A stretch of DNA of 64,000 bases from an uncultured Planctomycetales bacterium (GTDB lineage Bacteria; Omnitrophota; Gorgyraeia; Zapsychrales; JANLHA01). Made by a program: the position numbers and the translations under genes. Shown here piece after piece: positions 1 through 64,000 of this stretch (positions within the stretch are counted from its first letter, which is position 1; every line of letters begins with the position of its first letter). The stretch covers positions 797 to 64,796 of the forward strand of contig CAYYRJ010000013.1 of the NCBI GenBank assembly GCA_964474085.1. The letters are read 5' to 3'. Under the pieces are notes generated by a model. The model searched no databases. It was given only the letters and a program-made list of their open reading frames with translations, and had not been told where the DNA came from.

Positions 1-1
1 C

Positions 2-640
2 GGTTTAGCGGTACAGGATTTGCAGACGGACAATTGGCACGTGGACGTTGTTTGCAGCGCTTCGCACAAAGGACTGATGCTTTCTCCGGGAGTTGCGTTT
101 ATTTCTGTGTCGTCAAAGGCGGATCTTTTGCTGGCTGGTTCGACCATCCCGAAATATTATTTTGATATTCGCAAATTCAAAAAAGCTTGGGCCCAGGTCG
201 ATACGCCTTTTACGCCGTCGATTGGAATTGTGATTGCACTCGTCGAGAGTTTGAAAATGATCAAAGAAACTGGCATCGATAATATGTTTAGCCAATATGC
301 GCGTTTGGCGAAAGCGACGCGTGCGGCTGCTTTGGCCCTTGGGCTATCGCTTTTTGCCGACGAGAGCGCGATCTCCAATGTTTTAACCGCCATTCGGGTC
401 CCTGAGAATATCGACGGAGAAAAAGTCTTGAAGCTTATGCGCGACACGCACGGGATTTCGGTTGCTCCCGGCCAGGATGCCGTAAAAGGAAAAATTATTC
501 GCATTGCGCATATGGGTGTTATCGACGAGTATGATATCTTGACGGGCATTGCCTGTTTGGAAAAAGTTTTAAAGCAGTTAGGGCATAAATTTGAAATGGG
601 TGCCGGGGTTGCCGCGGCGCAAAAAGTTTTTAATCCATAA
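2..640 (+). CDS. class V PLP-dependent aminotransferase (AGXT/SerC-like), C-terminal part; gene starts upstream of window
   Basis: Frame is open from the window edge. SHKGLM PLP-lysine motif. Lies directly upstream of serA. Confidence 0.75.
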   Translation, partial: GLAVQDLQTDNWHVDVVCSASHKGLMLSPGVAFISVSSKADLLLAGSTIPKYYFDIRKFKKAWAQVDTPFTPSIGIVIALVESLKMIKETGIDNMFSQYARLAKATRAAALALGLSLFADESAISNVLTAIRVPENIDGEKVLKLMRDTHGISVAPGQDAVKGKIIRIAHMGVIDEYDILTGIACLEKVLKQLGHKFEMGAGVAAAQKVFNP

Positions 641-757
641 TGTCATTGCGAGCGAAGCCGAAGGCGAGCGAAGTAATCTCTGCAAGATGAATTTTTGGGA
701 TTGCCGCGTCACTCGCCCTGATGGGCTCGTTCCTCGCAATGACGGTATCAGGAGTCT
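641..757. repeat. MITE-like GC-rich palindromic element (GTCATTGCGAG...CTCGCAATGAC family)
   Basis: Terminal inverted repeats gtcattgcgag/ctcgcaatgac. Internal hairpins. Intergenic between the aminotransferase gene and serA. Confidence 0.55.
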
Positions 758-760
758 ATT

Positions 761-2344
761 ATGAAAATTCTAGTCAGCGATAAACTCGCTAATGAAGGAA
801 TGGAAATTTTAAAGGCGGTCAAAGAATTTCAGGTGGATCTTAAGACCGGCCTTAAGCCCGAAGAATTAAAAGCTATCATCAAGGACTATGATGCGCTGAT
901 CGTGCGCAGCGAGACTAAAGTGACCGCCGAGATTCTTGAAGCTGCAGATAAACTCAAAGTCATCGGCCGCGCAGGTGTCGGGTTGGACAATGTGGATTTG
1001 GCGGCGGCCACCAAAAAAGGCGTTGTGGCGATGAATACCCCGGCCGGCAATACGACCTCAACGGCCGAACACACGATGAGTTTGATTTTAGCTTTGTCGC
1101 GCAACATTCCTCAAGCATGTGCAACGATGAAAGCTGGACGATGGGACCGTTCAAAATTTGGTGGTGTGGAACTTTACGGCAAAACTTTAGGTATTGTGGG
1201 GCTTGGCCGTATTGGTGCGACCGTTGCCAGTTTTGCAAAAAGTTTTGGAATGAAGATCATGGCCTTTGATCCGTTTTTATCTAAAGAAGTTGCCGACAAG
1301 CTCGGTGTTAAGGTTGTGGAGCTGGAAACTTTGATTAAGGAAAGCGATTATATCACTGTGCACATTCCCAAAAATGATGAGACGACAGATCTTATTTCTG
1401 ATAAAGAATTTGCGATGATGAAAAAGACGGTGCGTGTCATTAATTGTGCACGCGGCGGGATTATCAATGAAGCGGCGCTGGCCAAGGCTTTGGAAGAAAA
1501 ACGGATTGCCGGATGTGCCTTGGACGTTTTTGATGTTGAGCCGCTGCCGTCGGATAGCCCTCTGTTAAAATTTGATAATTGTATCACGACCCCGCATTTG
1601 GGCGCGTCGACCTCCGAAGCTCAGATTAATGTCGCTATCGAAATTGCCGAAACGGTTAAAAACGCGCTATTAGGTCATGGGATTATGAATGCGGCGAATT
1701 TTCCGTCGTTAAGTGGGGAAGCGTATAAAGTTTTAGCGCCGTATATTGATTTGGCCGAGCGTATCGGAAAGTTTGCCGGACAGTTGATCAATGGTCGTTT
1801 GAGCGGGATTAAGGTCACTTATAGCGGAGTTGTCACAGAATACAAATCTGCGCCGATGACGCTTTCTTTGGTCAAAGGATTGTTACTGCCAATTTTAGGC
1901 GAGACGGTCAATTCGATTAATGCGATTGATGTCGCACGTGAACGTGGCATTAATGTCGTCGAAGTTCAGTCGAATGCGAAAGAAGAGTTTGTTAATCTTG
2001 TTAATGTTGAAATCACGACCGACAAAGAAACCTTTACCGTTTGGGGAACGCTTTCGGCCAATCAGCAGCCGCGCATTGTTCGGGTCAATCAGGTTTATGT
2101 CGAGGCGATCCCCAAGGGGTATATGCTTTTTATTAATAATAATGACAAGCCGGGCATTGTTGGTGGTGTTGGGATGATTCTCTCTGAGAGTAATGTCAAT
2201 ATCGCCAGTATCACTTTAGGGCGTGAAGCGGCTGACAAGTTGGCCATTAGTGTTGTCAATGTCGACAGTGAAGTTTCTCCGGTCGTAATTGAAAAAATTA
2301 AAAAAATGCCTAACATTTTATTCGTGAAGCTCATTAAGGTCTAA
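761..2344 (+). CDS. serA: D-3-phosphoglycerate dehydrogenase
   Basis: 527 aa. 2-hydroxyacid dehydrogenase fold with GLGRIG NAD motif. C-terminal ACT-like domain. Confidence 0.9.
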   Translation: MKILVSDKLANEGMEILKAVKEFQVDLKTGLKPEELKAIIKDYDALIVRSETKVTAEILEAADKLKVIGRAGVGLDNVDLAAATKKGVVAMNTPAGNTTSTAEHTMSLILALSRNIPQACATMKAGRWDRSKFGGVELYGKTLGIVGLGRIGATVASFAKSFGMKIMAFDPFLSKEVADKLGVKVVELETLIKESDYITVHIPKNDETTDLISDKEFAMMKKTVRVINCARGGIINEAALAKALEEKRIAGCALDVFDVEPLPSDSPLLKFDNCITTPHLGASTSEAQINVAIEIAETVKNALLGHGIMNAANFPSLSGEAYKVLAPYIDLAERIGKFAGQLINGRLSGIKVTYSGVVTEYKSAPMTLSLVKGLLLPILGETVNSINAIDVARERGINVVEVQSNAKEEFVNLVNVEITTDKETFTVWGTLSANQQPRIVRVNQVYVEAIPKGYMLFINNNDKPGIVGGVGMILSESNVNIASITLGREAADKLAISVVNVDSEVSPVVIEKIKKMPNILFVKLIKV

Positions 2345-2354
2345 GGAAACCACT

Positions 2355-3653
2355 ATGCCCAAAAATAAAAACAAAGCAATAAATCTCGTCGTCGTTGGTG
2401 CGCAATGGGGAGATGAAGGCAAGGGAAAGCTTATTGATTTTCTTTCGCAAGATGTAGACATTACTGCACGCTACCAGGGCGGCAATAATGCTGGGCATAC
2501 GGTTGTTGTGGGGGACAAAGAATACGTTTTTCATCTTCTGCCGTCGGCAATTTTGCATAAGAAAAAGATTTGTGTCATCGGAAACGGCGTCGTCGTTGAT
2601 CCGAAGGCTCTTCTTGGAGAGATTGAGGAGCTTAAAGAAAAAGGTATTGATGTCAGTCCAAACCAGCTAAAGGTTTCGGGACATTGCCATATCGTGATGC
2701 CGTATCATCGTATTCTTGACGGACTGCGCGAATCGGTTCGAAAAAATAAAATTGGCACAACCGGCCGCGGGATTGGTCCCTGTTATTCGGACAAGGTCGC
2801 CCGCTGCGGCATACGGATGATTGATCTTTTAAATCCGGCGATCTTAAAAGCGAAGCTGGAAGACAATTTGACCGAAAAAAATGAAATTTTTAGCAAGGTT
2901 TTTAAGCAGAAAGATTTTAAATTTGATGCGCTTTATAACGAATATCTTGAGTACGGACAAATGCTTAAAGAGTATGTGTGTGATACAGCGCTTTATTTAA
3001 ATCGTGCGATTGACAAGAAAAAAACAGTACTTTTCGAGGGTGCGCAGGGAACGTTTTTGGATATTGATTTTGGAACGTATCCGTTTGTGACCTCCTCGAG
3101 CACGATTGCCGGCGGAGTTTGTTCGGGTAGCGGGGTTGCTCCGACAAAAATCGACAAAATTTTAGCGGCGGTCAAAGCGTATACGACGCGCGTGGGAGAA
3201 GGGCCTTTTCCGACGGAGTTCTCGGACAGCTTGGAACAGGAAATCCGTGCTAAAGGCAAGGAGTTTGGGGCGACAACCGGCCGGCCTCGACGCTGCGGGT
3301 GGTTTGATAGTGTTTTGGTCAACTATTCGGTCATGGTCAACGGGATTTCAGAGTTGGCGATTATGAAATTGGATGTTTTAGATGACTTAAAAGAAATAAA
3401 AATTTGTACTGCCTATGAGTATCAGGGAAAGCGGTTTAAAGATTTTCCCATGGACTTCGAAGTTTTAAGCAAAGCAACGCCCGTGTATGAAACGATGTCA
3501 GGCTGGAGTGCACAGACGCGTGGCGTTACGCAGTTTAAGAAATTGCCGCTTAATGCCCAGAGGTATATTAAACGTTTGGAAAAACTCCTGGGTGTCCCAA
3601 TTCGTTATGTTTCAACTGGTTCTAAACGCAGCGAAACAATTATCCGATATTAA
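2355..3653 (+). CDS. purA: adenylosuccinate synthetase
   Basis: 432 aa. QWGDEGKGK P-loop. GHTVV and TTGRGIGP motifs. Confidence 0.95.
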   Translation: MPKNKNKAINLVVVGAQWGDEGKGKLIDFLSQDVDITARYQGGNNAGHTVVVGDKEYVFHLLPSAILHKKKICVIGNGVVVDPKALLGEIEELKEKGIDVSPNQLKVSGHCHIVMPYHRILDGLRESVRKNKIGTTGRGIGPCYSDKVARCGIRMIDLLNPAILKAKLEDNLTEKNEIFSKVFKQKDFKFDALYNEYLEYGQMLKEYVCDTALYLNRAIDKKKTVLFEGAQGTFLDIDFGTYPFVTSSSTIAGGVCSGSGVAPTKIDKILAAVKAYTTRVGEGPFPTEFSDSLEQEIRAKGKEFGATTGRPRRCGWFDSVLVNYSVMVNGISELAIMKLDVLDDLKEIKICTAYEYQGKRFKDFPMDFEVLSKATPVYETMSGWSAQTRGVTQFKKLPLNAQRYIKRLEKLLGVPIRYVSTGSKRSETIIRY

Positions 3654-3681
3654 TCGGAGGATAGAATTTTGGTTTATCAAC

Positions 3682-3710
3682 TTGACTTTAAAAAATAGCT
3701 ATGTTAATTT
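3682..3710 (+). promoter_or_regulatory. sigma70-type promoter for the OmpA-like gene
   Basis: TTGACT, then a 17-nt spacer, then TAATTT. Confidence 0.5.
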
Positions 3711-3736
3711 GAGACAAACTTAAAGGAGGAAACACG

Positions 3737-4399
3737 ATGCGAAATTTGAAAAATTTATTCCCATCCGCTTTATTGATCACTTTGGTAGCATTTACGCTTA
3801 CGGGTTGCTCGGTTATTTTTCAGAGCGGTCGTCGGCAGGATATTGAAAAGATTGCCAGTCTTCAAGATGAAAATCAACGTTTAGCCAATGAAAAATCCGA
3901 GTTAGAAAGAGCCAAAAACGAATTAGAGAGCCGGCTTCGCGGGGAGATTAATAGTGATCAGGTAAAAGTTGAAATGGGCGACCGCGGGCTAGTTATCACG
4001 TTTTTAGCTGAAGTTCTTTTTGATTCTGGAAAAGCAAAACTCAAAGAGGCGTCATTAGAAACATTGTCAAAAGTAGCGAATGTTCTTAACACTACTGTCA
4101 AGGATCTTAACGTCGGTATTGAAGGTCATACTGATAATGTGCCGATTACAAAATCAAATTGGAAATCAAATTGGGAACTCTCTGCGGCACGCGCTTTGAG
4201 CGTTCTTCACTATATGGTGGGTGATCAGGGGATTGATCCAAACCGCCTTTCTGCGACGGGTTATGGTGAATACCGGCCAGTTGCGGACAACAGTACTTCG
4301 CAGGGACGTCAAGAAAATCGTCGGGTTGAGATCGTGATTATTCCCAAAACGGTTAAGCAGCCGGCTGCGGCATCTGTGCAAGCCGAAAATTTGAAATAG
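3737..4399 (+). CDS. OmpA/MotB-family lipoprotein with coiled-coil segment
   Basis: Signal peptide with lipobox LTGC. Coiled-coil region. C-terminal OmpA peptidoglycan-binding domain (NRRVEIVII). Confidence 0.8.
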   Translation: MRNLKNLFPSALLITLVAFTLTGCSVIFQSGRRQDIEKIASLQDENQRLANEKSELERAKNELESRLRGEINSDQVKVEMGDRGLVITFLAEVLFDSGKAKLKEASLETLSKVANVLNTTVKDLNVGIEGHTDNVPITKSNWKSNWELSAARALSVLHYMVGDQGIDPNRLSATGYGEYRPVADNSTSQGRQENRRVEIVIIPKTVKQPAAASVQAENLK

Positions 4400-4426
4400 T
4401 TTTTCTCTTGTGGCAGGGATAAATTT

Positions 4427-4834
4427 TTGAATAAGAAAATTCTTCTCCCCAGTATTCTTGGCATTGTCGTCCTAGCTTGTGCGATTGCGATCAATGCGAA
4501 CTTTGGGGCTATGAAGCAGAATATTCGCCTTGAACAATATAATCGTCTGGAAGCTGAACGTAAACTGGACACTGCGATAAAAAATTCGCAACGTTTGGAC
4601 GAACAACTTAAAGAAGCCAAACGAAAACTTCAAGGAATTCAAAATCTTGTTAATGAAGGTGAGTCGACCGCAAATCAATTGAAATCAACGGTTGAAGCAA
4701 CTTCAAAAGAAAATGAAGATTTGAAGCAGGCTGTAAAGAAGTTGCAGGAAGATTTGGCGGCTAGCCAAAAATTAGTCGCAGAGCGTCAGGTTGCAGCAGC
4801 GCCTGTAGCACCACCTCCAGTGGCCGCCAATTGA
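4427..4834 (+). CDS. membrane-anchored coiled-coil protein, unknown function
   Basis: N-terminal transmembrane helix. Heptad-rich coiled coil. Ala/Pro-rich tail. Confidence 0.5.
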   Translation: MNKKILLPSILGIVVLACAIAINANFGAMKQNIRLEQYNRLEAERKLDTAIKNSQRLDEQLKEAKRKLQGIQNLVNEGESTANQLKSTVEATSKENEDLKQAVKKLQEDLAASQKLVAERQVAAAPVAPPPVAAN

Positions 4835-4882
4835 TGTGTCGGATTAGGATGTAAATTCAAAGGATTTAGTAGGGTTTAACCA

Positions 4883-4912
4883 ATGGGGGATTTTAATCCC
4901 CCATTTATTTTG
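4883..4912 (+). terminator. rho-independent terminator after the coiled-coil gene
   Basis: aatggggga-ttttaa-tcccccatt followed by tattttg. Confidence 0.6.
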
Positions 4913-4921
4913 TAGAGACGT

Positions 4922-5656
4922 ATGTCGACAAATTCGCTGCCAGAACATGTTGCAATTATTATGGACGGAAATGGCCGTTGGGCGAAGGTACGTGGGTTCC
5001 CGCGTTTTCAGGGGCATTGGGCGGGCGTTGACCGTGTTGAGGAAATTGCGCATACAGCCAATGATATGGGCATCAAGTATGTTACGCTTTTTACTTTCTC
5101 GACGGAGAATTGGCGGCGACCACAGGATGAAGTTTCGATGCTGATGAAAACGGTCTGCACGGTTTTAGAGACGCGCATTGAAAAGTTACTTAAGGTTAAT
5201 ATTCGTGTGATGTTCATTGGCAAGCGGGAAGGGTTATCAAAAGAAGTAGTCAGTAGCATTGATAAAGCTATTGCGCTAACTTCAAAAAATACCGGGCTGA
5301 CCCTTAATTTAGCTTTCAATTATGGCGGACGAGTTGAGATTTTAGATGCGGCACGCAAAATTGCCTCCGACGTCAAAAACGGAACTTTAAATCTTGAGGA
5401 TATCAACGAAGAGAGTTTTTCGCAGGCGCTTTATACTTCCCAAATTCCCGATCCGGACTTGCTTATAAGAACGTCAGGGGAGAAAAGGATTAGCAATTTT
5501 TTATTGTGGCAATTGGCTTACGCTGAGATGTACTTTACAGAAAAATTCTGGCCGGATTTTGGTGAAAAAGAATTCAAAAAAGCGATAGCCGATTATCAGA
5601 AGCGCGAACGACGTTTTGGAAAATCAACGGTGACCAATAAACCATCAACGATATGA
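4922..5656 (+). CDS. uppS: undecaprenyl-diphosphate synthase (isoprenyl transferase)
   Basis: IIMDGNGRWA motif. FSTENWRRP motif. Confidence 0.95.
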   Translation: MSTNSLPEHVAIIMDGNGRWAKVRGFPRFQGHWAGVDRVEEIAHTANDMGIKYVTLFTFSTENWRRPQDEVSMLMKTVCTVLETRIEKLLKVNIRVMFIGKREGLSKEVVSSIDKAIALTSKNTGLTLNLAFNYGGRVEILDAARKIASDVKNGTLNLEDINEESFSQALYTSQIPDPDLLIRTSGEKRISNFLLWQLAYAEMYFTEKFWPDFGEKEFKKAIADYQKRERRFGKSTVTNKPSTI

Positions 5657-6471
5657 CAAAAAAGCGTGTTATTAGTTCAGCATTGATGATCGGCTTGACT
5701 GCGGCAGCTGTGATTAATTCATGGGTATTTTTGTTCATGGTTTTAGGTTTAACCATCGGAGGGCTTTACGAATTTTTTCATATGATCAAGCGAAAAGGAA
5801 TCCCGATTTATAGCTATTTTGGGATTTTTATCGGTTGTTTGATTCCGTTGACGATTTATAGTCGTTTTGAATTGACGCGCAATTGGGAATTTCTGTTTAT
5901 TGTTTTGGCGTTTTTAACGATTTTGCTTTTTCAATTTGCGCGCAACGACAATAGCAACGCGATTGTCGGGATTTCAACGACGATGTTCGGTGTATTTTAT
6001 GTCTCGTGGTTGTTTTCGTTTTTAATACGTGTTCGTTTTTTATTGCCTGGGTTTGAAGGAGTAAAACTTGCTTGTTTTATTGTTATTCTGACAAAGGTTG
6101 GGGATATTGGGGCTTTGTTAGTCGGAAGTTTGTGGGGCAAGCATCCGCTTTTTCCGCGTGTCAGTCCCAACAAGTCGATTGAAGGGTGTATTGGCAGTTT
6201 TACTTTTAGCATTGCGGCTGCTGTTTTATGTTATTCCTTATTGCCAGAAGGTTTGTTGCCGCTTTGGAAAGTTGCTCTTATGGGTGCTTTTTTTGGAGCG
6301 ATGGGACAATTGGGTGATATTTGTGAGTCTCTGATCAAGCGCGATTGCAACATGAAAGATTCGGGAAAGTTTTTGCCGGGCTTAGGCGGGGTTTTGGATA
6401 TTATTGATAGTTTGCTTTTTTCGGTGCCGCTATTTTATTTGTATATGAGTTCTATTCTTCGAATGATGTAA
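5653..6471 (+). CDS. cdsA: phosphatidate cytidylyltransferase
   Basis: Polytopic membrane protein. C-terminal CTP-transferase signature (SLIKRDCNMKDSGKFLPGLGGVLDIIDS). Confidence 0.9.
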   Translation: MTKKRVISSALMIGLTAAAVINSWVFLFMVLGLTIGGLYEFFHMIKRKGIPIYSYFGIFIGCLIPLTIYSRFELTRNWEFLFIVLAFLTILLFQFARNDNSNAIVGISTTMFGVFYVSWLFSFLIRVRFLLPGFEGVKLACFIVILTKVGDIGALLVGSLWGKHPLFPRVSPNKSIEGCIGSFTFSIAAAVLCYSLLPEGLLPLWKVALMGAFFGAMGQLGDICESLIKRDCNMKDSGKFLPGLGGVLDIIDSLLFSVPLFYLYMSSILRMM

Positions 6472-6472
6472 A

Positions 6473-7651
6473 TTGGGCATGAGGACATCTAAGAAAAAAG
6501 TTGTTATTTTGGGATCGACCGGTTCGATCGGCATTAATGCGTTAAAGGTCATCAGTCGTTTTCCACAACGCTTTGAAGTTTTGGGTTTGTCGGCCGGAAA
6601 TAATTGGAAATTGTTAGCTTCCCAAGCCAAAGCTTTTTTGCCGAAATATGTCGCGGTCAATCCGGGACACATTTCGGATTTGAAAGTCGCATTGACAGGC
6701 CGTAAAGTCAAAGTTTTGGATGCTCTCGTTGATCTTTCATTCTTGGCGGCATTGCCGGATGCTGATATTGTTGTTTTGGCGGTCAGCGGACGCTGTGCGT
6801 TAGAACCGTTTTTATGCGCGGCAATTGCCGGCAAGCAGATCGCGCCGGCCAATAAAGAAGCGCTGGTCATCGCCGGTGAAATGATTATGGCGGCGGCTTC
6901 TAAGTCTGGGGCGCGGATCATTCCTGTCGATAGTGAACAAAGTGCTATTTTTCAATGTTTAGAAAACAGGAACAAATCAGAGCTTTCCAAGATTTATCTG
7001 ACGGCCTCCGGCGGGGCGCTTTATGATACGCCGAGCAAAGATTTTGATTCTTTGACTATTGGCGATATTCTTAATCATCCGCGCTGGCAAATGGGAAAAA
7101 AGATTACCGTCGACTCGGCAAGCTTGATGAATAAAGGTTTTGAAGTCATTGAAGCGCAACGGCTCTTTGATGTTGCGTTAAACAAGATTGAAGTCGTTAT
7201 TCATCCGCAGGCGATTATTCATTCGATGGTCGGCTTTGTCGATGGCTGTGTTTTAGCCCAATTAGGCGTAACGGATATGCGGCTGCCGATTCAATATGCG
7301 CTGACGTTTCCGCAGCGTTTAGAAAGTGGATTGCCGCCGCTGGATTTTGTTCAATTAGGACAATTGACTTTTGCAAAACCGGATTTTAAAAAATTTCCGT
7401 GTTTGGACTTGGCATTGCACGCGGCGCATCAGGCGGGAACAATGCCGACGGTGTTAAACGCGGCGGACGAAGAAGCGGTTGATGCGTTTTTAGCGGGTCA
7501 AATCCGTTTTACGGAAATATTTAGAGTGGTTGAAAAAACAGTTTTGGCACACAAAAATCAAAAGCGAATCACTTTAAAAGCGATTTGCCAAACCGATGCC
7601 TGGGCACGGATAAAAGCCAGGGAACTGATCAATAAAATCAAAGCGACATAA
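6473..7651 (+). CDS. dxr: 1-deoxy-D-xylulose 5-phosphate reductoisomerase
   Basis: ILGSTGSIG NADPH-binding motif. Classic uppS-cdsA-dxr-rseP gene order. Confidence 0.95.
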   Translation: MGMRTSKKKVVILGSTGSIGINALKVISRFPQRFEVLGLSAGNNWKLLASQAKAFLPKYVAVNPGHISDLKVALTGRKVKVLDALVDLSFLAALPDADIVVLAVSGRCALEPFLCAAIAGKQIAPANKEALVIAGEMIMAAASKSGARIIPVDSEQSAIFQCLENRNKSELSKIYLTASGGALYDTPSKDFDSLTIGDILNHPRWQMGKKITVDSASLMNKGFEVIEAQRLFDVALNKIEVVIHPQAIIHSMVGFVDGCVLAQLGVTDMRLPIQYALTFPQRLESGLPPLDFVQLGQLTFAKPDFKKFPCLDLALHAAHQAGTMPTVLNAADEEAVDAFLAGQIRFTEIFRVVEKTVLAHKNQKRITLKAICQTDAWARIKARELINKIKAT

Positions 7652-7665
7652 CAAAAAGAGGTTTT

Positions 7666-8757
7666 ATGAGCTTGATAATTTTTCTAGTTGTTCTTGGGAT
7701 CCTGATCATTGTGCATGAGTGGGGACATTATATCGCCGCGCGAAAGCTTGGGATTAGCGTCGAGCAATTTTCGGTTGGGTTTGGTCCAAAGCTTTTTTCA
7801 TGGAAAGCTGATGGAACCGAATTTATGGTTTGCGCTGTTCCGTTAGGCGGATTTGTAAAGCTCTCCGGCGATGACCGTACAAAACTCAAAGGCGCTAAGG
7901 ACGAATTTTATTCGCATCCTGTCGGCCATCGCGCTTTGGTCATTGTGATGGGGCCGGTGATTAATATTGTTTTTGCGTATTTTTGTTTTTATGTTGTTTT
8001 TATGACGGGTTTTCCCGTAACCTCTGCGCGTGTTGCAGAAGTCATGTCCGATTATCCGGCACAGCAAGCCGGATTAGCCGTTGGGGATTTAGTCTTGCAG
8101 ATTGACCAAAAGAAAATTGCAAGCTGGGAAGATTTGCAAGAGTATGTTTCAACTTCAGATGGGCATCCTCTGCATTTTAAGATTCAACGCGGGGGACAAG
8201 AGATTGATAAAGTCATTTCGCCAAAAATAAACGAAGTGAAAAATATTTTTGGACAGCAACAAAAAATTAATATTGTTGGGATTCGTCCCGGCAATGATCC
8301 TAAAGAGGACGTTTTGCTTTTGCGTTTTGGCCCAATTGAGTCGTTGGGTAAGGCTGGATTAGAAATTTATAAATTGACCACGCTAACTTTTAAAGGCCTT
8401 TATCATGTGATTATCGGCTCTTTACCGGCCAAAGATGCTTTTGCCGGACCGATTCGGATTTTTGACATTATTAGTATCGCCGCCGAACGGGGATTCACGC
8501 ATTTGCTTCTGATTATGGGAATTATCAGTGCTAATCTTGCGATCTTTAATCTTTTTCCGGTGCCTGTCCTCGACGGAGGGCATTTATTGTTTTTGGGAAT
8601 AGAAAAATTGCGCAAGCGAGCTTTGTCGCTTAAATTTGAAGAAAATTTAACGAAAGTTGGCTTGGGGCTTTTGTTGACATTAATGGTTTTTGTAATTTTT
8701 AATGACATCAGTTCGATGGGTTGGCTGGAAAAAGTTCAAAAATTATTTCATCGATAG
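7666..8757 (+). CDS. rseP: RIP zinc metalloprotease (site-2 protease)
   Basis: HEWGHY zinc motif. PDZ domain. C-terminal LDG motif (FPVPVLDGGH). Confidence 0.9.
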   Translation: MSLIIFLVVLGILIIVHEWGHYIAARKLGISVEQFSVGFGPKLFSWKADGTEFMVCAVPLGGFVKLSGDDRTKLKGAKDEFYSHPVGHRALVIVMGPVINIVFAYFCFYVVFMTGFPVTSARVAEVMSDYPAQQAGLAVGDLVLQIDQKKIASWEDLQEYVSTSDGHPLHFKIQRGGQEIDKVISPKINEVKNIFGQQQKINIVGIRPGNDPKEDVLLLRFGPIESLGKAGLEIYKLTTLTFKGLYHVIIGSLPAKDAFAGPIRIFDIISIAAERGFTHLLLIMGIISANLAIFNLFPVPVLDGGHLLFLGIEKLRKRALSLKFEENLTKVGLGLLLTLMVFVIFNDISSMGWLEKVQKLFHR

Positions 8758-8790
8758 TTTTTAAGCGCATCGGCGAAAGGAAGGGACCCC

Positions 8791-10074
8791 ATGGAGTTAG
8801 AGTACAGTGACCTTAAGCAGATTGTTCATCAGTACTTGATCAAAAAAACGGATTTTTTAAAGATCAAAGACAACATGAACGATGACCAACTGCGTGTGTT
8901 TGTCGATAAAGCGCTGACAAACCTTTGCGCCGAGGATCATATTGATTTACCGACATCGACGAGGATTTTGCTTATTCGCGAGCTGGTCAGCGCTGTGGTA
9001 AGTTTAGGGCCCTTGCGACCGCTCATTGAAGACAAGACGATCACCGAAATTATGATCAATGGGGCTAATGCCGTTTATATTCAGAGAGAAGGAAAAATCA
9101 CATTAACGGACGTCAAGTTTAATTCCAATGAACAGTTGCTCCACACGATTCAAAAGGTCTTGGCCGGTTCTGGTTCAAATCGCCGTGTAGACGAATCTTC
9201 GCCGTATGTTGACTTTTCACTTGCTGACGGATCGCGTGTCAATGTCCTTTTACCGCCGTGTTCTTTGATTGGGCCGGTTATGACAATCCGTAAATTTGCT
9301 GATGTTCATACGGTCGAAGATTTGGTTAATCACGGCACATTAAACAAAAAAATGGCCGCGTTTTTAGTCGCCGCGATGAAGGCCAAACTGAATATCGTTT
9401 TCTGCGGGGCGACGGGAACTGGTAAGACGACAACGTTAAATATCTTTTCGCATTACTTGCCGGAGGACGAACGGATTGTGACCATTGAGGACACCCCGGA
9501 GTTGCGTTTGCTGCAAAAGCATGTGGTGTCCTTGCAATCTAAGCCGGCCAATATTGAAGGCAAGGGGGCGATTACGATTCGTGATCTTTTCGTGAACTCT
9601 TTGCGTATGCGACCTGACCGGATTATTATTGGCGAAATTCGTTCCGGTGAAATGCTTGATTTAATTGAATCGATTGCCTCCGGACATTCAGGGTCACTGG
9701 CGATTGTCCACGCGGAATCCCCTGAGGATTGCGTTAATCGCATGGTCACGATGATGCTTATGACGGGGATTCGGTTAAGTACGCAGGTGATTACCAAACA
9801 AGTTGTGCGTGCCATCGATTTGCTTGTGCATATTGAGCTTTTTCCCGACGGAGTTCGACGGATTACGCACATGAGCGATTTTGTTTTTGATGAAAAAACA
9901 CAAGAGACAAAACTTGAACATATCTTTGAATTTGTACAGGACAAAATTGATGAAAATGGAAAAATTAGCGGGCATTGGATTATGCCGGGGCATAAACCGT
10001 CGTTTTATGGGAAATTCCTAAAAAGGCATGTCACTTTGCCGGAAGGGTTTTTTGAAACAAAATCAGGAGATTAA
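8791..10074 (+). CDS. CpaF/TadA-VirB11-family secretion ATPase (orphan)
   Basis: Walker A GATGTGKTT. RMRPDRIIIGEIRSGE motif. HAES His-box. No neighbouring tad or pilus genes. Confidence 0.8.
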   Translation: MELEYSDLKQIVHQYLIKKTDFLKIKDNMNDDQLRVFVDKALTNLCAEDHIDLPTSTRILLIRELVSAVVSLGPLRPLIEDKTITEIMINGANAVYIQREGKITLTDVKFNSNEQLLHTIQKVLAGSGSNRRVDESSPYVDFSLADGSRVNVLLPPCSLIGPVMTIRKFADVHTVEDLVNHGTLNKKMAAFLVAAMKAKLNIVFCGATGTGKTTTLNIFSHYLPEDERIVTIEDTPELRLLQKHVVSLQSKPANIEGKGAITIRDLFVNSLRMRPDRIIIGEIRSGEMLDLIESIASGHSGSLAIVHAESPEDCVNRMVTMMLMTGIRLSTQVITKQVVRAIDLLVHIELFPDGVRRITHMSDFVFDEKTQETKLEHIFEFVQDKIDENGKISGHWIMPGHKPSFYGKFLKRHVTLPEGFFETKSGD

Positions 10075-10076
10075 AA

Positions 10077-11336
10077 ATGTTTTGGTCTAAATATTTCATC
10101 CCTACGTTAAAGGAAATTCCTGTTGGTACGGAAGCGATCAGCCATCAGCTTTCTTTGCGTGCGGGACTGGTCAACATGTTGACATCCGGCGTGTATTCAT
10201 ATTTGCCGCTGGGGCTGCGCGTATTAAGGCGCATTGAAGAAATTATCCGTCAGGAAATGAATGCGGCCGGTGCACAAGAATTATTTTTGCCGGTTTTGCA
10301 GCCTATCGAATTGTGGCAATCAACAGGCCGAGATAAGACTTTGGCTGAGATCATGATCAGTTTTAAGGACAAAAAAGGGCGCACGCTCTGCTTGGGTCCC
10401 ACGCACGAAGAGGTGATTACCGATTTGGTTAAAAATTATGTCCAATCGTATCGTCAGTTGCCTGTGACGCTCTATCAAATTCAGACGAAATTTCGTGATG
10501 AATTGCGCACCCGTTACGGAATTGTGCGTGCCTGCGAATTTATCATGAAAGATGCTTACAGTTTTGATCGGGATACGCAAGGCTTGAAAAAAAATTATCA
10601 GCTGATGTACGACGCGTATGTGCGGATTTTTAAGCGTTGCGGCTTAAATGTCGTGATTGCTCAGGCAGATTCCGGGGTGATGGGAGGGGATCTGTCGCAT
10701 GAGTTTCTTGTCCCGGCGGCAATCGGCGAGGATGCGGTTGTTCAATGTCCATCTTGCGGATTTGGCGCTGCCTTTAAGTCTGAACAAGATCAAGGTAAAC
10801 CGTGCCCGAATTGTAAAGAAGGCCAACTTGTCAAGAAGGTTGCTATTGAATTAGGCCACGTATTTCAGTTGGGCCTTAAATACAGCAGTGCGCAAGGGGC
10901 GCTTTTTGTCGACGAGGATGGAAAGCAAAAGCCGATTGTGATGGGCTGTTACGGGATTGGCGTCAGCCGGCTTATTGCGGCGATTATTGAAACTAATAAT
11001 GACGCCTCTGGCATTGTTTGGCCTGCGCAAGTCGCTCCTTTTGATGTCGAAATTTTACCTTTGCAAGTGACTGATGAAGAAACGATGACGTTGGCCCGTG
11101 ACTATTGCGCAGATTTAGAAAGGCGAGGTTTTTCTGTTTTAGTCGATGATCGCGATGAAAGCGCCGGACGAAAGTTCAATGATGCCGATTTGATTGGGAT
11201 CCCGTATCGGCTGACAATCGGCAAACGAACGCTTAAGGAAGGCAAAGTGGAGATTAAGAACCGTCGCAGCGGGGAAACACGGATCGTGCTTAAAGAAGAT
11301 GTTGTTAACGAGTTGACGGCGCTTTTGGGGAAGTGA
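10077..11336 (+). CDS. proS: prolyl-tRNA synthetase, short form lacking INS editing domain, with Cys4 insertion
   Basis: Class II motifs 1-3 (FRDELRTRYGIVRACEFIMKDAYSF). N-terminus aligns to bacterial ProRS. CPSCG...CPNC zinc ribbon sits where the INS domain would be. Confidence 0.85.
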   Translation: MFWSKYFIPTLKEIPVGTEAISHQLSLRAGLVNMLTSGVYSYLPLGLRVLRRIEEIIRQEMNAAGAQELFLPVLQPIELWQSTGRDKTLAEIMISFKDKKGRTLCLGPTHEEVITDLVKNYVQSYRQLPVTLYQIQTKFRDELRTRYGIVRACEFIMKDAYSFDRDTQGLKKNYQLMYDAYVRIFKRCGLNVVIAQADSGVMGGDLSHEFLVPAAIGEDAVVQCPSCGFGAAFKSEQDQGKPCPNCKEGQLVKKVAIELGHVFQLGLKYSSAQGALFVDEDGKQKPIVMGCYGIGVSRLIAAIIETNNDASGIVWPAQVAPFDVEILPLQVTDEETMTLARDYCADLERRGFSVLVDDRDESAGRKFNDADLIGIPYRLTIGKRTLKEGKVEIKNRRSGETRIVLKEDVVNELTALLGK

Positions 11337-11339
11337 TGG

Positions 11340-11792
11340 ATGTTGACCGATATTCAAGCTCAAGTTGAAAGCATTGTTCCTCTAATTGTGGTAGCGGCTG
11401 GTTTGGATCTTGTTGAGCTTTCTGTCGCACAATCGGGGCTGGCTTATAAGATTGAAGTTCTTTGTGACCGGCCACAAGGAGGGATTACATTAGAAGAGTG
11501 CGTTAAACTCAATAAAGTGATTGTTGAAATTTTTGATTTACAGCCGTGGGCAGAGGATTATGAATTGGTCGTTGCCTCTCCGGGGCTGGATCGGCCCTTA
11601 AAGAATCAAAAAGACTTTGCCCGGATGTTAGGTAAGCGGGTCAAAGTTCTTTTGACCGAAAAAGTCGATGGCAAGGGAGAATATTCGGGTTTGGTCAAAG
11701 AGGTTTTTGAAGATGCTGTTTTAATCGCCGTAAGAAAAAAAGAAATTAAATTGCCGTACGACAAAATTTTGAAGGCGGGATTAATGATATAG
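11340..11792 (+). CDS. rimP: ribosome maturation factor RimP
   Basis: 150 aa. Directly upstream of nusA-infB. Confidence 0.8.
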   Translation: MLTDIQAQVESIVPLIVVAAGLDLVELSVAQSGLAYKIEVLCDRPQGGITLEECVKLNKVIVEIFDLQPWAEDYELVVASPGLDRPLKNQKDFARMLGKRVKVLLTEKVDGKGEYSGLVKEVFEDAVLIAVRKKEIKLPYDKILKAGLMI

Positions 11793-11800
11793 TGTGTCCG

Positions 11801-11916
11801 GCAAGCTTGATTCAAGTCCGACGGCGAATTGAACGCAGTTCTGAATTTCTCCCGCCCTACGGCGGGACATCCACCAGAAACCGTTCATTGAGCAGGAGGA
11901 CTTGAATCAAACTTGC
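11801..11916. repeat. 116-nt palindromic element with 19-bp terminal inverted repeats and an internal cccgcc-ggcggg hairpin
   Basis: gcaagcttgattcaagtcc ... ggacttgaatcaaacttgc. Lies between rimP and nusA. Confidence 0.5.
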
Positions 11917-11963
11917 AGCAAAGTGTTGATTTTAATATAACGAAATTAATGAAAGGGTAAGTT

Positions 11964-13172
11964 ATGGATAATAATGAATTGATGACAATTTTGGAACAAT
12001 TAGAGCGCGACAAGGGCATTGACAAAGAGATTTTGATCAGCGCTGTCGAAGCGGCTGTCGCATCCGCTGCGCGAAAAATTTTAAGCGTCGGTGAAGAAGA
12101 GGAAGTCAAAGTTGTTTTAAACCGCAAGACCGGAAAACTCAAGGCCTACGCTGGCGAGCAAGAAATTCGTTCCAGTGAGTTTGGCCGTATCGCTGCGCAA
12201 ACAGCTAAGCAGGTTGTTATTCAAAAAATCCGCGAAGCCGAAAAAGATGTTGTTTACACCGAATATCAGGCTCGCATCGGACAGATCATCAGCGGCAGCG
12301 TTTATCGTTTCGAAAAAGGCAATATCATTATCGATCTTGGCAAAACAGAAGGTTGCCTTTTGCGCAGTGAGCAGTCACCGAAAGAGGAATTTAAACAGGG
12401 CGATCGTGTGCGGGCCTATGTTTTAAGCGCTAGCCGTGAAACCAAGGGGCCGCAGATCATTCTTTCTCGGGCGCATCCGAATTTTGTCAAACGTTTGTTT
12501 GAACTCGAAGTTCCCGAAATTTATGAAGGGATTGTCGAAATCAAGTCGATTGCACGCGCAGCCGGGGAGAGGACAAAGATTGCGGTCTATTCGAAGGATG
12601 ATAAGGTCGATTGCGTTGGAGCCTGTGTCGGGATGCGCGGGTCGCGTGTCAAAAATATTGTTACCGAACTGCAGGGTGAGCGCATTGACATTGTCCGTTA
12701 TTCGGAAGATGTCAAGGAGTATATTCAGGCGGCTTTATCGCCGGCCGAAATTTCGCAGATCCAAGTCAAGTCCGACGATAAAAAAGCGAATCTTATCGTT
12801 GCTGACGATCAATTGTCATTAGCCATCGGTAAACGCGGGCAAAATGTCCGATTGGCCAGCGAACTTGTCGGATGGGATTTAAATATTTTTACGGCTGAAC
12901 AATGGAAAAAACATTTGGATGAGCTCTTAGGCGGAGCGGGGCCAGCTAAGGGGATTCTTGATCAAAAAGTTGAGGATGTAGAAGAGCTCGGCTTAGAAGA
13001 TCTGCCCGGTGTGGGAGAAAAACTTTTGGAGTCTCTCAAAGAAGCGGGTTTTGATTCGCTCGAAAAAATCGCTGACGCAAGCCTTGAAGCATTGACCGCT
13101 GTTAAGGGTTTAGGTGAAGCGAAGGCGCAAAAAATTATCGGCAAGGCCAAGGGCTTGTTAAAAAAAGACTAA
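11964..13172 (+). CDS. nusA: transcription termination/antitermination factor NusA
   Basis: N-terminal domain, S1 and KH domains. C-terminal acidic helix-hairpin-helix repeat. Confidence 0.95.
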   Translation: MDNNELMTILEQLERDKGIDKEILISAVEAAVASAARKILSVGEEEEVKVVLNRKTGKLKAYAGEQEIRSSEFGRIAAQTAKQVVIQKIREAEKDVVYTEYQARIGQIISGSVYRFEKGNIIIDLGKTEGCLLRSEQSPKEEFKQGDRVRAYVLSASRETKGPQIILSRAHPNFVKRLFELEVPEIYEGIVEIKSIARAAGERTKIAVYSKDDKVDCVGACVGMRGSRVKNIVTELQGERIDIVRYSEDVKEYIQAALSPAEISQIQVKSDDKKANLIVADDQLSLAIGKRGQNVRLASELVGWDLNIFTAEQWKKHLDELLGGAGPAKGILDQKVEDVEELGLEDLPGVGEKLLESLKEAGFDSLEKIADASLEALTAVKGLGEAKAQKIIGKAKGLLKKD

Positions 13173-13227
13173 TCAGGCTTAACGTTTGCGTGATATGATA
13201 GGCAAACAATTTTAATCCATTTTATAG

Positions 13228-15663
13228 GTGAATATGTTAGTTTCCGAATTAGCCAAAGAGTTTAATACCACCGCTGCCGTTGTTTTAGGGAAACTTAAAA
13301 CACTTCGTCTTAAGGCTGTAGACGAAAAGCAGGATTTGAGCAAGGCGGTTGTGACTGTTTTGCGCAGTGAACTGGTTAAAGATTTAAAAACCGCAACGGC
13401 GGTTCGTGTTGCCGCGAAAGCTGCAAAAATCAGTTCCAAGCAATCGGCGCTTAAAGTTGTCGAAAAAGAAAAAGAAGAAGAGTCGCCGAAGCCTAAAAAA
13501 GAAACAACCAAAAAAAGTGCTTCCAAAAAAGCAGCGGCTGTGCAAGAGCCTAAAGAAGAGATTGCCAAAGAAAAACCGCAAGAAGTTCCGGTTGTCGAGC
13601 CTGTTGTTAAGGAAGTTGTTTCGCCAAAAGTGGAAGTTAAGGAAGAAAAGCCTCCTGTTAAAATCGAAGTTGCGGTTGCTCCTGTTGTTGTCCCGCCGCA
13701 AAAAGTTGTCGCTGCCGCACCGATTATTAAACCTACCGCGGAAGAAGAAGCCAAAGGGTTTGTTCCATTGCGGCCATTGGTTAAGAAGAAGCGGCGTGTT
13801 CCAGGACGTGCTGATTTTCCTCGCAGCGGCAGTGAAAACATTTCGACCGACTCTTTGCCGTCGACAGCACCAACAGCGCCCACTGTCCCTGCGGCACCCA
13901 AAGAATTAAAAGAACTTGAAGTCCAGTTGCCGATTTCGGTTAAAGATTTTGCTGTGCGTATTCAGGAAAAGACGAGTGTTGTTTTAAAGAAACTCATGGA
14001 AATGGGTGTTTTGGCCAACATCAACCAAAATTTAAGTGAAGAAGTTGTCCGCACCTTGGCGGAAGCTTTAGGATTTTCGATTACAAAAATTAAAACCAAG
14101 GAAGAAAAACTGATTGAAATTCATAAAGCCGAAGAAGAGGATCCCAAGCTGTTATCCGCCCGAGGCCCTGTCGTCACATTTATGGGGCACGTCGATCACG
14201 GAAAAACTTCATTGCTAGACCGTATTCGCAAGAGCCGTGTCGCTGACAAAGAGCATGGCGGGATTACACAGCACATTGGCGCCTATTCGGTGCAGGTCCC
14301 TAAGGGGCGCATTACATTTTTAGACACGCCCGGTCACGAAGCGTTTACCGCGATGCGCGCACGCGGGGCGCATATTACAGATATTGTCGTCATTGTTGTC
14401 GCTGCCGATGAAGGGATTATGCCACAGACAGAAGAAGCCATTGACCATGCCCGTGCTGCCGGTGTTCCGATTGTCATTGCTTTAAATAAAATTGATAAAC
14501 GCAATGCGGATATTGACCGGGTTAAAAAGCAATTGATGGAACACGATTTGAGCCCTGAAGATTGGGGCGGGAAAACAATTGTTGTTGGGGTTTCGGCAGT
14601 CACAGGCGAAGGGATAGATAAACTTTTGGAAATGATGTTCTTGGAGTCTGAAATGCTTGAGCTTCGCGCTAATCGTCAGAAAAAGGCTTCCGGAATCGTC
14701 GTCGAGGCGCATATGAGCCGGGGCAAGGGTTCTTTGGCCACGTTAATCGTTCAAAGCGGAACGTTGCGTCCCAACGATATGATTGTTGTCGGGCCATATT
14801 ACGGCCGCGTTAAGGCGATGTTTGATGATTACGAAAAGCCCATCGGCGAAGCGGGCCCGTCGATGCCGGTTGAAATTTTAGGGTTGCCCGGCGTTCCTGA
14901 TGCGGGTGAAATGTTTTATGTTGTTGAAAATGAGGACCAGGCACGCGAAATTACCTCGGTGCGCGTTGAGCAGTTAAAGCATGAACGACTTCATGCGACG
15001 AGCAAAATTACGCTTGAAGATCTTTATACTCAAATTCAGCAGGGCAAAGTTAAGGAACTTAATGTTATTTTGAAAGCAGACGTGCAAGGTTCGCTGGAGG
15101 CGATTAAGGATTCGCTTAATAAAATTTCGACGGCGGAAGTCAAGGTCAGCTTTATTCATACGGGTGTCGGCGACGTTAATGCCGCAGACGTTATTTTGGC
15201 TTTTGCATCGAACGCGATCATTATTGCTTTCCAAGTTGACATTGGCGTTAAGGCCGCGCAGGAATTGGAAAAACAACCCGTCGATGTGCGCAAATACCGT
15301 ATCATTTATGACGCTGTCAATGACGTAAAGAAAGCGATGGAAGGGCTCTTGGAGCCTAAGAAGCGCCGCAAGTTTGTGGCTCGCATTGAAGTGCGTCAAG
15401 TCTTTAAACTCAGCAAAGGATACACCGTTGCCGGCTGTTATGTTTTAAAGGGCAAGATCAACCGTAAAGCCACCGTCGATGTGATGCGAAATGGCGAGGT
15501 TGTTCATACGGGAGCTGTTTCGGGGATCAAACGCTTTAAAGATGATGTTAAAGAAGTTAATGAAGGTTATGAGTGCGGGATTCTTTTGGAGAAGTTTGAG
15601 AAGTTTGAACCCGGGGATATTTTGGAAGCGTTTGAAACCGAATCGATAGCCAGAACGTTATAA
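13228..15663 (+). CDS. infB: translation initiation factor IF-2
   Basis: 811 aa. Lys/Pro/Glu-rich N-terminus. G domain with GHVDHGKT, DTPGHEAF and NKID motifs. Confidence 0.95.
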   Translation: MNMLVSELAKEFNTTAAVVLGKLKTLRLKAVDEKQDLSKAVVTVLRSELVKDLKTATAVRVAAKAAKISSKQSALKVVEKEKEEESPKPKKETTKKSASKKAAAVQEPKEEIAKEKPQEVPVVEPVVKEVVSPKVEVKEEKPPVKIEVAVAPVVVPPQKVVAAAPIIKPTAEEEAKGFVPLRPLVKKKRRVPGRADFPRSGSENISTDSLPSTAPTAPTVPAAPKELKELEVQLPISVKDFAVRIQEKTSVVLKKLMEMGVLANINQNLSEEVVRTLAEALGFSITKIKTKEEKLIEIHKAEEEDPKLLSARGPVVTFMGHVDHGKTSLLDRIRKSRVADKEHGGITQHIGAYSVQVPKGRITFLDTPGHEAFTAMRARGAHITDIVVIVVAADEGIMPQTEEAIDHARAAGVPIVIALNKIDKRNADIDRVKKQLMEHDLSPEDWGGKTIVVGVSAVTGEGIDKLLEMMFLESEMLELRANRQKKASGIVVEAHMSRGKGSLATLIVQSGTLRPNDMIVVGPYYGRVKAMFDDYEKPIGEAGPSMPVEILGLPGVPDAGEMFYVVENEDQAREITSVRVEQLKHERLHATSKITLEDLYTQIQQGKVKELNVILKADVQGSLEAIKDSLNKISTAEVKVSFIHTGVGDVNAADVILAFASNAIIIAFQVDIGVKAAQELEKQPVDVRKYRIIYDAVNDVKKAMEGLLEPKKRRKFVARIEVRQVFKLSKGYTVAGCYVLKGKINRKATVDVMRNGEVVHTGAVSGIKRFKDDVKEVNEGYECGILLEKFEKFEPGDILEAFETESIARTL

Positions 15664-15678
15664 AAATTAAAGCTGTGT

Positions 15679-15755
15679 AACGGGTCCTGTCGCTGCGGAC
15701 CCTGCTGTCCTCGCAAGCTGCGGGCAGCAGGGGACCCCCTTCGCGCCACCCGTTC
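15679..15755. repeat. GC-rich multi-hairpin element between infB and trpS
   Basis: aacgggt/acccgtt closing stem. Internal gggtcc/ggaccc and ccctgctg/cagcaggg stems. Confidence 0.45.
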
Positions 15756-15773
15756 AATCAGTGCTCTAATATC

Positions 15774-16754
15774 ATGAATAAAAAAATCTTCAGCGGGATG
15801 CGTCCGACGGGAAAGCTTCACTTAGGCCACTTGGTCGGGGCGCTTTCTAATTGGGTCAAACTGCAAAAAGACTACCCTTGTATTTTTTCCATCGTCGATT
15901 GGCACGCCTACATGGGCGAGTATGAACAAAGTCACGGGATTAAGGAAAACATTCTTGATATGGCCGTCGACTGGATGGCCTGTGGCATTGACCCCGAAAA
16001 ATCCATTCTGTTTGTCCAGTCGCAAGTGCCCGAACATTTAGAATTAGCAATGATTTTTGGATGTATTACGCCTTTAGGCTGGCTGGAACGCAACCCGACG
16101 TATAAAGAACAGCTTCGGGAAATCACCACGCGCGATTTGCAAACGTTTGGGTTTTTAGGTTATCCGGTTTTGCAGGCGGCTGATATTTTGCTTTACAAAG
16201 CCAACGCGGTTCCTATCGGCGAAGATCAATTGCCTCATCTGGAGTTGACCCGCGAAATTGCCCGGCGGTTTAATTTTCTTTATAGAAAAGAAATTTTTCC
16301 CGATTGTGAAGCGATTCTCACTCAAACGCCGCGACTGCTTGGTCTCGACGGGCGCAAGATGAGTAAAAGCTACCAGAATGCCATTAATCTTTCCGATTCC
16401 CCGGATATCATCAAAGCGCGTGTCAAACAAATGTTTACGGACCCCAAACGGGTTCGTTTAGCGGACGCAGGGCATCCGGATGAATGCAATGTGTATAGCT
16501 ATTATAAAGTTTTTGCCGACGAAAAAAGTGCTGACGTTTATCAGTGGTGCACCAAGGCACAAAAGGGATGCACGGATTGTAAAATGATTTTGGCAGAGGC
16601 TCTGACCAAGGAACTTTTGCCGATTGCAGAAAAACGCCGCGAACTTTTGCAAAAGCCACAGCGCATCGTCGAGATTTTGGAAGAGGGTCGCAAAAAGGCA
16701 AGTGTCATCGCCCGTCAAACGATTGCCGAGGTTAAGGAGGCCATTTTCAAATGA
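15774..16754 (+). CDS. trpS: tryptophanyl-tRNA synthetase
   Basis: HIGH-type motif (GKLHLGHLVG). KMSKS motif. Confidence 0.95.
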   Translation: MNKKIFSGMRPTGKLHLGHLVGALSNWVKLQKDYPCIFSIVDWHAYMGEYEQSHGIKENILDMAVDWMACGIDPEKSILFVQSQVPEHLELAMIFGCITPLGWLERNPTYKEQLREITTRDLQTFGFLGYPVLQAADILLYKANAVPIGEDQLPHLELTREIARRFNFLYRKEIFPDCEAILTQTPRLLGLDGRKMSKSYQNAINLSDSPDIIKARVKQMFTDPKRVRLADAGHPDECNVYSYYKVFADEKSADVYQWCTKAQKGCTDCKMILAEALTKELLPIAEKRRELLQKPQRIVEILEEGRKKASVIARQTIAEVKEAIFK

Positions 16755-17575
16755 GCTACAAGCTTAAGCTGGATATTTTTGAAGGGCCGCTGGATCTTTT
16801 GTTGTTTTTGATCAAGAAAAACGATATCGATATTTATGATATTCCCATCGTCAAGGTCACCGAGCAGTATCTTGAATATATTGAAATGATGAAAATGCTC
16901 GACTTGGAAGTTGTCGGCGAGTTTTTGGTGATGGCGGCTACTCTTTTGCAGATTAAGTCCAAGATGCTTCTGCCGCCGGACCCCAGCGGATTGGAAGAAC
17001 CGGAGATTGACCCACGTGAGGAATTGGTGGCACGTTTGCAGGAGTATCGTGTTTTTAAGGAAATTGCCGAACAGCTAAAAGGCAAGGAAGGCGAGCGGCA
17101 AAACTTTTTTACCCGCCAAGTCGACGAAGAGACGCGTAAAGCGCTTGAGAACGATGCAAAAGAAGTTTTTTTTGAAGCGAGCTTGTTTGACTTGATCAAT
17201 GCGTTTAGTGCGGCGTTGTCCAAACTAAAAGAAGAAAAAAGTTATGAAGTTTCCAAAGAAGAATTTACCGTCGAGCAAAAAATCCACGACATTTTACATT
17301 CTCTTCTTAATGAACCGCGGTTATTGCTGACAGATATTTTTGCAAAAGCAAAGTCCAAGGTCGAGATGATTGTTTCTTTTATGGCTATTTTAGAGCTCAT
17401 TCGTCTTAAAGAAATTGTTGTCGCTCAAAAGCGATTGTTTTCCGATATTGAAGTATTGCGTAATCGGGAGAATGTCATCCCGTCTGCTCAGTTGGAGGTT
17501 GTCCAAACGGATCAGCCGCCCAACGTTCAAGCTCCTTTGGCCATCGGAGAAGATCAAAATGTCCCAGATGCCTGA
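16751..17575 (+). CDS. scpA: segregation and condensation protein A
   Basis: ScpA family N-terminal motif (GPLDLLLFLIKKN). 274 aa. Confidence 0.85.
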   Translation: MSYKLKLDIFEGPLDLLLFLIKKNDIDIYDIPIVKVTEQYLEYIEMMKMLDLEVVGEFLVMAATLLQIKSKMLLPPDPSGLEEPEIDPREELVARLQEYRVFKEIAEQLKGKEGERQNFFTRQVDEETRKALENDAKEVFFEASLFDLINAFSAALSKLKEEKSYEVSKEEFTVEQKIHDILHSLLNEPRLLLTDIFAKAKSKVEMIVSFMAILELIRLKEIVVAQKRLFSDIEVLRNRENVIPSAQLEVVQTDQPPNVQAPLAIGEDQNVPDA

Positions 17576-18620
17576 TTTGCCGCAAACACTTGAACGGCGC
17601 AAACTCATCCTCGAACAGGAAACAGAAGAGGACAAGGTCGTCAGCCTTTCTTTGCGCCCGTCGAAACTGGATGAATTTATCGGTCAAAAAGATTTGGTCG
17701 AAAATTTGCACGTTTCGCTGGGGGCGGCCAAACAGCGGGGTGAGCCACTTGAGCATATGTTGTTTTCTGGTCCACCGGGGTTAGGCAAAACGTCTTTGGC
17801 ATATATTATTTCGCATGAAATGGGCGTGCGCATTACGGTGACATCCGGACCGGCGATTACGCGTGCGGGGGATTTGATCGGGATTCTGACGAATTTAGAA
17901 CATGGAGATATTTTATTTATCGACGAGATTCATCGATTGTCAAAAGTCGTTGAGGAGTTTCTTTATCCGGCGATGGAAAATTACAAAATTGACTTTATCG
18001 TTGATAAAGGGCCGTATGCGCGCACGGTCAATTTTAATTTAAAGCCTTTTACCATCATTGGGGCGACGACGCGCAGCGGGCTTTTGGCTTCGCCTTTGCG
18101 TGACCGGTTCGGGATTTTTCATCATTTGGAATTTTATTCGCCGCAGGATTTGTGTGAAATTGTTTTAGCTTCCGCCCAAAAACTCAATGTGACCATTAGT
18201 CCCGAAACCGCGATTGCGATTGCCCGGCGGGCGCGCGGTACGCCGCGGATTGCCAATCGGCTTTTGCGCCGTGTGCGGGATTTTGCGCAGGTGAAAACTG
18301 GCAAAGCGCTCATTGAACTTAGTCTTGTGGATGAGGCGATGCGCACACTTCGGATTGATGAAATGGGTTTGGACGAAATCGACCGGCGTTTGCTTAAAGT
18401 TATCCAGGAACAATATCAGGGTGGGCCCGTCGGAGTTGAGACCTTGGCGGCTACGCTTAACGAAGAAATCGACACGCTAGTCGATGTTTTGGAGCCTTAC
18501 CTTTTAAAAATCGGCTTTTTAAAACGCACGGCTCGCGGGCGCGAAATCACCGAGTCAGCGCTGCGTCATTTGGGCGCCGAGATTGTGCGCGGTAAAAAAG
18601 CTCAGAACGAATTATTTTAA
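17559..18620 (+). CDS. ruvB: Holliday junction branch-migration helicase RuvB
   Basis: GPPGLGKT Walker A. DEIHRL Walker B. Start chosen at MSQMPDLP (ATG 17559); the ORF track shows a longer upstream frame. Confidence 0.9.
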   Translation: MSQMPDLPQTLERRKLILEQETEEDKVVSLSLRPSKLDEFIGQKDLVENLHVSLGAAKQRGEPLEHMLFSGPPGLGKTSLAYIISHEMGVRITVTSGPAITRAGDLIGILTNLEHGDILFIDEIHRLSKVVEEFLYPAMENYKIDFIVDKGPYARTVNFNLKPFTIIGATTRSGLLASPLRDRFGIFHHLEFYSPQDLCEIVLASAQKLNVTISPETAIAIARRARGTPRIANRLLRRVRDFAQVKTGKALIELSLVDEAMRTLRIDEMGLDEIDRRLLKVIQEQYQGGPVGVETLAATLNEEIDTLVDVLEPYLLKIGFLKRTARGREITESALRHLGAEIVRGKKAQNELF

Positions 18621-18631
18621 TTTAATGTTCT

Positions 18632-18659
18632 GTAGGGAACAGGCATGCCTGTTCCCTAC
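18632..18659. repeat. GTAG-headed palindrome of a second sequence family, immediately after the ruvB stop
   Basis: gtagggaacaggcatgcctgttccctac. Perfect 12-bp arms around catg. Confidence 0.6.
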
Positions 18660-18684
18660 CGTAATTCAGGAATATTTATTAGAA

Positions 18685-19941
18685 ATGCTCAGTCATTTTC
18701 TTAACCCAAATTTTGCATTACAACCCATTGCGCGACGATCCGTCGCGGACAAAAAGGTAAATGCAAAATCCGGGTTTAAAAGTTCTTTTCTTTTGATTTT
18801 TCTATTGGCCTTCTTGCCGGTATCGCCCATTTTTGCTGACAATGACCCTTTGATTCGCGTTGCGGTAGCCAAGGACATTGACAGTGTGACGATTAAAGTC
18901 AACGGCGCGTATGAAATTTCTAATCCTGCCACACATCAGATTTTCGAAAAAGATTTGAGCTTTGGCCCAACTGTCATCAGGCAGGGGCCGCAGGGTCTTA
19001 AGCTTGGCGATCGTCAGCTGGTTGTCAACCGGATCCGGTTTTATTCAAACCGGGATGTGGCGGTCATCGTCGGGACAAAGGAACGGCGATACCGCGGTGC
19101 TGTCGATGTTCTGTTGATGCCCAACGCAAAGCTTTTGGTCATTAATCAATTGGAAGTCGAAAACTATATTAAAGGTGTTCTTTTACATGAAGTCTCTAAC
19201 CGTTGGCCGCTGGAAGCGCTTAAAGTACAGGCGGTCGCCGCACGTAGTTATGCATTTGTGCAGATTACCGCAAATGTCAAAAAAGATTTTGATGTCACAA
19301 ACGATATTTATTCGCAGGTTTACGGGGGACGCACCTCCGAGCGTTATAGGACAAACCTTGCGGTGGATCAGACCAAGGGCGAGATATTAACTTTTGGCGG
19401 AAAAGTTTTGCCAGCTTATTTTCATGCGACCTGCGGTGGACATACAGAAAATGCCGTCGAGCTATGGCCAAAGCAAGCGTTGGGGCCGCTTAGTGGGGTT
19501 CACTGTACGTATTGCCGTCAGTCGCCCCACTATTTTTGGAAACGCAATGTCCGGCTTAAAGAGATCCAAGAAAAATTAAATGCGAAAGGTTATCCGATCG
19601 GCTTGATTGATGATATTGCGATTGCCAAACGCAATGAGAGTGACAGGATTTTGACCTTGGTTATCACCGACAAAAACGCCAAGCAAATTACGATTTCGGG
19701 CAAGGATTTTCGTGAAATTTTAGGGCCCAATCTGATTCGCAGCAACAATTACTATATCGTCATGCAAGGGTATTATTGCGACTTTTTTGGCAAAGGCTGG
19801 GGGCATGGGGTTGGGATGTGCCAGTGGGGAGCACAGGGCATGTCGGCCTTAGGGCTTACGTACGATAAGATTCTGCAATTTTATTATCCCGGCGCAGTGT
19901 TGACGGTCGTTAAAGATCAAAGCCTTCCTAAAGTCCAGTGA
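18685..19941 (+). CDS. SpoIID/LytB-domain protein (amidase enhancer-like)
   Basis: Signal peptide. SpoIID-domain conserved blocks (VKAQAVAARSYA, ATCGGHTE). Start set at ATG 18685. Confidence 0.75.
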   Translation: MLSHFLNPNFALQPIARRSVADKKVNAKSGFKSSFLLIFLLAFLPVSPIFADNDPLIRVAVAKDIDSVTIKVNGAYEISNPATHQIFEKDLSFGPTVIRQGPQGLKLGDRQLVVNRIRFYSNRDVAVIVGTKERRYRGAVDVLLMPNAKLLVINQLEVENYIKGVLLHEVSNRWPLEALKVQAVAARSYAFVQITANVKKDFDVTNDIYSQVYGGRTSERYRTNLAVDQTKGEILTFGGKVLPAYFHATCGGHTENAVELWPKQALGPLSGVHCTYCRQSPHYFWKRNVRLKEIQEKLNAKGYPIGLIDDIAIAKRNESDRILTLVITDKNAKQITISGKDFREILGPNLIRSNNYYIVMQGYYCDFFGKGWGHGVGMCQWGAQGMSALGLTYDKILQFYYPGAVLTVVKDQSLPKVQ

Positions 19942-20955
19942 TTGATGAAACGCGCTGATCTCTTCTATAACCTTCCTCCGCAATTAATCGCCCAATATCC
20001 TCTGAAAGACCGTAGTCAAGCGCGGCTTTTGGTTATTGACCGTTTGAGCGGCCAGATTCGTCACAGCCGGTTTTCAGATCTGGCGGATTTTTTGCCGTCG
20101 AAAAGTTTTTTTGTCATTAACGATAGCAAAGTCATTCCTGCGCGCTTGCTGGGCGTTAAAAAACGCAGCGGCGGCAAGGTCGAAATTTTTTTACTCAAAA
20201 AAGACAGTGACGAGTATACTTATCAGGTGCTTTTGCGCCCATTAAGCAAGCTTAAGAACGGCGATATTATTGAATTTGAAAACAGCCGGTTGATAGCAAA
20301 GATTCTTGATACACAAGCGCGACGGGTAAAATTTAATTTTAAAAATATAGCCCCGTATTTGGCCACGGTCGGGCACATGCCTTTGCCGCCGTATATTAAA
20401 AGGCCCGACGAAAAGTCGGATCAGAACGATTATCAAACGGTTTACGCCCGACAGGCAGGATCTGTTGCAGCTCCGACAGCAGGGTTGCATTTTACAAAGG
20501 AGCATTTGGCGGCCTTAAAAAGGCAAGGCCATGATGTTTTGCGCACGACGTTGCATGTTAATTACGCGACGTTTAAGGAAATTGAAGAAGACGATGTTTA
20601 CAAACACAAGATGCATTTTGAAAGTTACGAAATAGCAGATAAAGCACTACAAAAACTTAGTGCTTTAAGGAAATCGGGTCGAAAGTCTGTTGCTGTTGGG
20701 ACAACGAGTTGCCGCGTGCTTGAGTCCGTCGCTAAAACCGGATTGCTCAAAGGCGAGACAGACCTTTTTATTTATCCGGGGTATCAGTTTCAAATGACGG
20801 ATGCGCTGATTACCAATTTTCATTTGCCGTATAGTTCTTTGCTTTTGTTAGTTTACGCTTTTGGCGGGACGGATTTGATCCGCCGCGCGTACAGCGAAGC
20901 GATCAAAGAGAAGTACAGGTTTTTTAGTTATGGCGATTGTATGCTCATTTTATAA
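19942..20955 (+). CDS. queA: S-adenosylmethionine:tRNA ribosyltransferase-isomerase
   Basis: N-terminal FYNLPPQLIAQYP motif. 337 aa. Confidence 0.9.
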   Translation: MMKRADLFYNLPPQLIAQYPLKDRSQARLLVIDRLSGQIRHSRFSDLADFLPSKSFFVINDSKVIPARLLGVKKRSGGKVEIFLLKKDSDEYTYQVLLRPLSKLKNGDIIEFENSRLIAKILDTQARRVKFNFKNIAPYLATVGHMPLPPYIKRPDEKSDQNDYQTVYARQAGSVAAPTAGLHFTKEHLAALKRQGHDVLRTTLHVNYATFKEIEEDDVYKHKMHFESYEIADKALQKLSALRKSGRKSVAVGTTSCRVLESVAKTGLLKGETDLFIYPGYQFQMTDALITNFHLPYSSLLLLVYAFGGTDLIRRAYSEAIKEKYRFFSYGDCMLIL

Positions 20956-20962
20956 TGTGTTT

Positions 20963-21110
20963 GCTAGTTCCGACCGCCTTACGCTGGAACGCTTGCCAAG
21001 CCCCTGCGAGGCTTGGTTTCGCTCGACGCTCGGACTCACTCTCCCGCCTTCGGCGGGATCCGTGCCCGTTCGTCCTCGCAACGTCCAGCTTTAAGGCGGT
21101 CAGAACTAGC
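20963..21110. repeat. about 148-nt GC-rich palindromic element (possible MITE or structured RNA) between queA and tgt
   Basis: Terminal arms gctagttccgaccgcctta / taaggcggtcagaactagc. Internal gctggaacg/cgtccagc and cccgccttcggcggg hairpins. Confidence 0.5.
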
Positions 21111-21125
21111 ATAGATTTCATATAA

Positions 21126-22274
<1,149 letters not shown>

Positions 22275-22286
22275 AGAGAGAAGACT

Positions 22287-22988
22287 ATGCTTAAATTTGA
22301 TATTCTCACAATCTTCCCGACGATGTTTCATGGTGTTGTCAATGAGTCGATTGTCAAACGTGCGCAGGAAAAGAAAAAAGTCTCCATTAAGATCCATGAC
22401 TTGCGTGATTGGACACATGACAATCATCGCAAGGTTGATGACCGGCCATTTGGCGGGGGCCCTGGTATGGTCATGATGCCAGAACCGATTTTTGATGCGA
22501 TTAAAGATATAAAGGGAAAGCGCAAAGCTCATGTCATTTTAACTTGTGCGGGAGGTCAATCGTTTACGCAGGCAAAGGCGCGGCAACTGGCAAAAAAGAA
22601 AAATATTATTTTTATCTGCGGCCATTATGAAGGAGTTGACGAGCGCGTCAGGCAAGAGCTTGTTGATGAAAGCTTGTCGATCGGCGATTATGTTTTGACC
22701 GGCGGGGAATTACCTGCGATGGTGATGATTGACGCGGTGACCCGTCTTTTGCCCGGCGTTTTGGGCAAGGCCGAGTCTTTGCAGAGTGAATCATTCGAAA
22801 ATGGTCTTTTGGAATATCCGCAGTACACGCGCCCGGCTGTTTTTAAGCGTAAAAAAGTGCCCGCGGTGCTTCTGTCCGGCAACCACAAAGAGATTGAGTC
22901 GTGGCGGCGAGAACAGGCGGTTACTCGCACCCAAAAGTCTCGGCCTGATTTGCTTAAAAAGTCAAAAGGTGCAGCGGCGAAAGAATAA
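22287..22988 (+). CDS. trmD: tRNA (guanine37-N1)-methyltransferase
   Basis: [12 protein letters not shown]-terminus. SPOUT-fold motifs. Confidence 0.95.
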
Positions 22989-22989
22989 T

Positions 22990-23018
22990 TTGACAGAAAA
23001 GGCAAGTTACGCTAAAAT
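22990..23018 (+). promoter_or_regulatory. sigma70-type promoter for rplS
   Basis: TTGACA, then a 17-nt spacer, then TAAAAT, positioned about 50 nt upstream of the rplS ATG. Confidence 0.6.
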
Positions 23019-23069
23019 CCACACCTTCCAAGCGACAATAAATGTGTAATCTAAAAAGAGGAAAGACAT

Positions 23070-23447
23070 ATGGCGACGTCATTAGAAAAAATGAAATTAA
23101 TTGAAGATCAATTCCTACGCAAGGATTTCCCTGAATTTAATCCCGGCGATGTTGTCAAAATGAAGCTTAAGGTCAAGGAAGCCGACAAGATTCGCCTTCA
23201 TTCGTTTGAAGGCACTGTCATCCGTAAAACCGGCGGTGGATTAAACGGTACGTTTACCGTCCGCAAAGTTTCTTTTGGCGAAGGGGTTGAAAAAGTTTTT
23301 CCGCTTAATTCTCCGGTCATTGACAGCATACAGATTGTCAGCAGGGGGAAGGTTAATCGCAGCAAGCTTTATTATTTGCGCGGTCGTGTCGGAAAAGCTT
23401 CCAAAGTCGAAAAAGCTGTTGAAAAGCAACCTGCGGTTGCCGCTTAA
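23070..23447 (+). CDS. rplS: 50S ribosomal protein L19
   Basis: 125 aa. trmD-rplS linkage. Strong sigma70 promoter upstream. Confidence 0.95.
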   Translation: MATSLEKMKLIEDQFLRKDFPEFNPGDVVKMKLKVKEADKIRLHSFEGTVIRKTGGGLNGTFTVRKVSFGEGVEKVFPLNSPVIDSIQIVSRGKVNRSKLYYLRGRVGKASKVEKAVEKQPAVAA

Positions 23448-23491
23448 TTTTCTTCCAGTTCCAATAATCATATCGAGAGACTAGTTGCTCG

Positions 23492-24097
23492 ATGTTAGTC
23501 CACGAACAAAAAGCCAGAGAAGAAGGTTTTGATTTGCTCGTTGGAATCGATGAGGCTGGCCGAGGTCCTTTGGCCGGCCCGGTTGTTGCCGCCGCTGTTT
23601 GTATCAATGAACATCATTTTTCCTGCCGTATTGATGACTCCAAAAAATTGACCGAAAAAAACCGTCAGGACGCTTTTGACGAAATTGTTGCTAATTGCGA
23701 CTTTGGTGTTGGCATAATCAGTGAAGAGCAGATTGACAAGCATAATATTTTGCAGGCGACCTTTATGGCGATGAAGGCGGCTATTTTAGATTTGGCCATG
23801 CAAGTGCAACTTAAGCCGGATAAGGTGTGTCTGCTGATCGACGGCAACCAATTTACTTCGGATTTGCCGTATGCGCACCGAACCATTGTTGGCGGGGACG
23901 CGCAAAGTCTGTCAATTGCTTGCGCTTCGATTATTGCGAAGGTGACCCGCGACCGGTTGCTGGTCGCGTACGACAAAATTTTCCCTCAGTACGGTTTTGC
24001 CAAACATAAAGGCTACCCCACAAAAGAGCACAAAAAGGCGATTGCGCTACACGGGCTTTCGCCTATTCACCGGCGGTCCTTTAGGCATGTTTTCTAA
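23492..24097 (+). CDS. rnhB: ribonuclease HII
   Basis: LVGIDEAGRGPLAGPVV active-site motif. Confidence 0.95.
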   Translation: MLVHEQKAREEGFDLLVGIDEAGRGPLAGPVVAAAVCINEHHFSCRIDDSKKLTEKNRQDAFDEIVANCDFGVGIISEEQIDKHNILQATFMAMKAAILDLAMQVQLKPDKVCLLIDGNQFTSDLPYAHRTIVGGDAQSLSIACASIIAKVTRDRLLVAYDKIFPQYGFAKHKGYPTKEHKKAIALHGLSPIHRRSFRHVF

Positions 24098-24470
24098 AAT
24101 GAATGATCTGTTGCGAAAAAAACTCGGGGCCGATGGGGAACAAATCGCGGTCGGATTTTTACGTAAGCGCGGCTTGCGTATTCTCAATCAAAATTTTCGA
24201 TGCCGTTTAGGTGAGATTGACATTATCGCGCTGGATAAAAACACGGTGTGTTTTGTGGAGGTCAAGACCCGACGGACGCTTGGCTTTGGTTCTGGCATGG
24301 AAGCCGTTTCGCGGGCTAAACAGCAGAAGATCATGAAAACCGCATTGCTATATTTAAAAATGCATAATTTAAGCGAGTGTGATTTTCGGTTTGACGTGAT
24401 CTCGATTTTGCTCTCTGATCCCGATGCGCCGCACGTCGAGTATTTACAGAATGCTTTTGATGGTTTTTGA
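24087..24470 (+). CDS. yraN: YraN-family (UPF0102) endonuclease
   Basis: GEIDIIA...CFVEVKTR motif. Conserved rnhB-yraN pairing. Start overlaps the rnhB stop. Confidence 0.8.
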   Translation: MFSKMNDLLRKKLGADGEQIAVGFLRKRGLRILNQNFRCRLGEIDIIALDKNTVCFVEVKTRRTLGFGSGMEAVSRAKQQKIMKTALLYLKMHNLSECDFRFDVISILLSDPDAPHVEYLQNAFDGF

Positions 24471-24556
24471 TTTGCAAAAGTCCCGGCAATACGTTAATAT
24501 GACGCAGTTGTTTCTTTCTTGATCAGAACAATGAATCCCCAAAACAGGATGCGCGA

Positions 24557-25042
24557 GTGAAAAAATTTCAAGACCATACTCTCCGTCAATATTGTGAAGT
24601 TTTGTCCCAAAAAGTTTCGGTTCCCGGCGGCGGTTCGGCGGCCGCTTTAACGGCGGCTTTGGGAGCGGCCCTTTTGTCGATGGTAGTTAATTATTCGCTG
24701 GGTAAAAAAACAGTGGATGTCGATGAGAAGCTTAAAGAAATTTTAAAAAAGAGCGAAGCTTTGCGGGAGCGTTTTTTGGAATTAGTGGATTTGGATGCAG
24801 AAGTTTATTTGGAATTTGTGAAAGCCCGAAAAGCCGATGAAGCGACCAAAGAAGCGGCCCGCAAACGCGCGTGTGAGGTCCCGCTTGAAATTGCCAAGCT
24901 TTGTTATCAGGCTCTTGATCTTGCCCCTTACTTGGTTTTGGAAGGTAATAAATATTTAGTCAGCGATGTCGAGGTAGCCCTTGAGCTTTTAGGCGCGGCG
25001 TATAAGTCGGCGATGTTTAATGTACGGATCAATCAAGGGTAA
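24557..25042 (+). CDS. methenyltetrahydrofolate cyclohydrolase / formiminotransferase-cyclodeaminase C-domain family protein
   Basis: VPGGGSAAALTAALGAALLSMV motif typical of the FTCD_C/FchA family. GTG start. Adjacent to folD. Confidence 0.75.
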   Translation: MKKFQDHTLRQYCEVLSQKVSVPGGGSAAALTAALGAALLSMVVNYSLGKKTVDVDEKLKEILKKSEALRERFLELVDLDAEVYLEFVKARKADEATKEAARKRACEVPLEIAKLCYQALDLAPYLVLEGNKYLVSDVEVALELLGAAYKSAMFNVRINQG

Positions 25043-25044
25043 AC

Positions 25045-25911
25045 ATGATGTCTGCAAAAATTCTCGACGGAAAGATATTAGCCCAAAAGTTAAGTGATGC
25101 GCTGGAGTCCGAAGTCAATGCTCTTAAAGCGGCAACCGGCAAAACTGTGCGTATGGTCAATGTCATAGTTGGCGACGATCACGGGGCCTGCGCGTATGCG
25201 AATTCGCAAAAGCGTAGCGCCGAGCGTATTGGTATAAGCTATGAACTGCTAACACTCTCGACGGATATTTTGCAGCAAAAACTCGAGGATCAATTAAGTC
25301 AGTTAAGCGCTGATCCGTCTGTCCACGCGATTATGCTGCATAAACCTGTCCCCGCAGGCATTGATTTTCAGTCTGCTGTCCGGCAGATTTCAGTATTAAA
25401 AGATGTCGAAGGGTTAAACGCTTTGAATTTAGGTCAATTGCTTTTAGGCGGGACAAAAATTTTGCCCTGCACGCCTGCGGCTGTTATGGCGCATTTAGCG
25501 GCGATTCCGGATTTTTCTCTGCGCGGCAAACAGGCGGTTGTCGTCGGGCGAAGTGAAATTGTCGGTAAACCTGTGGCTCTGCTTTTATTAGCGCAAAGTG
25601 CTACGGTAACGGTTTGTCATAGCGCAACCGACCAGGTGGGGAAATTGCAGGAGCACATAAGTGGGGCGGATATTTTGGTTGCGGCCATAGGCAAAGCAAA
25701 TTTTGTCCGCGGAGAGTGGATTAAAAAAGGCGCGGTTGTCATCGACGTGGGAATCAATTTGCTTAACGGAAAAATGGTTGGTGATGTCGATTTTGAAAGT
25801 GCGAAACTCCACGCTGGTTTTATTACGCCGGTGCCCGGCGGTGTGGGGCCGGTGACGGTCGTTTGTTTGATGCGCAATGCACTTGAGGCATTTAAACTTC
25901 AACAAAAATAG
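25045..25911 (+). CDS. folD: bifunctional methylenetetrahydrofolate dehydrogenase/cyclohydrolase
   Basis: 288 aa. Conserved FolD blocks (TPVPGGVGPVTV). Confidence 0.95.
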   Translation: MMSAKILDGKILAQKLSDALESEVNALKAATGKTVRMVNVIVGDDHGACAYANSQKRSAERIGISYELLTLSTDILQQKLEDQLSQLSADPSVHAIMLHKPVPAGIDFQSAVRQISVLKDVEGLNALNLGQLLLGGTKILPCTPAAVMAHLAAIPDFSLRGKQAVVVGRSEIVGKPVALLLLAQSATVTVCHSATDQVGKLQEHISGADILVAAIGKANFVRGEWIKKGAVVIDVGINLLNGKMVGDVDFESAKLHAGFITPVPGGVGPVTVVCLMRNALEAFKLQQK

Positions 25912-25932
25912 ATTTTTTATTATAATGCGTCT

Positions 25933-27009
25933 ATGAAAAAAATTGTCATTTTAGGAAATTCCTTAACCGCGATCAAGACCCTTGAAACCCTTAAAAGTTT
26001 CGGCGAGGATTTTGAGGTGGTTGTTATCTCTGCAGAAAACACTTTTCCTTATTATCGTAATCTTGTTGCCAGTCTTGCTGTCAAAAAGATTCCTCAAAAC
26101 AAGATTTTTTATCGGCCCAGCACCGAATATGAGTCTGAAAAGATCAAGTTTATTTTTGACAAAAAAGTCACCCGCATAAATTTTAAGCGACGTCGTTTGA
26201 CGCTCGATGATAAAGAGCAGATTGACTATGATGTGCTTTTGTTGTCGGATCTTCTCCAAGAACCTTTTGCGCCGCTTAAGGGTGCTAATAAGAGCGGACT
26301 TTATCAGCTCAAACGTTTAAGCGACATGACAGCGCTTTTAAAACTTTTGCCGCTTGTCGAAACTGTTGTGGTGGAATCGGATCACCTTGCCGGACTGGAA
26401 TGTGCTTTGGCTTTTTGCGAAGCTAAAAAAGAAGTGATCCTTGTCACGTCGGGAAAAAATATTTTAAATGGGCTTTTGTCGTTGGAGGACAGTCTTTTTC
26501 TTGAAACTTTATTGGCCAAGACGAGTTTAAGGATTTTTGCGGAAAACAAAATTACTGAAATCTTAGGCGACACAGAAGCGAAGGCTATTCGTTTGCAAAA
26601 TGGGAAAGTCTTAGGCTGCCAGGCGATTTTGACGGATGTTGATTGGCCGGATTTGCGTTTGTTTAAGGAAACAGAACTGCAGTGTGGCCAACGGGTTTCG
26701 GTAAATCAAAGCTATCAAACGAATTTTGAGAATGTCTTTGCCATGGATGGCGTTTGTGATACGATAAAAATCGCTGATTGGGATGTTTCACAAAATTATC
26801 TGTCACTTGTGCAAATTTACGCCAGCAGCATTGTTTCAAAAATTGTTGGAAAAGAATTCACCCAAACATTGGCAGAGCCGTTGACCTGGGAGCTTAAAGT
26901 CAAAGATGAAATCATCAAGCTGTCAGCTGCAGGCGAACTTTCGCAAACACCGATATTGCAGATTAATAGAGAAGAAAACGCTTTGGTTCCACAGCCGTTA
27001 GCGGCTTAG
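25933..27009 (+). CDS. degenerate pyridine nucleotide-disulfide oxidoreductase homologue (probable pseudoenzyme)
   Basis: Overall architecture resembles Nox/CoA-disulfide reductase (PYYRN, IDYDVLLLS, AMDGVCDT). Both GxGxxG dinucleotide motifs are replaced (LGNSLTA; ESDHLAGLE). Confidence 0.5.
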   Translation: MKKIVILGNSLTAIKTLETLKSFGEDFEVVVISAENTFPYYRNLVASLAVKKIPQNKIFYRPSTEYESEKIKFIFDKKVTRINFKRRRLTLDDKEQIDYDVLLLSDLLQEPFAPLKGANKSGLYQLKRLSDMTALLKLLPLVETVVVESDHLAGLECALAFCEAKKEVILVTSGKNILNGLLSLEDSLFLETLLAKTSLRIFAENKITEILGDTEAKAIRLQNGKVLGCQAILTDVDWPDLRLFKETELQCGQRVSVNQSYQTNFENVFAMDGVCDTIKIADWDVSQNYLSLVQIYASSIVSKIVGKEFTQTLAEPLTWELKVKDEIIKLSAAGELSQTPILQINREENALVPQPLAA

Positions 27010-27056
27010 AGTAGATTAAGAAATTTCTTGCATAATTCTCAATAATCGTTTATTCT

Positions 27057-27902
27057 ATGACCATTATTTATCAGCGACTTAGAATTTTAATTGTTTCTTG
27101 CGTCCTTTCCTTTTTTGTTTTTAATTCCCAAATTTATGCCAGTGCTTTAGACCCGCAAGTCGATCTTTATCGTTCCAAAGGGCTACAAGCGCAGGCAAAG
27201 GGCAATTACAAGGAAGCGTTGAATTTTTACCTTAAAGCGGCGAGCTTTGGGCCAGAAAATCCTGTTCTTTATAATGATATTGGTCTGAGCTATGAACAAA
27301 TTGGTTCTCCCGATCAGGCTGAGCAGTATTATTTGCGTATTTTAAAAATTGATAGCAATTATTTGCCGGCGTATTCAAATTTGGCGTATCTCTATTTAAG
27401 CCAGAACCAAACTGAGAAAGCTAAAGAGTTTTTTTTAGAGCGACTCAAGCGCGCGCCAGCGAATGATCCGTGGAAAGAAAAGATTCGCCAGGAACTTTAT
27501 CGGGTTGATCCGGGTTTAAAGGCGGCTGCAATCAAAGAAGAGATGGAAGAAACAGCTCGTCGTTTGGCTTGGCAAGCGGATCAAAAGGCACAGCAGGAGT
27601 TTGTTTTGGCTGTTGAACGGGCGCAAAAACACTATATGCGCGGGGAAAGTTACCGTGCACAAAAGAAGTATAGCCAGGCGATCAGTGAATTTGATCAGGC
27701 GCTTAAGGTAACGCCCGAAAATCCCAAGCTGGTCAAAGCCAAAGAACAGGCGCAATATGAGGAAAGGATAGACGAGGTTAACCAACGCATTAACGCTGCC
27801 ACCGCCCAATTAAAGACAGGTGAGGTGGACCGTGCAAAAAATGAATTCCAGCAAATACTCGCTATAATCCCAAAAGAACCTATTTCTAATTCAAAGAATT
27901 AA
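27057..27902 (+). CDS. secreted TPR-repeat protein
   Basis: Signal peptide. Three or more TPR units (AxxxYxxA periodicity). C-terminal coiled coil. Confidence 0.7.
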   Translation: MTIIYQRLRILIVSCVLSFFVFNSQIYASALDPQVDLYRSKGLQAQAKGNYKEALNFYLKAASFGPENPVLYNDIGLSYEQIGSPDQAEQYYLRILKIDSNYLPAYSNLAYLYLSQNQTEKAKEFFLERLKRAPANDPWKEKIRQELYRVDPGLKAAAIKEEMEETARRLAWQADQKAQQEFVLAVERAQKHYMRGESYRAQKKYSQAISEFDQALKVTPENPKLVKAKEQAQYEERIDEVNQRINAATAQLKTGEVDRAKNEFQQILAIIPKEPISNSKN

Positions 27903-27927
27903 TACACTCCCTCTTTAAGGTTTTTGA

Positions 27928-30501
27928 ATGTCTGTTTCGCGACTCTTTTTGATTGATGCTCACGCTTTGTGCTATCGCGCATTTTTTGCGATTAAGGAAC
28001 TGCGCAATTCCAAAGGGCAGGCGACGAATGCGGTGTATGGTTTTGTTGCGGCGTTAAAAAAAATATTGCGGGAGTATCAGCCGCAGTATTTGGCCGTGTG
28101 TTTTGACGTCAAGGGCAAGACCCTTCGCCAAAAGAAATATGCCGACTATAAGATTCAGCGTCCGGCAATGCCGGATGAGTTGATCAGCCAGATTTCGATA
28201 ATCAAAGATATCGTCCGGGCTTATCATATCCCGATCCTCGAGTTGGAAGGTTATGAAGCGGATGATATTATCGCCACAATTGCGCGGCGCATTACACAAC
28301 CGGATCTTGAAACGGTCATTGTCAGTGATGATAAAGACATGTTTCAATTAGTCGGTAAAAGTGTAAAGATTTTAAGTTCGCGGCAGGATGCGATATTACA
28401 CTCGGGGGATGTTGAGAAAATTTTAGGATTTTCACCGGCGCTTATTCCCGACTATTTGGCCTTGGCGGGGGATGCGGTTGACAATATTCCTGGAGTCAAA
28501 GGTATTGGCGAGGTTTCCGCCAAAAACTTACTTTGCGAGTATGGCTCTTTGAAAGAAATTCTCAAAAATGCGGATGCGCTGTTGCCTCTGCGCGTTCGCC
28601 AGGCGATTATGGCCCAAAAAGACAACGCGACGTTAAGCTACGAACTTGCGCTTTTGGAAGATAAAGCTCCGATCGCTCTTGATTTGGAGAATATGCGTGT
28701 CGGTGCGCCCGACACAAAAGCGCTTGAAACATTGTTTAGCGAAATGGAATTTCGCAAATTTGTGGCCGAACTTGATAGCGAATCCTCTAAGCCATCAGCG
28801 AAGATTTTGGTCAAACGTGTTGAAAAGCAAGCTGATTTTAAGGCGCTTGTCGAGAGCATCAAAGCCAAAGGATTTTTTGCGTTTGCCTGTGACCCAAAAC
28901 CACCTGTTGCAGAAATTTCGGTGCCACAAAAAATATTCATAGCCGCGGCAGGCGAGGTCTATCAAATTCCTGCGACGGATGATGAGTGGTTGACGCAACT
29001 TTTTGGTAATCCCGGTATTGTCATCGTCACGCACGACATAAAAAGTCAACTTAAAGGCTGGCCTTTGGCCGTCGAGCAGATTGCGGGAAAAGTTTTTGAT
29101 GTCATGCTTGCCGGGTATTTGTCGAGCCCTTCGCGTGGCAATTATGATTTGGGCGTTTTGGCGTGGGAATATTTGAAAAAAACAGTATCGCAAGACTTGT
29201 CGCCTGCCCAAGCGGTTGTGATTGTCGAGCAGCTTTATCAGCCGCTATTATCCCAGCTTAAAGAACGCGAACTTTTGCAGTTGTTTGACGATTTGGAAAT
29301 GCCGCTTGCTTTTGTTCTTTCCGGGATGGAACAAGAAGGCGTGTGTATTGATGAAAAGTTACTCAACCGTTTGTCTGGGGAGACGTCAAAACGCATTGAC
29401 GTTTTGGTCAAAGAAATTCATCAACTTGCCGGCGAGGAATTTAACCTTAATTCGCCCAAGCAGCTGGCCCAGATTTTGTTTGTGAAGTTGAAGTTGCCAG
29501 CGGTTAAGAAAACAAAAACCGGATTTTCGACGGATGAAGGCGTTTTGTCGCAGTTGGCTCAAAGCCATGCATTGCCGGCCCAATTGCTCGAGTATCGCCA
29601 GCTGACAAAACTTAAATCAACGTATATCGATGCATTGCCCAAGCTCATTGATCCTTTGACCGGACGTGTGCACACCACCTTTAACCAGGCGGGGACGGAA
29701 ACCGGACGTTTAAGTTCGAATAATCCGAATTTGCAAAATATTCCGATTCGTACCGATTTGGGCCGCCAGATCCGCGCGGCTTTTATCCCGTCGGCAGAAG
29801 ATCGAATTATTATTTCGGCGGATTATTCTCAGATTGAACTGCGGATATTAGCGGATCTTTGTAGGGATGAAAATTTAATTGAGACGTTTGAAAAAGGCGA
29901 AGATGTTCACACGACGACCGCCGCTAAGATCTTTGATATTAAGGAAAGCGAAGTGACCCCCGAGATGCGAAATAGCGCCAAGCGCGTTAACTTCGGGATT
30001 ATTTATGGGATCAGCGCTTTTGGGTTGTCCAAAGATTTAAAAATCAGTCCCGCACGGGCGCAGGATTTTATTGACCGTTATTTCTTGCGTTATCCGAAAG
30101 TTAAAAAGTTTATGGACGAGGAAATCGTCAAATGCCGCAAGCAGGGCTTTGTGACGACACTCTTGCATCGCAGACGGTATATTCCGGAAATCAACAGTCC
30201 TAATGTCGGGATACGCCAGTTTGCCGAGCGCCAGGCGATTAATACGCCGGTGCAAGGATCGGCCGCAGATATCATTAAATTGGCGATGATCAAAATCGCC
30301 GAGGACCTGAAAGAAAAAAATTTTAAATCGCGGATGATTATTACCGTGCACGATGAATTGGTTTTTGACGCGCTTGTCTCCGAGGAGAAAAAGCTTATCG
30401 AGCTTGTTCGCCAGAGAATGGAGCACACTATGCCTTTGCGTGTTGCGGTTCTCGTGAGTATAAAAAAAGGCAAAAATTGGTTGGATACTCAAAAGGTTTA
30501 A
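27928..30501 (+). CDS. polA: DNA polymerase I
   Basis: 857 aa. 5'-3' exonuclease N-terminus. Pol A motifs A, B and C (DYSQIELR, RNSAKRVNFGIIYG, VHDE). Confidence 0.95.
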   Translation: MSVSRLFLIDAHALCYRAFFAIKELRNSKGQATNAVYGFVAALKKILREYQPQYLAVCFDVKGKTLRQKKYADYKIQRPAMPDELISQISIIKDIVRAYHIPILELEGYEADDIIATIARRITQPDLETVIVSDDKDMFQLVGKSVKILSSRQDAILHSGDVEKILGFSPALIPDYLALAGDAVDNIPGVKGIGEVSAKNLLCEYGSLKEILKNADALLPLRVRQAIMAQKDNATLSYELALLEDKAPIALDLENMRVGAPDTKALETLFSEMEFRKFVAELDSESSKPSAKILVKRVEKQADFKALVESIKAKGFFAFACDPKPPVAEISVPQKIFIAAAGEVYQIPATDDEWLTQLFGNPGIVIVTHDIKSQLKGWPLAVEQIAGKVFDVMLAGYLSSPSRGNYDLGVLAWEYLKKTVSQDLSPAQAVVIVEQLYQPLLSQLKERELLQLFDDLEMPLAFVLSGMEQEGVCIDEKLLNRLSGETSKRIDVLVKEIHQLAGEEFNLNSPKQLAQILFVKLKLPAVKKTKTGFSTDEGVLSQLAQSHALPAQLLEYRQLTKLKSTYIDALPKLIDPLTGRVHTTFNQAGTETGRLSSNNPNLQNIPIRTDLGRQIRAAFIPSAEDRIIISADYSQIELRILADLCRDENLIETFEKGEDVHTTTAAKIFDIKESEVTPEMRNSAKRVNFGIIYGISAFGLSKDLKISPARAQDFIDRYFLRYPKVKKFMDEEIVKCRKQGFVTTLLHRRRYIPEINSPNVGIRQFAERQAINTPVQGSAADIIKLAMIKIAEDLKEKNFKSRMIITVHDELVFDALVSEEKKLIELVRQRMEHTMPLRVAVLVSIKKGKNWLDTQKV

Positions 30502-30522
30502 CAGTAGCGACGTGAATAATTT

Positions 30523-31923
30523 ATGAAAATAGCGTTTTGTTCGTCAGAAGTAGTTCCCTTTGCCAAGACCGGCGGTATGGCGGATGTCTGCGGCAGCTTG
30601 CCTTTGGCGCTCGAAAAGCTCGGGCAGGATATTATTATTGTCTTGCCTGCATACAGCTGCATTGACCGGCAAAGCTTTGGGTTTACCCAAATCCGGGACT
30701 ATGTTTTTCAGGCGATTGTTGGAAAAAATATTACCGTTTACCTGCTGGAAAATGAAAAATATTTCCAGCGCCCCGGGCTTTATGGCGATCAAAACGGGGA
30801 TTATCCGGACAATTTGGAGCGGTTTGACTTTTATTGCCGTCGGACACTTGAGCTTTTTAAGGAATTAAAGTTGCATGTTGACATTATCCATTGTCATGAC
30901 TGGCAAAGTGCGCTGATTCCGGTTTATTTAAAGCAAAAGTTTAATCGGGATGAATTTTTTAAAGATACCAAGACGGTATTGTCTTTGCATAATTTGGCTT
31001 ATCAGGGTGTTTTTGCGGCTGAGCAATATAAGAAATTACATTTTGGCGAAAAGGTTTTTGCCGATGCGTTTGAATTTTATGGAAAAATAAATTTGCTTAA
31101 AGCCGGGATAATTTATAGCGATTGCGTTGCGACCGTCAGCCCGCAGTATGCCCGTGAGATACAAACACAAGAATTTGGTTGCGGTTTGCAGGGTGTTTTG
31201 CAAGCTCGGGGAGAAACGATTATCGGGATTTTAAATGGTCTGGATTACAATTATTGGGATCCTCGACGGGAAAGTTATATTGAATACAATTATGCGCCAG
31301 AAAACTCCCAGCATAAAGCGAAGAATAAAGCTTTTTTGCAAAAAAAAGTAAAGTTGCCCCTTAAGAGCCGTGTCCCTCTTTTTGGGTTTGTCAGCCGCTT
31401 GTCGCATCAAAAGGGAATTGATCTTTTCGACCAGATGATGCCGCAATTGATGAAGCTTGATATCCAGTTGGTTTTTTTAGGTGTCGGCGAGCAAAAGTAC
31501 CATGAAATGTTGACCCGGTGGGCCAAGCAATATCCGGATAAAATCGCCATTGATTTGGCTTTTGATGAAGAGTTTTCGCATTTTGTGTATGCTGGTTCGG
31601 ATTTCTTTTTGATGCCTTCCGTCTATGAACCCTGCGGGTTAAGTCAGTTGATTAGCATGCGTTACGGCACGATTCCCGTCGTTTATCGCGTCGGCGGTTT
31701 AGTTGACACAGTTATCCCGTATGATCAGGGCGGAAACGGTTTTGTGTTTATCGAATACACGCCGAAAGCTTTTTTAAATGTGATTAAAGAAGCTATTAAT
31801 ATTTATAGCGATTCAGAAGCTTTTAGTCAGATTGTGGCTCAAGCTTTTAAGGCAAATTTTTCGTGGGAGAGTTCCGCGCGGCAGTATGTCGGGCTTTATA
31901 ATCAATGCTTAAAGAACTTGTAA
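30523..31923 (+). CDS. glgA: glycogen synthase (ADP-glucose type)
   Basis: N-terminal E(V)VPFAKTGGMADV motif. GT-B fold. Confidence 0.9.
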   Translation: MKIAFCSSEVVPFAKTGGMADVCGSLPLALEKLGQDIIIVLPAYSCIDRQSFGFTQIRDYVFQAIVGKNITVYLLENEKYFQRPGLYGDQNGDYPDNLERFDFYCRRTLELFKELKLHVDIIHCHDWQSALIPVYLKQKFNRDEFFKDTKTVLSLHNLAYQGVFAAEQYKKLHFGEKVFADAFEFYGKINLLKAGIIYSDCVATVSPQYAREIQTQEFGCGLQGVLQARGETIIGILNGLDYNYWDPRRESYIEYNYAPENSQHKAKNKAFLQKKVKLPLKSRVPLFGFVSRLSHQKGIDLFDQMMPQLMKLDIQLVFLGVGEQKYHEMLTRWAKQYPDKIAIDLAFDEEFSHFVYAGSDFFLMPSVYEPCGLSQLISMRYGTIPVVYRVGGLVDTVIPYDQGGNGFVFIEYTPKAFLNVIKEAINIYSDSEAFSQIVAQAFKANFSWESSARQYVGLYNQCLKNL

Positions 31924-32594
31924 AAAAAAGAAGTATTGTCGTCGGCGTTACAGGCCAGCTGTCTAGCGGCAAGTCAAGTGTTTGCGCGATGATGGCTGCT
32001 TTAGGCGCTAGTGTTATCAACGCGGATCTTCTTGCTCACCGCGCTTTGCGCAAAAATGGCGCGTGTTTTAAAAAAGTGGTCTTAGCCTTCGGAAAGGATA
32101 TTTTGGACAAAGGCGAAATTGATCGCAAAAAACTTGCGGGAATCGTTTTTGCAAGCCCGTTACAATTGCGCAAGCTCGAGGGGATTGTTCATCCTTTTGT
32201 TATTAAAGAAACGCAAAAGGAAATCTCGCTTTTAAAAAAGGGTGGCAAAAAAATTATTGTACTTGATGTCCCTTTGCTTTTTGAGTCGGGGATGAACAAG
32301 TTTACCGATTTGACGGTTGTCGTCAAAGTCAATAAAAAGACTCAGATGCAAAGATGTTTAAAGCAGGGTCGTTTTAATCGCACTCAGGCTCTTATGCGCA
32401 TAAAGTTTCAATGGCCAATGAGCGAAAAAGCTCGTCGGGCTGATATCATCATCGACAATGGAGGAACACTTATAAAAACACAAAAACAGGTCAACGCAAT
32501 TATTGAAATGATCAAACGCAGGTATATAACATTTAACAATACACCAACACACAAGGAAAGAGAACATGCCAAGAACATCGAAAGAAAAAGTTAA
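31905..32594 (+). CDS. coaE: dephospho-CoA kinase
   Basis: [14 protein letters not shown]-loop. Short C-terminal extension. Confidence 0.85.
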
Positions 32595-33942
32595 TGAAGA
32601 AGAAATGCAGCCTGTTAAACCGGTAGCTAAAAGTCCTGAGAAGGAAAAACCCAGCGAGGAGGAGGCTGTTGTTTCTGCCGGACGCGCAGTGCAGATTGAT
32701 ATCACAAAGTTAAAGGACATGAAAATGTCTGATTTAACCAAGCTTGCGCGTGAAATGGGTGTCGAGAATCCCAGCGGTTTAAAAAAGCAGGATTTGATTT
32801 TTAAAACTTTGCAGAAGCAGGCCGAAAAAGAAGGCCTGATGTTCGGCGAGGGGACCCTTGAGATTTTGACTGAAGGCTTTGGCTTTTTGCGCTGTGCCAA
32901 TTATAATTATTTGCCTTGCCCGGACGATATTTATATTTCTCCGTCGCAGATCAGACGTTTTGATCTTAAGACGGGGGATAATGTCAGCGGACATATCCGT
33001 CCGCCTAAGGAAGGCGAAAAATATTTTGCTCTTCTTAAAGTCGAAGCGGTTAATTATGAAAACCCCGAGAAGAGTAAAGACAAAATCTTTTTTGATAACT
33101 TAACGCCGCTTTATCCGCGTGACCGTTTAAAGCTGGAAACCACCGCAACCGAAATTTCGACACGGGTCATGGACCTGTTGACCCCGATTGGTAAGGGCCA
33201 GCGTGCGCTTATCGTCGCTCCGCCTTATAGTGGTAAAACGGTCCTTTTGCAAAAAATCGCCAATTCGATTACGCTAAATAATCCGGATATTGTGTTGATT
33301 GTGCTTTTGATCGACGAGCGCCCGGAAGAAGTGACCGATATGCAAAGAGGCGTTAAGGGCGAGGTCATCGCGTCGACTTTTGATGAACCGGCCGAACGCC
33401 ACGTCCAGATTGCGGAAATCGTGCTTGAAAAAGCTAAACGTCTCGTCGAGCACAAACGCGATGTGGTCATTTTGCTCGACAGCATTACCCGTTTGGCCCG
33501 TGCGTATAATACGGTTGTCCCGCACAGCGGAAAGATTCTCTCAGGTGGTGTGGACTCCAACGCCCTGCATAAGCCCAAACGCTTTTTTGGCGCGGCCCGC
33601 GGGGTTGAAGAGGGTGGCAGCCTGACGATTATCGCAACGGCGCTTGTCGATACGGGTAGCCGTATGGACGAAGTTATTTTTGAAGAGTTTAAGGGAACAG
33701 GTAACATGGAACTTCAATTGGACCGCAACCTGTTTCAACGTCGTATTTATCCGGCGATTGATATCAAACGTTCGAATACGCGACATGAAGAACTTCTTCT
33801 TAAGGAAGAAGAATTGCAGCGTGTTTGGTTGCTTCGCAAAGCGATTAATGATCTTAATACCGCCGAGGCGATGGAGCTTTTGATCGACCGTTTAGGCAAG
33901 TACAAGAGCAACAAAGAGTTTTTGGATAATATGAATAAATGA
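32566..33942 (+). CDS. rho: transcription termination factor Rho
   Basis: Lys/Glu-rich N-terminal extension. CSD-like RNA-binding domain. ATPase with PPYSGKT Walker A. Confidence 0.95.
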
Positions 33943-33993
33943 GCGTGAGGGCCATCTCATCAAAAAAGAGGCCCGAGCACTCATCCCAAAGGA

Positions 33994-34011
33994 GTCACGC
34001 TTTTGCGTGAC
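33994..34011 (+). other. perfect hairpin downstream of rho (no T-tract)
   Basis: gtcacgc-tttt-gcgtgac. Confidence 0.3.
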
Positions 34012-34033
34012 GACGTGGGATATAAAAGGGAAG

Positions 34034-34058
34034 TTAGACGTTGGACGCTGGACGTTGG
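34034..34058. repeat. heptad minisatellite (YTRGACG)n
   Basis: ttagacg ttggacg ctggacg ttgg. Lies between rho and rpmE. Confidence 0.6.
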
Positions 34059-34099
34059 AAAACCAGTAAGTATTTAATGATTAAAAGGAGAACAAAAAA

Positions 34100-34306
34100 A
34101 TGAAAACTGAAATACACCCAAATTACACCGCAACAACCATTACCTGCGCCTGCGGGGAAGTCATTCACACACGTTCGACGAAGCAGAACATCCGTGTCGA
34201 AATTTGTTCCAAGTGCCATCCGTTTTATACCGGCGAGAAAAAGTTTGTGGATTCGGCCGGGCGTATTGAGCGTTTTGAACAACGTTACAAAAAAGGTAAA
34301 AAATGA
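34100..34306 (+). CDS. rpmE: 50S ribosomal protein L31
   Basis: [10 protein letters not shown]-terminus. CxCG...CSKCHPF zinc ribbon. Confidence 0.95.
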
Positions 34307-35391
34307 TCAATTTGGAGAAGCTCAACAAAACCAGAGACCGTTATCGCGAACTGGAAGGGCTCCTCGCCGATGCGACGATCATTGAAGATCAGAAGCAGTA
34401 TCAACGGTATGCCAAAGAATTTTCTTTGCTAACGCCATTGGTCGATACTTTGAAAGAACATGATGCTGTTTTGGCGCAAATTGCAGAGTTAAAAAAACTG
34501 CTGCAAGAAAAGCAGGACAAAGAGTTCGAGTCGCTTATCCGTGCGGAGCTTTTGGATCTGGAAAACCAGGTCGTTGAAATTGAAAAAAAGATCGACGAAC
34601 TTGTCAATCCTCGTCGGGTCGACAAAGATACGGGAGTTATTATCGAAATCCGCGCTGGGACCGGCGGGCAGGAAGCGTCTCTTTTTGCGGCGGATCTTTT
34701 TCGGATGTATTCTCGATATGCTCAGCGTCAGGGTTGGCAAAGTGAAGTGATGAGCAGTCACGAATCGGAAGCGGGAGGTTTTAAGGAAATTGTTTTAAGC
34801 GTTTCCGGGACCGGTGCGGCGCGCCATTTAAAATGGGAAAGCGGTGTCCATCGCGTACAGCGCGTGCCTACGACGGAAGCCTCGGGCCGCATCCATACCT
34901 CGGCGGCTACTGTGGCGGTATTAGAAGAACCCGAAGAAGATGTCGAAATCAAAATTGATCCTAAAGATTTAAAAATCGATGTTTATCGTTCCTCAGGCCC
35001 GGGCGGGCAAAGTGTCAACACGACAGATTCCGCCGTGCGGATGACCCATTTCCCGACGGGAATTGTCGTGGTCTGTCAGGATGAGCGTTCACAGCTTAAA
35101 AACCGCGCCAAGGCGATGCGTGTTTTGCGTGCGAGAATCAAGGACAAGATGGACCAGGAAAATTTTGAAAAGACCAGCAAGGATCGTAAAGCCCAAATTG
35201 GTACCGGTGACCGCAGTGAAAAAATTCGGACGTATAATTTTTCGGACCATCGTGTTACGGATCATCGTATAGGGTTTACGACACATCAGCTGGATAATGT
35301 CATGGACGGCGATTTGGACGATTTGACCAACGCTTTGCTTCGGGAAGAGGACAAAAATTTACAAGAACAACAACAGCAGGCGCAGCAATGA
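34303..35391 (+). CDS. prfA: peptide chain release factor 1
   Basis: GGQ motif (SGPGGQSVN). RF1-type tripeptide (VPTTE) rather than the RF2-type SPF. Confidence 0.9.
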
Positions 35392-36179
35392 CCCCGCAAG
35401 AATTAATGTTGACCGAAATTTTAGATTGCCAGCGTGCCGAACTTTATACCAAAGAAGTCTGCTTGACGCCTGCGCAGCAGTTGACTTTTGATGCGATGCA
35501 ACAGCGTTTTAGTCGCAATGAGCCGCTGCAATATATTTTAGGACAAACGCATTTTTTTGGTTTTCCGTTTAAAGTCGATTCGCGGGTCCTTATTCCTCGT
35601 CCGGAAACAGAGCTTTTGGTCGAAAGCCTTTTGGATTTTGTTCTGCGTTATGAAATCCGTGATCTTAGGATTTTGGACGTCGGGACAGGCTCTGGAAATA
35701 TTGCGATTGCTCTGGCCAAATCGCTTTCGGGTGCACGAATCGTGGCTATGGATATTTCTGAAGATGCGCTAAAAGTTGGTCGAGAAAACGCGCGGTGTAA
35801 CGGAGTTTCTTCTCGGATTGATTTTGTCCATTGTGATGCCTTTGAATTTTTTGAGAATTACCGTCAGGCCGAAAAAGGTTTTGATATAATTGTCTCCAAT
35901 CCGCCCTATATTGCAACGCCGCTTTTGGCGTCTTTGCCGGCGGATGTCCGTCAAGAACCGCAATTAGCTCTCGACGGCGGGTCGGATGGTTTAAAGTTCT
36001 ATCGGATGATTATTAAAAATGCGAAACGTTTTTTGAAAGATAATGCGGTTTTGGCGTGTGAAATCGGTGACGGACAAAAGGACGCGTTGGGCACGTTGCT
36101 TAGCGAGCATGGATTTGAAAACGTTTATTTTAAAAACGATTACCGCGATACCCCGCGATATTTTTTAGCGCAGGCTTAA
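35388..36179 (+). CDS. prmC: release factor glutamine N5-methyltransferase
   Basis: SAM motif VGTGSG. NPPY motif. Overlaps prfA. Confidence 0.9.
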
Positions 36180-36186
36180 TATGCTC

Positions 36187-36256
36187 GTCATTGCGAGGAG
36201 GCCCGCAGCGCCGACGCGGCAATCTCTTTAAGATTGATTGTTAACGCTCGAATGAC
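36187..36256. repeat. MITE-like palindromic element, same family
   Basis: cgtcattgcgagg ... ctcgaatgacat. Lies between prmC and murA. Confidence 0.55.
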
Positions 36257-36272
36257 ATAACAACAAGGATAA

Positions 36273-37538
36273 TTGCTCATGGACAAACTAGTCATTGAAG
36301 GCGGTAAAAAACTTGCTGGCGATATTAAGGTCAGCGGCTCTAAAAATTCGACCTTGCCGATTTTGGCAGCCACCCTTTTAACCGACGAGAAATGCGTCAT
36401 TCACAACGTTCCTAAGCTGCGCGACACTTTAACGATGATCAAGCTTTTGCGTTCGCTGGGAAAAACGGTCGACTACAACAATAATACTGCAGTTATCAGC
36501 GGCGCGGCCAACAGCTCGACGGCGGAATACAAACTTGTCTCGACAATGCGCGGCTCGTTTTGCGTGATGGGACCGTTATTGTCAAAGTTTCGTAGCGCTA
36601 AAGTTTCTCTGCCCGGTGGATGCGTTATCGGGATTCGACCAGTTGATTTGCATATTAAAGGTTTTAAAGCTTTAGGGGCGACGATTGAAGTTGAAGGCGG
36701 TTATGTGATTGCCAAAGCCCGAGTGTTAAAAGGGGATTTGATTTATTTGGGCGGTGTTTTTGGCCCGTCGGTTTTAGCTACTGGCAATGTGATGATGGCC
36801 TCTGTTTTGGCAACAGGAGAGACGATCATTGAAAGCGCGGCCTGCGAGCCGGAGGTTGAGGAGCTCTCTGAATTTTTGATCAAAATGGGCGCCCATATCG
36901 AAGGCAAAGGGACCTCTCGGCTCGTCATTCGAGGAGTTAAACGTTTGCATGGCGCAGAATACACTATTGGCCCGGATCGTATTGAAGCCGGCACGTTTGT
37001 TCTTATGGCGGCTGCGACACAAAGTACGCTGACAATTCGCAATGTCAGGTATGCCCAGCTTCTGGTTTTGATGGACCGCTTGGAAGCGGCCGGCGTGCGT
37101 TTTAAAAAAGGAAAAGATTCTCTGACGGTCATTGGTCCCAAAAAGCTAAAGCCGGTCAGTGTGACGACGTATCCCTATCCGGGTTTTCCGACGGACTTAC
37201 AGGCGCAGTTTATGGCGCTTATGGCGATTACTCCGGGAGTCAGTGTGATCAATGACAAAGTTTTTCCGGACCGGTTTATCCACATTGCGGAGCTTAATCG
37301 GATGGGAGCTAATATCCGCCGGGACAGTGGGGTCGCGATTGTCGAAGGGGTCAAGACGCTTTATGGGGCGCCGGTCATGGCTTCGGATTTGCGGGCGTCG
37401 GCTGCTTTGGTTTTGGCTGGTTTAGCCGCCAAAGGCAAAACCGAAATTCATCGCATTTATCATTTGGAACGCGGGTACGAAGATTTGGAAGCCAAACTTA
37501 AAAAAGTCGGTGCTGTCATTTACCGCGAAAAAGAATAA
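36273..37538 (+). CDS. murA: UDP-N-acetylglucosamine 1-carboxyvinyltransferase
   Basis: 421 aa. EPSP-synthase fold. KLxIxGGxxLxG N-terminus. Confidence 0.95.
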
Positions 37539-37542
37539 TCTT

Positions 37543-38115
37543 ATGTTGCTTATCATCGACAATTTCGATTCGTTTACGTATAACCTTGTTCAGTATTTTG
37601 GCGAGCTTAAGGCACAGATGAAAATTTTTCGCAACAACGCTTTGACGGTTGAGAAAATTCGTAAACTAAAACCTTCCCGCATCGTGATCTCGCCGGGCCC
37701 CGGCCGGCCGGAGGATGCGGGCGTGACCGTCGAAGTTATCCGAGAGTTTAGCGGCAAAATTCCTATTTTAGGCGTTTGTTTGGGGCATCAGGCCATTGGC
37801 TATGCGTATGGCGGAAAAATTATTGGCGCTAAACATCTGATGCACGGGAAGACCTCCCCGATTGCGCACAAGGGGACGGATATTTTTAAAAATCTCGACA
37901 ACCCTTTTGAAGCGACCCGTTATCACTCGCTGGTCATTGACCCTAAATCTTTGCCGCAGTGTTTGGAAATTACCGCGTGGACGAAGGATAAAGACAAAGA
38001 AATCATGGGCGTGCGCCACAAAAATTTTCCGCTGTGGGGCGTGCAATTTCATCCGGAGTCTATTCTAACTACGTCGGGAATGGGTATCTTAAAAAACTTC
38101 CTAAAGCTTTCATAA
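37543..38115 (+). CDS. trpG: anthranilate synthase component II (glutamine amidotransferase); trpG/pabA type
   Basis: [15 protein letters not shown]-terminus. GVCLGHQ catalytic Cys. HPES His-Glu. Start set at ATG 37543. Confidence 0.85.
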
Positions 38116-38120
38116 ATTTT

Positions 38121-39137
38121 ATGGATGCGTATATTCAGAAATTACAAAATCGCCAGGATTTGACAGAAGGCGAAATCCAGGCTGTTATGCGTTTGATCAT
38201 GTCAGGTGATCTGCCGCATCAGTCGATGGCGGCATTTTTGATGGCGCTCAACGAAAAGTCTCCCTCAATTGAGGAGATTACCGGCGCGGCAAAAATTTTG
38301 CGCGATTTTTCGCTCGAAGTTAACACCAAACATCCGGTTGTCCTGGATACCTGCGGAACCGGCGGGGACAAAAAGGGCACGTTTAATATTTCGACGACGG
38401 TGGCTTTTGTCGTTGCGGGTGCTGGTGTGGTTTTAGCCAAACACGGCAATCGATCGATTTCAAGCCGCTGCGGCAGCGCCGATGTGCTCGAAGCTTTAGG
38501 CGTGAATATTAGCATCGATCAAAAATATCTAGGCGAGTGTTTAGATGAAATCGGGATCGCATTTTTGTTTGCACAAAAATTGCATCCGGCGCTCAAAAAT
38601 GTTGCCGCTGTTCGAAAAAGTTTAGGCACAGAGACCATTTTTAATATTCTCGGCCCGTTGCTTAATCCGGCAAAAGCCACGCATCAGATGATGGGCGTTT
38701 ATAGCCGAGATTATGTTGAGCCTTTGGCACGGGTTTTAAAAAATTTGGGGCTGCGCCGAGCTTTTGTCGTACACGGCAAGGACGGGTTAGATGAAGTGAC
38801 GACGACGACACAGACGTTTGTCAGTGAATTTAACGGCCGTGAAATTTTAAGTTATGAAATTGATCCTCTTGAATTGGGTTTTTGTTTGGCCAAGGAATCC
38901 GATTTAAAAGGCGGCGATTTGAATGTTAATGCGGGGATTGTTTTGGACATTTTAAAAGGGGCATCCGGACCGAAACGGGATATTGTCGTCTTAAATGCGG
39001 CTTGTGCTTTGTATACGGCAGAAAAAGTTGCAAATATTTCCGACGGGATTGCCTTAGCGTGTGATTCAATCGATAGTGGCAAGGCTTTGAAAAAATTAGA
39101 CGAGTTGAAAGTTTTTACAAATGGTATCGATTCATGA
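38121..39137 (+). CDS. trpD: anthranilate phosphoribosyltransferase
   Basis: DTCGTGGD and KHGNRS motifs. Start set at ATG 38121. Confidence 0.9.
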   Translation: MDAYIQKLQNRQDLTEGEIQAVMRLIMSGDLPHQSMAAFLMALNEKSPSIEEITGAAKILRDFSLEVNTKHPVVLDTCGTGGDKKGTFNISTTVAFVVAGAGVVLAKHGNRSISSRCGSADVLEALGVNISIDQKYLGECLDEIGIAFLFAQKLHPALKNVAAVRKSLGTETIFNILGPLLNPAKATHQMMGVYSRDYVEPLARVLKNLGLRRAFVVHGKDGLDEVTTTTQTFVSEFNGREILSYEIDPLELGFCLAKESDLKGGDLNVNAGIVLDILKGASGPKRDIVVLNAACALYTAEKVANISDGIALACDSIDSGKALKKLDELKVFTNGIDS

Positions 39138-39925
39138 AACGAGATTTTTTAAAAGAGATCGTCGAGTATAAAAAAGAATTGCTCGCTCAAAAGAGCGGCT
39201 ATTATGCGGCGCTTAAGAAGAACGTCAAAACCTCCCCGCACAGCCGCTACGGTCTTTTTAAAAAAGCCATCGAAAAGCCCGGTCGTATCAATTTGATCGC
39301 CGAAATTAAAAAAGCGTCCCCGTCGGTGGGAATTATCCGCGAGCCTTTTGATTTGACCGGTTTGGCAAGGACGTATGCGGAAAATGGGGCGGATGCGCTT
39401 TCGGTTTTGACGGAAGATAAATATTTTTTAGGCAAACCGACGTATATTAAAAGGGTAAGCGAAGAGGTTCTGTTGCCGGTTTTGACCAAGGATTTTATTA
39501 TTCACGAACATCAGATTTTTGAAACGTTTTGTCAGGGCGCCAGCGCGATTCTTTTGATTGTTGCGATTTTAGAGGATGCTTTGCTCAAGGACTTGATCCA
39601 GGTCGCTTCGGATCTTGATATGGACTGTCTCGTCGAGGTCCATGACGAAAGTGAACTTTTTCGGGCGCTTAAAAGTGGCGCAGAAGTCATCGGGATTAAT
39701 CACCGCAATTTAGCAACACTGACCATTGATTTAAGCGTTAGTGAAAAATTAGTGCCGCAAATTCCTAAGGGAAAAGTGATCGTGGCTGAGAGTGGGATTA
39801 AGACTCATACGGAAATTATGAAGTTGCAAGCATTGGGCGTTAACGCGGTTTTGATCGGGGAAAGTTTTTTACGTTCTGCCGACGTCGGCGCAAAAGTTAA
39901 GGAGATTATGGGGGTTAGGGGATAG
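39134..39925 (+). CDS. trpC: indole-3-glycerol phosphate synthase
   Basis: TIM-barrel IGPS blocks (IAEIKKASPS, INHRNL). Its stop codon lies inside a GGGGTTAGGGG repeat. Confidence 0.9.
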   Translation: MKRDFLKEIVEYKKELLAQKSGYYAALKKNVKTSPHSRYGLFKKAIEKPGRINLIAEIKKASPSVGIIREPFDLTGLARTYAENGADALSVLTEDKYFLGKPTYIKRVSEEVLLPVLTKDFIIHEHQIFETFCQGASAILLIVAILEDALLKDLIQVASDLDMDCLVEVHDESELFRALKSGAEVIGINHRNLATLTIDLSVSEKLVPQIPKGKVIVAESGIKTHTEIMKLQALGVNAVLIGESFLRSADVGAKVKEIMGVRG

Positions 39926-39935
39926 GGGTTAGGGG
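39911..39935 (+). other. canonical G-quadruplex motif (G4-TTA-G4-ATA-G4-TTA-G4) on the sense strand, containing the trpC stop codon
   Basis: ggggttaggggataggggttagggg. Confidence 0.6.
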
Positions 39936-39967
39936 TTGGACGTTGGTGGCTGGACGTTAGACGTTAG
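39936..39967. repeat. heptad minisatellite (YTRGACG)n following a GGGGTTAGGGG tract
   Basis: ttggacg ttggtgg ctggacg ttagacg ttag. Confidence 0.6.
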
Positions 39968-39990
39968 TAATTTAAAATAGAAAGGTTGAT

Positions 39991-40623
39991 ATGTTAAAAG
40001 CTAAGATTTGTGGGATTACGGATACAAAGGATGCTCTATTGGCCGCGTCTTTAGGCGCATGGGCGTTGGGGTTTATTTTTTATAAAAAAAGTAAACGTTT
40101 CATCGGGCCATATAAGGCGAAGAAAATCATTTCTGATTTGCCGCCGTTTGTGACACCCGTCGGAGTTTTTGTCGACCAAAAGCAAGGAGCGGTCAAAGAG
40201 ATCGCGGAGTTTTGCGGCTTGAGAGTATTGCAATTTCATGGTGAGGAAACGCCGGATTTTTGTAAACGTTTTGACAAATACAAAATTATCAAGGCCTTTC
40301 GTGTCAAAGAAGATTTTGATATTAATGTTTTACGTCCGTACAAATCGCTTGCGAGTGCTTTTCTTTTTGACCGCCATGAAGAAGGCGTGCAGGGCGGGAC
40401 GGGCAAAACTTTTGACTGGAAACTGATCAAGGAAGCCAAAAATTTTGGCGTTCCGATCATTCTCTCTGGCGGCATACATTCGAATAATGTCCGTAGCGCG
40501 TTTGAAGAGATCAAGCCTTATGCGGTGGACGTTTCAAGCGGGGTGGAGGATGCTCCCGGCAAAAAAAGCGAGCGCTCGCTAACTGAATTTTTTAGCCAAT
40601 TGGTTCTTCCGGTCTCTGTTTAA
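39991..40623 (+). CDS. trpF: phosphoribosylanthranilate isomerase
   Basis: KICGIT N-terminus. LQFHGEE block. 210 aa. Confidence 0.9.
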   Translation: MLKAKICGITDTKDALLAASLGAWALGFIFYKKSKRFIGPYKAKKIISDLPPFVTPVGVFVDQKQGAVKEIAEFCGLRVLQFHGEETPDFCKRFDKYKIIKAFRVKEDFDINVLRPYKSLASAFLFDRHEEGVQGGTGKTFDWKLIKEAKNFGVPIILSGGIHSNNVRSAFEEIKPYAVDVSSGVEDAPGKKSERSLTEFFSQLVLPVSV

Positions 40624-40923
40624 TGCCATGTGCAAGTTTTATTTACCGACTTGGGAAAGTCCTTTTAGGCTCAATTGTTTTGCGCCTCTATGGCGCCATT
40701 CGCCTTAAAAGGGCTTCCCGAGTCGGGGCTTCATTTGCCATCGCGTTATTTAGCTAGATTTGAAAAATTTTTAAAGAAAATTTGCCTTTCTCGGGGAGTT
40801 TCTTTATACTTATGTGTATCTTATCTGTATTTATCTTTTGTAGCATCTCCATTTGACAGTATTTATTTGTTTTATCTAAAGAGGAAAAACTCTGTGCAGT
40901 CTCTCTTTCATCGAGATAGTCTA

Positions 40924-43704
40924 ATGTTTTTCAGAAAAATAATCAGCAGTTTTATTGTGTTGACGTTTTTGACGTCGCTTGTCGTCGTTCCGGCAGGGGG
41001 CCAGGTTTTTCTGGATGTCGCAACGTCCATTAACGCAAATGCTGGGTATCAGCCCCCCGTACTTTTAGGACTTAAAATCCATCCCGAAAATCCGCTTTTG
41101 TTTGATTTTATCGTCGACCAAGGGCAATCGAAACTTTCGACAGACGAACTAAAAGAGGAAACAACTAAGCTCGTCAAATATTTTCTCGCGGCGTTAACCA
41201 TTCCGGACAAAGAAGTTTGGGTCAACCTTTCGCCGACCGAAAAAGATCGAATTATTCCTGATGTTTTGGGCCAGACGACGATGGGCAAAACGATGCTTGA
41301 GCAGGATTATGTTTTAAAGCAATTGGCCGCCTCGCTCACCAATCCCGAAACGGATTTGGGGAAGAAATATTGGGAGCAGGTTAATGGGGCAAGGACGCTA
41401 GACGTTAGACGTTGGACGTTGGAAAAAACACCCAGCGTCCAGCCTCCAGCGACCAGCGATTTTAACAAGGTTTGGATCATGCCGGAAAAGGCCGAAGTTT
41501 TGGAAAGTAACGGGATTGTTTTGGTTGGCGAAAAGCGGTTGAAGGTGATGCTGGATGAGGAATATCAAGCCGTAGGGGCGTATTGCAATACGCCCCTACA
41601 GAAAAATGTTATTTCCTCCCAAATTTTCCGCACCACCATCCTTCCAACCATCGAAAAGGCCGTCAATGAAGGCAAAGAATTTGCCGACGTGCGTCAGATT
41701 TACAATTCCGTTATCCTCGCCGCATGGTACAAAAAGGCTTTAAAAGAAAGTTTGCTGGGCAAGATTTATACTGACAAAGGCAAAGTTGCCGGTGTTGAAA
41801 CCGACGACAAAACGATGAAACAACGCATTTATGAGCAATATTTAGCCGCCTTTAAAAAAGGCGCGTACAACCTGATAAAAGAAGAAGCCGACGAAAATGG
41901 TGATCTAATTCCGAGGAAATATTTTAGTGGGGGAATTGAGATTGCTGCATTTGGCGATGGGGCCAGGTCTTCATTGACAGAAAGAACCGTTTCATTACGA
42001 CAAGTAGAAGGGAGGATTGAAGGGATTAGTTCCAGCGTCGCTGTGACGGTCCAATTAGCCGCTACTAAAGATGAGTCTGGCGTGGTTTCCAGTGCCGCAA
42101 CGCAAGGAGAAGATGTTATTTTCGCCGCCGCCTCAAACTCTCTTCGACAAGATCCCAGCAGAAAAGTCAGTTATGGAAATACAAAATACCATTTGAGCAC
42201 AGTTATTAAAATTTTAGAAGAACTTGTTAATTATTGGGATGGTCAAGAGGATAATCCTGATAAATTTGCTACTCATGGCGTGCACGGCAAAATAATCACG
42301 AGTGTTCAACTGCTCTCTGCTCCCGGCGTTACTTTTTCGCTTGATGATATCCGTTTTAAATCCATATTTTTGGATAATTTAGTTAAACAGTTGAAAGTTC
42401 AAAATATCAAACGTCTTGACCCGATTAGGCTCTTTCAAGTTTGGGTTTCTCAAGATTTCAAATTAAATTTTGCTATTTCTAATTCTCAGAGAGTTAAAAA
42501 TATTACCATCGAGGATGCTAGGGCGATTTTTTTTAGAGACCTTTTACCGCTTATTAGGGATGAACTTCAAAAGTATTCGGACAATGCTGACCCCCAGCAA
42601 GCCTATTGGAGGACTGTTTCGGAAAGGACATCGGTTTTACTCAGTGGCCCTGTACAAAGAATCCAAGCAGTTTTGGATGCAAGCTATGATAAATTTCATC
42701 AAACAGGACACTTTCATGATTTAAACGCAATTTTATCGGATCCCTCCAGGGGCAGGTTGCGAGAAAGCTTTTCGAATATCCAAAATGTTATCGCCGAGGT
42801 TTTGGGTGACACTCAGAGTTTTGCATCCCAAAAAGCAGTGTTAGTGGGACAGCAAACCTATCCTCAGACAGAGAAAGCGGCCTATGTCAACGAAAGTTTT
42901 ATTCACGCAACACTTGTGAGTGATATTTTTTCAAGTTGGAAACAGAATGTGCGATTTCGAGAAAAACTAGCTTCAGAAACTTCACGAGTAGAAAAGCCAC
43001 TTGTTCAGGTCAAAGGTGTCCATCTGATGCCTGATTTAAGTGTTGCTTTTGAATTACAGGAAGTCAGGTGGAGACAGAACTCGAATGTTTTGAAAACCGT
43101 TAAAGAAACAGCAGCCCAACTAGCAGAAGATAACGGCCAAGCGCCTCGATATTTTCCAGACACGCTTGCCGCAACTGTTGCATATTTGTTTGGAAATGAT
43201 ATCAGTCGCAGCCAGCTTTTAGAACTTAATAGTCGTTTTAGTGAAATTAATATTCAATTGCAAAAAGATCCGATTACGTTTTTTATTGACGAAATGCAGT
43301 TGCAAAGCGGAACAAAAAAAGGATTTGTGGTTACTCGCAGTAAAACGCTCAAATTTTCCGCTTCGAGCGGGGTTGATGACAAGGTGAATGTTGCCTCAGC
43401 GCCCGTCGGAGGGCTTGACCGCCAAGTCGGCGGTATCGACTTTGACCCGACGAGCATGAATTTGCAAATTAAGCGCGACGGACGTGGTGTGCCGCTGCCA
43501 TTGCCGCAACAGAATTTGGAACAGATCAATATTCAGGGCTTGTTTCCCGTTATCATCAACATTACACCAATCAATGCGCAGACTTTGCCGATCTTTTTAG
43601 GGTTTACCCGCCCAAATTCTGGCGGTGGGCAGTCCTTTGAATCTTTTGGCGGGCAAGTGCCCAAAGAACCGGCCAAGGAAATTGAACAAGTCGCGGGGAC
43701 CTGA
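40924..43704 (+). CDS. large secreted protein A (926 aa). Its N-terminal ~400 aa domain is paralogous to protein B. Function unknown.
   Basis: Signal peptide at MFFRKIISSFIVLTFLTSLVVVPAGG. The N-terminal domain aligns with ORF 46345-50502 (WVNLSP...DRIIP; KVWI(M/V)P(E/D)KA). Contains an in-frame REP and an in-frame heptad-repeat hairpin. The ORF-track start 40675 is probably upstream junk. Confidence 0.7.
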   Translation: MFFRKIISSFIVLTFLTSLVVVPAGGQVFLDVATSINANAGYQPPVLLGLKIHPENPLLFDFIVDQGQSKLSTDELKEETTKLVKYFLAALTIPDKEVWVNLSPTEKDRIIPDVLGQTTMGKTMLEQDYVLKQLAASLTNPETDLGKKYWEQVNGARTLDVRRWTLEKTPSVQPPATSDFNKVWIMPEKAEVLESNGIVLVGEKRLKVMLDEEYQAVGAYCNTPLQKNVISSQIFRTTILPTIEKAVNEGKEFADVRQIYNSVILAAWYKKALKESLLGKIYTDKGKVAGVETDDKTMKQRIYEQYLAAFKKGAYNLIKEEADENGDLIPRKYFSGGIEIAAFGDGARSSLTERTVSLRQVEGRIEGISSSVAVTVQLAATKDESGVVSSAATQGEDVIFAAASNSLRQDPSRKVSYGNTKYHLSTVIKILEELVNYWDGQEDNPDKFATHGVHGKIITSVQLLSAPGVTFSLDDIRFKSIFLDNLVKQLKVQNIKRLDPIRLFQVWVSQDFKLNFAISNSQRVKNITIEDARAIFFRDLLPLIRDELQKYSDNADPQQAYWRTVSERTSVLLSGPVQRIQAVLDASYDKFHQTGHFHDLNAILSDPSRGRLRESFSNIQNVIAEVLGDTQSFASQKAVLVGQQTYPQTEKAAYVNESFIHATLVSDIFSSWKQNVRFREKLASETSRVEKPLVQVKGVHLMPDLSVAFELQEVRWRQNSNVLKTVKETAAQLAEDNGQAPRYFPDTLAATVAYLFGNDISRSQLLELNSRFSEINIQLQKDPITFFIDEMQLQSGTKKGFVVTRSKTLKFSASSGVDDKVNVASAPVGGLDRQVGGIDFDPTSMNLQIKRDGRGVPLPLPQQNLEQINIQGLFPVIINITPINAQTLPIFLGFTRPNSGGGQSFESFGGQVPKEPAKEIEQVAGT
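41402..41469. repeat. heptad minisatellite arranged as an inverted pair (long hairpin), in-frame inside the protein A gene
   Basis: aaggacg ctagacg ttagacg ttggacg ttgg, then aaaaaacaccc, then cagcgtc cagcctc cagcgac cagcg. Encodes GARTLDVRRWTLEKTPSVQPPATS. Confidence 0.6.
41572..41599. repeat. REP element embedded in-frame in the protein A gene
   Basis: gtaggggcgtattgcaatacgcccctac, encoding VGAYCNTPL. Confidence 0.8.
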
Positions 43705-43725
43705 GATTTTTCGGTCCGTGTGCCC

Positions 43726-43754
43726 TTGTTTCTCAAAAAGGTATGTGGTATGGT
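43726..43754 (+). promoter_or_regulatory. candidate promoter for the structured RNA below
   Basis: TTGTTT, then a 17-nt spacer, then TATGGT. Weak match. Confidence 0.25.
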
Positions 43755-43760
43755 TTGACT

Positions 43761-44029
43761 AAGCCGATAAAGGCAAACCCGTCGAAAGGCGGGGACGTCC
43801 CGTGAAAGGGATCGCGCGACCTTGATCTGTGGATCGCGCGGCAAAGCTCCAGACCTACATTGTCTTCAAACCGGAAAGGCCCGTGAAGTTGTGGGCAACG
43901 TGTAGACACGGTGAAGGTGATGGGACAATACGGTGGCTGAGTTGCCGAAGGGGAACCGGCGCTCTGCGTTTCGTGCCGGCTTTATCGGCCCCCTCTCTTT
44001 CACCCTTAAATGTTTAAGGGTTTTTTTAT
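43761..44029 (+). ncRNA. candidate structured RNA (about 270 nt) of unknown class, ending in an intrinsic terminator
   Basis: GC-rich non-coding stretch. Long-range pairing between aagccgataaagg (5') and ccggctttatcggcc (3'). Ends with the terminator hairpin cccttaa-atgt-ttaaggg followed by T7. No credible ORF. Confidence 0.3.
44003..44029 (+). terminator. rho-independent terminator
   Basis: 7-bp GC-containing stem cccttaa/ttaaggg, atgt loop, followed by ttttttt. Confidence 0.6.
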
Positions 44030-44062
44030 TCTTAGGCAAATTTCCTTCAAATCTTATTCGTA

Positions 44063-44071
44063 TGTTATAAT
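44063..44071 (+). promoter_or_regulatory. extended -10 element (TGtTATAAT) 7 nt upstream of the zinc-ribbon gene ATG; possible leaderless transcript
   Basis: tgttataat at 44063-44071, with the ATG at 44079. Confidence 0.35.
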
Positions 44072-44078
44072 ATCGCCC

Positions 44079-44381
44079 ATGTCCGAAAAATTATTACGGG
44101 TTTACAAGCCGTTTGATTTGCACAAAGTCAAAGAGCATCTTTTGATTTACGGGGACTTGTCCGGCCAATGCGCGTATTGCCAAAATATGGATGTTAAGTT
44201 GGATATGGTCTCGTGCCCAAATTGCCGCACGGATTTTCGCTACGTGGCTTTTCGCCATGTTCATCATCATATGCCCAAAATTCTAAACATCAGCGCCACT
44301 CGCCATGATTTAACGATCATCGATTACGACGATTACAGCCGTAGCTTAGGCGCCAAAAAAGCAGAGGATTTTTTCAAATGA
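44079..44381 (+). CDS. small zinc-ribbon protein, unknown function
   Basis: CAYC...CPNC Cys4 motif. The ATG lies 7 nt after an extended -10 box. Confidence 0.5.
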   Translation: MSEKLLRVYKPFDLHKVKEHLLIYGDLSGQCAYCQNMDVKLDMVSCPNCRTDFRYVAFRHVHHHMPKILNISATRHDLTIIDYDDYSRSLGAKKAEDFFK

Positions 44382-45517
44382 TCAACGATCAACGTCTTAT
44401 TTCTTTAACCCAAAAAGTGATTAGTTTTAATAGCGAAAACCCGCCGGGCAATGAATTGGCTTTGGCGAATTTTATCGAAGAGGATATGCGCTCTTTGGGG
44501 ATTGAAGTTAAAATTCATACTTTTGAAAAGAACCGGCCCAATATCGTTGCGACCTTAAAGGGGACAGGTCACAACGCGGCTAAGAATTCGGTTTTGCTCA
44601 CCCCCCATTTTGATACGGTTCCCATCGGGGGAGGATGGAAGTTTGATCCGTTAGGCGGCCAGATCAAGGCCGGAAAAATTTATGGCCGCGGGGCAAGTGA
44701 TGATAAAGGAAATTTGGCTTGCTGTATGGAAGTGATGCGCAGTTTGGTTGAGGATAAGGTGAGTCTCCAAAACGATGTGATTATGGCTGCCACCGTCGAT
44801 GAAGAAACAGGTAGCAAGGCCGGGATTATTCCGCTTTTGGATAAGAAAATTTTAAAGCCGGGGTTTGGATTGATTGTTGACTCAGACGAATTTTATACGA
44901 TCATCGCCCAAAAAGGTTTGCTGCATACGCGCATTCAGATTTTTGGCAAGAAAGCGCATGGGGCCTACAATTGGCGGGGGGTCAATGCCATTGAGCAGGC
45001 GGCAGAGGTGATACGGCTTTTAAAGGCGCATCAATTTAAATTTAAAAAGCATGCTCTTTTGCATCCGCCGACGATGAATATCGGCACGATTCGAGGAGGC
45101 GACAAGGTCAATATGGTCGCAGATTTTTGCGAGTTTTCGCTAGACACACGCTTTCTGCCGGGGATGAAATCGTCGGAGGTTTTAGCTCAGATCAAGGCTA
45201 TCGTCAAAAAAGTGACGCCCAAATTTAAAATTATTATCGACGATTTACAGCAGCCTTATGAAATTGCCGGGGAGCATCCGTTTGTAAAAACTTATGTGGA
45301 TACGGCCAAGAAAATGAAAATCCCCGCGCAGGTTAAGGCCAGCGAAGGAGCCACGGTGATTACGTTTTTTAAGAAACACGGAATTCCTGCTTTTGCGACC
45401 GGTTATGGCGCTAAAGGTACGGCGCACACGACCGACGAATACGCCAAGGTTAAGACGCTCGTTAAAGGGGCGAAATTGATGGAAAGGTTTATTAAAGAAT
45501 TTGATCAAAGGGGTTAG
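44378..45517 (+). CDS. M20-family metallopeptidase (ArgE/DapE-like)
   Basis: HFDTVP and GRGASDDKG metal-binding motifs. 379 aa. Confidence 0.85.
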   Translation: MINDQRLISLTQKVISFNSENPPGNELALANFIEEDMRSLGIEVKIHTFEKNRPNIVATLKGTGHNAAKNSVLLTPHFDTVPIGGGWKFDPLGGQIKAGKIYGRGASDDKGNLACCMEVMRSLVEDKVSLQNDVIMAATVDEETGSKAGIIPLLDKKILKPGFGLIVDSDEFYTIIAQKGLLHTRIQIFGKKAHGAYNWRGVNAIEQAAEVIRLLKAHQFKFKKHALLHPPTMNIGTIRGGDKVNMVADFCEFSLDTRFLPGMKSSEVLAQIKAIVKKVTPKFKIIIDDLQQPYEIAGEHPFVKTYVDTAKKMKIPAQVKASEGATVITFFKKHGIPAFATGYGAKGTAHTTDEYAKVKTLVKGAKLMERFIKEFDQRG

Positions 45518-45531
45518 GGGTTGGGGGTTGG
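45510..45531 (+). other. G-rich tract (GGGG-TTA-GGGG-TT-GGGGG-TT-GG) containing the M20 peptidase stop codon
   Basis: Three G4 or longer runs plus a GG. Weaker quadruplex potential than the tract at 39911. Confidence 0.4.
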
Positions 45532-45566
45532 ACGCTGGAGGATGGACGCTAGACGTTAGACGCTGG
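45528..45566. repeat. heptad minisatellite (YTRGACG)n following a GGGGTTAGGGG tract
   Basis: ttggacg ctggagg atggacg ctagacg ttagacg ctgg. Confidence 0.6.
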
Positions 45567-45587
45567 TTAAAGATAAAGAAGAAAAAG

Positions 45588-46334
45588 ATGAAAAAAGAAT
45601 TATTTTATCGAGCCTTGTTAAGTTTGATCATTAGTGTCACATTTTGTCCGATGGCAAGGGCGGCTAATGATGTCAATGACTTTGTCGGCGAGAAAATTAC
45701 CTATTCGATCAAGCAAATGGGCTTTAAGGCCGGCGAGGCGGTTTTAAGTTTTGAAGGCGCTGCGACCCGTGAAAATAAAGATTTTATGCTCATTGTTTTT
45801 AAAGCCAGTGGCATGAATTTTATGGATTCGGAAAAGATTTATGCGGATCCCCAAACGCTTTTTCCGCAAATTGTTGAGCGCGACCTTAATATTTTTGGCA
45901 AGAAAGAGCAGATTGTCGAATACTATGAGCCGCAAAACGGCAAAGTTCGCGTGGTCAAAACAGCGTCGGGAAAGACCACCGAACAGGTGATTACAAAAAA
46001 AGGGGAGCTGGACAATATTTACTGTTTTATTTACCGTTATCGGCGTGACGCTGATTTTAAGATGGGAGAGAGTTTGGCCATCAATCTTCCCACGATGGAT
46101 TTGCGGATTAAGCTGACAGAAAAAGTTGATGTTGCCGCTGGCGGCAAGAATTATCAGGCCTTTTTTATGCAAAGCACTCCGTCAAAATATAAATTGTGGT
46201 TTGATGTCAGCCGGCAAAAGATTCCGCTTCGCATCGACGGCGCTGTCGGTGTAGGCAGCACGACGATGACAATGAAAAGCTACGAAACTAAAAGCGCAGT
46301 CGCGTTTTTGGCCAATGAAGTTTTTAAAAAATAA
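45588..46334 (+). CDS. secreted hypothetical protein (possibly DUF3108-like)
   Basis: Signal peptide MKKELFYRALLSLIISVTFCPMARA. Start set at ATG 45588. Family assignment is tentative. Confidence 0.5.
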   Translation: MKKELFYRALLSLIISVTFCPMARAANDVNDFVGEKITYSIKQMGFKAGEAVLSFEGAATRENKDFMLIVFKASGMNFMDSEKIYADPQTLFPQIVERDLNIFGKKEQIVEYYEPQNGKVRVVKTASGKTTEQVITKKGELDNIYCFIYRYRRDADFKMGESLAINLPTMDLRIKLTEKVDVAAGGKNYQAFFMQSTPSKYKLWFDVSRQKIPLRIDGAVGVGSTTMTMKSYETKSAVAFLANEVFKK

Positions 46335-46344
46335 ACCCGAATAA

Positions 46345-49300
46345 ATGGATATGAAAAAAAAGATCAGCATTTTTATGCTGGCTGTGTTTATGGTGCAGAC
46401 CGTCGTCCCGACGTGTTTTGCGCAAATGGCGCTTGAAAGCCGTCTTTTGCCTACGTCGATGGGGGTGCTTAGCAACCATTTTCAACCGCCGGTTTTAAGT
46501 GCGATTAAGATAGACGCAGCTGATCCGTTTCATTTGGAATTTGTTATTGATCCTGGAACTTCGACGGGAAACGGTGAAGAACTCAAAGGGGAGACGACGC
46601 GGCTTGTTAATTATTTTTTGGCGGCCTTAACATTACCAGAGAAGGACTTGTGGGTTAATTTGTCACCGTATGAGGTGGATCGAATTATTCCTGCTGAATT
46701 TGGGACAACTCAGATGGGCCGCGATCTTTTGGCGCAGGATTATTTGTTAAAACAGATAACGGCTTCTTTGATGGTTCCCACCGGGGACGTTGGCAAAAAG
46801 TTTTGGGATGAAATTAATCGTCAGGTGAGGGCGAAATACGGGCAAGTCGAGATTTCGGTAAACACATTAAATAAAGTGTGGATTGTGCCGGATAAGGCTC
46901 AGATTATTCAGGAGAGAGGCGTTGCTTTTGTCAGTGAGAGCCGTTTAAAAGTTTTATTAGAGTCGGATTATTTGGCGTTTGAAAAAAATGCTCTGCGAGA
47001 AGTCGATAGCCGCAAAGAGGATGTAAAGCAGAAGTCTCTTAACGATCAGGAAAAGACCAAAGAAATTCTTCGAGAAATTGTCCTTCCTGTTCTTGAAAAG
47101 GAAGTTAATGAAGGGCGTAATTTTGCACCTTTGCGTCAAGTGTATCATTCGCTTATTCTCGCGGCATGGTATAAACAAAAAATTAAAAGCGGCCTGCTGG
47201 CAGCGGTTTATGTTGATCAAAAAAAAGTTGCCGGAATTGATAGTGTTGATCCGCAAATGGCTCAGGGAATATGGGCGCAATACGAAGAATTGTTTCGAAA
47301 AGGGGTTTATAACTCTGTCAGAGAAGAGTTGGACCCGGTTTCGCAAGAAATGATTCCGCGCAAGTATTTTATGGGAGGTTTTGGCTTTACTGCTATTGAT
47401 AAGGCGCTTGTTACATCGTCGGGGATTACGTCTGTTCATCGAACATTTGCGGGAATTCTTGCCGGGGTGCAGCTTTTGTCTGCCCTGCCGTCTTTGAGCT
47501 ATGCACAAGATGCCGCAAATACCGATGCGGCAGTTAACCCGGGCCTTGTTATTGAAAAAGTTCCTGCGGCTGACCCGCGATCAGCGTTTGAGCAACAGAG
47601 AAAAGATTATTGGCTTAACGTTGCGCAGTCTGACTCGGATCGCGTTTTTTCTCGCGCCGTTGAGTTTATGGACGAACCGTTTGCAATTGAAATTCTTAAA
47701 GAAGCGGTTAGAAGTGAAAATACTTTGTCCCTTCAGGGAGGCGTTTTTCGTGATGCTTACCGTTATTTGGAATATGAAAAGGGGTGGGAATTTTTTGAGT
47801 GGTTGGCAAAAAATTATGATCGAGCGGGGTTTGTATTGGCCTCACCTGATTTTGCTAAGATAAAATCTCCCGAGCGTGTTCTGGAAATTGTTGCCAGGTT
47901 TTCGTCGGTAGAACTTTTGAATTTTATGAGTAATACGGAGAGTATGTTGAGAAATGAAGAGATGATTCGCCAGATGATAGACAAATCATCGTCGCAGAGG
48001 CTGCGTTTGATAAAGCAGATATCACAGTTGCCGTTAAAGTGGCCAGAAATAAAGTTGATGGCAGCGCTTATTCCAATGATTTTAAACAATGAAATATCAG
48101 TTTTGCAGGCGCAAGAATTGACAGGGGACGTAGACCGGTATATGAAAACTTTGTTTTCGATGTTAAAAAACCCAGCGTATGCCAGTGATCGCGATGCCAT
48201 TATTTTTCGGCTTATTGATTCATATTTTTTGTCTCTTTATTTTTATGGCACGATTTATCCCGCAAAATGGGAGCCGGCCGCTATTGACGCTTACTTGGAA
48301 AATTTTTCGACGCAGGACTTGTATTACTCGTGGGTTGGTTTGGTGCCGGGTGAACTTTATAATACCGTATTTTCCAAGATGATTGAAAAGTTAAAAGCAG
48401 ATTCAGTGAATTTTTATGATCTCCCCGAAAGTTTATTTTTTCGTGTCAATGAATCAATTTTAAACACCACAGATATGCAGAAAAAAGATTTGATGTCGGT
48501 GCTGAGTGTTAGTGATCAATTTAGATTGGTTGATCAACTTTTGAACAGATTCGAGCGGGCGCGCGCAAACAAGAACAGTTCAGTCGAGCTTTTTAAAGCT
48601 GTTTCTGTTTTTTTAGCTGAAATTAACGCGCAGGGATTTCAACCTCAAGGTCGGGAAGCAGTCGAGTTTAACCGCCTTACCGTTAAACATCAAGCGCTTC
48701 TAAACGCTTTTTTAGTTGAGATTGGAAAAGACCCGCAAGCGTTTATTGGGGAATTTAGACGAGTAAAGGACCCGGGTGTATTTGCAAAAGATCCAATCGT
48801 AAAGGTTTTTTCTAAGATTAATAATTTTTCTTTTTCGGGGATGTTAAATTTTAACCAGCAAACTATCTCAACCGATAAACTCCGGCTGGATATGGTTCTC
48901 TTATTAGATGATTTGCTTAAGGAGCGTTTGACCGTAAAAGACGCGGCCGGGATTGTTTTAGACAAAGGTCGTTTTCTTCGTCAATTAAATGACATTGCGT
49001 CCCGCTCTGCGCATTTTGCGGAAACGGGAATCAATAAACGTTTAGGTGAAATTTATATGGAGCTTATCCGCAATATTAATAATTTGCACGAATCACCCGA
49101 CGCTATAAGGTTTAAATCAGTCGAGTCGTTTTCTTCAGAATATCTTTATCGCGTTATGGTTTATGGAGAAGATGAAGTTGTCTATACAACTACTTTTAAT
49201 GGGCTGTTTAACCGTTTTTTGAAGGCTGTCGATGCGGAAGGTATTTCTTTGGATGTTGTTTTGGATAGAGTAAAAGATTTTAAATTTAGAAATTTTTTCA

Positions 49301-50502
49301 GGCTTGCCGTAACGTATGGCAGACAGGAAGAATTTTTGAAAAAAATGAGTCCGCAGAGGCGGAAAGATTTTTTAGTGCGTTTTATTGCCGGTTTAAGTGA
49401 AGAAAAAGATATGGTGTCCGAGGCGGCAATTGTTGCAGATGTGATTAACCAATTGCAGGATGAGCAGTTGGTTCAACCGCTGGCCGAGCTTATCAAAACA
49501 CAGTACCAAAAATTTGAGAACGATCGGCAAAAGCGTATTGTTTATGGTTTGCTTGCCGGATTATTTAGAGATAAACCTGTTTCCGCTGACAGAGAGTGGT
49601 TTGTCCAGATGGGTGAAGAATATAAATTATTGATTAGTAAAGAGTTGTCCTCTGCCCAGCTTTTTGATGCTAGCGGTGAAAATGTTCAGCGTTATGTTTT
49701 TTATGACGATAGCGATGCCAAGGCGTCTTTTGCGCATTTTATTGCCAGCTACAAGAATGATCCTAATTGGCGTACCGTTGCTTACGAGCAGTATGTTGAG
49801 GTAACTTCGGTTTATGGCCACAAGGTAACGATATTAGCCAACAAACCCAGAGATATCGAGAAAAGTAATTTTGCGGTCGATGAAGCTTTCAAGGTAAAAA
49901 ATAAAGTGCCCTCAGTTATTGCTCATCGAGGGCATAGTTATTTTTTCAATGGGACGATAGGCTATGTAACCCCGGATGTTGTTTTTGTTGGCGTAGGAGC
50001 TTGCGGAGGCGCCAAGAATGTCGGTCAGTTATTGGAAAATTCACCGCAAGCCCAGATTGCGGCAACAAGAGGGGTGGGCACGATGAGGATCAATGACCCT
50101 TTGTTTAAGCTGATTAATAATGATATTCGTACGCAAGGCTCTGTGTATTGGGAAAGTGTTTGGACAAGAGCGGAAAAACAGGCATGGAGCAAGACCAATG
50201 AATGGGGCAAGTATGTCGCGCCGCATAGAAACGTCATTGAGAGTTTTTTGAAATCGTATGATAATTTGATGCGATCTTCGGCCAGCTCGACTGTTGGTGA
50301 TTTGGCAACCAAAGGCGGGATTGATTTAAATGCTGTCGACGCGGCTTTGCGTATAAATTCGAGTACTCAAACTGCAGAGCTTGCGATTGATCCGGTATTG
50401 TTCGAGCAATACCGGGTATCGCCCGGATTTTATCCGGAGATTAAATTTATGCGTCCGGTTAAAAATGTGATAGAGTATTTAACCGCAGCGGACACAAAAT
50501 AA
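46345..50502 (+). CDS. giant secreted protein B (1385 aa). N-terminal domain paralogous to protein A. Long alpha-helical middle region. C-terminal His/Cys-containing module.
   Basis: Signal peptide. Roughly 400 aa align with protein A. Internal hydrophobic, signal-like segment (FAGILAGVQLLSALPSLSYAQD). C-terminal region with HRGHSYF...GVGACGG. Confidence 0.7.
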   Translation: MDMKKKISIFMLAVFMVQTVVPTCFAQMALESRLLPTSMGVLSNHFQPPVLSAIKIDAADPFHLEFVIDPGTSTGNGEELKGETTRLVNYFLAALTLPEKDLWVNLSPYEVDRIIPAEFGTTQMGRDLLAQDYLLKQITASLMVPTGDVGKKFWDEINRQVRAKYGQVEISVNTLNKVWIVPDKAQIIQERGVAFVSESRLKVLLESDYLAFEKNALREVDSRKEDVKQKSLNDQEKTKEILREIVLPVLEKEVNEGRNFAPLRQVYHSLILAAWYKQKIKSGLLAAVYVDQKKVAGIDSVDPQMAQGIWAQYEELFRKGVYNSVREELDPVSQEMIPRKYFMGGFGFTAIDKALVTSSGITSVHRTFAGILAGVQLLSALPSLSYAQDAANTDAAVNPGLVIEKVPAADPRSAFEQQRKDYWLNVAQSDSDRVFSRAVEFMDEPFAIEILKEAVRSENTLSLQGGVFRDAYRYLEYEKGWEFFEWLAKNYDRAGFVLASPDFAKIKSPERVLEIVARFSSVELLNFMSNTESMLRNEEMIRQMIDKSSSQRLRLIKQISQLPLKWPEIKLMAALIPMILNNEISVLQAQELTGDVDRYMKTLFSMLKNPAYASDRDAIIFRLIDSYFLSLYFYGTIYPAKWEPAAIDAYLENFSTQDLYYSWVGLVPGELYNTVFSKMIEKLKADSVNFYDLPESLFFRVNESILNTTDMQKKDLMSVLSVSDQFRLVDQLLNRFERARANKNSSVELFKAVSVFLAEINAQGFQPQGREAVEFNRLTVKHQALLNAFLVEIGKDPQAFIGEFRRVKDPGVFAKDPIVKVFSKINNFSFSGMLNFNQQTISTDKLRLDMVLLLDDLLKERLTVKDAAGIVLDKGRFLRQLNDIASRSAHFAETGINKRLGEIYMELIRNINNLHESPDAIRFKSVESFSSEYLYRVMVYGEDEVVYTTTFNGLFNRFLKAVDAEGISLDVVLDRVKDFKFRNFFRLAVTYGRQEEFLKKMSPQRRKDFLVRFIAGLSEEKDMVSEAAIVADVINQLQDEQLVQPLAELIKTQYQKFENDRQKRIVYGLLAGLFRDKPVSADREWFVQMGEEYKLLISKELSSAQLFDASGENVQRYVFYDDSDAKASFAHFIASYKNDPNWRTVAYEQYVEVTSVYGHKVTILANKPRDIEKSNFAVDEAFKVKNKVPSVIAHRGHSYFFNGTIGYVTPDVVFVGVGACGGAKNVGQLLENSPQAQIAATRGVGTMRINDPLFKLINNDIRTQGSVYWESVWTRAEKQAWSKTNEWGKYVAPHRNVIESFLKSYDNLMRSSASSTVGDLATKGGIDLNAVDAALRINSSTQTAELAIDPVLFEQYRVSPGFYPEIKFMRPVKNVIEYLTAADTK

Positions 50503-50525
50503 ACTTTTTTAAATATTATTAAAAC

Positions 50526-51704
50526 ATGGCACTTCCCGATAAATCAGGTCATTTTGGCGAGTTTGGCGGACAGTACGTTCCCGAGACGCTCATGTCCGTT
50601 TTAAATGAGTTGGAGACGACTTTTGCCAAAGCGCGGCGCGACAAAAAGTTTAAGGACGAATTTGCGTATTACCTTAAAGAGTATGCGGGTCGGCCGACGA
50701 ATTTGTATTTGGCCAAACGTTTGTCTAGCCATTTTAAAAATCTCAAAATTTATTTAAAACGCGAAGATTTGCTGCACACTGGTGCGCACAAAATTAATAA
50801 TACGCTTGGTCAAATCATTTTGGCCAAACAGATGGGCAAGACGCGGATTATTGCCGAGACCGGAGCCGGTCAACATGGCGTTGCGACAGCGACCGCCGCA
50901 GCGCTTTTTGGGTTGCAGTGTGAAATTTATATGGGCGCACAGGACATTGAGCGCCAGTCACTCAATGTGTTTCGCATGAAGCTGATGGGTGCTAAGGTTG
51001 TGCCGGTGACCAGCGGCTCGAAGACGCTCAAAGATGCAATGAATGAAGCGATACGCGATTGGGTCACGAATGTCCGCAATACATTTTATATTATCGGCTC
51101 GGTCGCGGGTCCCCATCCCTATCCTTTGATGGTCCGTGAATTTCAATCGGTCATCGGCCGCGAAGCTCGTCGGCAATTTTTCCTTAAGGAAAAGAAACTT
51201 CCCGATTACTTAGTCGCCTGTGTCGGCGGAGGCAGCAATGCGATGGGGTTGTTTCATGCTTTCTTTAAGGACAAGACCGTTAAAATTATTGGTGTCGAGG
51301 CTGCTGGACACGGGCTTAAGAGTGGACAACATTCGGCTGCGATTTGCGCTGGACAAACCGGTGTTCTTCATGGGAGCAAAAGTAAACTTTTGCAAACGCA
51401 CGATGGGCAAATCAAAATTGCACATTCGATTGCCGCCGGACTCGATTATCCTGGCGTAGGCCCTGAGCATTCTTATTATGCGCAGATTGGCCGTGCTCAG
51501 TATGTCGGCGTGACAGACAAAGAAGCGATTGGGGGACTTAAACTTCTTTCGCAGGCTGAGGGGATTATTCCCGCTTTGGAAACAAGCCACGCCATCGGCT
51601 TTTTGTCGCGTTTGGATAAGAATGCTAAGAAAAACTCGACGGTGATTGTTTGTCTTTCGGGTCGAGGGGACAAGGATGTTAATACGATGAAGGAATTGAT
51701 TTAG
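50526..51704 (+). CDS. trpB: tryptophan synthase beta chain
   Basis: [12 protein letters not shown]-lysine motif. GGGSNA motif. Confidence 0.95.
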
Positions 51705-51733
51705 GGACGCTGGACGTTGGTCGCTGGTGGCTA
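51704..51733. repeat. heptad minisatellite starting at the trpB stop codon
   Basis: (ta)gggacg ctggacg ttggtcg ctggtgg ctag. Confidence 0.55.
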
Positions 51734-51743
51734 GAGAGAAAAG

Positions 51744-52529
51744 ATGAACCGTATCGATAAAAAATTCAGTGAGTTAAAGCGTCAAGGCAAGAGTGCGTTT
51801 ATTGCTTTTATTACCGCCGGAGACCCGGATTTAAAGACGACGGTCGAACTCGTACTGGCTTTTGAAAAGGCCGGTGTGGACATTGTCGAGCTGGGTGTCC
51901 CGTTTTCGGATCCGCTGGCGGATGGCCCGACGATACAGGCCGCGTCAGAACGGGCTTTGCATAGTGGCGCAACGCTGCCTAAAATTTTTGAAGCGGTTAA
52001 AGAAATCCGCAAAGTTTCTGATATTCCGTTGGCTTTAATGACGTATTACAATCCGGTTTTTCATTTTGGCGAAAAGCATTTTGTTGACTCTGCAAAGTCT
52101 GCCGGCGTTGATGGGGTCATTGTGCCGGACTTGCCCCCGCAAGAAGCCAAAGACTTGATGGCCTTAAGCCGCAAGGCGGATCTTTCTACCATATTCTTTC
52201 TTTCTCCGACGACAAAAGATGAGCGGATCCCAGGCATTGCGCAGGCCTCGACGGGTTTTATTTATTATGTGTCTTTGACTGGTGTCACGGGAACAGCGCA
52301 AGGTTTGCCCAAGGATATTATGGCGCGGATTCAAAAAGCGAAAGCGACGACAACAAAGCCGGTGTGTGTCGGTTTTGGCGTTTCAACGGCGCAGCAGGTC
52401 AAGATGATTTCGCAAATTGCCGACGGAGTTATTGTCGGCAGTGCGATTGTCAAAGAAATCGACAAGCATCGCGGACAAAAAGATTTGGTTTCACAGGTTG
52501 CGGGGTTTGTAAAAAAGTTACGTTATTGA
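51744..52529 (+). CDS. trpA: tryptophan synthase alpha chain
   Basis: ELGVPFSDPLADGP motif. Confidence 0.95.
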   Translation: MNRIDKKFSELKRQGKSAFIAFITAGDPDLKTTVELVLAFEKAGVDIVELGVPFSDPLADGPTIQAASERALHSGATLPKIFEAVKEIRKVSDIPLALMTYYNPVFHFGEKHFVDSAKSAGVDGVIVPDLPPQEAKDLMALSRKADLSTIFFLSPTTKDERIPGIAQASTGFIYYVSLTGVTGTAQGLPKDIMARIQKAKATTTKPVCVGFGVSTAQQVKMISQIADGVIVGSAIVKEIDKHRGQKDLVSQVAGFVKKLRY

Positions 52530-52594
52530 GAGAACTTCCCTTCATCTTCTCTTTAATTACAGGCTGGGTTAGATTAAGGGGCAATTTGAAAAGT

Positions 52595-52677
52595 GGATTC
52601 CCGCTTTCGCGGGAATGACAAAATTTTCGCGGGAATGACAAAAGAAGTAGTGTCATCCCTGCGAAAGCAGGGATCCA
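52595..52677. repeat. composite hairpin repeat (two direct CGCGGGAATGACAAAA copies plus an inverted TGTCATCCCTGCGAAAGCAGGGATCC copy)
   Basis: Read directly from the sequence. Lies downstream of trpA. Confidence 0.55.
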
Positions 52678-52822
52678 AGGCTTAATTGATGTATGATTTA
52701 ATAATTTTATGTTCTCGACGACAATCGATAATTCATCGTCGAAAAATATCATTAAATTTCTTCCCATCTGACTCAGTCTGCTAAAAAGTGGGTAGGGGGA
52801 GTTAAGATAGAAAGGTATTTTT

Positions 52823-54091
52823 ATGTACCAAAAAACCACATTAGATCATGGACTGAGAATCGTCACCCACGATATGCGCGAGCGTGAAAGTGTTGCCTTA
52901 GGATTTTGGGTAGGCACCGGCGGGCGTTATGAAGTTGACCGGATCAAGGGCGCGGCGCACTTTTTGGAACACATGGCTTTTAAGGGCAGCGCCAAATATT
53001 CATGCGAAGAGGTAAAAACACTGATCGAAGGGGTTGGCGGATCAGTCAATGCTTTTACCAGCGAAGAGCAGACATGCTTTTATGCCAAGTTTCCCGCTTT
53101 GCATGTGGAACGCATTTTTGATGTTTTAAGCGATATTGTTTTTAAGCCGTCGATTAACCAGAAGGATGTTCAGAAGGAAAGCACCGTCATCGTCGAAGAA
53201 ATCAAAATGTACCATGATTTGCCGCAGTATTATGTGTATGAGCTTTTAGACGAATTGATGTGGCCCAACCATCCTTTGGGAAAAAGTCTGGCCGGTAGCG
53301 CCGAAACGGTTTCAGCCATGACGAGCGCGGATTTAAAAAGTTTTCATAAAGAGCATTATCATGCCGGAAATATTGTGATTGCCGCCGCTGGCAAAATCAG
53401 CCATCAGCACATCCGTGATTTAGTGGAAAAGAAATTTTCTAAAACCCCAGGTGGTTTGCCGCCGGAATTTGTCGAAGCCGACAATTCGCAAAAAAAACCA
53501 AAGATCAAGGTTTTTAAAAAGCCGACCGAGCAAATGCATTTGGCCTTAGGGATGCTCGGGCTTGAAAATGACCATAAGGATAAATATGCGCTTAATCTGC
53601 TTAATATCATTTTAGGCGGGAATATGTCCAGCCGGCTGTTTGACGAGGTGCGCGAAAAAAGGGGATTGGCGTATTCGATCGGTTCATCGGTTAAGTATTT
53701 GAAAGATACAGGGCTTCTGATGGTCCGCGCGGGTGTGGACAATGCCAAGCTCGTTGACGCTGTGGATGTGGTTTTGAAGGAATTGGCCAAGATCAAGCGC
53801 AGTGGCGTTAGGCTTGATGAAATCAAACGGGCCAAAGATTTTTATTTAGGGCAGGTTCTTTTGGCGCTTGAGGACACGATGGACCATATGCTCTGGATTG
53901 GCGAATCAACGCTGACGCGGGATAAGATGCGCACGATTCAAGAGGTCATTAAGTTAGTTAAAGGGGTCATGGTTGAGGATATTAAGCGTGTAGCTGGGGT
54001 CATTTTAGACAGCCGGCGATACAATTTTGCCGTCGTAGGCCCCGTCAATGACGCCCAGGAAAAGCAGCTTAACCGCTTGCTGGGAATATAG
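52823..54091 (+). CDS. M16-family zinc peptidase (insulinase-like)
   Basis: HFLEHMAFKG inverted zinc motif (HxxEH). Confidence 0.85.
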   Translation: MYQKTTLDHGLRIVTHDMRERESVALGFWVGTGGRYEVDRIKGAAHFLEHMAFKGSAKYSCEEVKTLIEGVGGSVNAFTSEEQTCFYAKFPALHVERIFDVLSDIVFKPSINQKDVQKESTVIVEEIKMYHDLPQYYVYELLDELMWPNHPLGKSLAGSAETVSAMTSADLKSFHKEHYHAGNIVIAAAGKISHQHIRDLVEKKFSKTPGGLPPEFVEADNSQKKPKIKVFKKPTEQMHLALGMLGLENDHKDKYALNLLNIILGGNMSSRLFDEVREKRGLAYSIGSSVKYLKDTGLLMVRAGVDNAKLVDAVDVVLKELAKIKRSGVRLDEIKRAKDFYLGQVLLALEDTMDHMLWIGESTLTRDKMRTIQEVIKLVKGVMVEDIKRVAGVILDSRRYNFAVVGPVNDAQEKQLNRLLGI

Positions 54092-54112
54092 AAAACAAGT
54101 TCGAATTTTGAA

Positions 54113-54141
54113 TTGACAAGCTAAGGTTTCTTCGGTACACT
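54113..54141 (+). promoter_or_regulatory. candidate promoter for the small ORF and rsfS
   Basis: TTGACA, then a 17-nt spacer, then TACACT. Confidence 0.35.
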
Positions 54142-54186
54142 TACCCTACTCTGAAGGTTAGTAAACCAAAAAAATGGAGGAAGCAA

Positions 54187-54360
54187 ATGGAAAAGTTATC
54201 TTTTTATGATGTGAAGACGAAGTCAAAATTTGATTCTACTGAATACACGGTCAAAGAGAAGTCTGGCAGATTTTTTGCGGTTACCAAGTCCCCCAAAGGC
54301 ACCCATGAGTGCTGGAGAGTTTTAGGCAAGGATCAGGCCGCTCAACTGAAAAAAAAGTAA
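54187..54360 (+). CDS. small hypothetical protein (57 aa), not in the supplied ORF track
   Basis: ATG 54187 with GGAGG-type RBS (aaaaatggaggaagcaaATG). TAA stop at 54358. Lys-rich. Confidence 0.35.
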   Translation: MEKLSFYDVKTKSKFDSTEYTVKEKSGRFFAVTKSPKGTHECWRVLGKDQAAQLKKK

Positions 54361-54432
54361 GTTCGAAAAAGTGATATCTCTCTTAGGCGATAGCGCTATA
54401 AGAGGGATCAATGAAAGATCAGGCTTTAGATT

Positions 54433-54810
54433 TTGGAAGCAAAGCGAACAACTAAAAAAACGCCTCAAACATCCTTGCAGTTAGCTAAATCAGCCGCTGT
54501 GTTTGCGTCGGAAAAGAAGGCAGAAAATATCGCGATTCTGGATATGCGCGACGTGGTTAATTTCTGCGATTTTTTTGTCATTGCCAGCGGGACGTCAACG
54601 CGTCACGCTCAATCGATTGCCGAAGGCGTGATTGAAGGATTTCAGGGCGTTGGCGCTAAGGTCAGCCGCAAAGAAGGTTTTAAAGAAGGGGTATGGGTTT
54701 TGGTTGATTTTGGAAATGTGGTTGTGCATGTTTTCGAAAAAGAAACCCGTGAGTTTTATGGCTTAGACCATCTTTGGCAGGACGCTAAGATCGTTAATTA
54801 CAAACGCTAA
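54433..54810 (+). CDS. rsfS: ribosomal silencing factor RsfS (Iojap family)
   Basis: IAILDMRDV...CDFFVIASGTSTRH block typical of RsfS. Confidence 0.85.
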   Translation: MEAKRTTKKTPQTSLQLAKSAAVFASEKKAENIAILDMRDVVNFCDFFVIASGTSTRHAQSIAEGVIEGFQGVGAKVSRKEGFKEGVWVLVDFGNVVVHVFEKETREFYGLDHLWQDAKIVNYKR

Positions 54811-54890
54811 AGCTTGTTGAAAAAATCTTCGTTTAAAACTTTGGGCTCTCATCCTTCGTTTTCTAAAAGGCGAGAGCCCAATTCTCTTAT

Positions 54891-56564
54891 ATGTTCATTT
54901 CTTTACGTAAACAACTTGTCTGTGTCATCGAAAAGTCTTTAAGTCCTTTTTTTGATGGCGTCGCTTTGCCGGTGGTTGAGATGGATGTACCATCGGAAAA
55001 GACGCACGGGGATTTTTCGACGAACATTGCGCTAAAGTCGGTCAAGCTGCTTAAACGTCCGCCGATGGATGTTGCCGCATCTTTTCGCGACGCGATTTTT
55101 GCGGGCCTAAAAGAGGCTGGCTTAAAGGACAAGATTGCCGCAATCGAAGTTTTAAAGCCCGGGTTTATCAATTTCTTTCTTTCGACGAGTGCAGTTTGCG
55201 AGATTTTGGAGCAAACCTTGGTCCAAAAAGATCATTATGGCCAAAGTGATTTTGGGCAGAGTCGCAAGATCAATATCGAGTTTGTGAGCGCTAATCCGAC
55301 GGGGCCTTTGAGTGTCGCGCATGCGCGTCAGGCGGCTGTGGGAGATGCGTTGGCTAATATTTTTAATTTTATCGGCTTTAAAGCCACGAAGGAATATTAC
55401 GTCAACGATGAGGGCAATCAGATTAATATTTTGGGCCGGTCGGTTTTTTTACGGGCGCTTGACCGTTTGGGTGAAAAAGAGGAGTTTCCTCAGGATTGTT
55501 ATCAGGGCGACTATATTTTTGAAATGGCGGATGCTTTTATTGCCCAACAGAAGATCACGACGGCCGGTGAGCTTAAGGGCTTGCCGTTTAGTGAAGTTAG
55601 GCAATTTGCCGTCGATTACTTGATGGAGGTTATTGGTCAGGAGCTAAAAGATTTTGGCGTGCATTTTGACGTCTGGTCGCATCAAAGCAAGATTGCCGGG
55701 CAAGAGCAGATCAAAACAACAATGGCCGATTTGCAGGCGCAGGGACATATTTTTGAGCAGGAAGGCGCCCTATGGTTTAAAACAACGGCCTATGGGGATG
55801 ACAAAGACCGCGTGGTCCAAAAAAGCGACGGCAGCTATACGTATTTTATGCCTGACATTGTGTATCATCAGGACAAATTCCGTCGGGGATTTGAAAAAGT
55901 TTTTAACCTCTGGGGCCCGGACCATCATGGCTACATTCCGCGGCTGACCGCCGCTGTGCAGGCTTTGGGAAAACCTAAAGATGCTTTGCGAGTTTTGATT
56001 GTCCAGCTGGCGACCTTGTTTCGCGACGGAGAAGAAGTGCAGATGTCCACCCGGCGGGGGCAATATATTACGCTGCGGGAAGTTATTGAAGAGGTTGGTG
56101 TGGATGCGGCGCGGTTTTTCTTTTTGATGCGGTTGGTCGACGCGCATTTGGATTTTGATCTGGAACTCGCCAAAAAAGAAACGCCCGAAAATCCGGTCTA
56201 TTACATTCAATATGCCCATGCGCGGACGTATTCCATTGAGGACAAAGCCAAAGAAGCCGGACTTTTTGCCAAGTCAAACGGGTTTAAACTTTTGCAGGAA
56301 CCACAGGAACTGGAGCTTTTGAAAAAAATCGGTCATTTCCCGACGACACTTTTGTTTTGCTGGCGGCAGGCTGATGTCTTTGCTCTTGTCAATTATTTGC
56401 AGGAATTAGCCGCTGTGTTTCACCGGTTTTATGACCGCCATCGGGTGGTTGATGTCGAAAAACCAGAGCTTTCCGCCGAGCGTTTGGCTTTGGTTAATGC
56501 CAGCCGTATTGTGATTGCCAACGGTTTGAGGTTATTAGGAGTCAGTACACCGCAGAAAATGTGA
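54891..56564 (+). CDS. argS: arginyl-tRNA synthetase
   Basis: 557 aa. Class I HIGH-like SANPTGPLSVAHAR motif. QMSTRRG (KMSKS-like) motif. Confidence 0.95.
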   Translation: MFISLRKQLVCVIEKSLSPFFDGVALPVVEMDVPSEKTHGDFSTNIALKSVKLLKRPPMDVAASFRDAIFAGLKEAGLKDKIAAIEVLKPGFINFFLSTSAVCEILEQTLVQKDHYGQSDFGQSRKINIEFVSANPTGPLSVAHARQAAVGDALANIFNFIGFKATKEYYVNDEGNQINILGRSVFLRALDRLGEKEEFPQDCYQGDYIFEMADAFIAQQKITTAGELKGLPFSEVRQFAVDYLMEVIGQELKDFGVHFDVWSHQSKIAGQEQIKTTMADLQAQGHIFEQEGALWFKTTAYGDDKDRVVQKSDGSYTYFMPDIVYHQDKFRRGFEKVFNLWGPDHHGYIPRLTAAVQALGKPKDALRVLIVQLATLFRDGEEVQMSTRRGQYITLREVIEEVGVDAARFFFLMRLVDAHLDFDLELAKKETPENPVYYIQYAHARTYSIEDKAKEAGLFAKSNGFKLLQEPQELELLKKIGHFPTTLLFCWRQADVFALVNYLQELAAVFHRFYDRHRVVDVEKPELSAERLALVNASRIVIANGLRLLGVSTPQKM

Positions 56565-56568
56565 GTTC

Positions 56569-58272
56569 ATGCCCGCACTTCTTACCCAAAAATTTTGGCA
56601 AGTTCGCAACCCTGATCCCTTTCTCCAAGTTTATTTAAGCAATGCTTTAAAAGTCCATCCACTGATCGCCCAGGTGCTGGCCAATCGTGGGATTACCAGC
56701 GCCGATGAGGGAAAAGAGTTTTTGTCCGCTGACTTAAACACTTTGCATGACCCTTTTCTTCTTAAAGATATGGACCGGGCTGTTTTGCGGATCCGGCAAG
56801 CGAAAGAGAACAAGGAAAAAGTTTTGGTTTTTGGCGATTATGACGTCGATGGGGTCACGTCGTCTGCCCTTTTGTATAAAATTTTTACCCGCTTAGGAAT
56901 TGCGGTGAGCAATCACATTCCGCATCGTATGTCCGACGGTTATGGCTTGAATGATTCGATCGGCCAAATTGCCAAAGAGGCGGGGATCAAACTTTTAATT
57001 GCCGTCGATTGCGGGATTACCGCAATTCGTGAAGTCGCACTTTTAAATGCGCTAGGCATTGACGTTATTATTCTGGACCATCACGAGCCGTCGGTGGAAG
57101 GTCTGCCTGCGGCATTTGCGATTGTGGATCCCAAACGCCATGATTGCAGTTATCCGTTTAAACATTTAGCTTCCGTCGGGCTGGTTGCAAAACTTTCGCA
57201 GGCACTTTTTGGAAAAGTCCCGGAAGAATACTTGGATTTGATTGCGCTGGGCACGATTGCGGATGTGGTGCCACTGCGTGGGGAAAACCGGATTTTTGTC
57301 AAAAACGGAATGCCGAAGTTAGGCGAAACCAAAAATTTTGGTCTTGCCGCTTTAATCGACGGCGCTAAGATCCGCGGCAAAAAGTTTAGGCCTCATTATG
57401 TTGGTTTTATTTTAGGCCCGCGCATTAATGCGACGGGGCGCATGGGCTCGGCTCACAAATCTCTTGAGCTTCTTTTGTCGTGCGATGGGCCGACGGCTTT
57501 TGGTTTGGCGCAAGAGCTTGAAGAATTTAACAGCGAACGTCAGCGACTTCAAAAGCAAGTTGTCGAAGAAGCGATGCAGATGATCGAACAGGAAATCAAT
57601 TTTAAAGAACATAAAGTGATTGTCTTATGCCAACAAGGTTGGCACAAAGGCGTTTTGGGCATTGTTGCTTCGCGTGTGGCCGAAACGTATTATCGGCCGA
57701 CGATTATTATTTCGCTGGAAAATGGCGTCGGGACAGCGTCCGCGCGGTCGATTGAAGGCTTTCACTTAAATGAAGCGCTTGAGCATTGCTCGGAGATTTT
57801 AGTGACCTTTGGCGGACACAAACTTGCCGCTGGCCTAACGATTAAAGAGGAACATGTCGAGAATTTTAGACGTAAGATCAACGATTTTGCCAAAGATATT
57901 TTGGAAATCCGCAATATGATTCCCACCATCTCCATTGACGCAGAAGTTTCGCTCTCTTCGCTGAGCTTGGAAGTCGCCCAGCTGATTGAAAGTTTAGAGC
58001 CCTACGGCGAGGGCAATGCGACCCCGGTGTTTTGTTCTCGCCAGCTGGTGGTCAAAAGTCCGCCGAGCTTGATGGGCAAGGACACGATTAAATTTTGGGT
58101 AAGCGACGGGCAAAGCAGCATTTCGGCGGTGGGTTTTGGCATGGCCAAGTACGCGGATTTAGTCCGTCCCGGCGCCCAAGTCGACCTTGCCTATGAATTG
58201 ACCATTGATGATTGGAACAAAAGCCCCGTGCCACAGCTAAAGCTCAAGGACATTCGCGAGAGCGGGGGGTAG
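56569..58272 (+). CDS. recJ: single-stranded-DNA-specific exonuclease RecJ
   Basis: DHH motifs (VFGDYDVDGVTS, DHH at ILDHHEP). DHHA1 GGH motif. 567 aa. Confidence 0.9.
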   Translation: MPALLTQKFWQVRNPDPFLQVYLSNALKVHPLIAQVLANRGITSADEGKEFLSADLNTLHDPFLLKDMDRAVLRIRQAKENKEKVLVFGDYDVDGVTSSALLYKIFTRLGIAVSNHIPHRMSDGYGLNDSIGQIAKEAGIKLLIAVDCGITAIREVALLNALGIDVIILDHHEPSVEGLPAAFAIVDPKRHDCSYPFKHLASVGLVAKLSQALFGKVPEEYLDLIALGTIADVVPLRGENRIFVKNGMPKLGETKNFGLAALIDGAKIRGKKFRPHYVGFILGPRINATGRMGSAHKSLELLLSCDGPTAFGLAQELEEFNSERQRLQKQVVEEAMQMIEQEINFKEHKVIVLCQQGWHKGVLGIVASRVAETYYRPTIIISLENGVGTASARSIEGFHLNEALEHCSEILVTFGGHKLAAGLTIKEEHVENFRRKINDFAKDILEIRNMIPTISIDAEVSLSSLSLEVAQLIESLEPYGEGNATPVFCSRQLVVKSPPSLMGKDTIKFWVSDGQSSISAVGFGMAKYADLVRPGAQVDLAYELTIDDWNKSPVPQLKLKDIRESGG

Positions 58273-58287
58273 GATCTTTAAAATTCT

Positions 58288-58313
58288 GTAGGGGCGTATT
58301 GCCATACGCCCTT
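58288..58313. repeat. REP element (GTAG-headed palindrome, ttgcca-centre variant)
   Basis: gtaggggcgtattgccatacgccctt. 8-bp stem gggcgtat/atacgccc. Confidence 0.75.
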
Positions 58314-58324
58314 CTTCAAAAGCT

Positions 58325-59365
58325 ATGCCTACCAAATCAAAACAATCCATTATTAAATCTGTAGACATTAGCAGTTATTCGTCGCTGGTTAAGCTGGTGC
58401 GGGAAGAATTTGCGAGTTTGGAATTTTTTGTCAAAAGCCGAACGGTACAGGGATATTGGCAGGTCGGAAAGTTCGTTCACGACCATCTTTTGCACCACCA
58501 AGAACGCGCAGAATACGGCAATCAACTCTTTGAGCGGCTGGGAAAAGATTCGGGAAGAGATTCAAGTACTTTGCAAAAAATGTTGAGGTTTTATCGGACG
58601 TATCCAATTCTGGCAACGTTGCCAGAATTGACGTGGAGTCATTTTTTGGCTTTAATGGCTGTTAAAGATAAAGGGGAAAGAATTCGGCTTGAAAAAGAAA
58701 TTATTCAAAAAGAGTGGGATGTCCGTAAGCTCCAGAAATATTTGAATATTAAACGCAAATTGGTTCCTGCCGGTGCGAATTCGTCTGTCCCGCAATTAAA
58801 GTTTACCCGTGGCAGGCCGCATATTTACCAGATTATAAAAGCGGTCCCGCCGCTTTTGGCCCAGCATCCCTTGGTTTTGGATTTGGGCTTTCGTTTACAA
58901 GATACAATTCCCGCCAATGAGCTGGGTTTAAAAGAGCAGGACTTTGTGGAACTTATTATTAAGGGAAATAAAATCGTCGGTGTAGGAACGACCCAAGTCG
59001 AAAAGGACGAACTATTCACTTACGCGGCGAGCGTCCAAAAAGTTGTCGACGGGGATACCTTGATTGCGACGCTGGATTTTAAAAGCACTTTTAGCATTAG
59101 TCAAAAAATGCGTCTGCGCGGGATTGATTGCCCGGAGCTCGACACTGAGGAAGGCCAGAAGGCCAAACGTTTTGTCGAAGATCGCCTGAAGAATTGTGAT
59201 TTTATTATTGTGAAAACTTACAAAGACCGCACCGACCGTTTTGACCGGTATTTGGCGGACATTTTTTATTGGCCCGGCGAAGCTGATGAAAACAAAGTTG
59301 CCCGTCAGGGGAAATATCTTAATCAGGAGCTTTTGGACGAACGTCTGGCGGTGGTGTACGTGTGA
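58325..59365 (+). CDS. fusion protein: YhcG/DUF1016-type N-terminal domain plus C-terminal staphylococcal-nuclease (SNase/thermonuclease)-like domain
   Basis: The N-terminus resembles the DUF1016 N-domain (YWQVGKFV..., TLPELTWSHFLALMAV). The C-terminus resembles SNase (DGDTLIATLD...MRLRGIDCPE...ERLAVVY). Flanked by REPs. Confidence 0.6.
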   Translation: MPTKSKQSIIKSVDISSYSSLVKLVREEFASLEFFVKSRTVQGYWQVGKFVHDHLLHHQERAEYGNQLFERLGKDSGRDSSTLQKMLRFYRTYPILATLPELTWSHFLALMAVKDKGERIRLEKEIIQKEWDVRKLQKYLNIKRKLVPAGANSSVPQLKFTRGRPHIYQIIKAVPPLLAQHPLVLDLGFRLQDTIPANELGLKEQDFVELIIKGNKIVGVGTTQVEKDELFTYAASVQKVVDGDTLIATLDFKSTFSISQKMRLRGIDCPELDTEEGQKAKRFVEDRLKNCDFIIVKTYKDRTDRFDRYLADIFYWPGEADENKVARQGKYLNQELLDERLAVVYV

Positions 59366-59370
59366 TTTTT

Positions 59371-59395
59371 GGGACGTATTGCCATACGCCCTTAC
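59371..59395. repeat. REP element variant
   Basis: gggacgtattgccatacgcccttac followed by the conserved tail acaaatg. Confidence 0.7.
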
Positions 59396-59544
59396 AAATG
59401 TATTTCGTTGACCATTTCAAACCTTTGGAAAGAATTTTCTTCCCAAAATCTGTTTGCCCCCATCGTTGCCCAGTGATAATATTTACCAGCCCCTTTAAGA
59501 ATTCCCCAATTAAAAATTCTACCCCTCTGTTTTCAGGAGGAGTT

Positions 59545-60063
59545 ATGTCAAAGATTATCATCCCGTTAGAGCGTATCGAAAAGAAGATCTATTTGATTCG
59601 AGGACACAAAGTCATGTTCGATTTTGATTTGGCGGAACTTTACGAAGTGCCAACCAAGCGTCTTAAAGAGCAGGTTAAACGTAATATCGGTAGATTTCCG
59701 GATGATTTTATGTTTCAATTGACCCTTGAGGAAGTCAAAATCTTGAGGCCGCAAATTGCGACCTCAAGTTGGGGCGGTTCACGTTATTTGCCATATGTTT
59801 TTACTGAACAAGGGACGGCCATGTTATCGAGCGTATTAAGCAGTCAACGGGCTATCGCTGTTAACATTGCTATAATCCGTGCGTTCGTTAAACTGCGGGA
59901 AATGATGGCGACCCATCATGATCTTGCAAAAAAGATCAATGACCTTGAAAGACAGTACAAAGATCACGATCAAAAGATTGTTATGATTTACGAAGCGATA
60001 CGTAATCTCATGACTCCGGCGCAGGAGCCAGCTAAGCGTAAAATTGGATTTCATGCGGATTAA
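59545..60063 (+). CDS. ORF6N-domain DNA-binding protein (mobile-element associated), copy 1
   Basis: IRGHKVMFDFDLAELYEVPTKRLKEQVKRNIGRFPDDFMFQLT matches the ORF6N pattern. GGAGG RBS. Confidence 0.7.
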   Translation: MSKIIIPLERIEKKIYLIRGHKVMFDFDLAELYEVPTKRLKEQVKRNIGRFPDDFMFQLTLEEVKILRPQIATSSWGGSRYLPYVFTEQGTAMLSSVLSSQRAIAVNIAIIRAFVKLREMMATHHDLAKKINDLERQYKDHDQKIVMIYEAIRNLMTPAQEPAKRKIGFHAD

Positions 60064-60067
60064 AAAA

Positions 60068-60094
60068 CAGGGGCGTAGGAGAATACGCCCCTAG
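60068..60094. repeat. REP-like palindrome (ggagaa-loop variant)
   Basis: caggggcgtaggagaatacgcccctag. 9-bp stem. Identical copy at 63218. Confidence 0.7.
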
Positions 60095-60180
60095 ATAACA
60101 CGAAAGAAATTTTCTTATAGAATATTATATTAATTAATCCGTACGGCTATCCCCACCGTCTTTAATCGAAGGGAGATGCC

Positions 60181-60717
60181 ATGCGTGATCTAAAACGAAA
60201 ATCCATTCGGCTAAAAACATTTAACTACTCTCAGGTTGGCGCTTATTACATTACTCTCTGTTCTTTGAATCGCACATGCTTATTTGGTGAAATATGTGAT
60301 GATCAGGTAACATTAAGCCCTTTTGGAAAAATTGTTTTCTATGAATGGTTAAATACACCGATTCTACGACCCAATATTCAATTGGATGAATTTATTGTCA
60401 TGCCGAATCATTCCCATGGGATTATTATAATTAATGAAACCTGTAGGGGCGTATTGCAATACGCCCCTACAAATATGTTTCGTTCACCATTGCAAACCGT
60501 TGGGGCGATTGTACGCGGCTTTAAATCTGCGGTAACAAATAAAATCAACATATTAAGAAAATCGCCAGGTCAACCTGTTTGGCAACGAAATTATTTTGAA
60601 CACATTATTCGCGATGATTCTGATATGGAACGCATTCGGGAATATATTTACAATAATCCAAAGAATTGGGAAACAGATGAAAATAATCAGGAGAGATCAA
60701 TAGGGTCTGCGGATTGA
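60181..60717 (+). CDS. REP-associated tyrosine transposase (RAYT; IS200/IS605-like HuH Y1 transposase), copy 1
   Basis: 178 aa. HuH motif MPNHSHGII. Catalytic Tyr block WQRNYFEHIIRD. Cognate GTAG-headed REP palindromes nearby and inside the gene. Confidence 0.8.
   Translation: MRDLKRKSIRLKTFNYSQVGAYYITLCSLNRTCLFGEICDDQVTLSPFGKIVFYEWLNTPILRPNIQLDEFIVMPNHSHGIIIINETCRGVLQYAPTNMFRSPLQTVGAIVRGFKSAVTNKINILRKSPGQPVWQRNYFEHIIRDDSDMERIREYIYNNPKNWETDENNQERSIGSAD
60443..60470. repeat. REP element (perfect palindrome) embedded in-frame in the RAYT gene
   Basis: gtaggggcgtattgcaatacgcccctac, encoding RGVLQYAPT. Confidence 0.8.
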
Positions 60718-60848
60718 TGGACATCGTAATTTGAATTAATCAAAGTCCTGGTAGGGATTCTCTAAACACATACCGTAACCCGAATTAAAGGTAAAGAAAT
60801 TTGTTGCTGAAAGATAAGGTTTCGGTATGTGGCTGGGGTTTCAAATTA

Positions 60849-60912
60849 CGTCATCCTGAGCGAAGCGAAGGATCTCGGTGGAGATTCTTCGGCCTTCGGC
60901 CTCAGAATGACG
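60849..60912. repeat. MITE-like palindromic element, related family (GTCATCCTGAGCGAAGCGAAGG)
   Basis: cgtcatcctgagc ... gcctcagaatgacg. Internal ggccttcggcc hairpin. Confidence 0.55.
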
Positions 60913-60996
60913 ACCATAAGAAAAAATTTACAAACACTTCATTGAATAACAGTTGAGTAGAATCAATTGATTTTTAACATAGGAGGTGTTGTTTAT

Positions 60997-61872
60997 ATGA
61001 AAAAGTTAATTTTTATTTTTATATTTACCTTTATCTGTTTGCCGGTTTTTGCCGATACGATTACGCTGCCAATTATTGTTGCTCCCCAAGTCGAACAAGG
61101 AGCCATCGATGTCCTTGAGGAAATTGGGCAGGATGCAATTGAAATTCCGTTAAACCCACTGCGCAAGCTGGATGGTTTTAGCCGCGAAGATATTTTTAAT
61201 AGTCGACGTGAAAATGTCAATAAGATATCGGGTTTTGCTCCCCCTAATTATGCACCCAGCATGGACGCTTTCGGTCAAATACAGGATGGTAAACCCTGGT
61301 GGGGCCTTTTGGGCTTAAGTTATTTTGGCCCGGGAATGCAGAGCATTGAAGGCCACTCCAGAGAGTCCCAGTTTATTGACAACCCCTACATCCTCGCCGG
61401 AGTTTGTGAAAAATTTGCCAATATTGTTACGAATAAATCCCTTGCTCCCCAAGAAATTTACGCTAAACCGCTTAAATTAATATGGGGACGTGATAGAAGC
61501 TGGGGACAAATCACTTATAATGTGAGCCAAGCGTATCAATCCGCTGTTTTGTACAGGTACATAGATCCGCAAGAAAATTATTTAGCTGTTATCAATGCGA
61601 GAGATTTTGGGTTTAATTTTTTTGCGATCGACGCTAGTCGGTCTCGAAACATTAGAGCGACTGTAAATAAAATTTTGCCGATTATTCAGTTTATTCACAC
61701 CGGAGGCAGTTGTGGTTATCCCGGTGGGTGTAATAACCGTAGCCCAACTCAGCCAGAATTGAATTTCAAATGGAATATGTTGCCGGCAAGGATTTATCTT
61801 AAGCTTTGGAGAAGCCAGCCGCAGGATTTTTCTCAAAAGGCAGATATGGATTTTGTTATAGATTTAAAATGA
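60997..61872 (+). CDS. secreted hypothetical protein
   Basis: Signal peptide MKKLIFIFIFTFICLPVFA. AGGAGG RBS. No recognisable domain. Confidence 0.5.
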   Translation: MKKLIFIFIFTFICLPVFADTITLPIIVAPQVEQGAIDVLEEIGQDAIEIPLNPLRKLDGFSREDIFNSRRENVNKISGFAPPNYAPSMDAFGQIQDGKPWWGLLGLSYFGPGMQSIEGHSRESQFIDNPYILAGVCEKFANIVTNKSLAPQEIYAKPLKLIWGRDRSWGQITYNVSQAYQSAVLYRYIDPQENYLAVINARDFGFNFFAIDASRSRNIRATVNKILPIIQFIHTGGSCGYPGGCNNRSPTQPELNFKWNMLPARIYLKLWRSQPQDFSQKADMDFVIDLK

Positions 61873-61914
61873 GACTAGGGAAAGTGTTTTAGACTCAGAT
61901 CTGCGGGTGCCTAA

Positions 61915-62007
61915 GTTGACCTTGCCTATAAATTGACCATTGACGATTGGAATAAAAGCCCCGTGCCACAACTAAAGCTCAAAGATATTCGGGAGAGCGG
62001 GGGGTAG
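61915..62007 (+). repeat. diverged direct repeat of the recJ 3' end (duplicate of 58180-58272)
   Basis: 93 nt with about 9 mismatches. It translates in frame to VDLAYKLTIDDWNKSPVPQLKLKDIRESGG*, which differs from the RecJ C-terminus at one residue. Confidence 0.8.
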
Positions 62008-62067
62008 CAGGGTGGGGCAAGGTTGCCGGCGAGGGCATTAAGTTCAATAAAAATAGGAGTGAAAAAT

Positions 62068-62493
62068 ATGGTTGAGAATAAAAAACCATTGATTGGCATT
62101 GGGTTTCTTGTTGCATTTGCGTTTGTGTGGGGAATAATTTCGTACTTTTCAATGGCAATGTTTGTAGGGAGCATGAGTGGGAGATTAGCCCCTGTTGACT
62201 ACGTGCGCCCGTGGACTAGTTATTTTTTGTTCAGTAAAGATTTTCTAATAAATATTTTGATTTGGGTAATAATCGTTTTGCCGTTTATTTCTGGGATCGG
62301 TCTTTTAATCGGAAAGAATTGGGCGCGGATATTGTATATTGCCTGTTGTTCTGCTCAAATGTTTTGGGTTTTATTTAATATTGTCAAGAATTTTTCTGTC
62401 GGTGCTATTCCGTTTATTTTACTTTACGTGTGTATTTTTTCTTTTCCGATTTGGTATTTGAATCGTTCAAAAGTCAAAGAACAATTTAAGTAG
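62068..62493 (+). CDS. small integral membrane protein, hypothetical
   Basis: Four predicted transmembrane segments. Its stop codon lies in the GTAG head of a REP. Confidence 0.45.
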   Translation: MVENKKPLIGIGFLVAFAFVWGIISYFSMAMFVGSMSGRLAPVDYVRPWTSYFLFSKDFLINILIWVIIVLPFISGIGLLIGKNWARILYIACCSAQMFWVLFNIVKNFSVGAIPFILLYVCIFSFPIWYLNRSKVKEQFK

Positions 62494-62517
62494 GGGCGTA
62501 TTGAAATACGCCCTTAC
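62490..62517. repeat. REP element (ttgaaa-centre variant)
   Basis: gtaggggcgtattgaaatacgcccttac. The TAG of the GTAG head is the stop codon of the upstream membrane-protein gene. Confidence 0.7.
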
Positions 62518-62703
62518 TATTAAATCCCCCAACCCCCTTTGTTAAAGGGGGAGCCGCAGGCGGGGGATTTGAATGAAAAGTAGGTGTTTCGATATTTTTG
62601 TGCAAAAATCTATTTGCCCCCATCATTGTCGAGTGATAATATTTACCAGCCCCGTAAGAATTCCCCAATTAAAAATCCTACCCCTCTGCCTTGAGGAGGA
62701 GTT

Positions 62704-63213
62704 ATGTCAAAGATTGTTATTGAACAAGAATGGATTGAACGCAAAATTTATTTTATTCGGGGTAAGAAAGTCATGGTTGATCGTGATTTAGCCGAATTAT
62801 ACGAGGTCCCAACGAAATCATTAAATCTTGCAGTTAGGCGTAATGCAGATCGTTTTCCACAAGATTTCATGTTTCAATTGACAGCACAGGAAGCAGAAAT
62901 CTTGAGGTTTCAATCTGAAACCTCAAGTTGGGGTGGGCAACGATACTTGCCGTATGTTTTTACTCAATAGGGTGTTGCTATGCTTTCGGGTGTCTTAAGG
63001 AGCAAGCGTGCGGTTAATGTCAATATAGAAATTATGCGTGCTTTTGTCCGCTTACGACAAATTTTATCTGTACATAAGGAGTTGGATCGCAAACTTCAAG
63101 ATTTAGAAAAAAAATACGACAATCAGTTTAAAGCTGTCTTTGATGCTATTCGTCAGTTGATGACTCCGGCGCAGGAGCCAGCTAAGCGCAAAATTGGATT
63201 TCATGCGGATTAA
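62704..63213 (+). pseudogene. ORF6N-domain protein, copy 2, interrupted by in-frame TAG at 62971-62973
   Basis: Same frame as copy 1 on both sides of the stop (62704-62970 and 62980-63213). Copy 1 has caaggg where copy 2 has tagggt. Confidence 0.7.
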
Positions 63214-63217
63214 AAAA

Positions 63218-63244
63218 CAGGGGCGTAGGAGAATACGCCCCTAG
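63218..63244. repeat. REP-like palindrome (ggagaa-loop variant)
   Basis: Identical to 60068-60094. Confidence 0.7.
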
Positions 63245-63330
63245 ATAACACGAAAGAAATTTTCTTATAGAATATTATATTAATTAATCCGTACGGCTAT
63301 CCCCACCGTCTTTAATCGAAGGGAGATGCC

Positions 63331-63867
63331 ATGCGTGATCTAAAACGAAAATCCATTCGGCTAAAAACATTTAACTACTCTCAGGTTGGCGCTTATTACA
63401 TTACTCTCTGTTCTTTGAATCGCACATGCTTATTTGGTGAAATATGTGATGATCAGGTAACATTAAGCCCTTTTGGAAAAATTGTTTTCTATGAATGGTT
63501 AAATACACCGATTCTACGACCCAATATTCAATTGGATGAATTTATTGTCATGCCGAATCATTTTCATGGGATTATCATAATTAATGAAACTGGTAGGGGC
63601 GTATTGCAATACGCCCCTACCAAAGCATTCCGTTCACCGTCTCAAACGATTGGATCGATTGTGCGTGGGTTTAAAGGTGCGGTAACAAATAAAATTAATA
63701 CGTTGAGAAAATCGCCAGGTCAACCTATTTGGCAACGAAATTATTTTGAACACATTATTCGTGATGATTTTGACATGGAACGCATTCGGGAATATATTTG
63801 CAATAATCCAAAGAATTGGGAAACAGATGAAAATAATCAGGAGAGATCAATAGGGTCTGCGGATTGA
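63331..63867 (+). CDS. REP-associated tyrosine transposase (RAYT), copy 2
   Basis: 178 aa, about 93% identical to copy 1. HuH motif MPNHFHGII. WQRNYFEHIIRD block. Internal REP. Confidence 0.8.
   Translation: MRDLKRKSIRLKTFNYSQVGAYYITLCSLNRTCLFGEICDDQVTLSPFGKIVFYEWLNTPILRPNIQLDEFIVMPNHFHGIIIINETGRGVLQYAPTKAFRSPSQTIGSIVRGFKGAVTNKINTLRKSPGQPIWQRNYFEHIIRDDFDMERIREYICNNPKNWETDENNQERSIGSAD
63593..63620. repeat. REP element embedded in-frame in RAYT copy 2
   Basis: gtaggggcgtattgcaatacgcccctac. Confidence 0.8.
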
Positions 63868-63941
63868 TGGACATCGTAATTTGAATTAATCAAAGTCCTG
63901 GTAGGGATTCTTTAAACACATACCGTAACCCGAATTAACTC

Positions 63942-63968
63942 GTAGGGACGTATGGCCTACGCCCTTAC
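63942..63968. repeat. REP element variant
   Basis: gtagggacgtatggcctacgcccttac followed by acaaatg. Confidence 0.6.
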
Positions 63969-64000
63969 AAATGTTTTTTTACAAACAAAAAAGCCTGTGC

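Follow-up and report, generated by a model that had tools for sequence, protein, structure and literature searches.

TnpA_REP subclass 2.4 was described by Quentin, Siguier, Chandler and Fichant (2018, BMC Genomics 19:475, PMC6006769) and is equivalent to Group 4 of the REP-associated tyrosine transposases (RAYTs) of Bertels, Gallie and Rainey (2017). According to the description of the subclass in PMC6006769, its proteins have NH[IFV]H, WQ and YIxNNP motifs (Table 1 of that paper) and its hosts include many Cyanobacteria and Bacteroidota. Its REPs are of a "double foot" type, with GT[AG]G as the 5' foot and C[TC]AC as the 3' foot, and its unique feature is an in-frame REP inside the tnpA_REP gene, between the HuH motif and the tyrosine.

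We analysed a 64,000-nt stretch of an Omnitrophota genome, hereafter the window, whose last 6 kb contain two related transposase genes, two ORF6N genes and a series of short palindromes (Table 1). By gene order, this region is an accessory island in the variable slot between recJ and rpmB. We consider it likely that the island following recJ carries two paralogous subclass 2.4 RAYTs, each with an in-frame cognate REP, and that the ORF6N genes are not their partners.

Table 1. Positions of the features discussed in the text, numbered from the first nucleotide of the window.
Feature	Position	Strand	Description
Perfect 28-nt REP	41572..41599	.	in frame (..QAVGAYCNTPLQK..) in 1009-aa ORF
recJ native 3' end	58171..58272	+	90% identical copy at 61906-62007
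Degenerate REP	58288..58315	.	4 mismatches; 15 nt past recJ stop
DUF1016_N + SNase protein	58325..59365	+	346 aa; island cargo
Degenerate REP + RAYT-like stretch	59368..59440	+	REP at 59368-59395; repeat family D5
ORF6N-1	59545..60063	+	172 aa; PF10543 E 5e-35
Near-identical 781-bp block	60009..60789	+	equals 63159-63939
Variant hairpin GGGGCGTA-GGAGAA-TACGCCCC	60067..60094	.	3 nt past ORF6N-1 stop
RAYT-1	60181..60717	+	178 aa; TnpA_REP subclass 2.4-like; atypical HuH motif NHSH
Perfect 28-nt double-foot REP in RAYT-1	60443..60470	.	encodes RGVLQYAPT, loop from HuH strand to next helix
Duplicated recJ 3'-end fragment	61906..62007	+
REP, 2 mismatches	62490..62517	.	TAG of GTAG foot is stop codon of 156-aa ORF
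ORF6N-2	62704..63213	+	in-frame TAG at 62971-62973; PF10543 E 2e-28
Variant hairpin, copy 2	63217..63244	.	100% identical to 60067..60094
RAYT-2	63331..63867	+	178 aa; NHFH, WQ, YICNNP motifs
Perfect 28-nt double-foot REP in RAYT-2	63593..63620	.	surface loop
Degenerate REP	63942..63968	.	after RAYT-2 tail

RAYT genes and proteins

The first-pass annotation had called the two 178-aa proteins RAYTs from their HuH motif and Y1 block and had proposed an HMM check. When this was run, both proteins matched Pfam Y1_Tnp and NCBIfam REP_Tyr_transpos. An AlphaFold2 model (pLDDT 82.7) had the Y1 HuH transposase fold; its top Foldseek match in the PDB was 4ER8 (rmsd 2.0 over 151 columns), with ISDra2 and IS608 TnpA ranking next, and 4ER8 was also the sole sequence match in an hmmsearch of the PDB. 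Judged by profiles, predicted fold and the motifs of the published subclass, the call stands and the two proteins are genuine RAYTs.

Both ORFs contain MPNH(S/F)HGII and WQRNYFEHIIRD. The block originally read as Y1 is present, but it is the "W motif" (WQRNYFEH; VWQRNYFEH and IWQRNYFEH in the pair), and the catalytic tyrosine is Y155 in YIxNNP (YIYNNP and YICNNP). W134, Q135, Y155 and N159 were invariant among 30 homologues. The two proteins are 93% identical: codons 1-77 do not differ, and the 27 differing codons all fall in 78-157. In the HuH motif, PNHFH of RAYT-2 fits NH[IFV]H, whereas PNHSH of RAYT-1 deviates at the middle residue; with Ser replacing the hydrophobic residue, the RAYT-1 enzyme may be impaired.

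By these motifs and by the REP inside the gene, the pair fits subclass 2.4 (Group 4). Further likenesses to the subclass as set out in PMC6006769 are the NH[IFV]H (RAYT-2), WQ and YIxNNP motifs themselves, a length of some 180-190 aa lacking any C-terminal extension, the in-frame REP as the variable insertion that separates beta3 from alphaC, double-foot REPs lying less than 1 kb from the gene, and a patchy spread over phyla with low REP copy number; the homologues we recovered likewise take in many Cyanobacteria and Bacteroidota. The pair departs from the published account in its host phylum, Omnitrophota apparently not being among those that account names for the subclass, in carrying two copies separated by 3.15 kb against a published mean of 1.5 per genome, in the NHSH of RAYT-1, and in the location of the genes within an island that adjoins the 3' end of recJ.

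Similarity to E. coli TnpA_REP/RayT (4ER8, solved bound to a REP hairpin; subclass 2.2; NCBIfam NF047646) extends to the Y1 HuH fold, the small single-domain protein and, by analogy, a GTAG-footed REP hairpin as the structure recognised. Sequence identity is nevertheless ~19%, and the E. coli-type family NF047646 scored 51.8 and 53.6 bits, below its cut-off of 80, with only the C-terminal half aligning. E. coli REPs, moreover, are extragenic, bulged, single-foot and present in hundreds, with none inside the gene. IS200/IS605 TnpA (subclass 1.1) was considered and rejected, since its Y---Q and DH[VI]H signatures are replaced here by YIxNNP with Asn and by NHxH. A Pfam scan of neighbouring ORFs gave no match to the TnpB family.

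The REP inside the RAYT genes

Codons 88-97 of both RAYT genes, between HuH and the catalytic tyrosine, are formed by a REP with both feet (GTAG GGGCGTATTGCAATACGCCC CTAC). The RAYT-1 copy is predicted to fold as a single-stranded DNA hairpin of -14.4 kcal/mol (z -6.9), and the peptide encoded by the RAYT-2 copy (residues 89-97) lies in a surface loop with pLDDT <50 in the AlphaFold2 model.

A 28-nt GT[AG]G...C[TC]AC palindrome occupied the same position in 43 of 84 homologous genes. These palindromes had 20 distinct central 12-mers, every one self-complementary, and were read in two frames (20 and 23 genes); the frame in which TAG is read as a stop was never used in the 43. An identical 28-mer was found in RAYTs of only ~55% protein identity from several phyla, and copies of a gene's own hairpin lay outside that gene at 23 of 82 RAYT loci, mostly <1 kb away. 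The fixed site, the 20 covarying cores and the two TAG-avoiding frames argue for selection on the DNA hairpin rather than on the peptide; what is conserved is the palindrome and not the encoded sequence. The cognate REP inside the gene is already published for this RAYT subclass (PMC6006769) and is not new. The present locus adds an Omnitrophota example, in two copies, to a subclass known to carry its own substrate palindrome, and the survey sharpens the published view by placing a fixed site in about half of the 84 genes, with 20 core variants.

REP copies across the window

The GTAG-headed palindrome family noticed at first pass (GTAG-GGGCGTATTGCAATACGCCCC-TAC) proved real: its 20-nt core, at up to 3 mismatches, gave 6 matches in the window against 0 in 100 shuffles, and a relaxed palindrome scan found 9 copies, compared with none in 20 shuffles. 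Its assignment as cognate to the RAYTs agrees with the double-foot REPs described for the subclass in PMC6006769. Eight copies, rather than the ten originally counted, lie within 58.2-64 kb, and the extra copy noted at 41572 is the ninth. The family is accordingly dense only locally, and the evidence for REP dispersal is thin because the 58 kb outside the island hold just one copy.

The copies had also been placed at almost every gene boundary. Six are indeed intergenic, but all six are degenerate (2-7 mismatches, the 63942 copy also with an indel), and perfect 28-mers number just three, each within an ORF, namely the two RAYT genes and the 1009-aa ORF. The copies at 59368, 60067, 62490, 63217 and 63942 are within ~1 kb of the RAYT genes. 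REPs also abut the RAYT gene in the relatives L081 and L082, and the variant hairpin following ORF6N-1 aligns with the REP that precedes the RAYT unit of L081. The ~40 nt after the REP at 59368 resemble the part of the RAYT coding sequence that directly follows the in-gene REP, and the whole stretch looks like a RAYT fragment. Extragenic copies with such RAYT-coding flanks (this one and L081 9833-9919) could have arisen by gene-fragment duplication or recombination, not transposition. The perfect in-frame copy at 41572, which is probably recent, occupies a variable linker of an Omnitrophota-specific ORF unrelated to RAYT; homologues are too divergent in this linker to define an empty site.

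The recJ-rpmB slot and the duplicated unit

In the loci L163, L165, L167 and L171, rpmB comes directly after recJ. In the window, direct repeats of the recJ tail (102 nt, 90% identical) bracket a 3.7-kb block of the island, whose DUF1016_N + SNase protein is 72% identical to that of a gene in the L081 island.

A tandem duplication of a leader-ORF6N-REP-RAYT-tail unit had been proposed for this region. The RAYT-containing unit does occur twice, ~3150 bp apart, but the identity between copies is uneven: the 781-bp block covers the last 55 nt of ORF6N, the hairpin, the RAYT 5' UTR, the RAYT gene and a 72-nt tail, the leader is ~90% identical, and the ORF6N bodies have diverged to ~65-70% DNA identity and 64.5% protein identity. 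The duplication is a mosaic rather than a clean tandem repeat. The ORF6N genes would have been neighbouring island cargo, duplicated along with RAYT, and gene conversion would later have made the two copies alike from the 3' end of ORF6N through to RAYT; the near-identity of the two RAYT units may reflect either gene conversion or independent acquisition.

The recJ tails could be read otherwise, though we regard this as improbable. The RAYT-bearing blocks would then be cassettes of an element integrating site-specifically and repeatedly at the recJ stop codon, with the recJ terminus copied each time; integration would be by RAYT or by an unseen recombinase encoded beyond the contig end, and the REPs would be by-products. 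The recJ stop codon does belong to a GTAG, and tail repeats bracket blocks both in the window and in L081 (a 27-mer in four copies, one of them 100% identical). Such repeats were found only in these two genomes, which have a RAYT in the recJ-rpmB slot and are not mutual closest relatives by RecJ identity, and were absent from six others, two of them with different inserts in the slot. On the other hand, the sequenced part contains no integrase, and peel-and-paste transposition by Y1 HuH enzymes, as established for IS608 and ISDra2, gives no target duplication. The small hairpin of the recJ tail is insignificant (z -0.96), the pattern comes from two genomes whose islands both reach contig ends, and homologous recombination between REPs or between tails would look alike. 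If cassettes of this kind did exist, a subclass 2.4 RAYT or its REPs would move or capture multi-gene segments, going beyond 28-bp palindromes, and ORF6N-RAYT could be the backbone of one cassette type.

ORF6N genes

An ORF6N gene does stand upstream of each RAYT, as first annotated, but the second has an in-frame stop and is a pseudogene. ORF6N-1 resembles ORF6N and KilA-N-like anti-repressor-type proteins and matches the PADLOC candidate PDC-S05 from end to end (E 1.1e-60; its residues 1-169 align with positions 1-175 of the 177 in the profile), with an anti-repressor-like match in PHROGs; a defence role for it has the standing of a database candidate only. ORF6N and PDC-S05 proteins have no known link to RAYT.

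The first-pass annotation had suggested that ORF6N and RAYT form a two-gene module, co-mobilised or co-regulated. The leader-ORF6N-REP-RAYT-tail unit would then be mobile, and ORF6N would assist or regulate the transposase as a DNA-binding protein. In the window the two genes are neighbours twice, in the same order and at the same spacing, the ORF6N leader is well conserved between the copies, which are perhaps in separate cassettes with a recJ-tail repeat before each, and the genes are only 117 nt apart with no T-rich terminator on the + strand. We nonetheless judge such a module decidedly unlikely, even more so than recJ cassettes. The search for further ORF6N-RAYT neighbours that had been proposed as a check found none: tblastn with both ORF6N proteins gave no match at 82 RAYT loci from many phyla, in flanks of up to 10 kb where the contig allowed, and 32 RAYT queries gave none at 80 loci of ORF6N relatives (369 kb in total, 49 of them with at least 700 nt downstream). 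Among the loci searched, the pairing was seen only in this window, an outcome that the first-pass annotation had itself named as refuting, and the new claim of an ORF6N partnership fails. The closest relatives keep the RAYT unit, part of the 5' UTR included, without ORF6N, beside a Fic gene in L081 and beside small unrelated ORFs in L082; similarity to the unit starts at the upstream hairpin in L081 and ~45 nt before the ATG in L082. Also against a module are the nonsense codon in ORF6N-2, the far greater divergence of the ORF6N bodies than of the RAYTs (64.5% vs 93% protein identity) and, as weak evidence, a promoter-like site between the two genes. ORF6N looks like a local passenger, not a RAYT partner.

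Proposed mechanism

In the reading that we prefer, the cognate 28-bp REP of each RAYT, with both feet (GTAG-stem-loop-stem-CTAC), is carried in frame by the gene and falls in a disordered loop of the protein. By analogy with E. coli TnpA_REP and the IS200/IS605 paradigm, the enzyme would bind the REP hairpin on single-stranded DNA, read the GTAG foot, and cut and rejoin there. Cutting and rejoining would occasionally seed REP copies, here the degenerate copies found at gene boundaries close by and the perfect one at 41572, and the REP inside the gene would keep enzyme and substrate linked in vertical and horizontal inheritance. Because selection appears to act on the hairpin and not the peptide, these genes offer a clean system for studying what keeps a domesticated transposase together with its repeat. 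A role for the palindromes as plain terminators of transcription or as hairpins that stabilise mRNA, with no relation to the transposase and only by coincidence present in RAYT genes, is very hard to credit: the copies at 58288, 60067, 62490 and 63217 come right after stop codons and some appear terminator-like in a simple scan, but a T-run is missing from the coding strand of most copies, RAYT genes from many phyla have the same 28-mer at an identical codon position, lineage-specific in-gene variants recur beside their own gene, and the GTAG foot is a published feature of RAYT recognition.

In-frame palindromes within genes are known from Rickettsia RPEs and from GTAG/CGTC REPs within ORFs (Di Nocera et al. 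2013, PMC3733652). As in those cases, the short palindromes at 41572 and in the RAYT genes are accommodated in frame by a loop or linker that tolerates them. The difference is that here the insertion has its most conserved host in the transposase gene itself, always at one fixed position.

Identity of the two 178-residue proteins

Two 178-residue proteins of the window, RAYT-1 and RAYT-2, had been assigned by the first-pass annotation to the REP-associated tyrosine transposases (RAYTs), and profile searches bore this out. The pair matched Pfam Y1_Tnp at 25.6 and 21.4 bits (cut-off 23) and NCBIfam REP_Tyr_transpos at 52–54 bits, the latter matches lying under the cut-off of 80 and covering the C-terminal half only. 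The sole PDB match of a 30-homologue profile was E. coli TnpA_REP (4ER8), which was also the best Foldseek match of an AlphaFold2 model (pLDDT 82.7), with the ISDra2 and IS608 transposases next. The family matches, the 4ER8 profile match and the modeled fold agree, and thus establish that both proteins are Y1 HuH enzymes of RAYT type. The stretch WQRNYFEH, read initially as the Y1 block, is instead the W motif; the catalytic tyrosine lies in YIxNNP (Y155). A database search returned 1903 homologues, the closest from Candidatus Omnitrophota.

The class itself has been published. Quentin, Siguier, Chandler and Fichant (2018) define TnpA_REP subclass 2.4, which corresponds to Group 4 in the RAYT classification of Bertels et al. 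(2017), with the motifs NH[IFV]H, WQ and YIxNNP, a median length of 194 residues and 'double foot' REPs (5' GT[AG]G and 3' C[TC]AC); they describe as 'a unique feature' in-frame REPs within tnpA_REP genes, between HuH and Y (PMC6006769). Both window proteins match this description, RAYT-1 carrying NHSH at the HuH motif. The RAYT/REP reading first proposed is therefore correct, but what it captures is an already known subclass.

An in-frame palindrome in RAYT genes

The peptide RGVLQYAPT is nearly invariant in the 30 best of the 1903 homologues, from many phyla; a literature search found no paper on the peptide 'QYAPT'. The corresponding DNA was compared in 84 genes, comprising 80 reference-genome loci, two close relatives (L081 and L082) and the two window genes. 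A 28-nt GT[AG]G...C[TC]AC palindrome occupied the same place in 43 of them, with 20 different central 12-mers, all self-complementary. It was read in frame 0 (VGA...PL.) in 20 genes and in frame 1 (.RG...APT) in 23, and the frame that turns TAG into a stop was never used among the 43. Some genes carried two to four palindromes in tandem, and the locus-specific hairpin recurred outside the gene in 23 of 82 fetched loci, mostly less than 1 kb away. In the model, residues 89–97 form a loop with pLDDT below 50. Because the variants are self-complementary, are read in two frames, recur outside the gene and encode a predicted loop, the constraint acts on the DNA or RNA hairpin, with each gene's palindrome matching its local REPs. 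GTAG REPs in frame in other genes have also been documented (PMC3733652).

REP copies in the window

A scan for the 20-nt core with up to three mismatches found six copies, versus none in 100 shuffles. Ten palindromes at gene boundaries plus one at 41572 had been claimed; a relaxed scan found nine, eight within 58.2–64 kb and the one at 41572, which was thus borne out. The boundary placement held for six intergenic copies, but these are degenerate (2–7 mismatches or an indel), and the only three perfect 28-mers (GTAGGGGCGTATTGCAATACGCCCCTAC) all lie inside ORFs (Table). The intergenic copies are also less stable as folded ssDNA (-5.5 to -11 kcal/mol; perfect copy, -14.4). At 62490, the TAG in the GTAG foot of the copy doubles as the stop codon of the 156-residue ORF. 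Homologue alignment gave no definable empty site for the 41572 insertion, the linker being too variable, and the REP was absent from ~86 kb of partly overlapping sister-genome sequence. The sole match in an Rfam scan of 57.5–64 kb, a sub-threshold miRNA model on the palindrome, was dismissed as a chance match.

Within 59368–59440, an extragenic REP is followed on its 3' side by ~40 nt homologous to RAYT coding sequence; in L081 (9833–9919) the homologous fragment is 87 nt long, extends from the HuH region as far as the REP and shares 92% identity with the RAYT gene. At least some 'REPs' in the window and L081 appear to be RAYT gene fragments. Between genes at 18632–18659 is a second perfect 28-nt double-foot palindrome, of different sequence (GTAGGGAACAGGCATGCCTGTTCCCTAC), which hints at another REP family, perhaps with another RAYT, elsewhere in the genome. 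Inside ORF 40675–43704, a repeat-like stretch at 41395–41465 (tagacgttagacgttggacgttgg ... ccagcgtccagcctccagcgaccagcg), read in frame as TLDVRRWTLEKTPSVQPPATS, falls within a linker that varies across an Omnitrophota-specific protein family; at these linkers, homologues have different repeat-encoded peptides. The island also has small intergenic palindromic elements at 60838–60912 and 62516–62565 (GTCATCCTGAGCGAAGCGAAGGATCTC...CTCAGAATGAC and CCCCCTTTGTTAAAGGGGGAGCCGCAGGCGGGGG). The fetched loci held no copies of these mini-palindromes, the ORF6N leader or the RAYT tail.

Table. Features of the recJ-rpmB slot and perfect 28-nt palindromes in the window
Feature	Position	Strand	Remark
recJ	56569-58272	+	
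DUF1016_N+SNase gene	58325-59365	+	346 aa
ORF6N-1 gene	59545-60063	+	
RAYT-1	60181-60717	+	178 aa
Gene for secreted protein	after RAYT-1, before recJ-tail copy	+	301 aa
Copy of recJ 3' end	61906-62007	+	102 nt
Membrane-protein gene	after recJ-tail copy, before ORF6N-2	+	156 aa
ORF6N-2 gene	62704-63213	+	
RAYT-2	63331-63867	+	178 aa
Perfect 28-mer in RAYT-1 gene	60443-60470		encodes RGVLQYAPT, between HuH motif and next helix
Perfect 28-mer in RAYT-2 gene	63593-63620		encodes RGVLQYAPT, between HuH motif and next helix
Perfect 28-mer	41572		in frame (QAVGAYCNTPLQK) within 1009-aa ORF

ORF6N genes and the RAYT unit

An ORF6N gene lies upstream of each RAYT gene, as first described, and both are real by their PF10543 matches (ORF6N-1, E = 5e-35; ORF6N-2, E = 2e-28), but ORF6N-2 is interrupted by an in-frame TAG (62971–62973) where ORF6N-1 has CAA (Gln), and is probably a pseudogene. 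Recoding of this TAG is unlikely because other genes here end in TAG.

The proposal that ORF6N and RAYT form a co-mobilized or co-regulated module was not supported by comparative searches. Neither ORF6N protein had a tblastn match in 82 RAYT loci, and 32 RAYT queries had none in 80 loci of ORF6N relatives (369 kb in total; 49 with at least 700 nt downstream). L081 and L082 keep the RAYT unit beside other genes. In L081, the closest relative with synteny (argS-recJ, then an island), similarity to the window unit begins at the upstream hairpin (window 60069, L081 9892) and the gene upstream is a Fic gene; in L082 unrelated small ORFs precede the unit. A literature search found no paper on RAYT plus ORF6N. 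The window, L082 and L081 all share the element CCGTACGGCTATCCCCACCGTC ~45 nt ahead of the RAYT start codon (window 60138–60160; L082 928–950; L081 ~9958–9980), a possible regulatory site for the unit.

Duplication history

The unit is present twice, in keeping with the proposed tandem duplication, but the copies are mosaic: 60009–60789 and 63159–63939 are near identical, the ORF6N leaders ~90% identical, and the ORF6N bodies ~65–70% identical in DNA and 64.5% in protein. RAYT-1 and RAYT-2 are identical over codons 1–77; they differ at 27 codons, 15 synonymously and 12 nonsynonymously, all of which fall in 78–157, beginning beside the in-gene REP. Grafting of the shared ORF6N C-terminus by the RAYT unit was rejected because ORF6N homologues elsewhere also end in ...PxxKRRIGF; the shared 3' end is thus native to ORF6N, so that the identity-block boundary at 60009 looks like the edge of a conversion tract. 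An old local duplication of the ORF6N/RAYT unit may have been followed by a recent gene-conversion tract.

The recJ-rpmB slot

Because rpmB directly follows recJ in four relatives (L163, L165, L167, L171; RecJ homologues 70–85% identical) and an acyltransferase or rhodanese gene intervenes in two others (L169, L170), the slot is variable, and the window has inserted DNA there from 58273 to at least 64000. Both RAYT islands, in the window and L081, run into contig ends. Of the PADLOC candidates, PDC-S05 is matched by the whole of ORF6N-1 (E = 1e-60) and PDC-S02 by the N-terminal part of the 346-residue protein, which fits accessory, island-type cargo; the island looks like a defense island. PADLOC and PHROGs gave no match for RAYT or the 301- and 156-residue proteins.

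The 3' terminus of recJ is repeated in the window (58171–58272 and 61906–62007, 102 nt, 90% identity), and a 27-mer of it occurs four times in L081 (8800, 8874, 9798 and 10583). These direct repeats flank island blocks, and extra copies were confined to the two genomes whose slot contains a RAYT, six other relatives having none. The sequenced part of the window and L081 islands contains no integrase, and we consider RAYT-linked cassette movement a quite improbable origin of the recJ-tail-bounded blocks. A REP-like hairpin in the recJ tail itself was rejected, since the small hairpin there is not significant (fold z -0.96). Between genes of the related island, L081 also has about five 26-nt units (GGCAGGTAAACCCGCCACAAAGCGCT) repeated in tandem at 11626–11755.

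Follow-up and report, generated by a model that had tools for sequence, protein, structure and literature searches.

A family of Omnitrophota-type proteins joining a YhcG-type DUF1016_N domain to a staphylococcal-nuclease domain through a family-specific beta-barrel

A 346-aa protein encoded on the forward strand (58325..59365, from an ATG start and including the stop codon, in the open reading frame list) of the 64-kb stretch of DNA analysed here, referred to as the window, carries three modules: a YhcG-type DUF1016_N domain, a small beta-barrel and a C-terminal staphylococcal-nuclease (SNase) domain. The gene is a genuine coding sequence, since purifying selection acts on it (dN/dS ~0.18 in comparison with an orthologue of 88% identity) and it has hundreds of full-length homologues in the homologue search. 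The original prediction, made from the sequence alone, was of an unusual fusion of two domains. Both domains are real and the protein does depart from canonical YhcG, but the third domain between them had been overlooked, and the fusion defines a large family of Omnitrophota-type bacteria that is already catalogued, is unstudied, and is not a one-off. The explanation favoured here, held as a whole with evenly balanced confidence, is that the protein would be a cytoplasmic, stand-alone, DNA-anchored and Ca2+-dependent nuclease of the YhcG-like class of conflict genes, with a restriction-like or abortive attack as its most likely role, and that its family would have split into old paralogous subfamilies, which Omnitrophota and neighbouring phyla have long kept at constant chromosomal positions.

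The N-terminal module (aa 17-146; 58373..58762, forward strand) was delimited using Pfam, PADLOC, hhalign and an AF2 model. The Pfam DUF1016_N match at aa 36-141 (E=7.6e-18; 65.4 bits against a cut-off of 32.8) bears out the predicted domain, which is all-helical in the AF2 model with helices spanning residues 18-146. Alignment to canonical YhcG using hhalign gave a probability of 99.2% (E=5e-20) over aa 17-145, ending at residue 145, and the PADLOC PDC-S02 match (E=3.5e-22) covers aa 18-141 only, corresponding to the N-domain; the longest PDC-S02 match runs over 18-187, short of full length. The YhcG_C PD-(D/E)XK domain was not matched in the 346-aa protein even at E<=1 (Pfam); canonical YhcG, included as a positive control for this search, returned YhcG_C at E=1.7e-46. 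With the hhalign match stopping at residue 145 and an intervening domain that is all-beta and has no fold match of PD-(D/E)XK type, the PD-(D/E)XK nuclease of YhcG has been replaced, as had been proposed. The N-domain is presumed to be a DNA-binding or targeting module. It shares weak sequence similarity with ParB, Noc and Spo0J over the HTH and the helices that follow: HTH_ParB scored 19.0 bits, below the Pfam cut-off of 22.6, and Noc (7ng0) was matched in a profile search of the PDB at E=1.4e-3. This sub-threshold similarity suggests DNA binding and gives only a hint of how the N-domain may contact DNA. Unlike ParB, Noc and Spo0J, the protein has no N-terminal CTPase domain and lies outside a par operon context; a ParBc-type domain was not matched in the 346 residues (Pfam), and the protein does not belong to the ParB/Noc family.

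The SNase domain (aa 232-346; 59018..59362, forward strand) was recognised by Pfam, PHROG, phmmer and Foldseek. The Pfam SNase (PF00565) match at aa 261-345 (E=4e-7; 30.9 bits against a cut-off of 21), a PHROG 452 endonuclease match (E=1.8e-21) and a phmmer alignment to S. aureus nuclease at residue level (E=1e-4) agree with the predicted SNase-like C-terminal half, and the two motifs quoted in its support are located at aa 242-246 (DGDTL) and aa 263-271 (RLRGIDCPE). Matches to the NCBIfam equivalogs EcnA and NucI fell below their own cut-offs, and the protein is therefore not EcnA or NucI specifically. In the AF2 model the region 232-338 is ordered strand-strand-strand-helix-strand-strand-helix-helix, giving the five-stranded OB-fold barrel with three helices, and a Foldseek search of the PDB aligned it with S. 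aureus nuclease at E=1.7e-6 (TM 0.67; RMSD 2.6-2.8 A over ~118 columns). Alignment to 5jav/4eqo equates D244 with D21, R263 with R35, D268 with D40, C269 with T41, E271 with E43 and R308 with R87; in the classical enzyme, Ca2+ is held by D21, D40 and the backbone of T41, and R35, E43 and R87 are catalytic. Among 73 family members, D244, R263 and R308 are each present in all 73 and E271 in 72, and the position of D268 is occupied by Asp in 67 and by Asn in six. The domain is thus complete and its active site intact; judged from these residues, the nuclease is apparently active.

The two domains are separated by a small beta-barrel (aa ~150-230; 58772..59014, forward strand), defined by AF2 strands at residues 167-223 (pLDDT 81-94 in the full-length model, and 79 when modelled alone) and by a family profile. 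Residues G163, D186 and F189 are invariant. The barrel had no Pfam match and no significant fold match in the PDB (best E=0.59, the weak matches being OB-type barrels), and it is possibly an OB-like nucleic-acid binding or oligomerisation domain. The barrel profile retrieved 117 representatives, all of this family and always with the barrel upstream of SNase, the one exception being a spurious YadA adhesin. The barrel-plus-SNase unit was never seen apart, which argues that the family arose once.

Homologues sharing the architecture comprise 572 protein clusters at E<=1e-3, and 361 loci in GTDB species-representative genomes, mostly of Omnitrophota. NCBI auto-annotation names members 'thermonuclease family protein' or 'DUF1016 N-terminal domain-containing protein'. 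Among the papers searched, none dealt with the DUF1016_N/SNase family, and nothing relevant turned up for EcnA, for defence effectors of SNase type or for PF17761/DUF1016_N. Two to three divergent copies per genome are frequent (17 of the 60 assemblies among the top 80 loci); subfamilies are 35-57% identical to each other and no recent identical copies were seen, and the paralogues are old. The full-length architecture was not found in IMG/VR viral contigs, in which only the SNase domain was matched (aa ~203-346), or in INPHARED phages, BFVD structures or PLSDB plasmids.

The closest known relatives by the N-domain are the YhcG/DUF1016 proteins (COG4804; PDC-S02), which have a homologous helical N-domain and which, like the present family, are encoded by solitary genes with no constant partner, are present in several paralogous copies in some genomes, live among RM, TA and defence-candidate genes, and are experimentally uncharacterised. 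The C-terminus of YhcG is a PD-(D/E)XK domain with an E-D-E(I/L/V)K motif, and YhcG itself is uncharacterised experimentally (PMC1189080). The present family lacks this defining C-terminus and has its private beta-barrel and SNase domain instead, and so the chemistry expected differs: a Ca2+-dependent OB-fold nuclease leaving 3'-phosphate ends would be predicted for the family, and a Mg2+-dependent restriction-endonuclease fold for YhcG. The family is centred on Omnitrophota, Latescibacterota and Opitutaceae, whereas canonical YhcG is found in Proteobacteria and on plasmids. With S. aureus-type thermonucleases (Nuc, NucH, NucI, YncB; PHROG 452) the family shares the complete OB fold with three helices, and the conservation of the D21, R35, D40, E43 and R87 equivalents means that the same catalytic mechanism would be expected. 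It differs from them in having no secretion signal, a trait common in the classical enzymes that does not define the fold, in the ~230 N-terminal residues of DNA-binding-type and barrel domains fused to the nuclease, and in two substitutions, T41 to a nearly invariant Cys (IDCPE) and Y85 to Phe. Intracellular SNase homologues such as RK2/RP4 ParB presumably resemble the family in being linked to DNA maintenance or conflict and not to secretion; the plasmid proteins are single-domain and plasmid-borne, whereas the family protein is chromosomal with three modules.

Directly upstream of the nuclease gene lies recJ (DHH/DHHA1/RecJ_OB; 56569..58272, forward strand), which holds this position in the window and in the two closest loci, L085 and L001, with varying surroundings. 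RecJ is 94.2% identical to that of L085 and 82.7% identical to that of L001, and dS is similar for the nuclease gene and recJ (0.33 vs 0.43). The linkage to recJ is lost outside the closest lineage, and synteny of several paralogues is kept across species. A REP-like palindrome, GGGCGTATTGCCATACGCCC, forming a short hairpin, is located between recJ and the nuclease gene, 14 bp upstream of the start codon (58292..58311), and another 7 bp downstream of the stop codon (59372..59391); in the pattern search, 0 matches were expected by chance over the whole window. Downstream of the nuclease gene come an ORF6N-domain gene (59545..60063, forward strand; Pfam ORF6N E=4.7e-35), which matches PADLOC PDC-S05 over its full length (PDLC04856; E=1.1e-60; aa 1-169 of 172), and then a gene resembling REP-associated tyrosine transposases (RAYT-like; 60181..60717, forward strand), which contains an in-frame REP copy at 60447-60466 and matches NCBIfam REP_Tyr_transpos at E=7.7e-14 (51.8 bits, below the 80-bit cut-off) and Pfam Y1_Tnp at 21.4 bits. 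Within the window, REPs are concentrated in the final 6 kb, around RAYT genes; L085 has REPs at the equivalent positions (2296 upstream and 3376 downstream), and those of L001 do not flank the nuclease gene. Folding of the REP hairpin, and promoter and terminator scans, scored no better than shuffled sequence. The description of the locus as a REP-bounded island is literally correct in that REPs flank the gene, but in three related genomes the gene and recJ have been inherited together amid changing surroundings, and the gene borders a variable REP/RAYT zone as a vertically inherited neighbour of recJ, not as island cargo.

When the 953 ORFs that neighbour family genes at 81 loci were clustered, no conserved partner gene emerged. 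The largest neighbour cluster, of response regulators, is represented at 11 loci, and 18 small upstream ORFs fell into 16 BLAST clusters; no adjacent conserved partner of the kind seen in toxin-antitoxin or nuclease-immunity pairs was found. RAYT-like genes (cluster c19) occur at two of the 81 loci, which is not a pattern of consistent REP/RAYT co-occurrence. TA-type genes (MNT/HEPN, PIN_2) are often neighbours, LexA-like genes are found at four loci and SSB at three, and family genes also lie at synteny breakpoints (L009 compared with L007/L012). Of 75 loci, 19 have neighbours of defence-candidate type (PADLOC PDC-M05A/B, S01, S04, S05 and S13), and such neighbours are enriched at a distance of no more than two genes from the nuclease gene (OR 3.1; Fisher p=0.002, with related loci counted as independent); three quarters of loci have no recognisable neighbour of defence type. 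Canonical DUF1016 genes are enriched beside RM/BREX-type loci (PMC9881135). Representatives of PDC-S05 and PDC-M05 protected E. coli from phages, and the single PDC-S02 representative assayed gave no protection against T4, T5 and T7 (bioRxiv 10.1101/2024.09.26.614923). The suggestion that the gene is a defence-type nuclease is consistent with the PDC-S02 match of its N-domain, the PDC-S05-like adjoining gene and the enrichment of defence-candidate neighbours; against it speak the negative searches for full-length copies in phage, viral-contig and plasmid collections, the lack of a partner gene, the stable residence at its locus and the unprotective PDC-S02 representative. A defence role is plausible on this sequence-level evidence.

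The favoured mechanism would begin with the helical DUF1016_N domain, similar to the ParB/Noc HTH, recognising or binding DNA and so positioning the enzyme. The middle barrel might add nucleic-acid contacts or mediate oligomerisation. The SNase domain would then cleave the phosphodiester backbone through classical Ca2+-dependent hydrolysis, with the counterparts of D21 and D40 binding the metal, that of E43 acting as general base, and those of R35 and R87 holding the phosphate. Invading or abnormal DNA would thereby be attacked in a restriction-like or abortive manner, placing the protein in the same guild as canonical YhcG/PDC-S02, that of solitary nuclease genes in small variable islets in the company of Fic, ORF6N, Bro-N, AAA_14/DUF4143 and MNT/HEPN genes. 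The Ca2+ requirement of SNase is far above the level of the resting cytoplasm, and the nuclease activity may, speculatively, stay latent for this reason until the cell is perturbed. A bolder version, which we regard as doubtful, is that these are lineage-expanded, single-gene, Ca2+-gated nucleases against invaders, in which DUF1016_N would be a portable DNA-recognition module able to work with unrelated nuclease folds (PD-(D/E)XK in YhcG, SNase in this family), the two to three old paralogues of an Omnitrophota genome would differ in target specificity, and the SNase domain would be silent at the Ca2+ level of the resting cytoplasm and fire on an infection-induced influx of ions.

A conserved position next to recJ is also what might be seen of a housekeeping nuclease for DNA repair, recombination or nucleoid processing in Omnitrophota-type bacteria, in which the N-domain would bring SNase to damaged or intermediate DNA alongside proteins such as RecJ. 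This alternative is possible, if somewhat unlikely: recJ immediately precedes the gene in the window, L085 and L001, the two have diverged in step, purifying selection acts on the gene, some paralogues are syntenic across species, LexA-like and SSB genes occur nearby, and the family was not found on the phages and plasmids searched. Set against this, the recJ linkage disappears outside the closest lineage, neighbours of the LexA, SSB and RecJ type are each rare, the family is patchy and multi-copy with divergent subfamilies and not one orthologue per genome, and its N-domain is common to a class of genes riding in RM and defence loci (PMC9881135). The copy number and the synteny-breakpoint positions might instead point to a selfish or addictive nuclease, a TA-like toxin or a homing-endonuclease-like gene that persists since its loss or lack is costly, and a non-specific cytoplasmic nuclease among frequent TA-type neighbours is potentially toxic; this reading is improbable, as no antitoxin or immunity gene is conserved next to the nuclease gene, the upstream ORFs being heterogeneous, the copies are old and not recently duplicated, chromosomal positions are stable, and no second copy of the gene lies within the 64-kb window.

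Two further readings are very unlikely. An accessory nuclease of the REP/RAYT system acting on REP hairpins, or cargo mobilised between REPs, would fit the flanking REPs, which are placed alike in the window and L085, and the RAYT-like genes 1-5 kb away in the window and L001, but hardly the scarcity of RAYT-like genes across the loci, the non-flanking REPs of L001 or a family far more widespread than this REP type, and the REPs of the window merely cluster around its RAYT genes. Secreted or phage enzymes of thermonuclease type are the nearest relatives of the SNase domain, as would suit the scavenging of nucleotides from prey, host or environmental DNA or RNA in the manner of secreted thermonucleases; such a role is just as hard to credit, given that the N-terminus, MPTKSKQSIIKSVDISSYSSLVKLVREEF, shows no signal peptide or hydrophobic signal-like stretch on inspection of its sequence, that an HTH-type DNA-binding domain is fused to the enzyme, and that bulk degradation needs no multiple paralogues.

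Among the unexplained genes lodged in RM and defence loci, those for YhcG/DUF1016 proteins rank with the commonest, and the coupling of the same N-module to a mechanistically unrelated SNase domain argues that targeting falls to the N-domain and that the C-terminus is an effector open to exchange. The swapping of nuclease domains is well known from conflict systems, and the family, already in the databases, is a variant of moderate interest and no major surprise. The chemistry, metal dependence and mutants of SNase are textbook knowledge, so the SNase variant would be an easy entry point to what DUF1016_N recognises, and the Ca2+-gated anti-invader reading, if true, would for the first time open the entire uncharacterised YhcG/PDC-S02 class to functional study. 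In Omnitrophota, a phylum without genetics, the expansion into multiple paralogues also informs how these small cells organise accessory 'islet' genes.

Other identities were considered for the barrel. A degenerate remnant of PD-(D/E)XK was suggested by tblastn/BLASTP alignments of canonical YhcG that extend to query residue 277 and by the resemblance of DPYILDFLG to PLVLDLGF, and was rejected: the region is all-beta with only weak OB-type fold matches, and the hhalign alignment to canonical YhcG stops at residue 145, the YhcG profile used being shallow (only sequences 87-100% identical). An AbrB-like swapped hairpin was likewise rejected, the PDB profile match (E=0.24) not being significant. 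For the barrel as a degenerate duplicate of the SNase barrel, hhalign gave a probability of 52% over 28 columns, and the aligned segments do not fall on equivalent strands in the models.

The nuclease gene lies at 58325..59365 on the + strand, exactly where it was first placed, and encodes a 346 aa protein from an ATG start. Both domains of the predicted fusion scored above their Pfam cut-offs, with DUF1016_N at aa 36-141 (E=7.6e-18, 65.4 bits vs a cut-off of 32.8) and SNase at aa 261-345 (E=4e-7, 30.9 bits vs a cut-off of 21), and a sub-threshold HTH_ParB match overlapped the N-terminal domain. The canonical C-terminus of YhcG (COG4804) was absent, as no YhcG_C or PD-(D/E)XK domain was found by Pfam even at E<=1, while a canonical plasmid YhcG included as a control in the same run gave both DUF1016_N (E=3e-46) and YhcG_C (E=2e-46). 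A phmmer search of PDB sequences aligned S. aureus nuclease over aa 232-329 (E about 1e-4), and PHROG 452, a phage endonuclease family, matched aa 215-345 (E=1.8e-21). The AlphaFold2 model, generated from family alignment A1 (44 sequences), was confident (pLDDT 87.7, pTM 0.70) and comprised three modules: N-terminal helices (18-146), a small, all-beta middle module (strands 167-223), and a C-terminal module (232-338) ordered strand-strand-strand-helix-strand-strand-helix-helix. The gene is real and conserved, and its product represents a true domain swap within a class that is recognised but uncharacterised.

Structure prediction bore out the proposed staphylococcal-nuclease-like half, with the complete fold of the C-terminal module superposing on S. 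aureus nuclease (Foldseek E=1.7e-6, target-normalised TM 0.67, RMSD 2.6-2.8 Å over ~118 columns). Residues equated by the phmmer alignment were D244 with D21, R263 with R35, D268 with D40, C269 with T41, E271 with E43, and R308 with R87. Among 73 full-length members from 70-odd loci, D242, D244, R263 and R308 were invariant, E271 was retained in 72, and position 268 held Asp in 67 members and Asn in the other 6; the active site is intact family-wide, as these catalytic residues are conserved. Mean pairwise identity was highest in the SNase domain (0.51), followed by the N-terminal (0.35) and middle (0.27) domains. The protein belongs to the SNase superfamily because it exceeds the domain threshold, adopts the fold and carries the active site, and it is predicted from its sequence to be an active, Ca2+-dependent nuclease. 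Cys269 (59129-59131, within the IDCPE motif) is nearly invariant, being present in at least 90% of the 44 aligned sequences; Thr41 of SNase, whose position it occupies, binds Ca2+ through its backbone carbonyl. In the window protein, Phe306 takes the place of Tyr85.

Homology to YhcG is confined to the N-terminal domain, which matches nothing else in YhcG. When a profile of the 73 members was compared with one of canonical YhcG, the alignment was limited to aa 17-145 (probability 99.2%, E=5e-20), and the models of PDC-S02, the PADLOC defence candidate corresponding to the DUF1016/YhcG class, covered only about aa 18-141 (best E=3.5e-22). Strictly speaking, the protein falls outside the YhcG family: the PD-(D/E)XK domain that defines this family was looked for and is missing, and the N-terminal domain is all that the two share. 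A profile of this domain alone matched the HTH region of Noc and Spo0J in the PDB (E=1.4e-3 to 0.2), consistent with the sub-threshold HTH_ParB match, and the domain may bind DNA. The protein is not a ParB protein.

The middle module (aa ~150-230) is new insofar as no library recognises it. It had zero Pfam matches, and its sole PDB sequence-profile match, AbrB (E=0.24), was insignificant and was rejected. Modelled alone (pLDDT 79), it gave no significant structural match (best E=0.59), and the weak matches were all OB-type barrels (eIF1A, IF-1, cold-shock domains and the proteasome Rpt OB). Its profile retrieved 117 representatives among 1.84 billion representative proteins, essentially all family members (~330-365 aa, in which the domain spans ~145-240, or fragments truncated at the N-terminus); a YadA adhesin match was spurious. 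The SNase domain lay downstream in 9/9 genuine proteins checked, and this fixed unit of barrel and SNase points to a single origin of the architecture. Derivation of the barrel from a decayed PD-(D/E)XK domain is unsupported, given that the YhcG alignment stops at aa 145, the fold is all-beta and the weak matches are OB-type. Comparison with a decayed SNase duplicate gave an hhalign probability of 52% over 28 columns only.

The original prediction called the fusion unusual, which holds in that it is a domain-swap variant of the YhcG-type class, but it is not unique, and has already been catalogued automatically. A word-indexed search at E<=1e-3 returned 572 protein clusters (90% identity), and 361 encoding stretches emerged from GTDB when each species was represented by a single genome. 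The best 120 of the 572 clusters were nearly all 310-390 aa with PF17761, with or without PF00565; those named by their source are called 'thermonuclease family protein', 'DUF1016 N-terminal domain-containing protein' or 'endonuclease YncB' and come from Candidatus Omnitrophota MAGs. The best 80 of the 361 stretches came from 60 assemblies, mostly Omnitrophota (including MAGs labelled 'uncultured Planctomycetales'), the rest being Latescibacterota, Opitutaceae/Verrucomicrobiota, Spirochaetota, Elusimicrobiota and one Syntrophaceae MAG. Within these best 80, 17/60 assemblies carried two or three loci each, for example MHGQ01 (L008, L023, L030), DPIG01 (L011, L033, L041) and MHGP01 (L020, L066, L073). 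Copies in the same genome usually belong to different subfamilies, roughly 35-57% identical to the window protein, indicating that the paralogy is old; the 64-kb window itself holds no second copy. The main value of the family is as a tractable way into DUF1016_N function and as an example of paralogue expansion in Omnitrophota. No paper describing the DUF1016_N-SNase architecture was found in the literature searched. Partial family ORFs lie directly 5' of the full-length copy at L011 (7371-9026), L045 (7423-9014) and L066 (7643-9041), and at L055 (Latescibacterota; 8028-9062) the gene is broken into two ORFs of 119 and 190 aa. Such arrangements may reflect fragments in tandem, pseudogenes with a frameshift, or start-codon artefacts introduced by ORF calling.

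Co-oriented housekeeping genes (trpB, trpA, M16 peptidase, argS, recJ) make up the window as far as 58.3 kb; next comes the nuclease gene, and after it a REP/RAYT zone. The nuclease gene is likewise 3' of recJ in the two closest genomes: L085 (88% identity) has recJ, a 139-aa ORF and the nuclease gene, and L001 (72% identity) has argS, recJ, Fic, RAYT, three small ORFs and the nuclease gene. Between the window and L085, identity was 94.2% for RecJ and 88.4% for the nuclease, dS was 0.43 and 0.33, and dN/dS was 0.08 and 0.18, respectively. The gene is vertically co-inherited with recJ under purifying selection, with turnover around the gene, not of the gene. Its description as part of a REP-bounded island was therefore overstated: REPs flank it and the RAYT zone adjoins, but it is not island cargo. 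The recJ-nuclease interval is a local insertion hotspot, consisting of 52 bp with one REP in the window (58273-58324), the 139-aa ORF in L085 (1857-2276) and five genes in L001 (3934-7982; Fic/PDC-S04-like, RAYT-like, and ORFs of 294, 141 and 147-156 aa). The final ORF, which belongs to ORF cluster c46 and is predicted to encode a membrane protein, has its window counterpart 3' of the nuclease gene (62023..62493), indicating local rearrangement.

Clustering of 953 ORFs from 81 loci revealed no conserved partner family. A small same-strand ORF was present <=150 bp upstream in 18 loci and belonged to 16 different clusters; the nuclease gene does not belong to a two-gene TA pair. Recurrent neighbours were wHTH-nucleotidyltransferase, in some cases with an adjoining HEPN gene (8 loci; PDC-M05A/B), ORF6N (5; PDC-S05), AAA_14-DUF4143 (4; PDC-S01), Fic (4; PDC-S04), Bro-N (4; PDC-S13) and SSB (3), together with LexA-like S24 (4), PIN_2 (3) and RAYT-like (2) genes, which have no PADLOC class. 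Counting clusters that recur within the dataset, at least one PDC-type gene occurred within ~8 kb in 19/75 loci. Defence-candidate neighbours were modestly enriched, with 18/31 PDC-type genes within two genes of the nuclease vs 242/785 other ORFs (OR 3.1, Fisher p=0.002, in a set whose related loci are not independent). Some paralogues keep synteny across species (e.g. L012/L013 and L045/L046/L060). At L009 (JACRHQ01), a single family gene separates ORF blocks c20-c22 and c47-c49, which in a related genome (L007 and L012; JACRHP01) lie on separate contigs, each abutting its own paralogue (69% identical mutually, 86% and 73.5% to the L009 copy); family genes thus coincide with synteny breakpoints.

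A 2005 study predicted that YhcG is a PD-(D/E)XK nuclease, described its helical N-terminal domain (~200 aa) as unknown and its gene neighbourhood as not conserved, and noted five paralogues in Rickettsia (PMC1189080). DUF1016 family proteins are found within RM loci of types I and II and are 17-fold enriched beside genes targeted by programmed inversions (PMC9881135). In one preprint, a representative of PDC-S02 failed to protect against T4, T5 or T7, and representatives of PDC-S05 and PDC-M05 were protective (bioRxiv 10.1101/2024.09.26.614923), with about 1000-fold protection against T7 and T5 for PDC-S05 (2025 preprint).

A conflict-related role is suggested for the window protein, and we give an even chance to membership of the YhcG-like guild, as a stand-alone nuclease that would be anchored to DNA and act in a restriction-like or abortive manner. 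A housekeeping nuclease of repair or recombination is possible but distinctly less probable, and a selfish or toxin-type nuclease is improbable. No full-length relative was found in IMG/VR (the best 80 matches span only aa ~203-346), INPHARED phages, BFVD structures (best query-normalised TM <=0.31) and PLSDB plasmids (canonical YhcG or single-domain matches only). The flanking REPs occupy the same two positions in L085 but not in L001, and a REP/RAYT accessory seems very unlikely, as does a scavenging enzyme. The better defence candidate of the region may be the ORF6N protein (59545-60063; Pfam E=4.7e-35), which matches PDC-S05 over its full length (E=1.1e-60), although the PDC-S05 representative tested had a RhuM domain and so may not equal it.

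A RAYT-like gene (NCBIfam REP_Tyr_transpos E=7.7e-14, below cut-off) lies 3' of the ORF6N gene, and this block is duplicated (59545-60717 and 62704-63867) with the second copy degraded; its split ORF6N (62704..62970, 62980..63213) is probably a pseudogene. Only a handful of residues distinguish one RAYT-like protein from the other. All gene-like ORFs of at least 150 aa in the window (1-64000) are on the + strand, an extreme co-orientation; those at 40675..43704 (1009 aa) and 46345..50502 (1385 aa) had no Pfam or PADLOC match. REP-like palindromes with the core GGGCGTATTGCCATACGCCC, none expected by chance, occur at 58292 and 59372, either side of the nuclease gene, with further copies at 60071, 62494 and 63221 and within each of the two RAYT-like genes, plus a single one at 41576. 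The last is a perfect 28-nt palindrome (GTAGGGGCGTATTGCAATACGCCCCTAC, 41572-41599) in frame within ORF 40675..43704 (+), and the 20-nt core is in frame in both RAYT-like genes (60447-60466, 63597-63616) and present in the L001 RAYT (5287), where it encodes RGVLQYAPT; these resemble in-frame Rickettsia palindromic elements.

Follow-up and report, generated by a model that had tools for sequence, protein, structure and literature searches.

A double-foot REP palindrome carried in frame by two subclass 2.4 RAYT genes in an Omnitrophota-like genome

The window analysed here, a 64-kb stretch of DNA from an Omnitrophota-like genome, contains two RAYT (TnpA_REP) genes and a gene for a large protein, each of which carries one exact copy of the same 28-nt palindrome, GTAGGGGCGTATTGCAATACGCCCCTAC (Table 1). 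One further copy, with two mismatches, was found in the window, and no matches were expected by chance (100 dinucleotide shuffles). In looser form, the stem recurs at 58292, 59372, 60071 and 63221. The first-pass annotation had placed a perfect REP in both RAYT genes, within the interval between the HuH and Tyr motifs and read as RGVLQYAPT, and a further copy in what it called the giant protein A gene. We recovered all of these exactly, at 60443 and 63593 in the RAYT genes, where the REP encodes residues 89-97 of both proteins, and at 41572 in the large-protein gene, where ORF 40675-43704 reads the palindrome in frame as VGAYCNTPL. The palindrome has the architecture GTAG-GGGCGTATTGCAATACGCCC-CTAC, which is that of a double-foot REP as found among the Table S1 entries in the accessible part of PMC6006769. 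It folds into a 14-bp stem, with a calculated stability of -32 kcal/mol for the RNA hairpin (z = -5.3, 90-nt context) and -16.2 kcal/mol for the DNA hairpin (z = -7.5).

Table 1. Genes and REP-related features of the 64-kb window, in order of position
Feature	Position	Strand
Large-protein gene, 927 aa from Met 40921; conserved N-terminal domain broken by two repeat-filled linkers	40921..43704	+
REP identical to that in the RAYT genes, in frame, read VGAYCNTPL, in the second hypervariable linker of the large Omnitrophota protein	41572..41599	
Degenerate extragenic REP GTAGGGGCGTATTGCCATACGCCCTTCT, directly 3' of ORF 56569-58272	58288..58315	
Degenerate extragenic REP TTTGGGACGTATTGCCATACGCCCTTAC, directly 3' of ORF 58325-59365	59368..59395	
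Hairpin resembling a REP and sharing its stem (GGGGCGTA...TACGCCCC), without GTAG foot, ~90 nt 5' of RAYT copy 1	60069..60092	
RAYT / TnpA_REP gene copy 1, 178 aa; NHSH, WQRNY, YIYNNP	60181..60717	+
Perfect double-foot REP (GTAG...CTAC), read RGVLQYAPT, in RAYT copy 1	60443..60470	
REP with 2 mismatches; the TAG within its GTAG foot is the stop codon of ORF 62023-62493, and it overlaps the 3' end of that gene	62490..62517	
Identical REP-like hairpin 5' of RAYT copy 2	63219-63242	
RAYT / TnpA_REP gene copy 2, 178 aa; NHFH, WQRNY, YICNNP; subclass 2.4 signature	63331..63867	+
Identical REP, read RGVLQYAPT, in RAYT copy 2	63593..63620	
Degenerate double-foot REP GTAGGGACGTATGGCCTACGCCCTTAC, 75 nt 3' of RAYT copy 2, where the duplicated module has its right edge	63942..63968	

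All three perfect copies of the 28-mer in the window are intragenic, and every extragenic copy is degenerate. In a REPtron, cognate REPs flank the gene within about 1 kb. Around the RAYT genes themselves, the 5' hairpins share the stem of the internal REP and have no GTAG; a degenerate REP follows copy 2, and no downstream REP was detected at copy 1. An imperfect inverted repeat, gtcatcctgagcgaagcgaaggatc...ctcagaatgac, lies at 60840-60905, 3' of copy 1, and it may resemble a widespread small repeat. Elsewhere in the window, a different double-foot REP, GTAGGGAACAGGCATGCCTGTTCCCTAC, occupies 18632-18659, an intergenic position directly 3' of ORF 17415-18620; no cognate RAYT for it was seen in the 64 kb.

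The two RAYT ORFs are 93% identical. In both of them the REP-encoded residues follow the HuH motif (H77-x-H79) and precede the catalytic tyrosine (Y155, in REYIxNNP), and the codons beside the REP are unlike, giving ETC-RGVLQYAPT-NMF in one copy and ETG-RGVLQYAPT-KAF in the other. Both proteins have W134-Q135 (WQRNY), and the tyrosine motif YIxNNP reads YICNNP in copy 2 and YIYNNP in copy 1. The HuH consensus NH[IFV]H is matched by copy 2 (MPNHFHG), and copy 1 (NHSH) deviates from it at the middle residue. With His-Ser-His instead of His-hydrophobic-His at 60409-60417, copy 1 may be catalytically impaired or inactive, yet its internal REP is perfect.

The match of these proteins to the Pfam transposase family was weak. 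Against Pfam PF01797 (Y1_Tnp), copy 2 scored 25.6 bits and copy 1 21.4, with a gathering threshold of 23 and an alignment covering profile positions 61-121 only. The NCBIfam equivalog NF047646 (REP_Tyr_transpos) was not reached, with 51.8 and 53.6 bits against a cutoff of 80 and matches to the C-terminal half only, and we rejected membership in that family on the curated cutoff. A profile built from 45 homologues matched a single protein among the PDB sequences, 4ER8, which is E. coli TnpA_REP bound to a REP hairpin. Consistent results came from an AlphaFold (AF2) model of the RAYT protein (pLDDT 83, pTM 0.79): a Foldseek search with this model ranked 4er8_A first (E = 5e-7, TM 0.58/0.63), with the ISDra2 and IS608 transposases next. 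In the model, a coil at residues 85-106 connects the HuH strand (77-84) to a helix (107-125), and pLDDT falls below 50 at residues 91-96. The REP-encoded residues are thus predicted to sit in a disordered loop.

The E. coli enzyme (YafM; the REP/BIME system, subclass 2.2) shares the HuH/Y1 fold with the window proteins, and its REP, like the window REP, is a GC-rich hairpin whose foot bears the guide tetranucleotide GTAG. In a profile alignment, however, the spacing from HuH to WQ is much shorter in E. coli (HMH 58-60, WQ 94-95) than in the window proteins (HFH 77-79, WQ 134-135), and therefore the extra loop is absent from E. coli TnpA_REP. The REPs of E. coli are imperfect and bulged, with a single foot, and none is known to lie inside the E. 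coli TnpA_REP gene. The IS200 and IS608 transposases belong to the same enzyme superfamily as the window RAYTs, and for them, too, DNA hairpins are recognition elements. Those hairpins lie outside the ORF, in the 5' UTR or at the ends of the element, whereas the window hairpin lies within an ORF, and the gene does not belong to an IS with defined boundaries. For IS200, transposase expression is limited by hairpins close to the gene.

A close match to the window genes was found in the literature. Quentin, Siguier, Chandler and Fichant (2018, BMC Genomics 19:475; PMC6006769), in the part of the paper available to us, describe TnpA_Y1 subclass 2.4, equivalent to Bertels' RAYT group 4, by the motifs NH[IFV]H, WQ and YIxNNP, a length of ~194 aa and a variable insertion between beta3 and alphaC. 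The REPs of this subclass are described there as 'double foot', with 5' GT[AG]G and 3' C[TC]AC, and the occurrence of REPs in frame inside the tnpA_REP gene is part of the same description. An in-frame REP within its own transposase gene is therefore already known, and what the first-pass annotation had taken for a local curiosity turns out, on that account, to be a hallmark of the subclass. The window shares with it the HuH/WQ/YIxNNP signature, the beta3-alphaC insertion and the 28-nt perfect GTAG...CTAC palindromes, and the homologues of the window RAYTs are scattered over many phyla, as the subclass is. By these characters, which fit the definition published in the accessible text, the window genes are members of TnpA_Y1 subclass 2.4 (RAYT group 4). 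The host is different, since the same text stresses Cyanobacteria and Bacteroidetes and the window comes from an Omnitrophota-like genome. Also unlike the subclass as described there, the window gene is present twice, in a segmental duplication, and the flanking REPs are degenerate.

This duplication comprises window positions 58171-60788 and 61906-63938. Within it, a 102-nt copy, 90% identical, of the 3' end of ORF 56569-58272 precedes middle genes that differ between the modules (DUF1016_N/SNase versus a small ORF that is hydrophobic and membrane-like); an ORF6N gene (about 78% identical between the copies) and then the RAYT gene come next. REP-like hairpins are present at the junctions. The first ORF6N gene (about 59545-60063) is intact, and the second (62704-63213), which an in-frame TAG at 62968-62970 breaks up into ORFs 62704-62970 and 62980-63213, is probably a pseudogene. 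The ORF6N gene 5' of RAYT was considered as a conserved RAYT partner and rejected, as tblastn returned no homologue of it in 80 related loci. Between the two module copies, the segment 60010-60412 is near-identical, which suggests recent gene conversion.

A database search returned 1903 homologues of the window RAYTs. The 45 closest come from Omnitrophota, Nitrospirota, Deltaproteobacteria, Chloroflexi, cyanobacteria, Planctomycetes and other groups, and in these the peptide RGVLQYAPT is at least 90% invariant. Such invariance favors the possibility that the peptide is the selected feature, for example as a protein motif, and that the palindrome is a coincidence of coding. For a broader comparison we used 80 genomic loci of 12 kb from many phyla, with 82 aligned genes (loci are cited below by L numbers). 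In this alignment, the segment 3' of the HuH motif is hypervariable, also in length, and its peptide is nearly always of the kind that a GC-rich palindrome yields on translation. The peptides include RGVLQYAPT, VGAYCNTPLQ, RGTLQRAPT, RGDRPVAPT, RGGSRTAPT, VGAQHAAPL and VGATRRVAPT, and their DNA takes the form of perfect or near-perfect palindromes, GTAGGGGC-N6/N6'-GCCCCTAC.

These data speak against selection on the peptide in several ways. Some genes translate the 28-mer as RGVLQYAPT, and related genes translate the very same sequence as VGAYCNTPLQ; other clades encode, from perfect palindromes, the unrelated peptides RGTLQRAPT, RGDRPVAPT, RGGSRTAPT and VGAQHAAPL. Moreover, the segment is predicted to be disordered, synonymous positions within it are conserved (see below), and the same 28-mer is dispersed outside genes. 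The first-pass annotation had named as the case against itself orthologues from REP-free genomes with the same peptide encoded by a non-palindromic sequence. No such gene was found among the 82, which show the opposite: the peptides differ, the palindromes are there nearly always, and the identical palindrome is read in another frame at the same position of the RAYT. We regard the two-frame reading, together with the unrelated palindrome-encoded peptides, as an effective refutation of peptide selection, to which we give hardly any credence. Chance or coding coincidence is likewise ruled out by the shuffles, which gave 0 matches, and by control segments of the same genes, which lack such hairpins.

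Hairpin arms with at least 10 matches occurred in 67 of the 82 variable segments, compared with 3/82 and 0/82 for two control segments of the same genes. About 15 of the 82 homologues have no clear hairpin and carry unrelated loop sequence instead (L078, L046, L058, L059, L079), and thus the hairpin is dispensable for the gene. Where present, the palindrome is found at the same place in homologues of about 45-60% protein identity from many phyla. This, along with the unlike flanking codons of the two window copies, agrees with the earlier view that the internal REPs do not stem from a single recent event.

A relaxed GTAG...CTAC pattern was present in 54 genes, which together have 26 distinct inner stems, and 48 of the 54 are fully complementary. 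The GTAG foot begins in codon phase 0 in 23 genes and in phase 1 in 31, and never in phase 2, because a TAG stop would then arise. Its distance from the HuH motif is most often 22-25 nt, with extremes of 15 and 118 nt. Sister genes can differ in phase even when the REP is the same, as in L025 and L050, and the loops of L016, L026, L034, L035, L045, L065, L068 and L072 hold 2-5 tandem or overlapping internal REPs (for L072, VGATRRVAQGVGATRCVAQGATRRVAPTG). The internal REP can therefore expand in place. At about half of the loci, the same lineage-specific core recurs, with 0-2 mismatches, directly 5' or 3' of the gene. Two extragenic copies differ from their internal counterparts by paired, compensatory changes and are still perfect palindromes: that at L036 (7576-7603) has GCATGG/CCATGC versus the internal GCACGG/CCGTGC, and that at L050 (3692-3719) has the foot GTTG/CAAC versus GTAG/CTAC. 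We set aside a comparison of how perfect the internal and the external palindromes are, since the way the internal elements were selected biases it. The REPs within L019/L027 and L033 are identical to GTAGGGGCGACCGGCCGGTCGCCCCTAC and GTAGGGGCACAGCGCGCTGTGCCCCTAC, which are among the 28-nt double-foot REPs of Table S1 in the accessible part of PMC6006769.

Much of this variation is what would be expected if REPs had inserted repeatedly and independently into a permissive surface loop, with essentially no effect on fitness, each insertion being recent and none retained for long. The same reading is implied by Quentin et al., who suggest, in the part of PMC6006769 available, that the peripheral loop may tolerate inserted REPs. 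The peripheral location given there and the disorder seen in our model, the variable distance between HuH and GTAG, the use of both phases (also between sister genes) and the tandem copies are all in its favor, as is the presence of REPs in frame in unrelated genes, including the large-protein gene of the window and the genes reported in PMC3733652. Other observations are difficult to reconcile with neutrality. The control segments show that other parts of the gene do not collect hairpins although other loops exist. The type of stem is clade-specific across deep branches. In addition, more than 80% of the family would have been hit in one small gene, whereas only about one fifth of the listed metagenome copies of the 28-mer are in any long open frame. 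On balance, we find purely neutral insertion unlikely.

Stem type was compared with protein phylogeny using an NJ tree of the conserved core. The stem follows the protein clade, with GTAT, GGTTCG, ACG.., GACCCG and GCAGCA/GACGCA groups, and core protein identity is 0.61 within a stem type versus 0.55 between types, a difference that was reached in 0 of 2000 permutations. Together, these comparisons show that the hairpin co-diversifies with the enzyme, its inner stem shifting by compensatory pairs and following the protein clade.

Conservation at the nucleotide level was also evident. In the GTAT group, identity at synonymous third positions is 0.75 within the palindrome and 0.46 outside it. 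For the two window paralogues, the most divergent block of the genes is 60413-60555, and within it the 28 nt of the REP show 0 differences versus 28 differences in the 115 nt elsewhere (p about 0.001). Conserved synonymous sites and unchanged paralogous copies are features expected of a selected, heritable cis-element that would travel with the subclass 2.4 gene and co-evolve with the specificity of the enzyme. As an autoregulatory site, a role that the first-pass annotation had suggested, it could be bound or nicked by RAYT as a single-stranded DNA hairpin of its own gene, or act as an mRNA hairpin that throttles translation or is cleaved; it may also, or instead, be a linked 'seed' that re-founds or homogenizes the REP family. 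The near-universal presence at one position of the gene, the persistence of perfect palindromes at 45-60% protein identity, the high stability of the hairpin and the restriction of the perfect window copies to genes all point in the same direction. The homologues without a clear hairpin count against it, and the phase flips and tandem arrays resemble turnover rather than a fixed regulatory site. A further objection is that most of the exact metagenome copies listed are far from any RAYT. We consider a selected cis-element of this kind a possibility, albeit a rather doubtful one. If it were true, the constraint of the DNA hairpin would be what mainly shapes the coding sequence here, and the protein would read through in either stop-free phase.

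The dispersal of the 28-mer was examined in metagenomes, where at least 126 exact copies of GTAGGGGCGTATTGCAATACGCCCCTAC were found on at least 120 stretches. Among the matches listed, 8 copies are in a RAYT homologue, 4 are within 300 nt of one and 114 are on stretches without a RAYT; about 20 of 106 usable copies among those listed are spanned on both sides by a long open frame. The 28-mer is thus a REP, as had been proposed from the window, that is, a dispersed repetitive palindrome whose copies are mostly extragenic. Since most of the listed copies are far from a RAYT, the internal copy is not the main reservoir of the repeat among these matches, and the idea that it is the main or sole one found no support, given 114 of the 126 listed copies with no RAYT nearby. 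The tie between the internal copy and the genomic REP population rests on the 64-kb window, the 12-kb loci and this metagenome sample.

The third perfect copy resides in a protein for which no Pfam family was matched. Members of its Omnitrophota family share a conserved N-terminal domain of about 400 aa and vary at the C-terminus. When 41 sequences were aligned, VGAYCNTPL was located in a hypervariable linker flanked by two well conserved blocks, which end in ...KRLKVMLDEEYQ before the linker and resume with SSQIFRTTILP... after it. The same linker is empty in many homologues, and in others it reads IARSPQGDAAI, SSPNVLIGDP...RFRGND or GNGRDRSLQ, the last of which looks, by back-translation, like another GTAG double-foot REP. 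VGAYCNTPL itself is common to a few close relatives, and one homologue, P0124, has copies in both linkers. Because the linker is empty or holds other repeat peptides in homologues, the 41572 copy is a tolerated in-frame insertion and, as judged from this alignment, an ordinary case of REP insertion into a hypervariable linker. The first linker of the window protein, at 41395-41470, contains an in-frame inverted repeat of its own, gacgttagacgttggacgttgg...ccagcgtccagcctccagcg, read as ARTLDVRRWTLEKTPSVQPPATSD, and homologues share the same or expanded versions of it. The translation of the GTAGGGAACAGGCATGCCTGTTCCCTAC REP (GNRHACSL) was also noticed in a linker of the homologue P0131.

GTAG REPs have been found within many unrelated genes (Di Nocera et al. 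2013; PMC3733652). Such intragenic GTAG/CGTC REPs and the Rickettsia palindromic elements (RPEs, cited therein) are short palindromes in frame that add ~9-30 residues in loops or linkers, and the 41572 copy is of the same kind. Unlike the genes described there, its host belongs to an uncharacterized Omnitrophota family in which two linkers collect several repeat families. The suggestion of the first-pass annotation that REP invasion is tolerated in linkers fits the large protein; for RAYT, tolerance is also the reading put forward in the accessible part of PMC6006769.

Taken together, the reading that we prefer, with a probability of roughly 0.8, is that the window RAYTs are of subclass 2.4 and carry their cognate double-foot REP in frame in the beta3-alphaC loop, with the DNA palindrome maintained and the peptide a passenger. 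The element is read in two phases, it yields unrelated palindrome-encoded peptides and its third phase would be a TAG stop; therefore, it is the symmetry of the DNA that is kept. By this preferred account, the RAYT-dependent processes that sustain REPs across the genome would also uphold the internal palindrome, candidate routes being re-insertion beside or into a resident REP and gene conversion by other copies. Both the phase flips and the internal tandem arrays fit maintenance by such routes. The loop would tolerate whichever 9-10 residues result, and a very stable hairpin in the gene and in its mRNA would be a by-product. If the hairpin had a function, purifying selection would leave the same pattern as re-insertion or gene conversion. 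The degenerate REPs flanking the window genes count against the preferred account, as may copy 1, whose NHSH motif makes it putatively inactive and whose REP is nevertheless perfect. Binding or cutting of the cognate REP by the window RAYTs would be expected on this account, and an in vitro cleavage and strand-transfer assay on single-stranded REP has been described (Corneloup et al. 2021; PMC8266576).

Because the feature has already been published for TnpA_Y1 subclass 2.4, as the available part of PMC6006769 makes clear, the window mainly adds an example from Omnitrophota. The two phases with their TAG exclusion, the count of compensatory stems and the concordance between stem and clade were not found in that text; they are refinements and do not amount to a new kind of system. 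The exclusion of the TAG phase, the 26 compensatory stems tracking the protein tree and the synonymous conservation do sharpen the question of whether the internal REP is neutral or functional. In genome annotation, peptides like RGVLQYAPT, VGAYCNTPL, RGDRPVAPT and VGNGRDRSLQ should be recognized, wherever a predicted protein contains them, as the mark of a translated REP. For the biology of the family, these genes illustrate that the recognition hairpin of a mobile DNA can reside within the gene of the enzyme that recognizes it, and that the sequence of a coding loop can be set by DNA symmetry and not by protein function.
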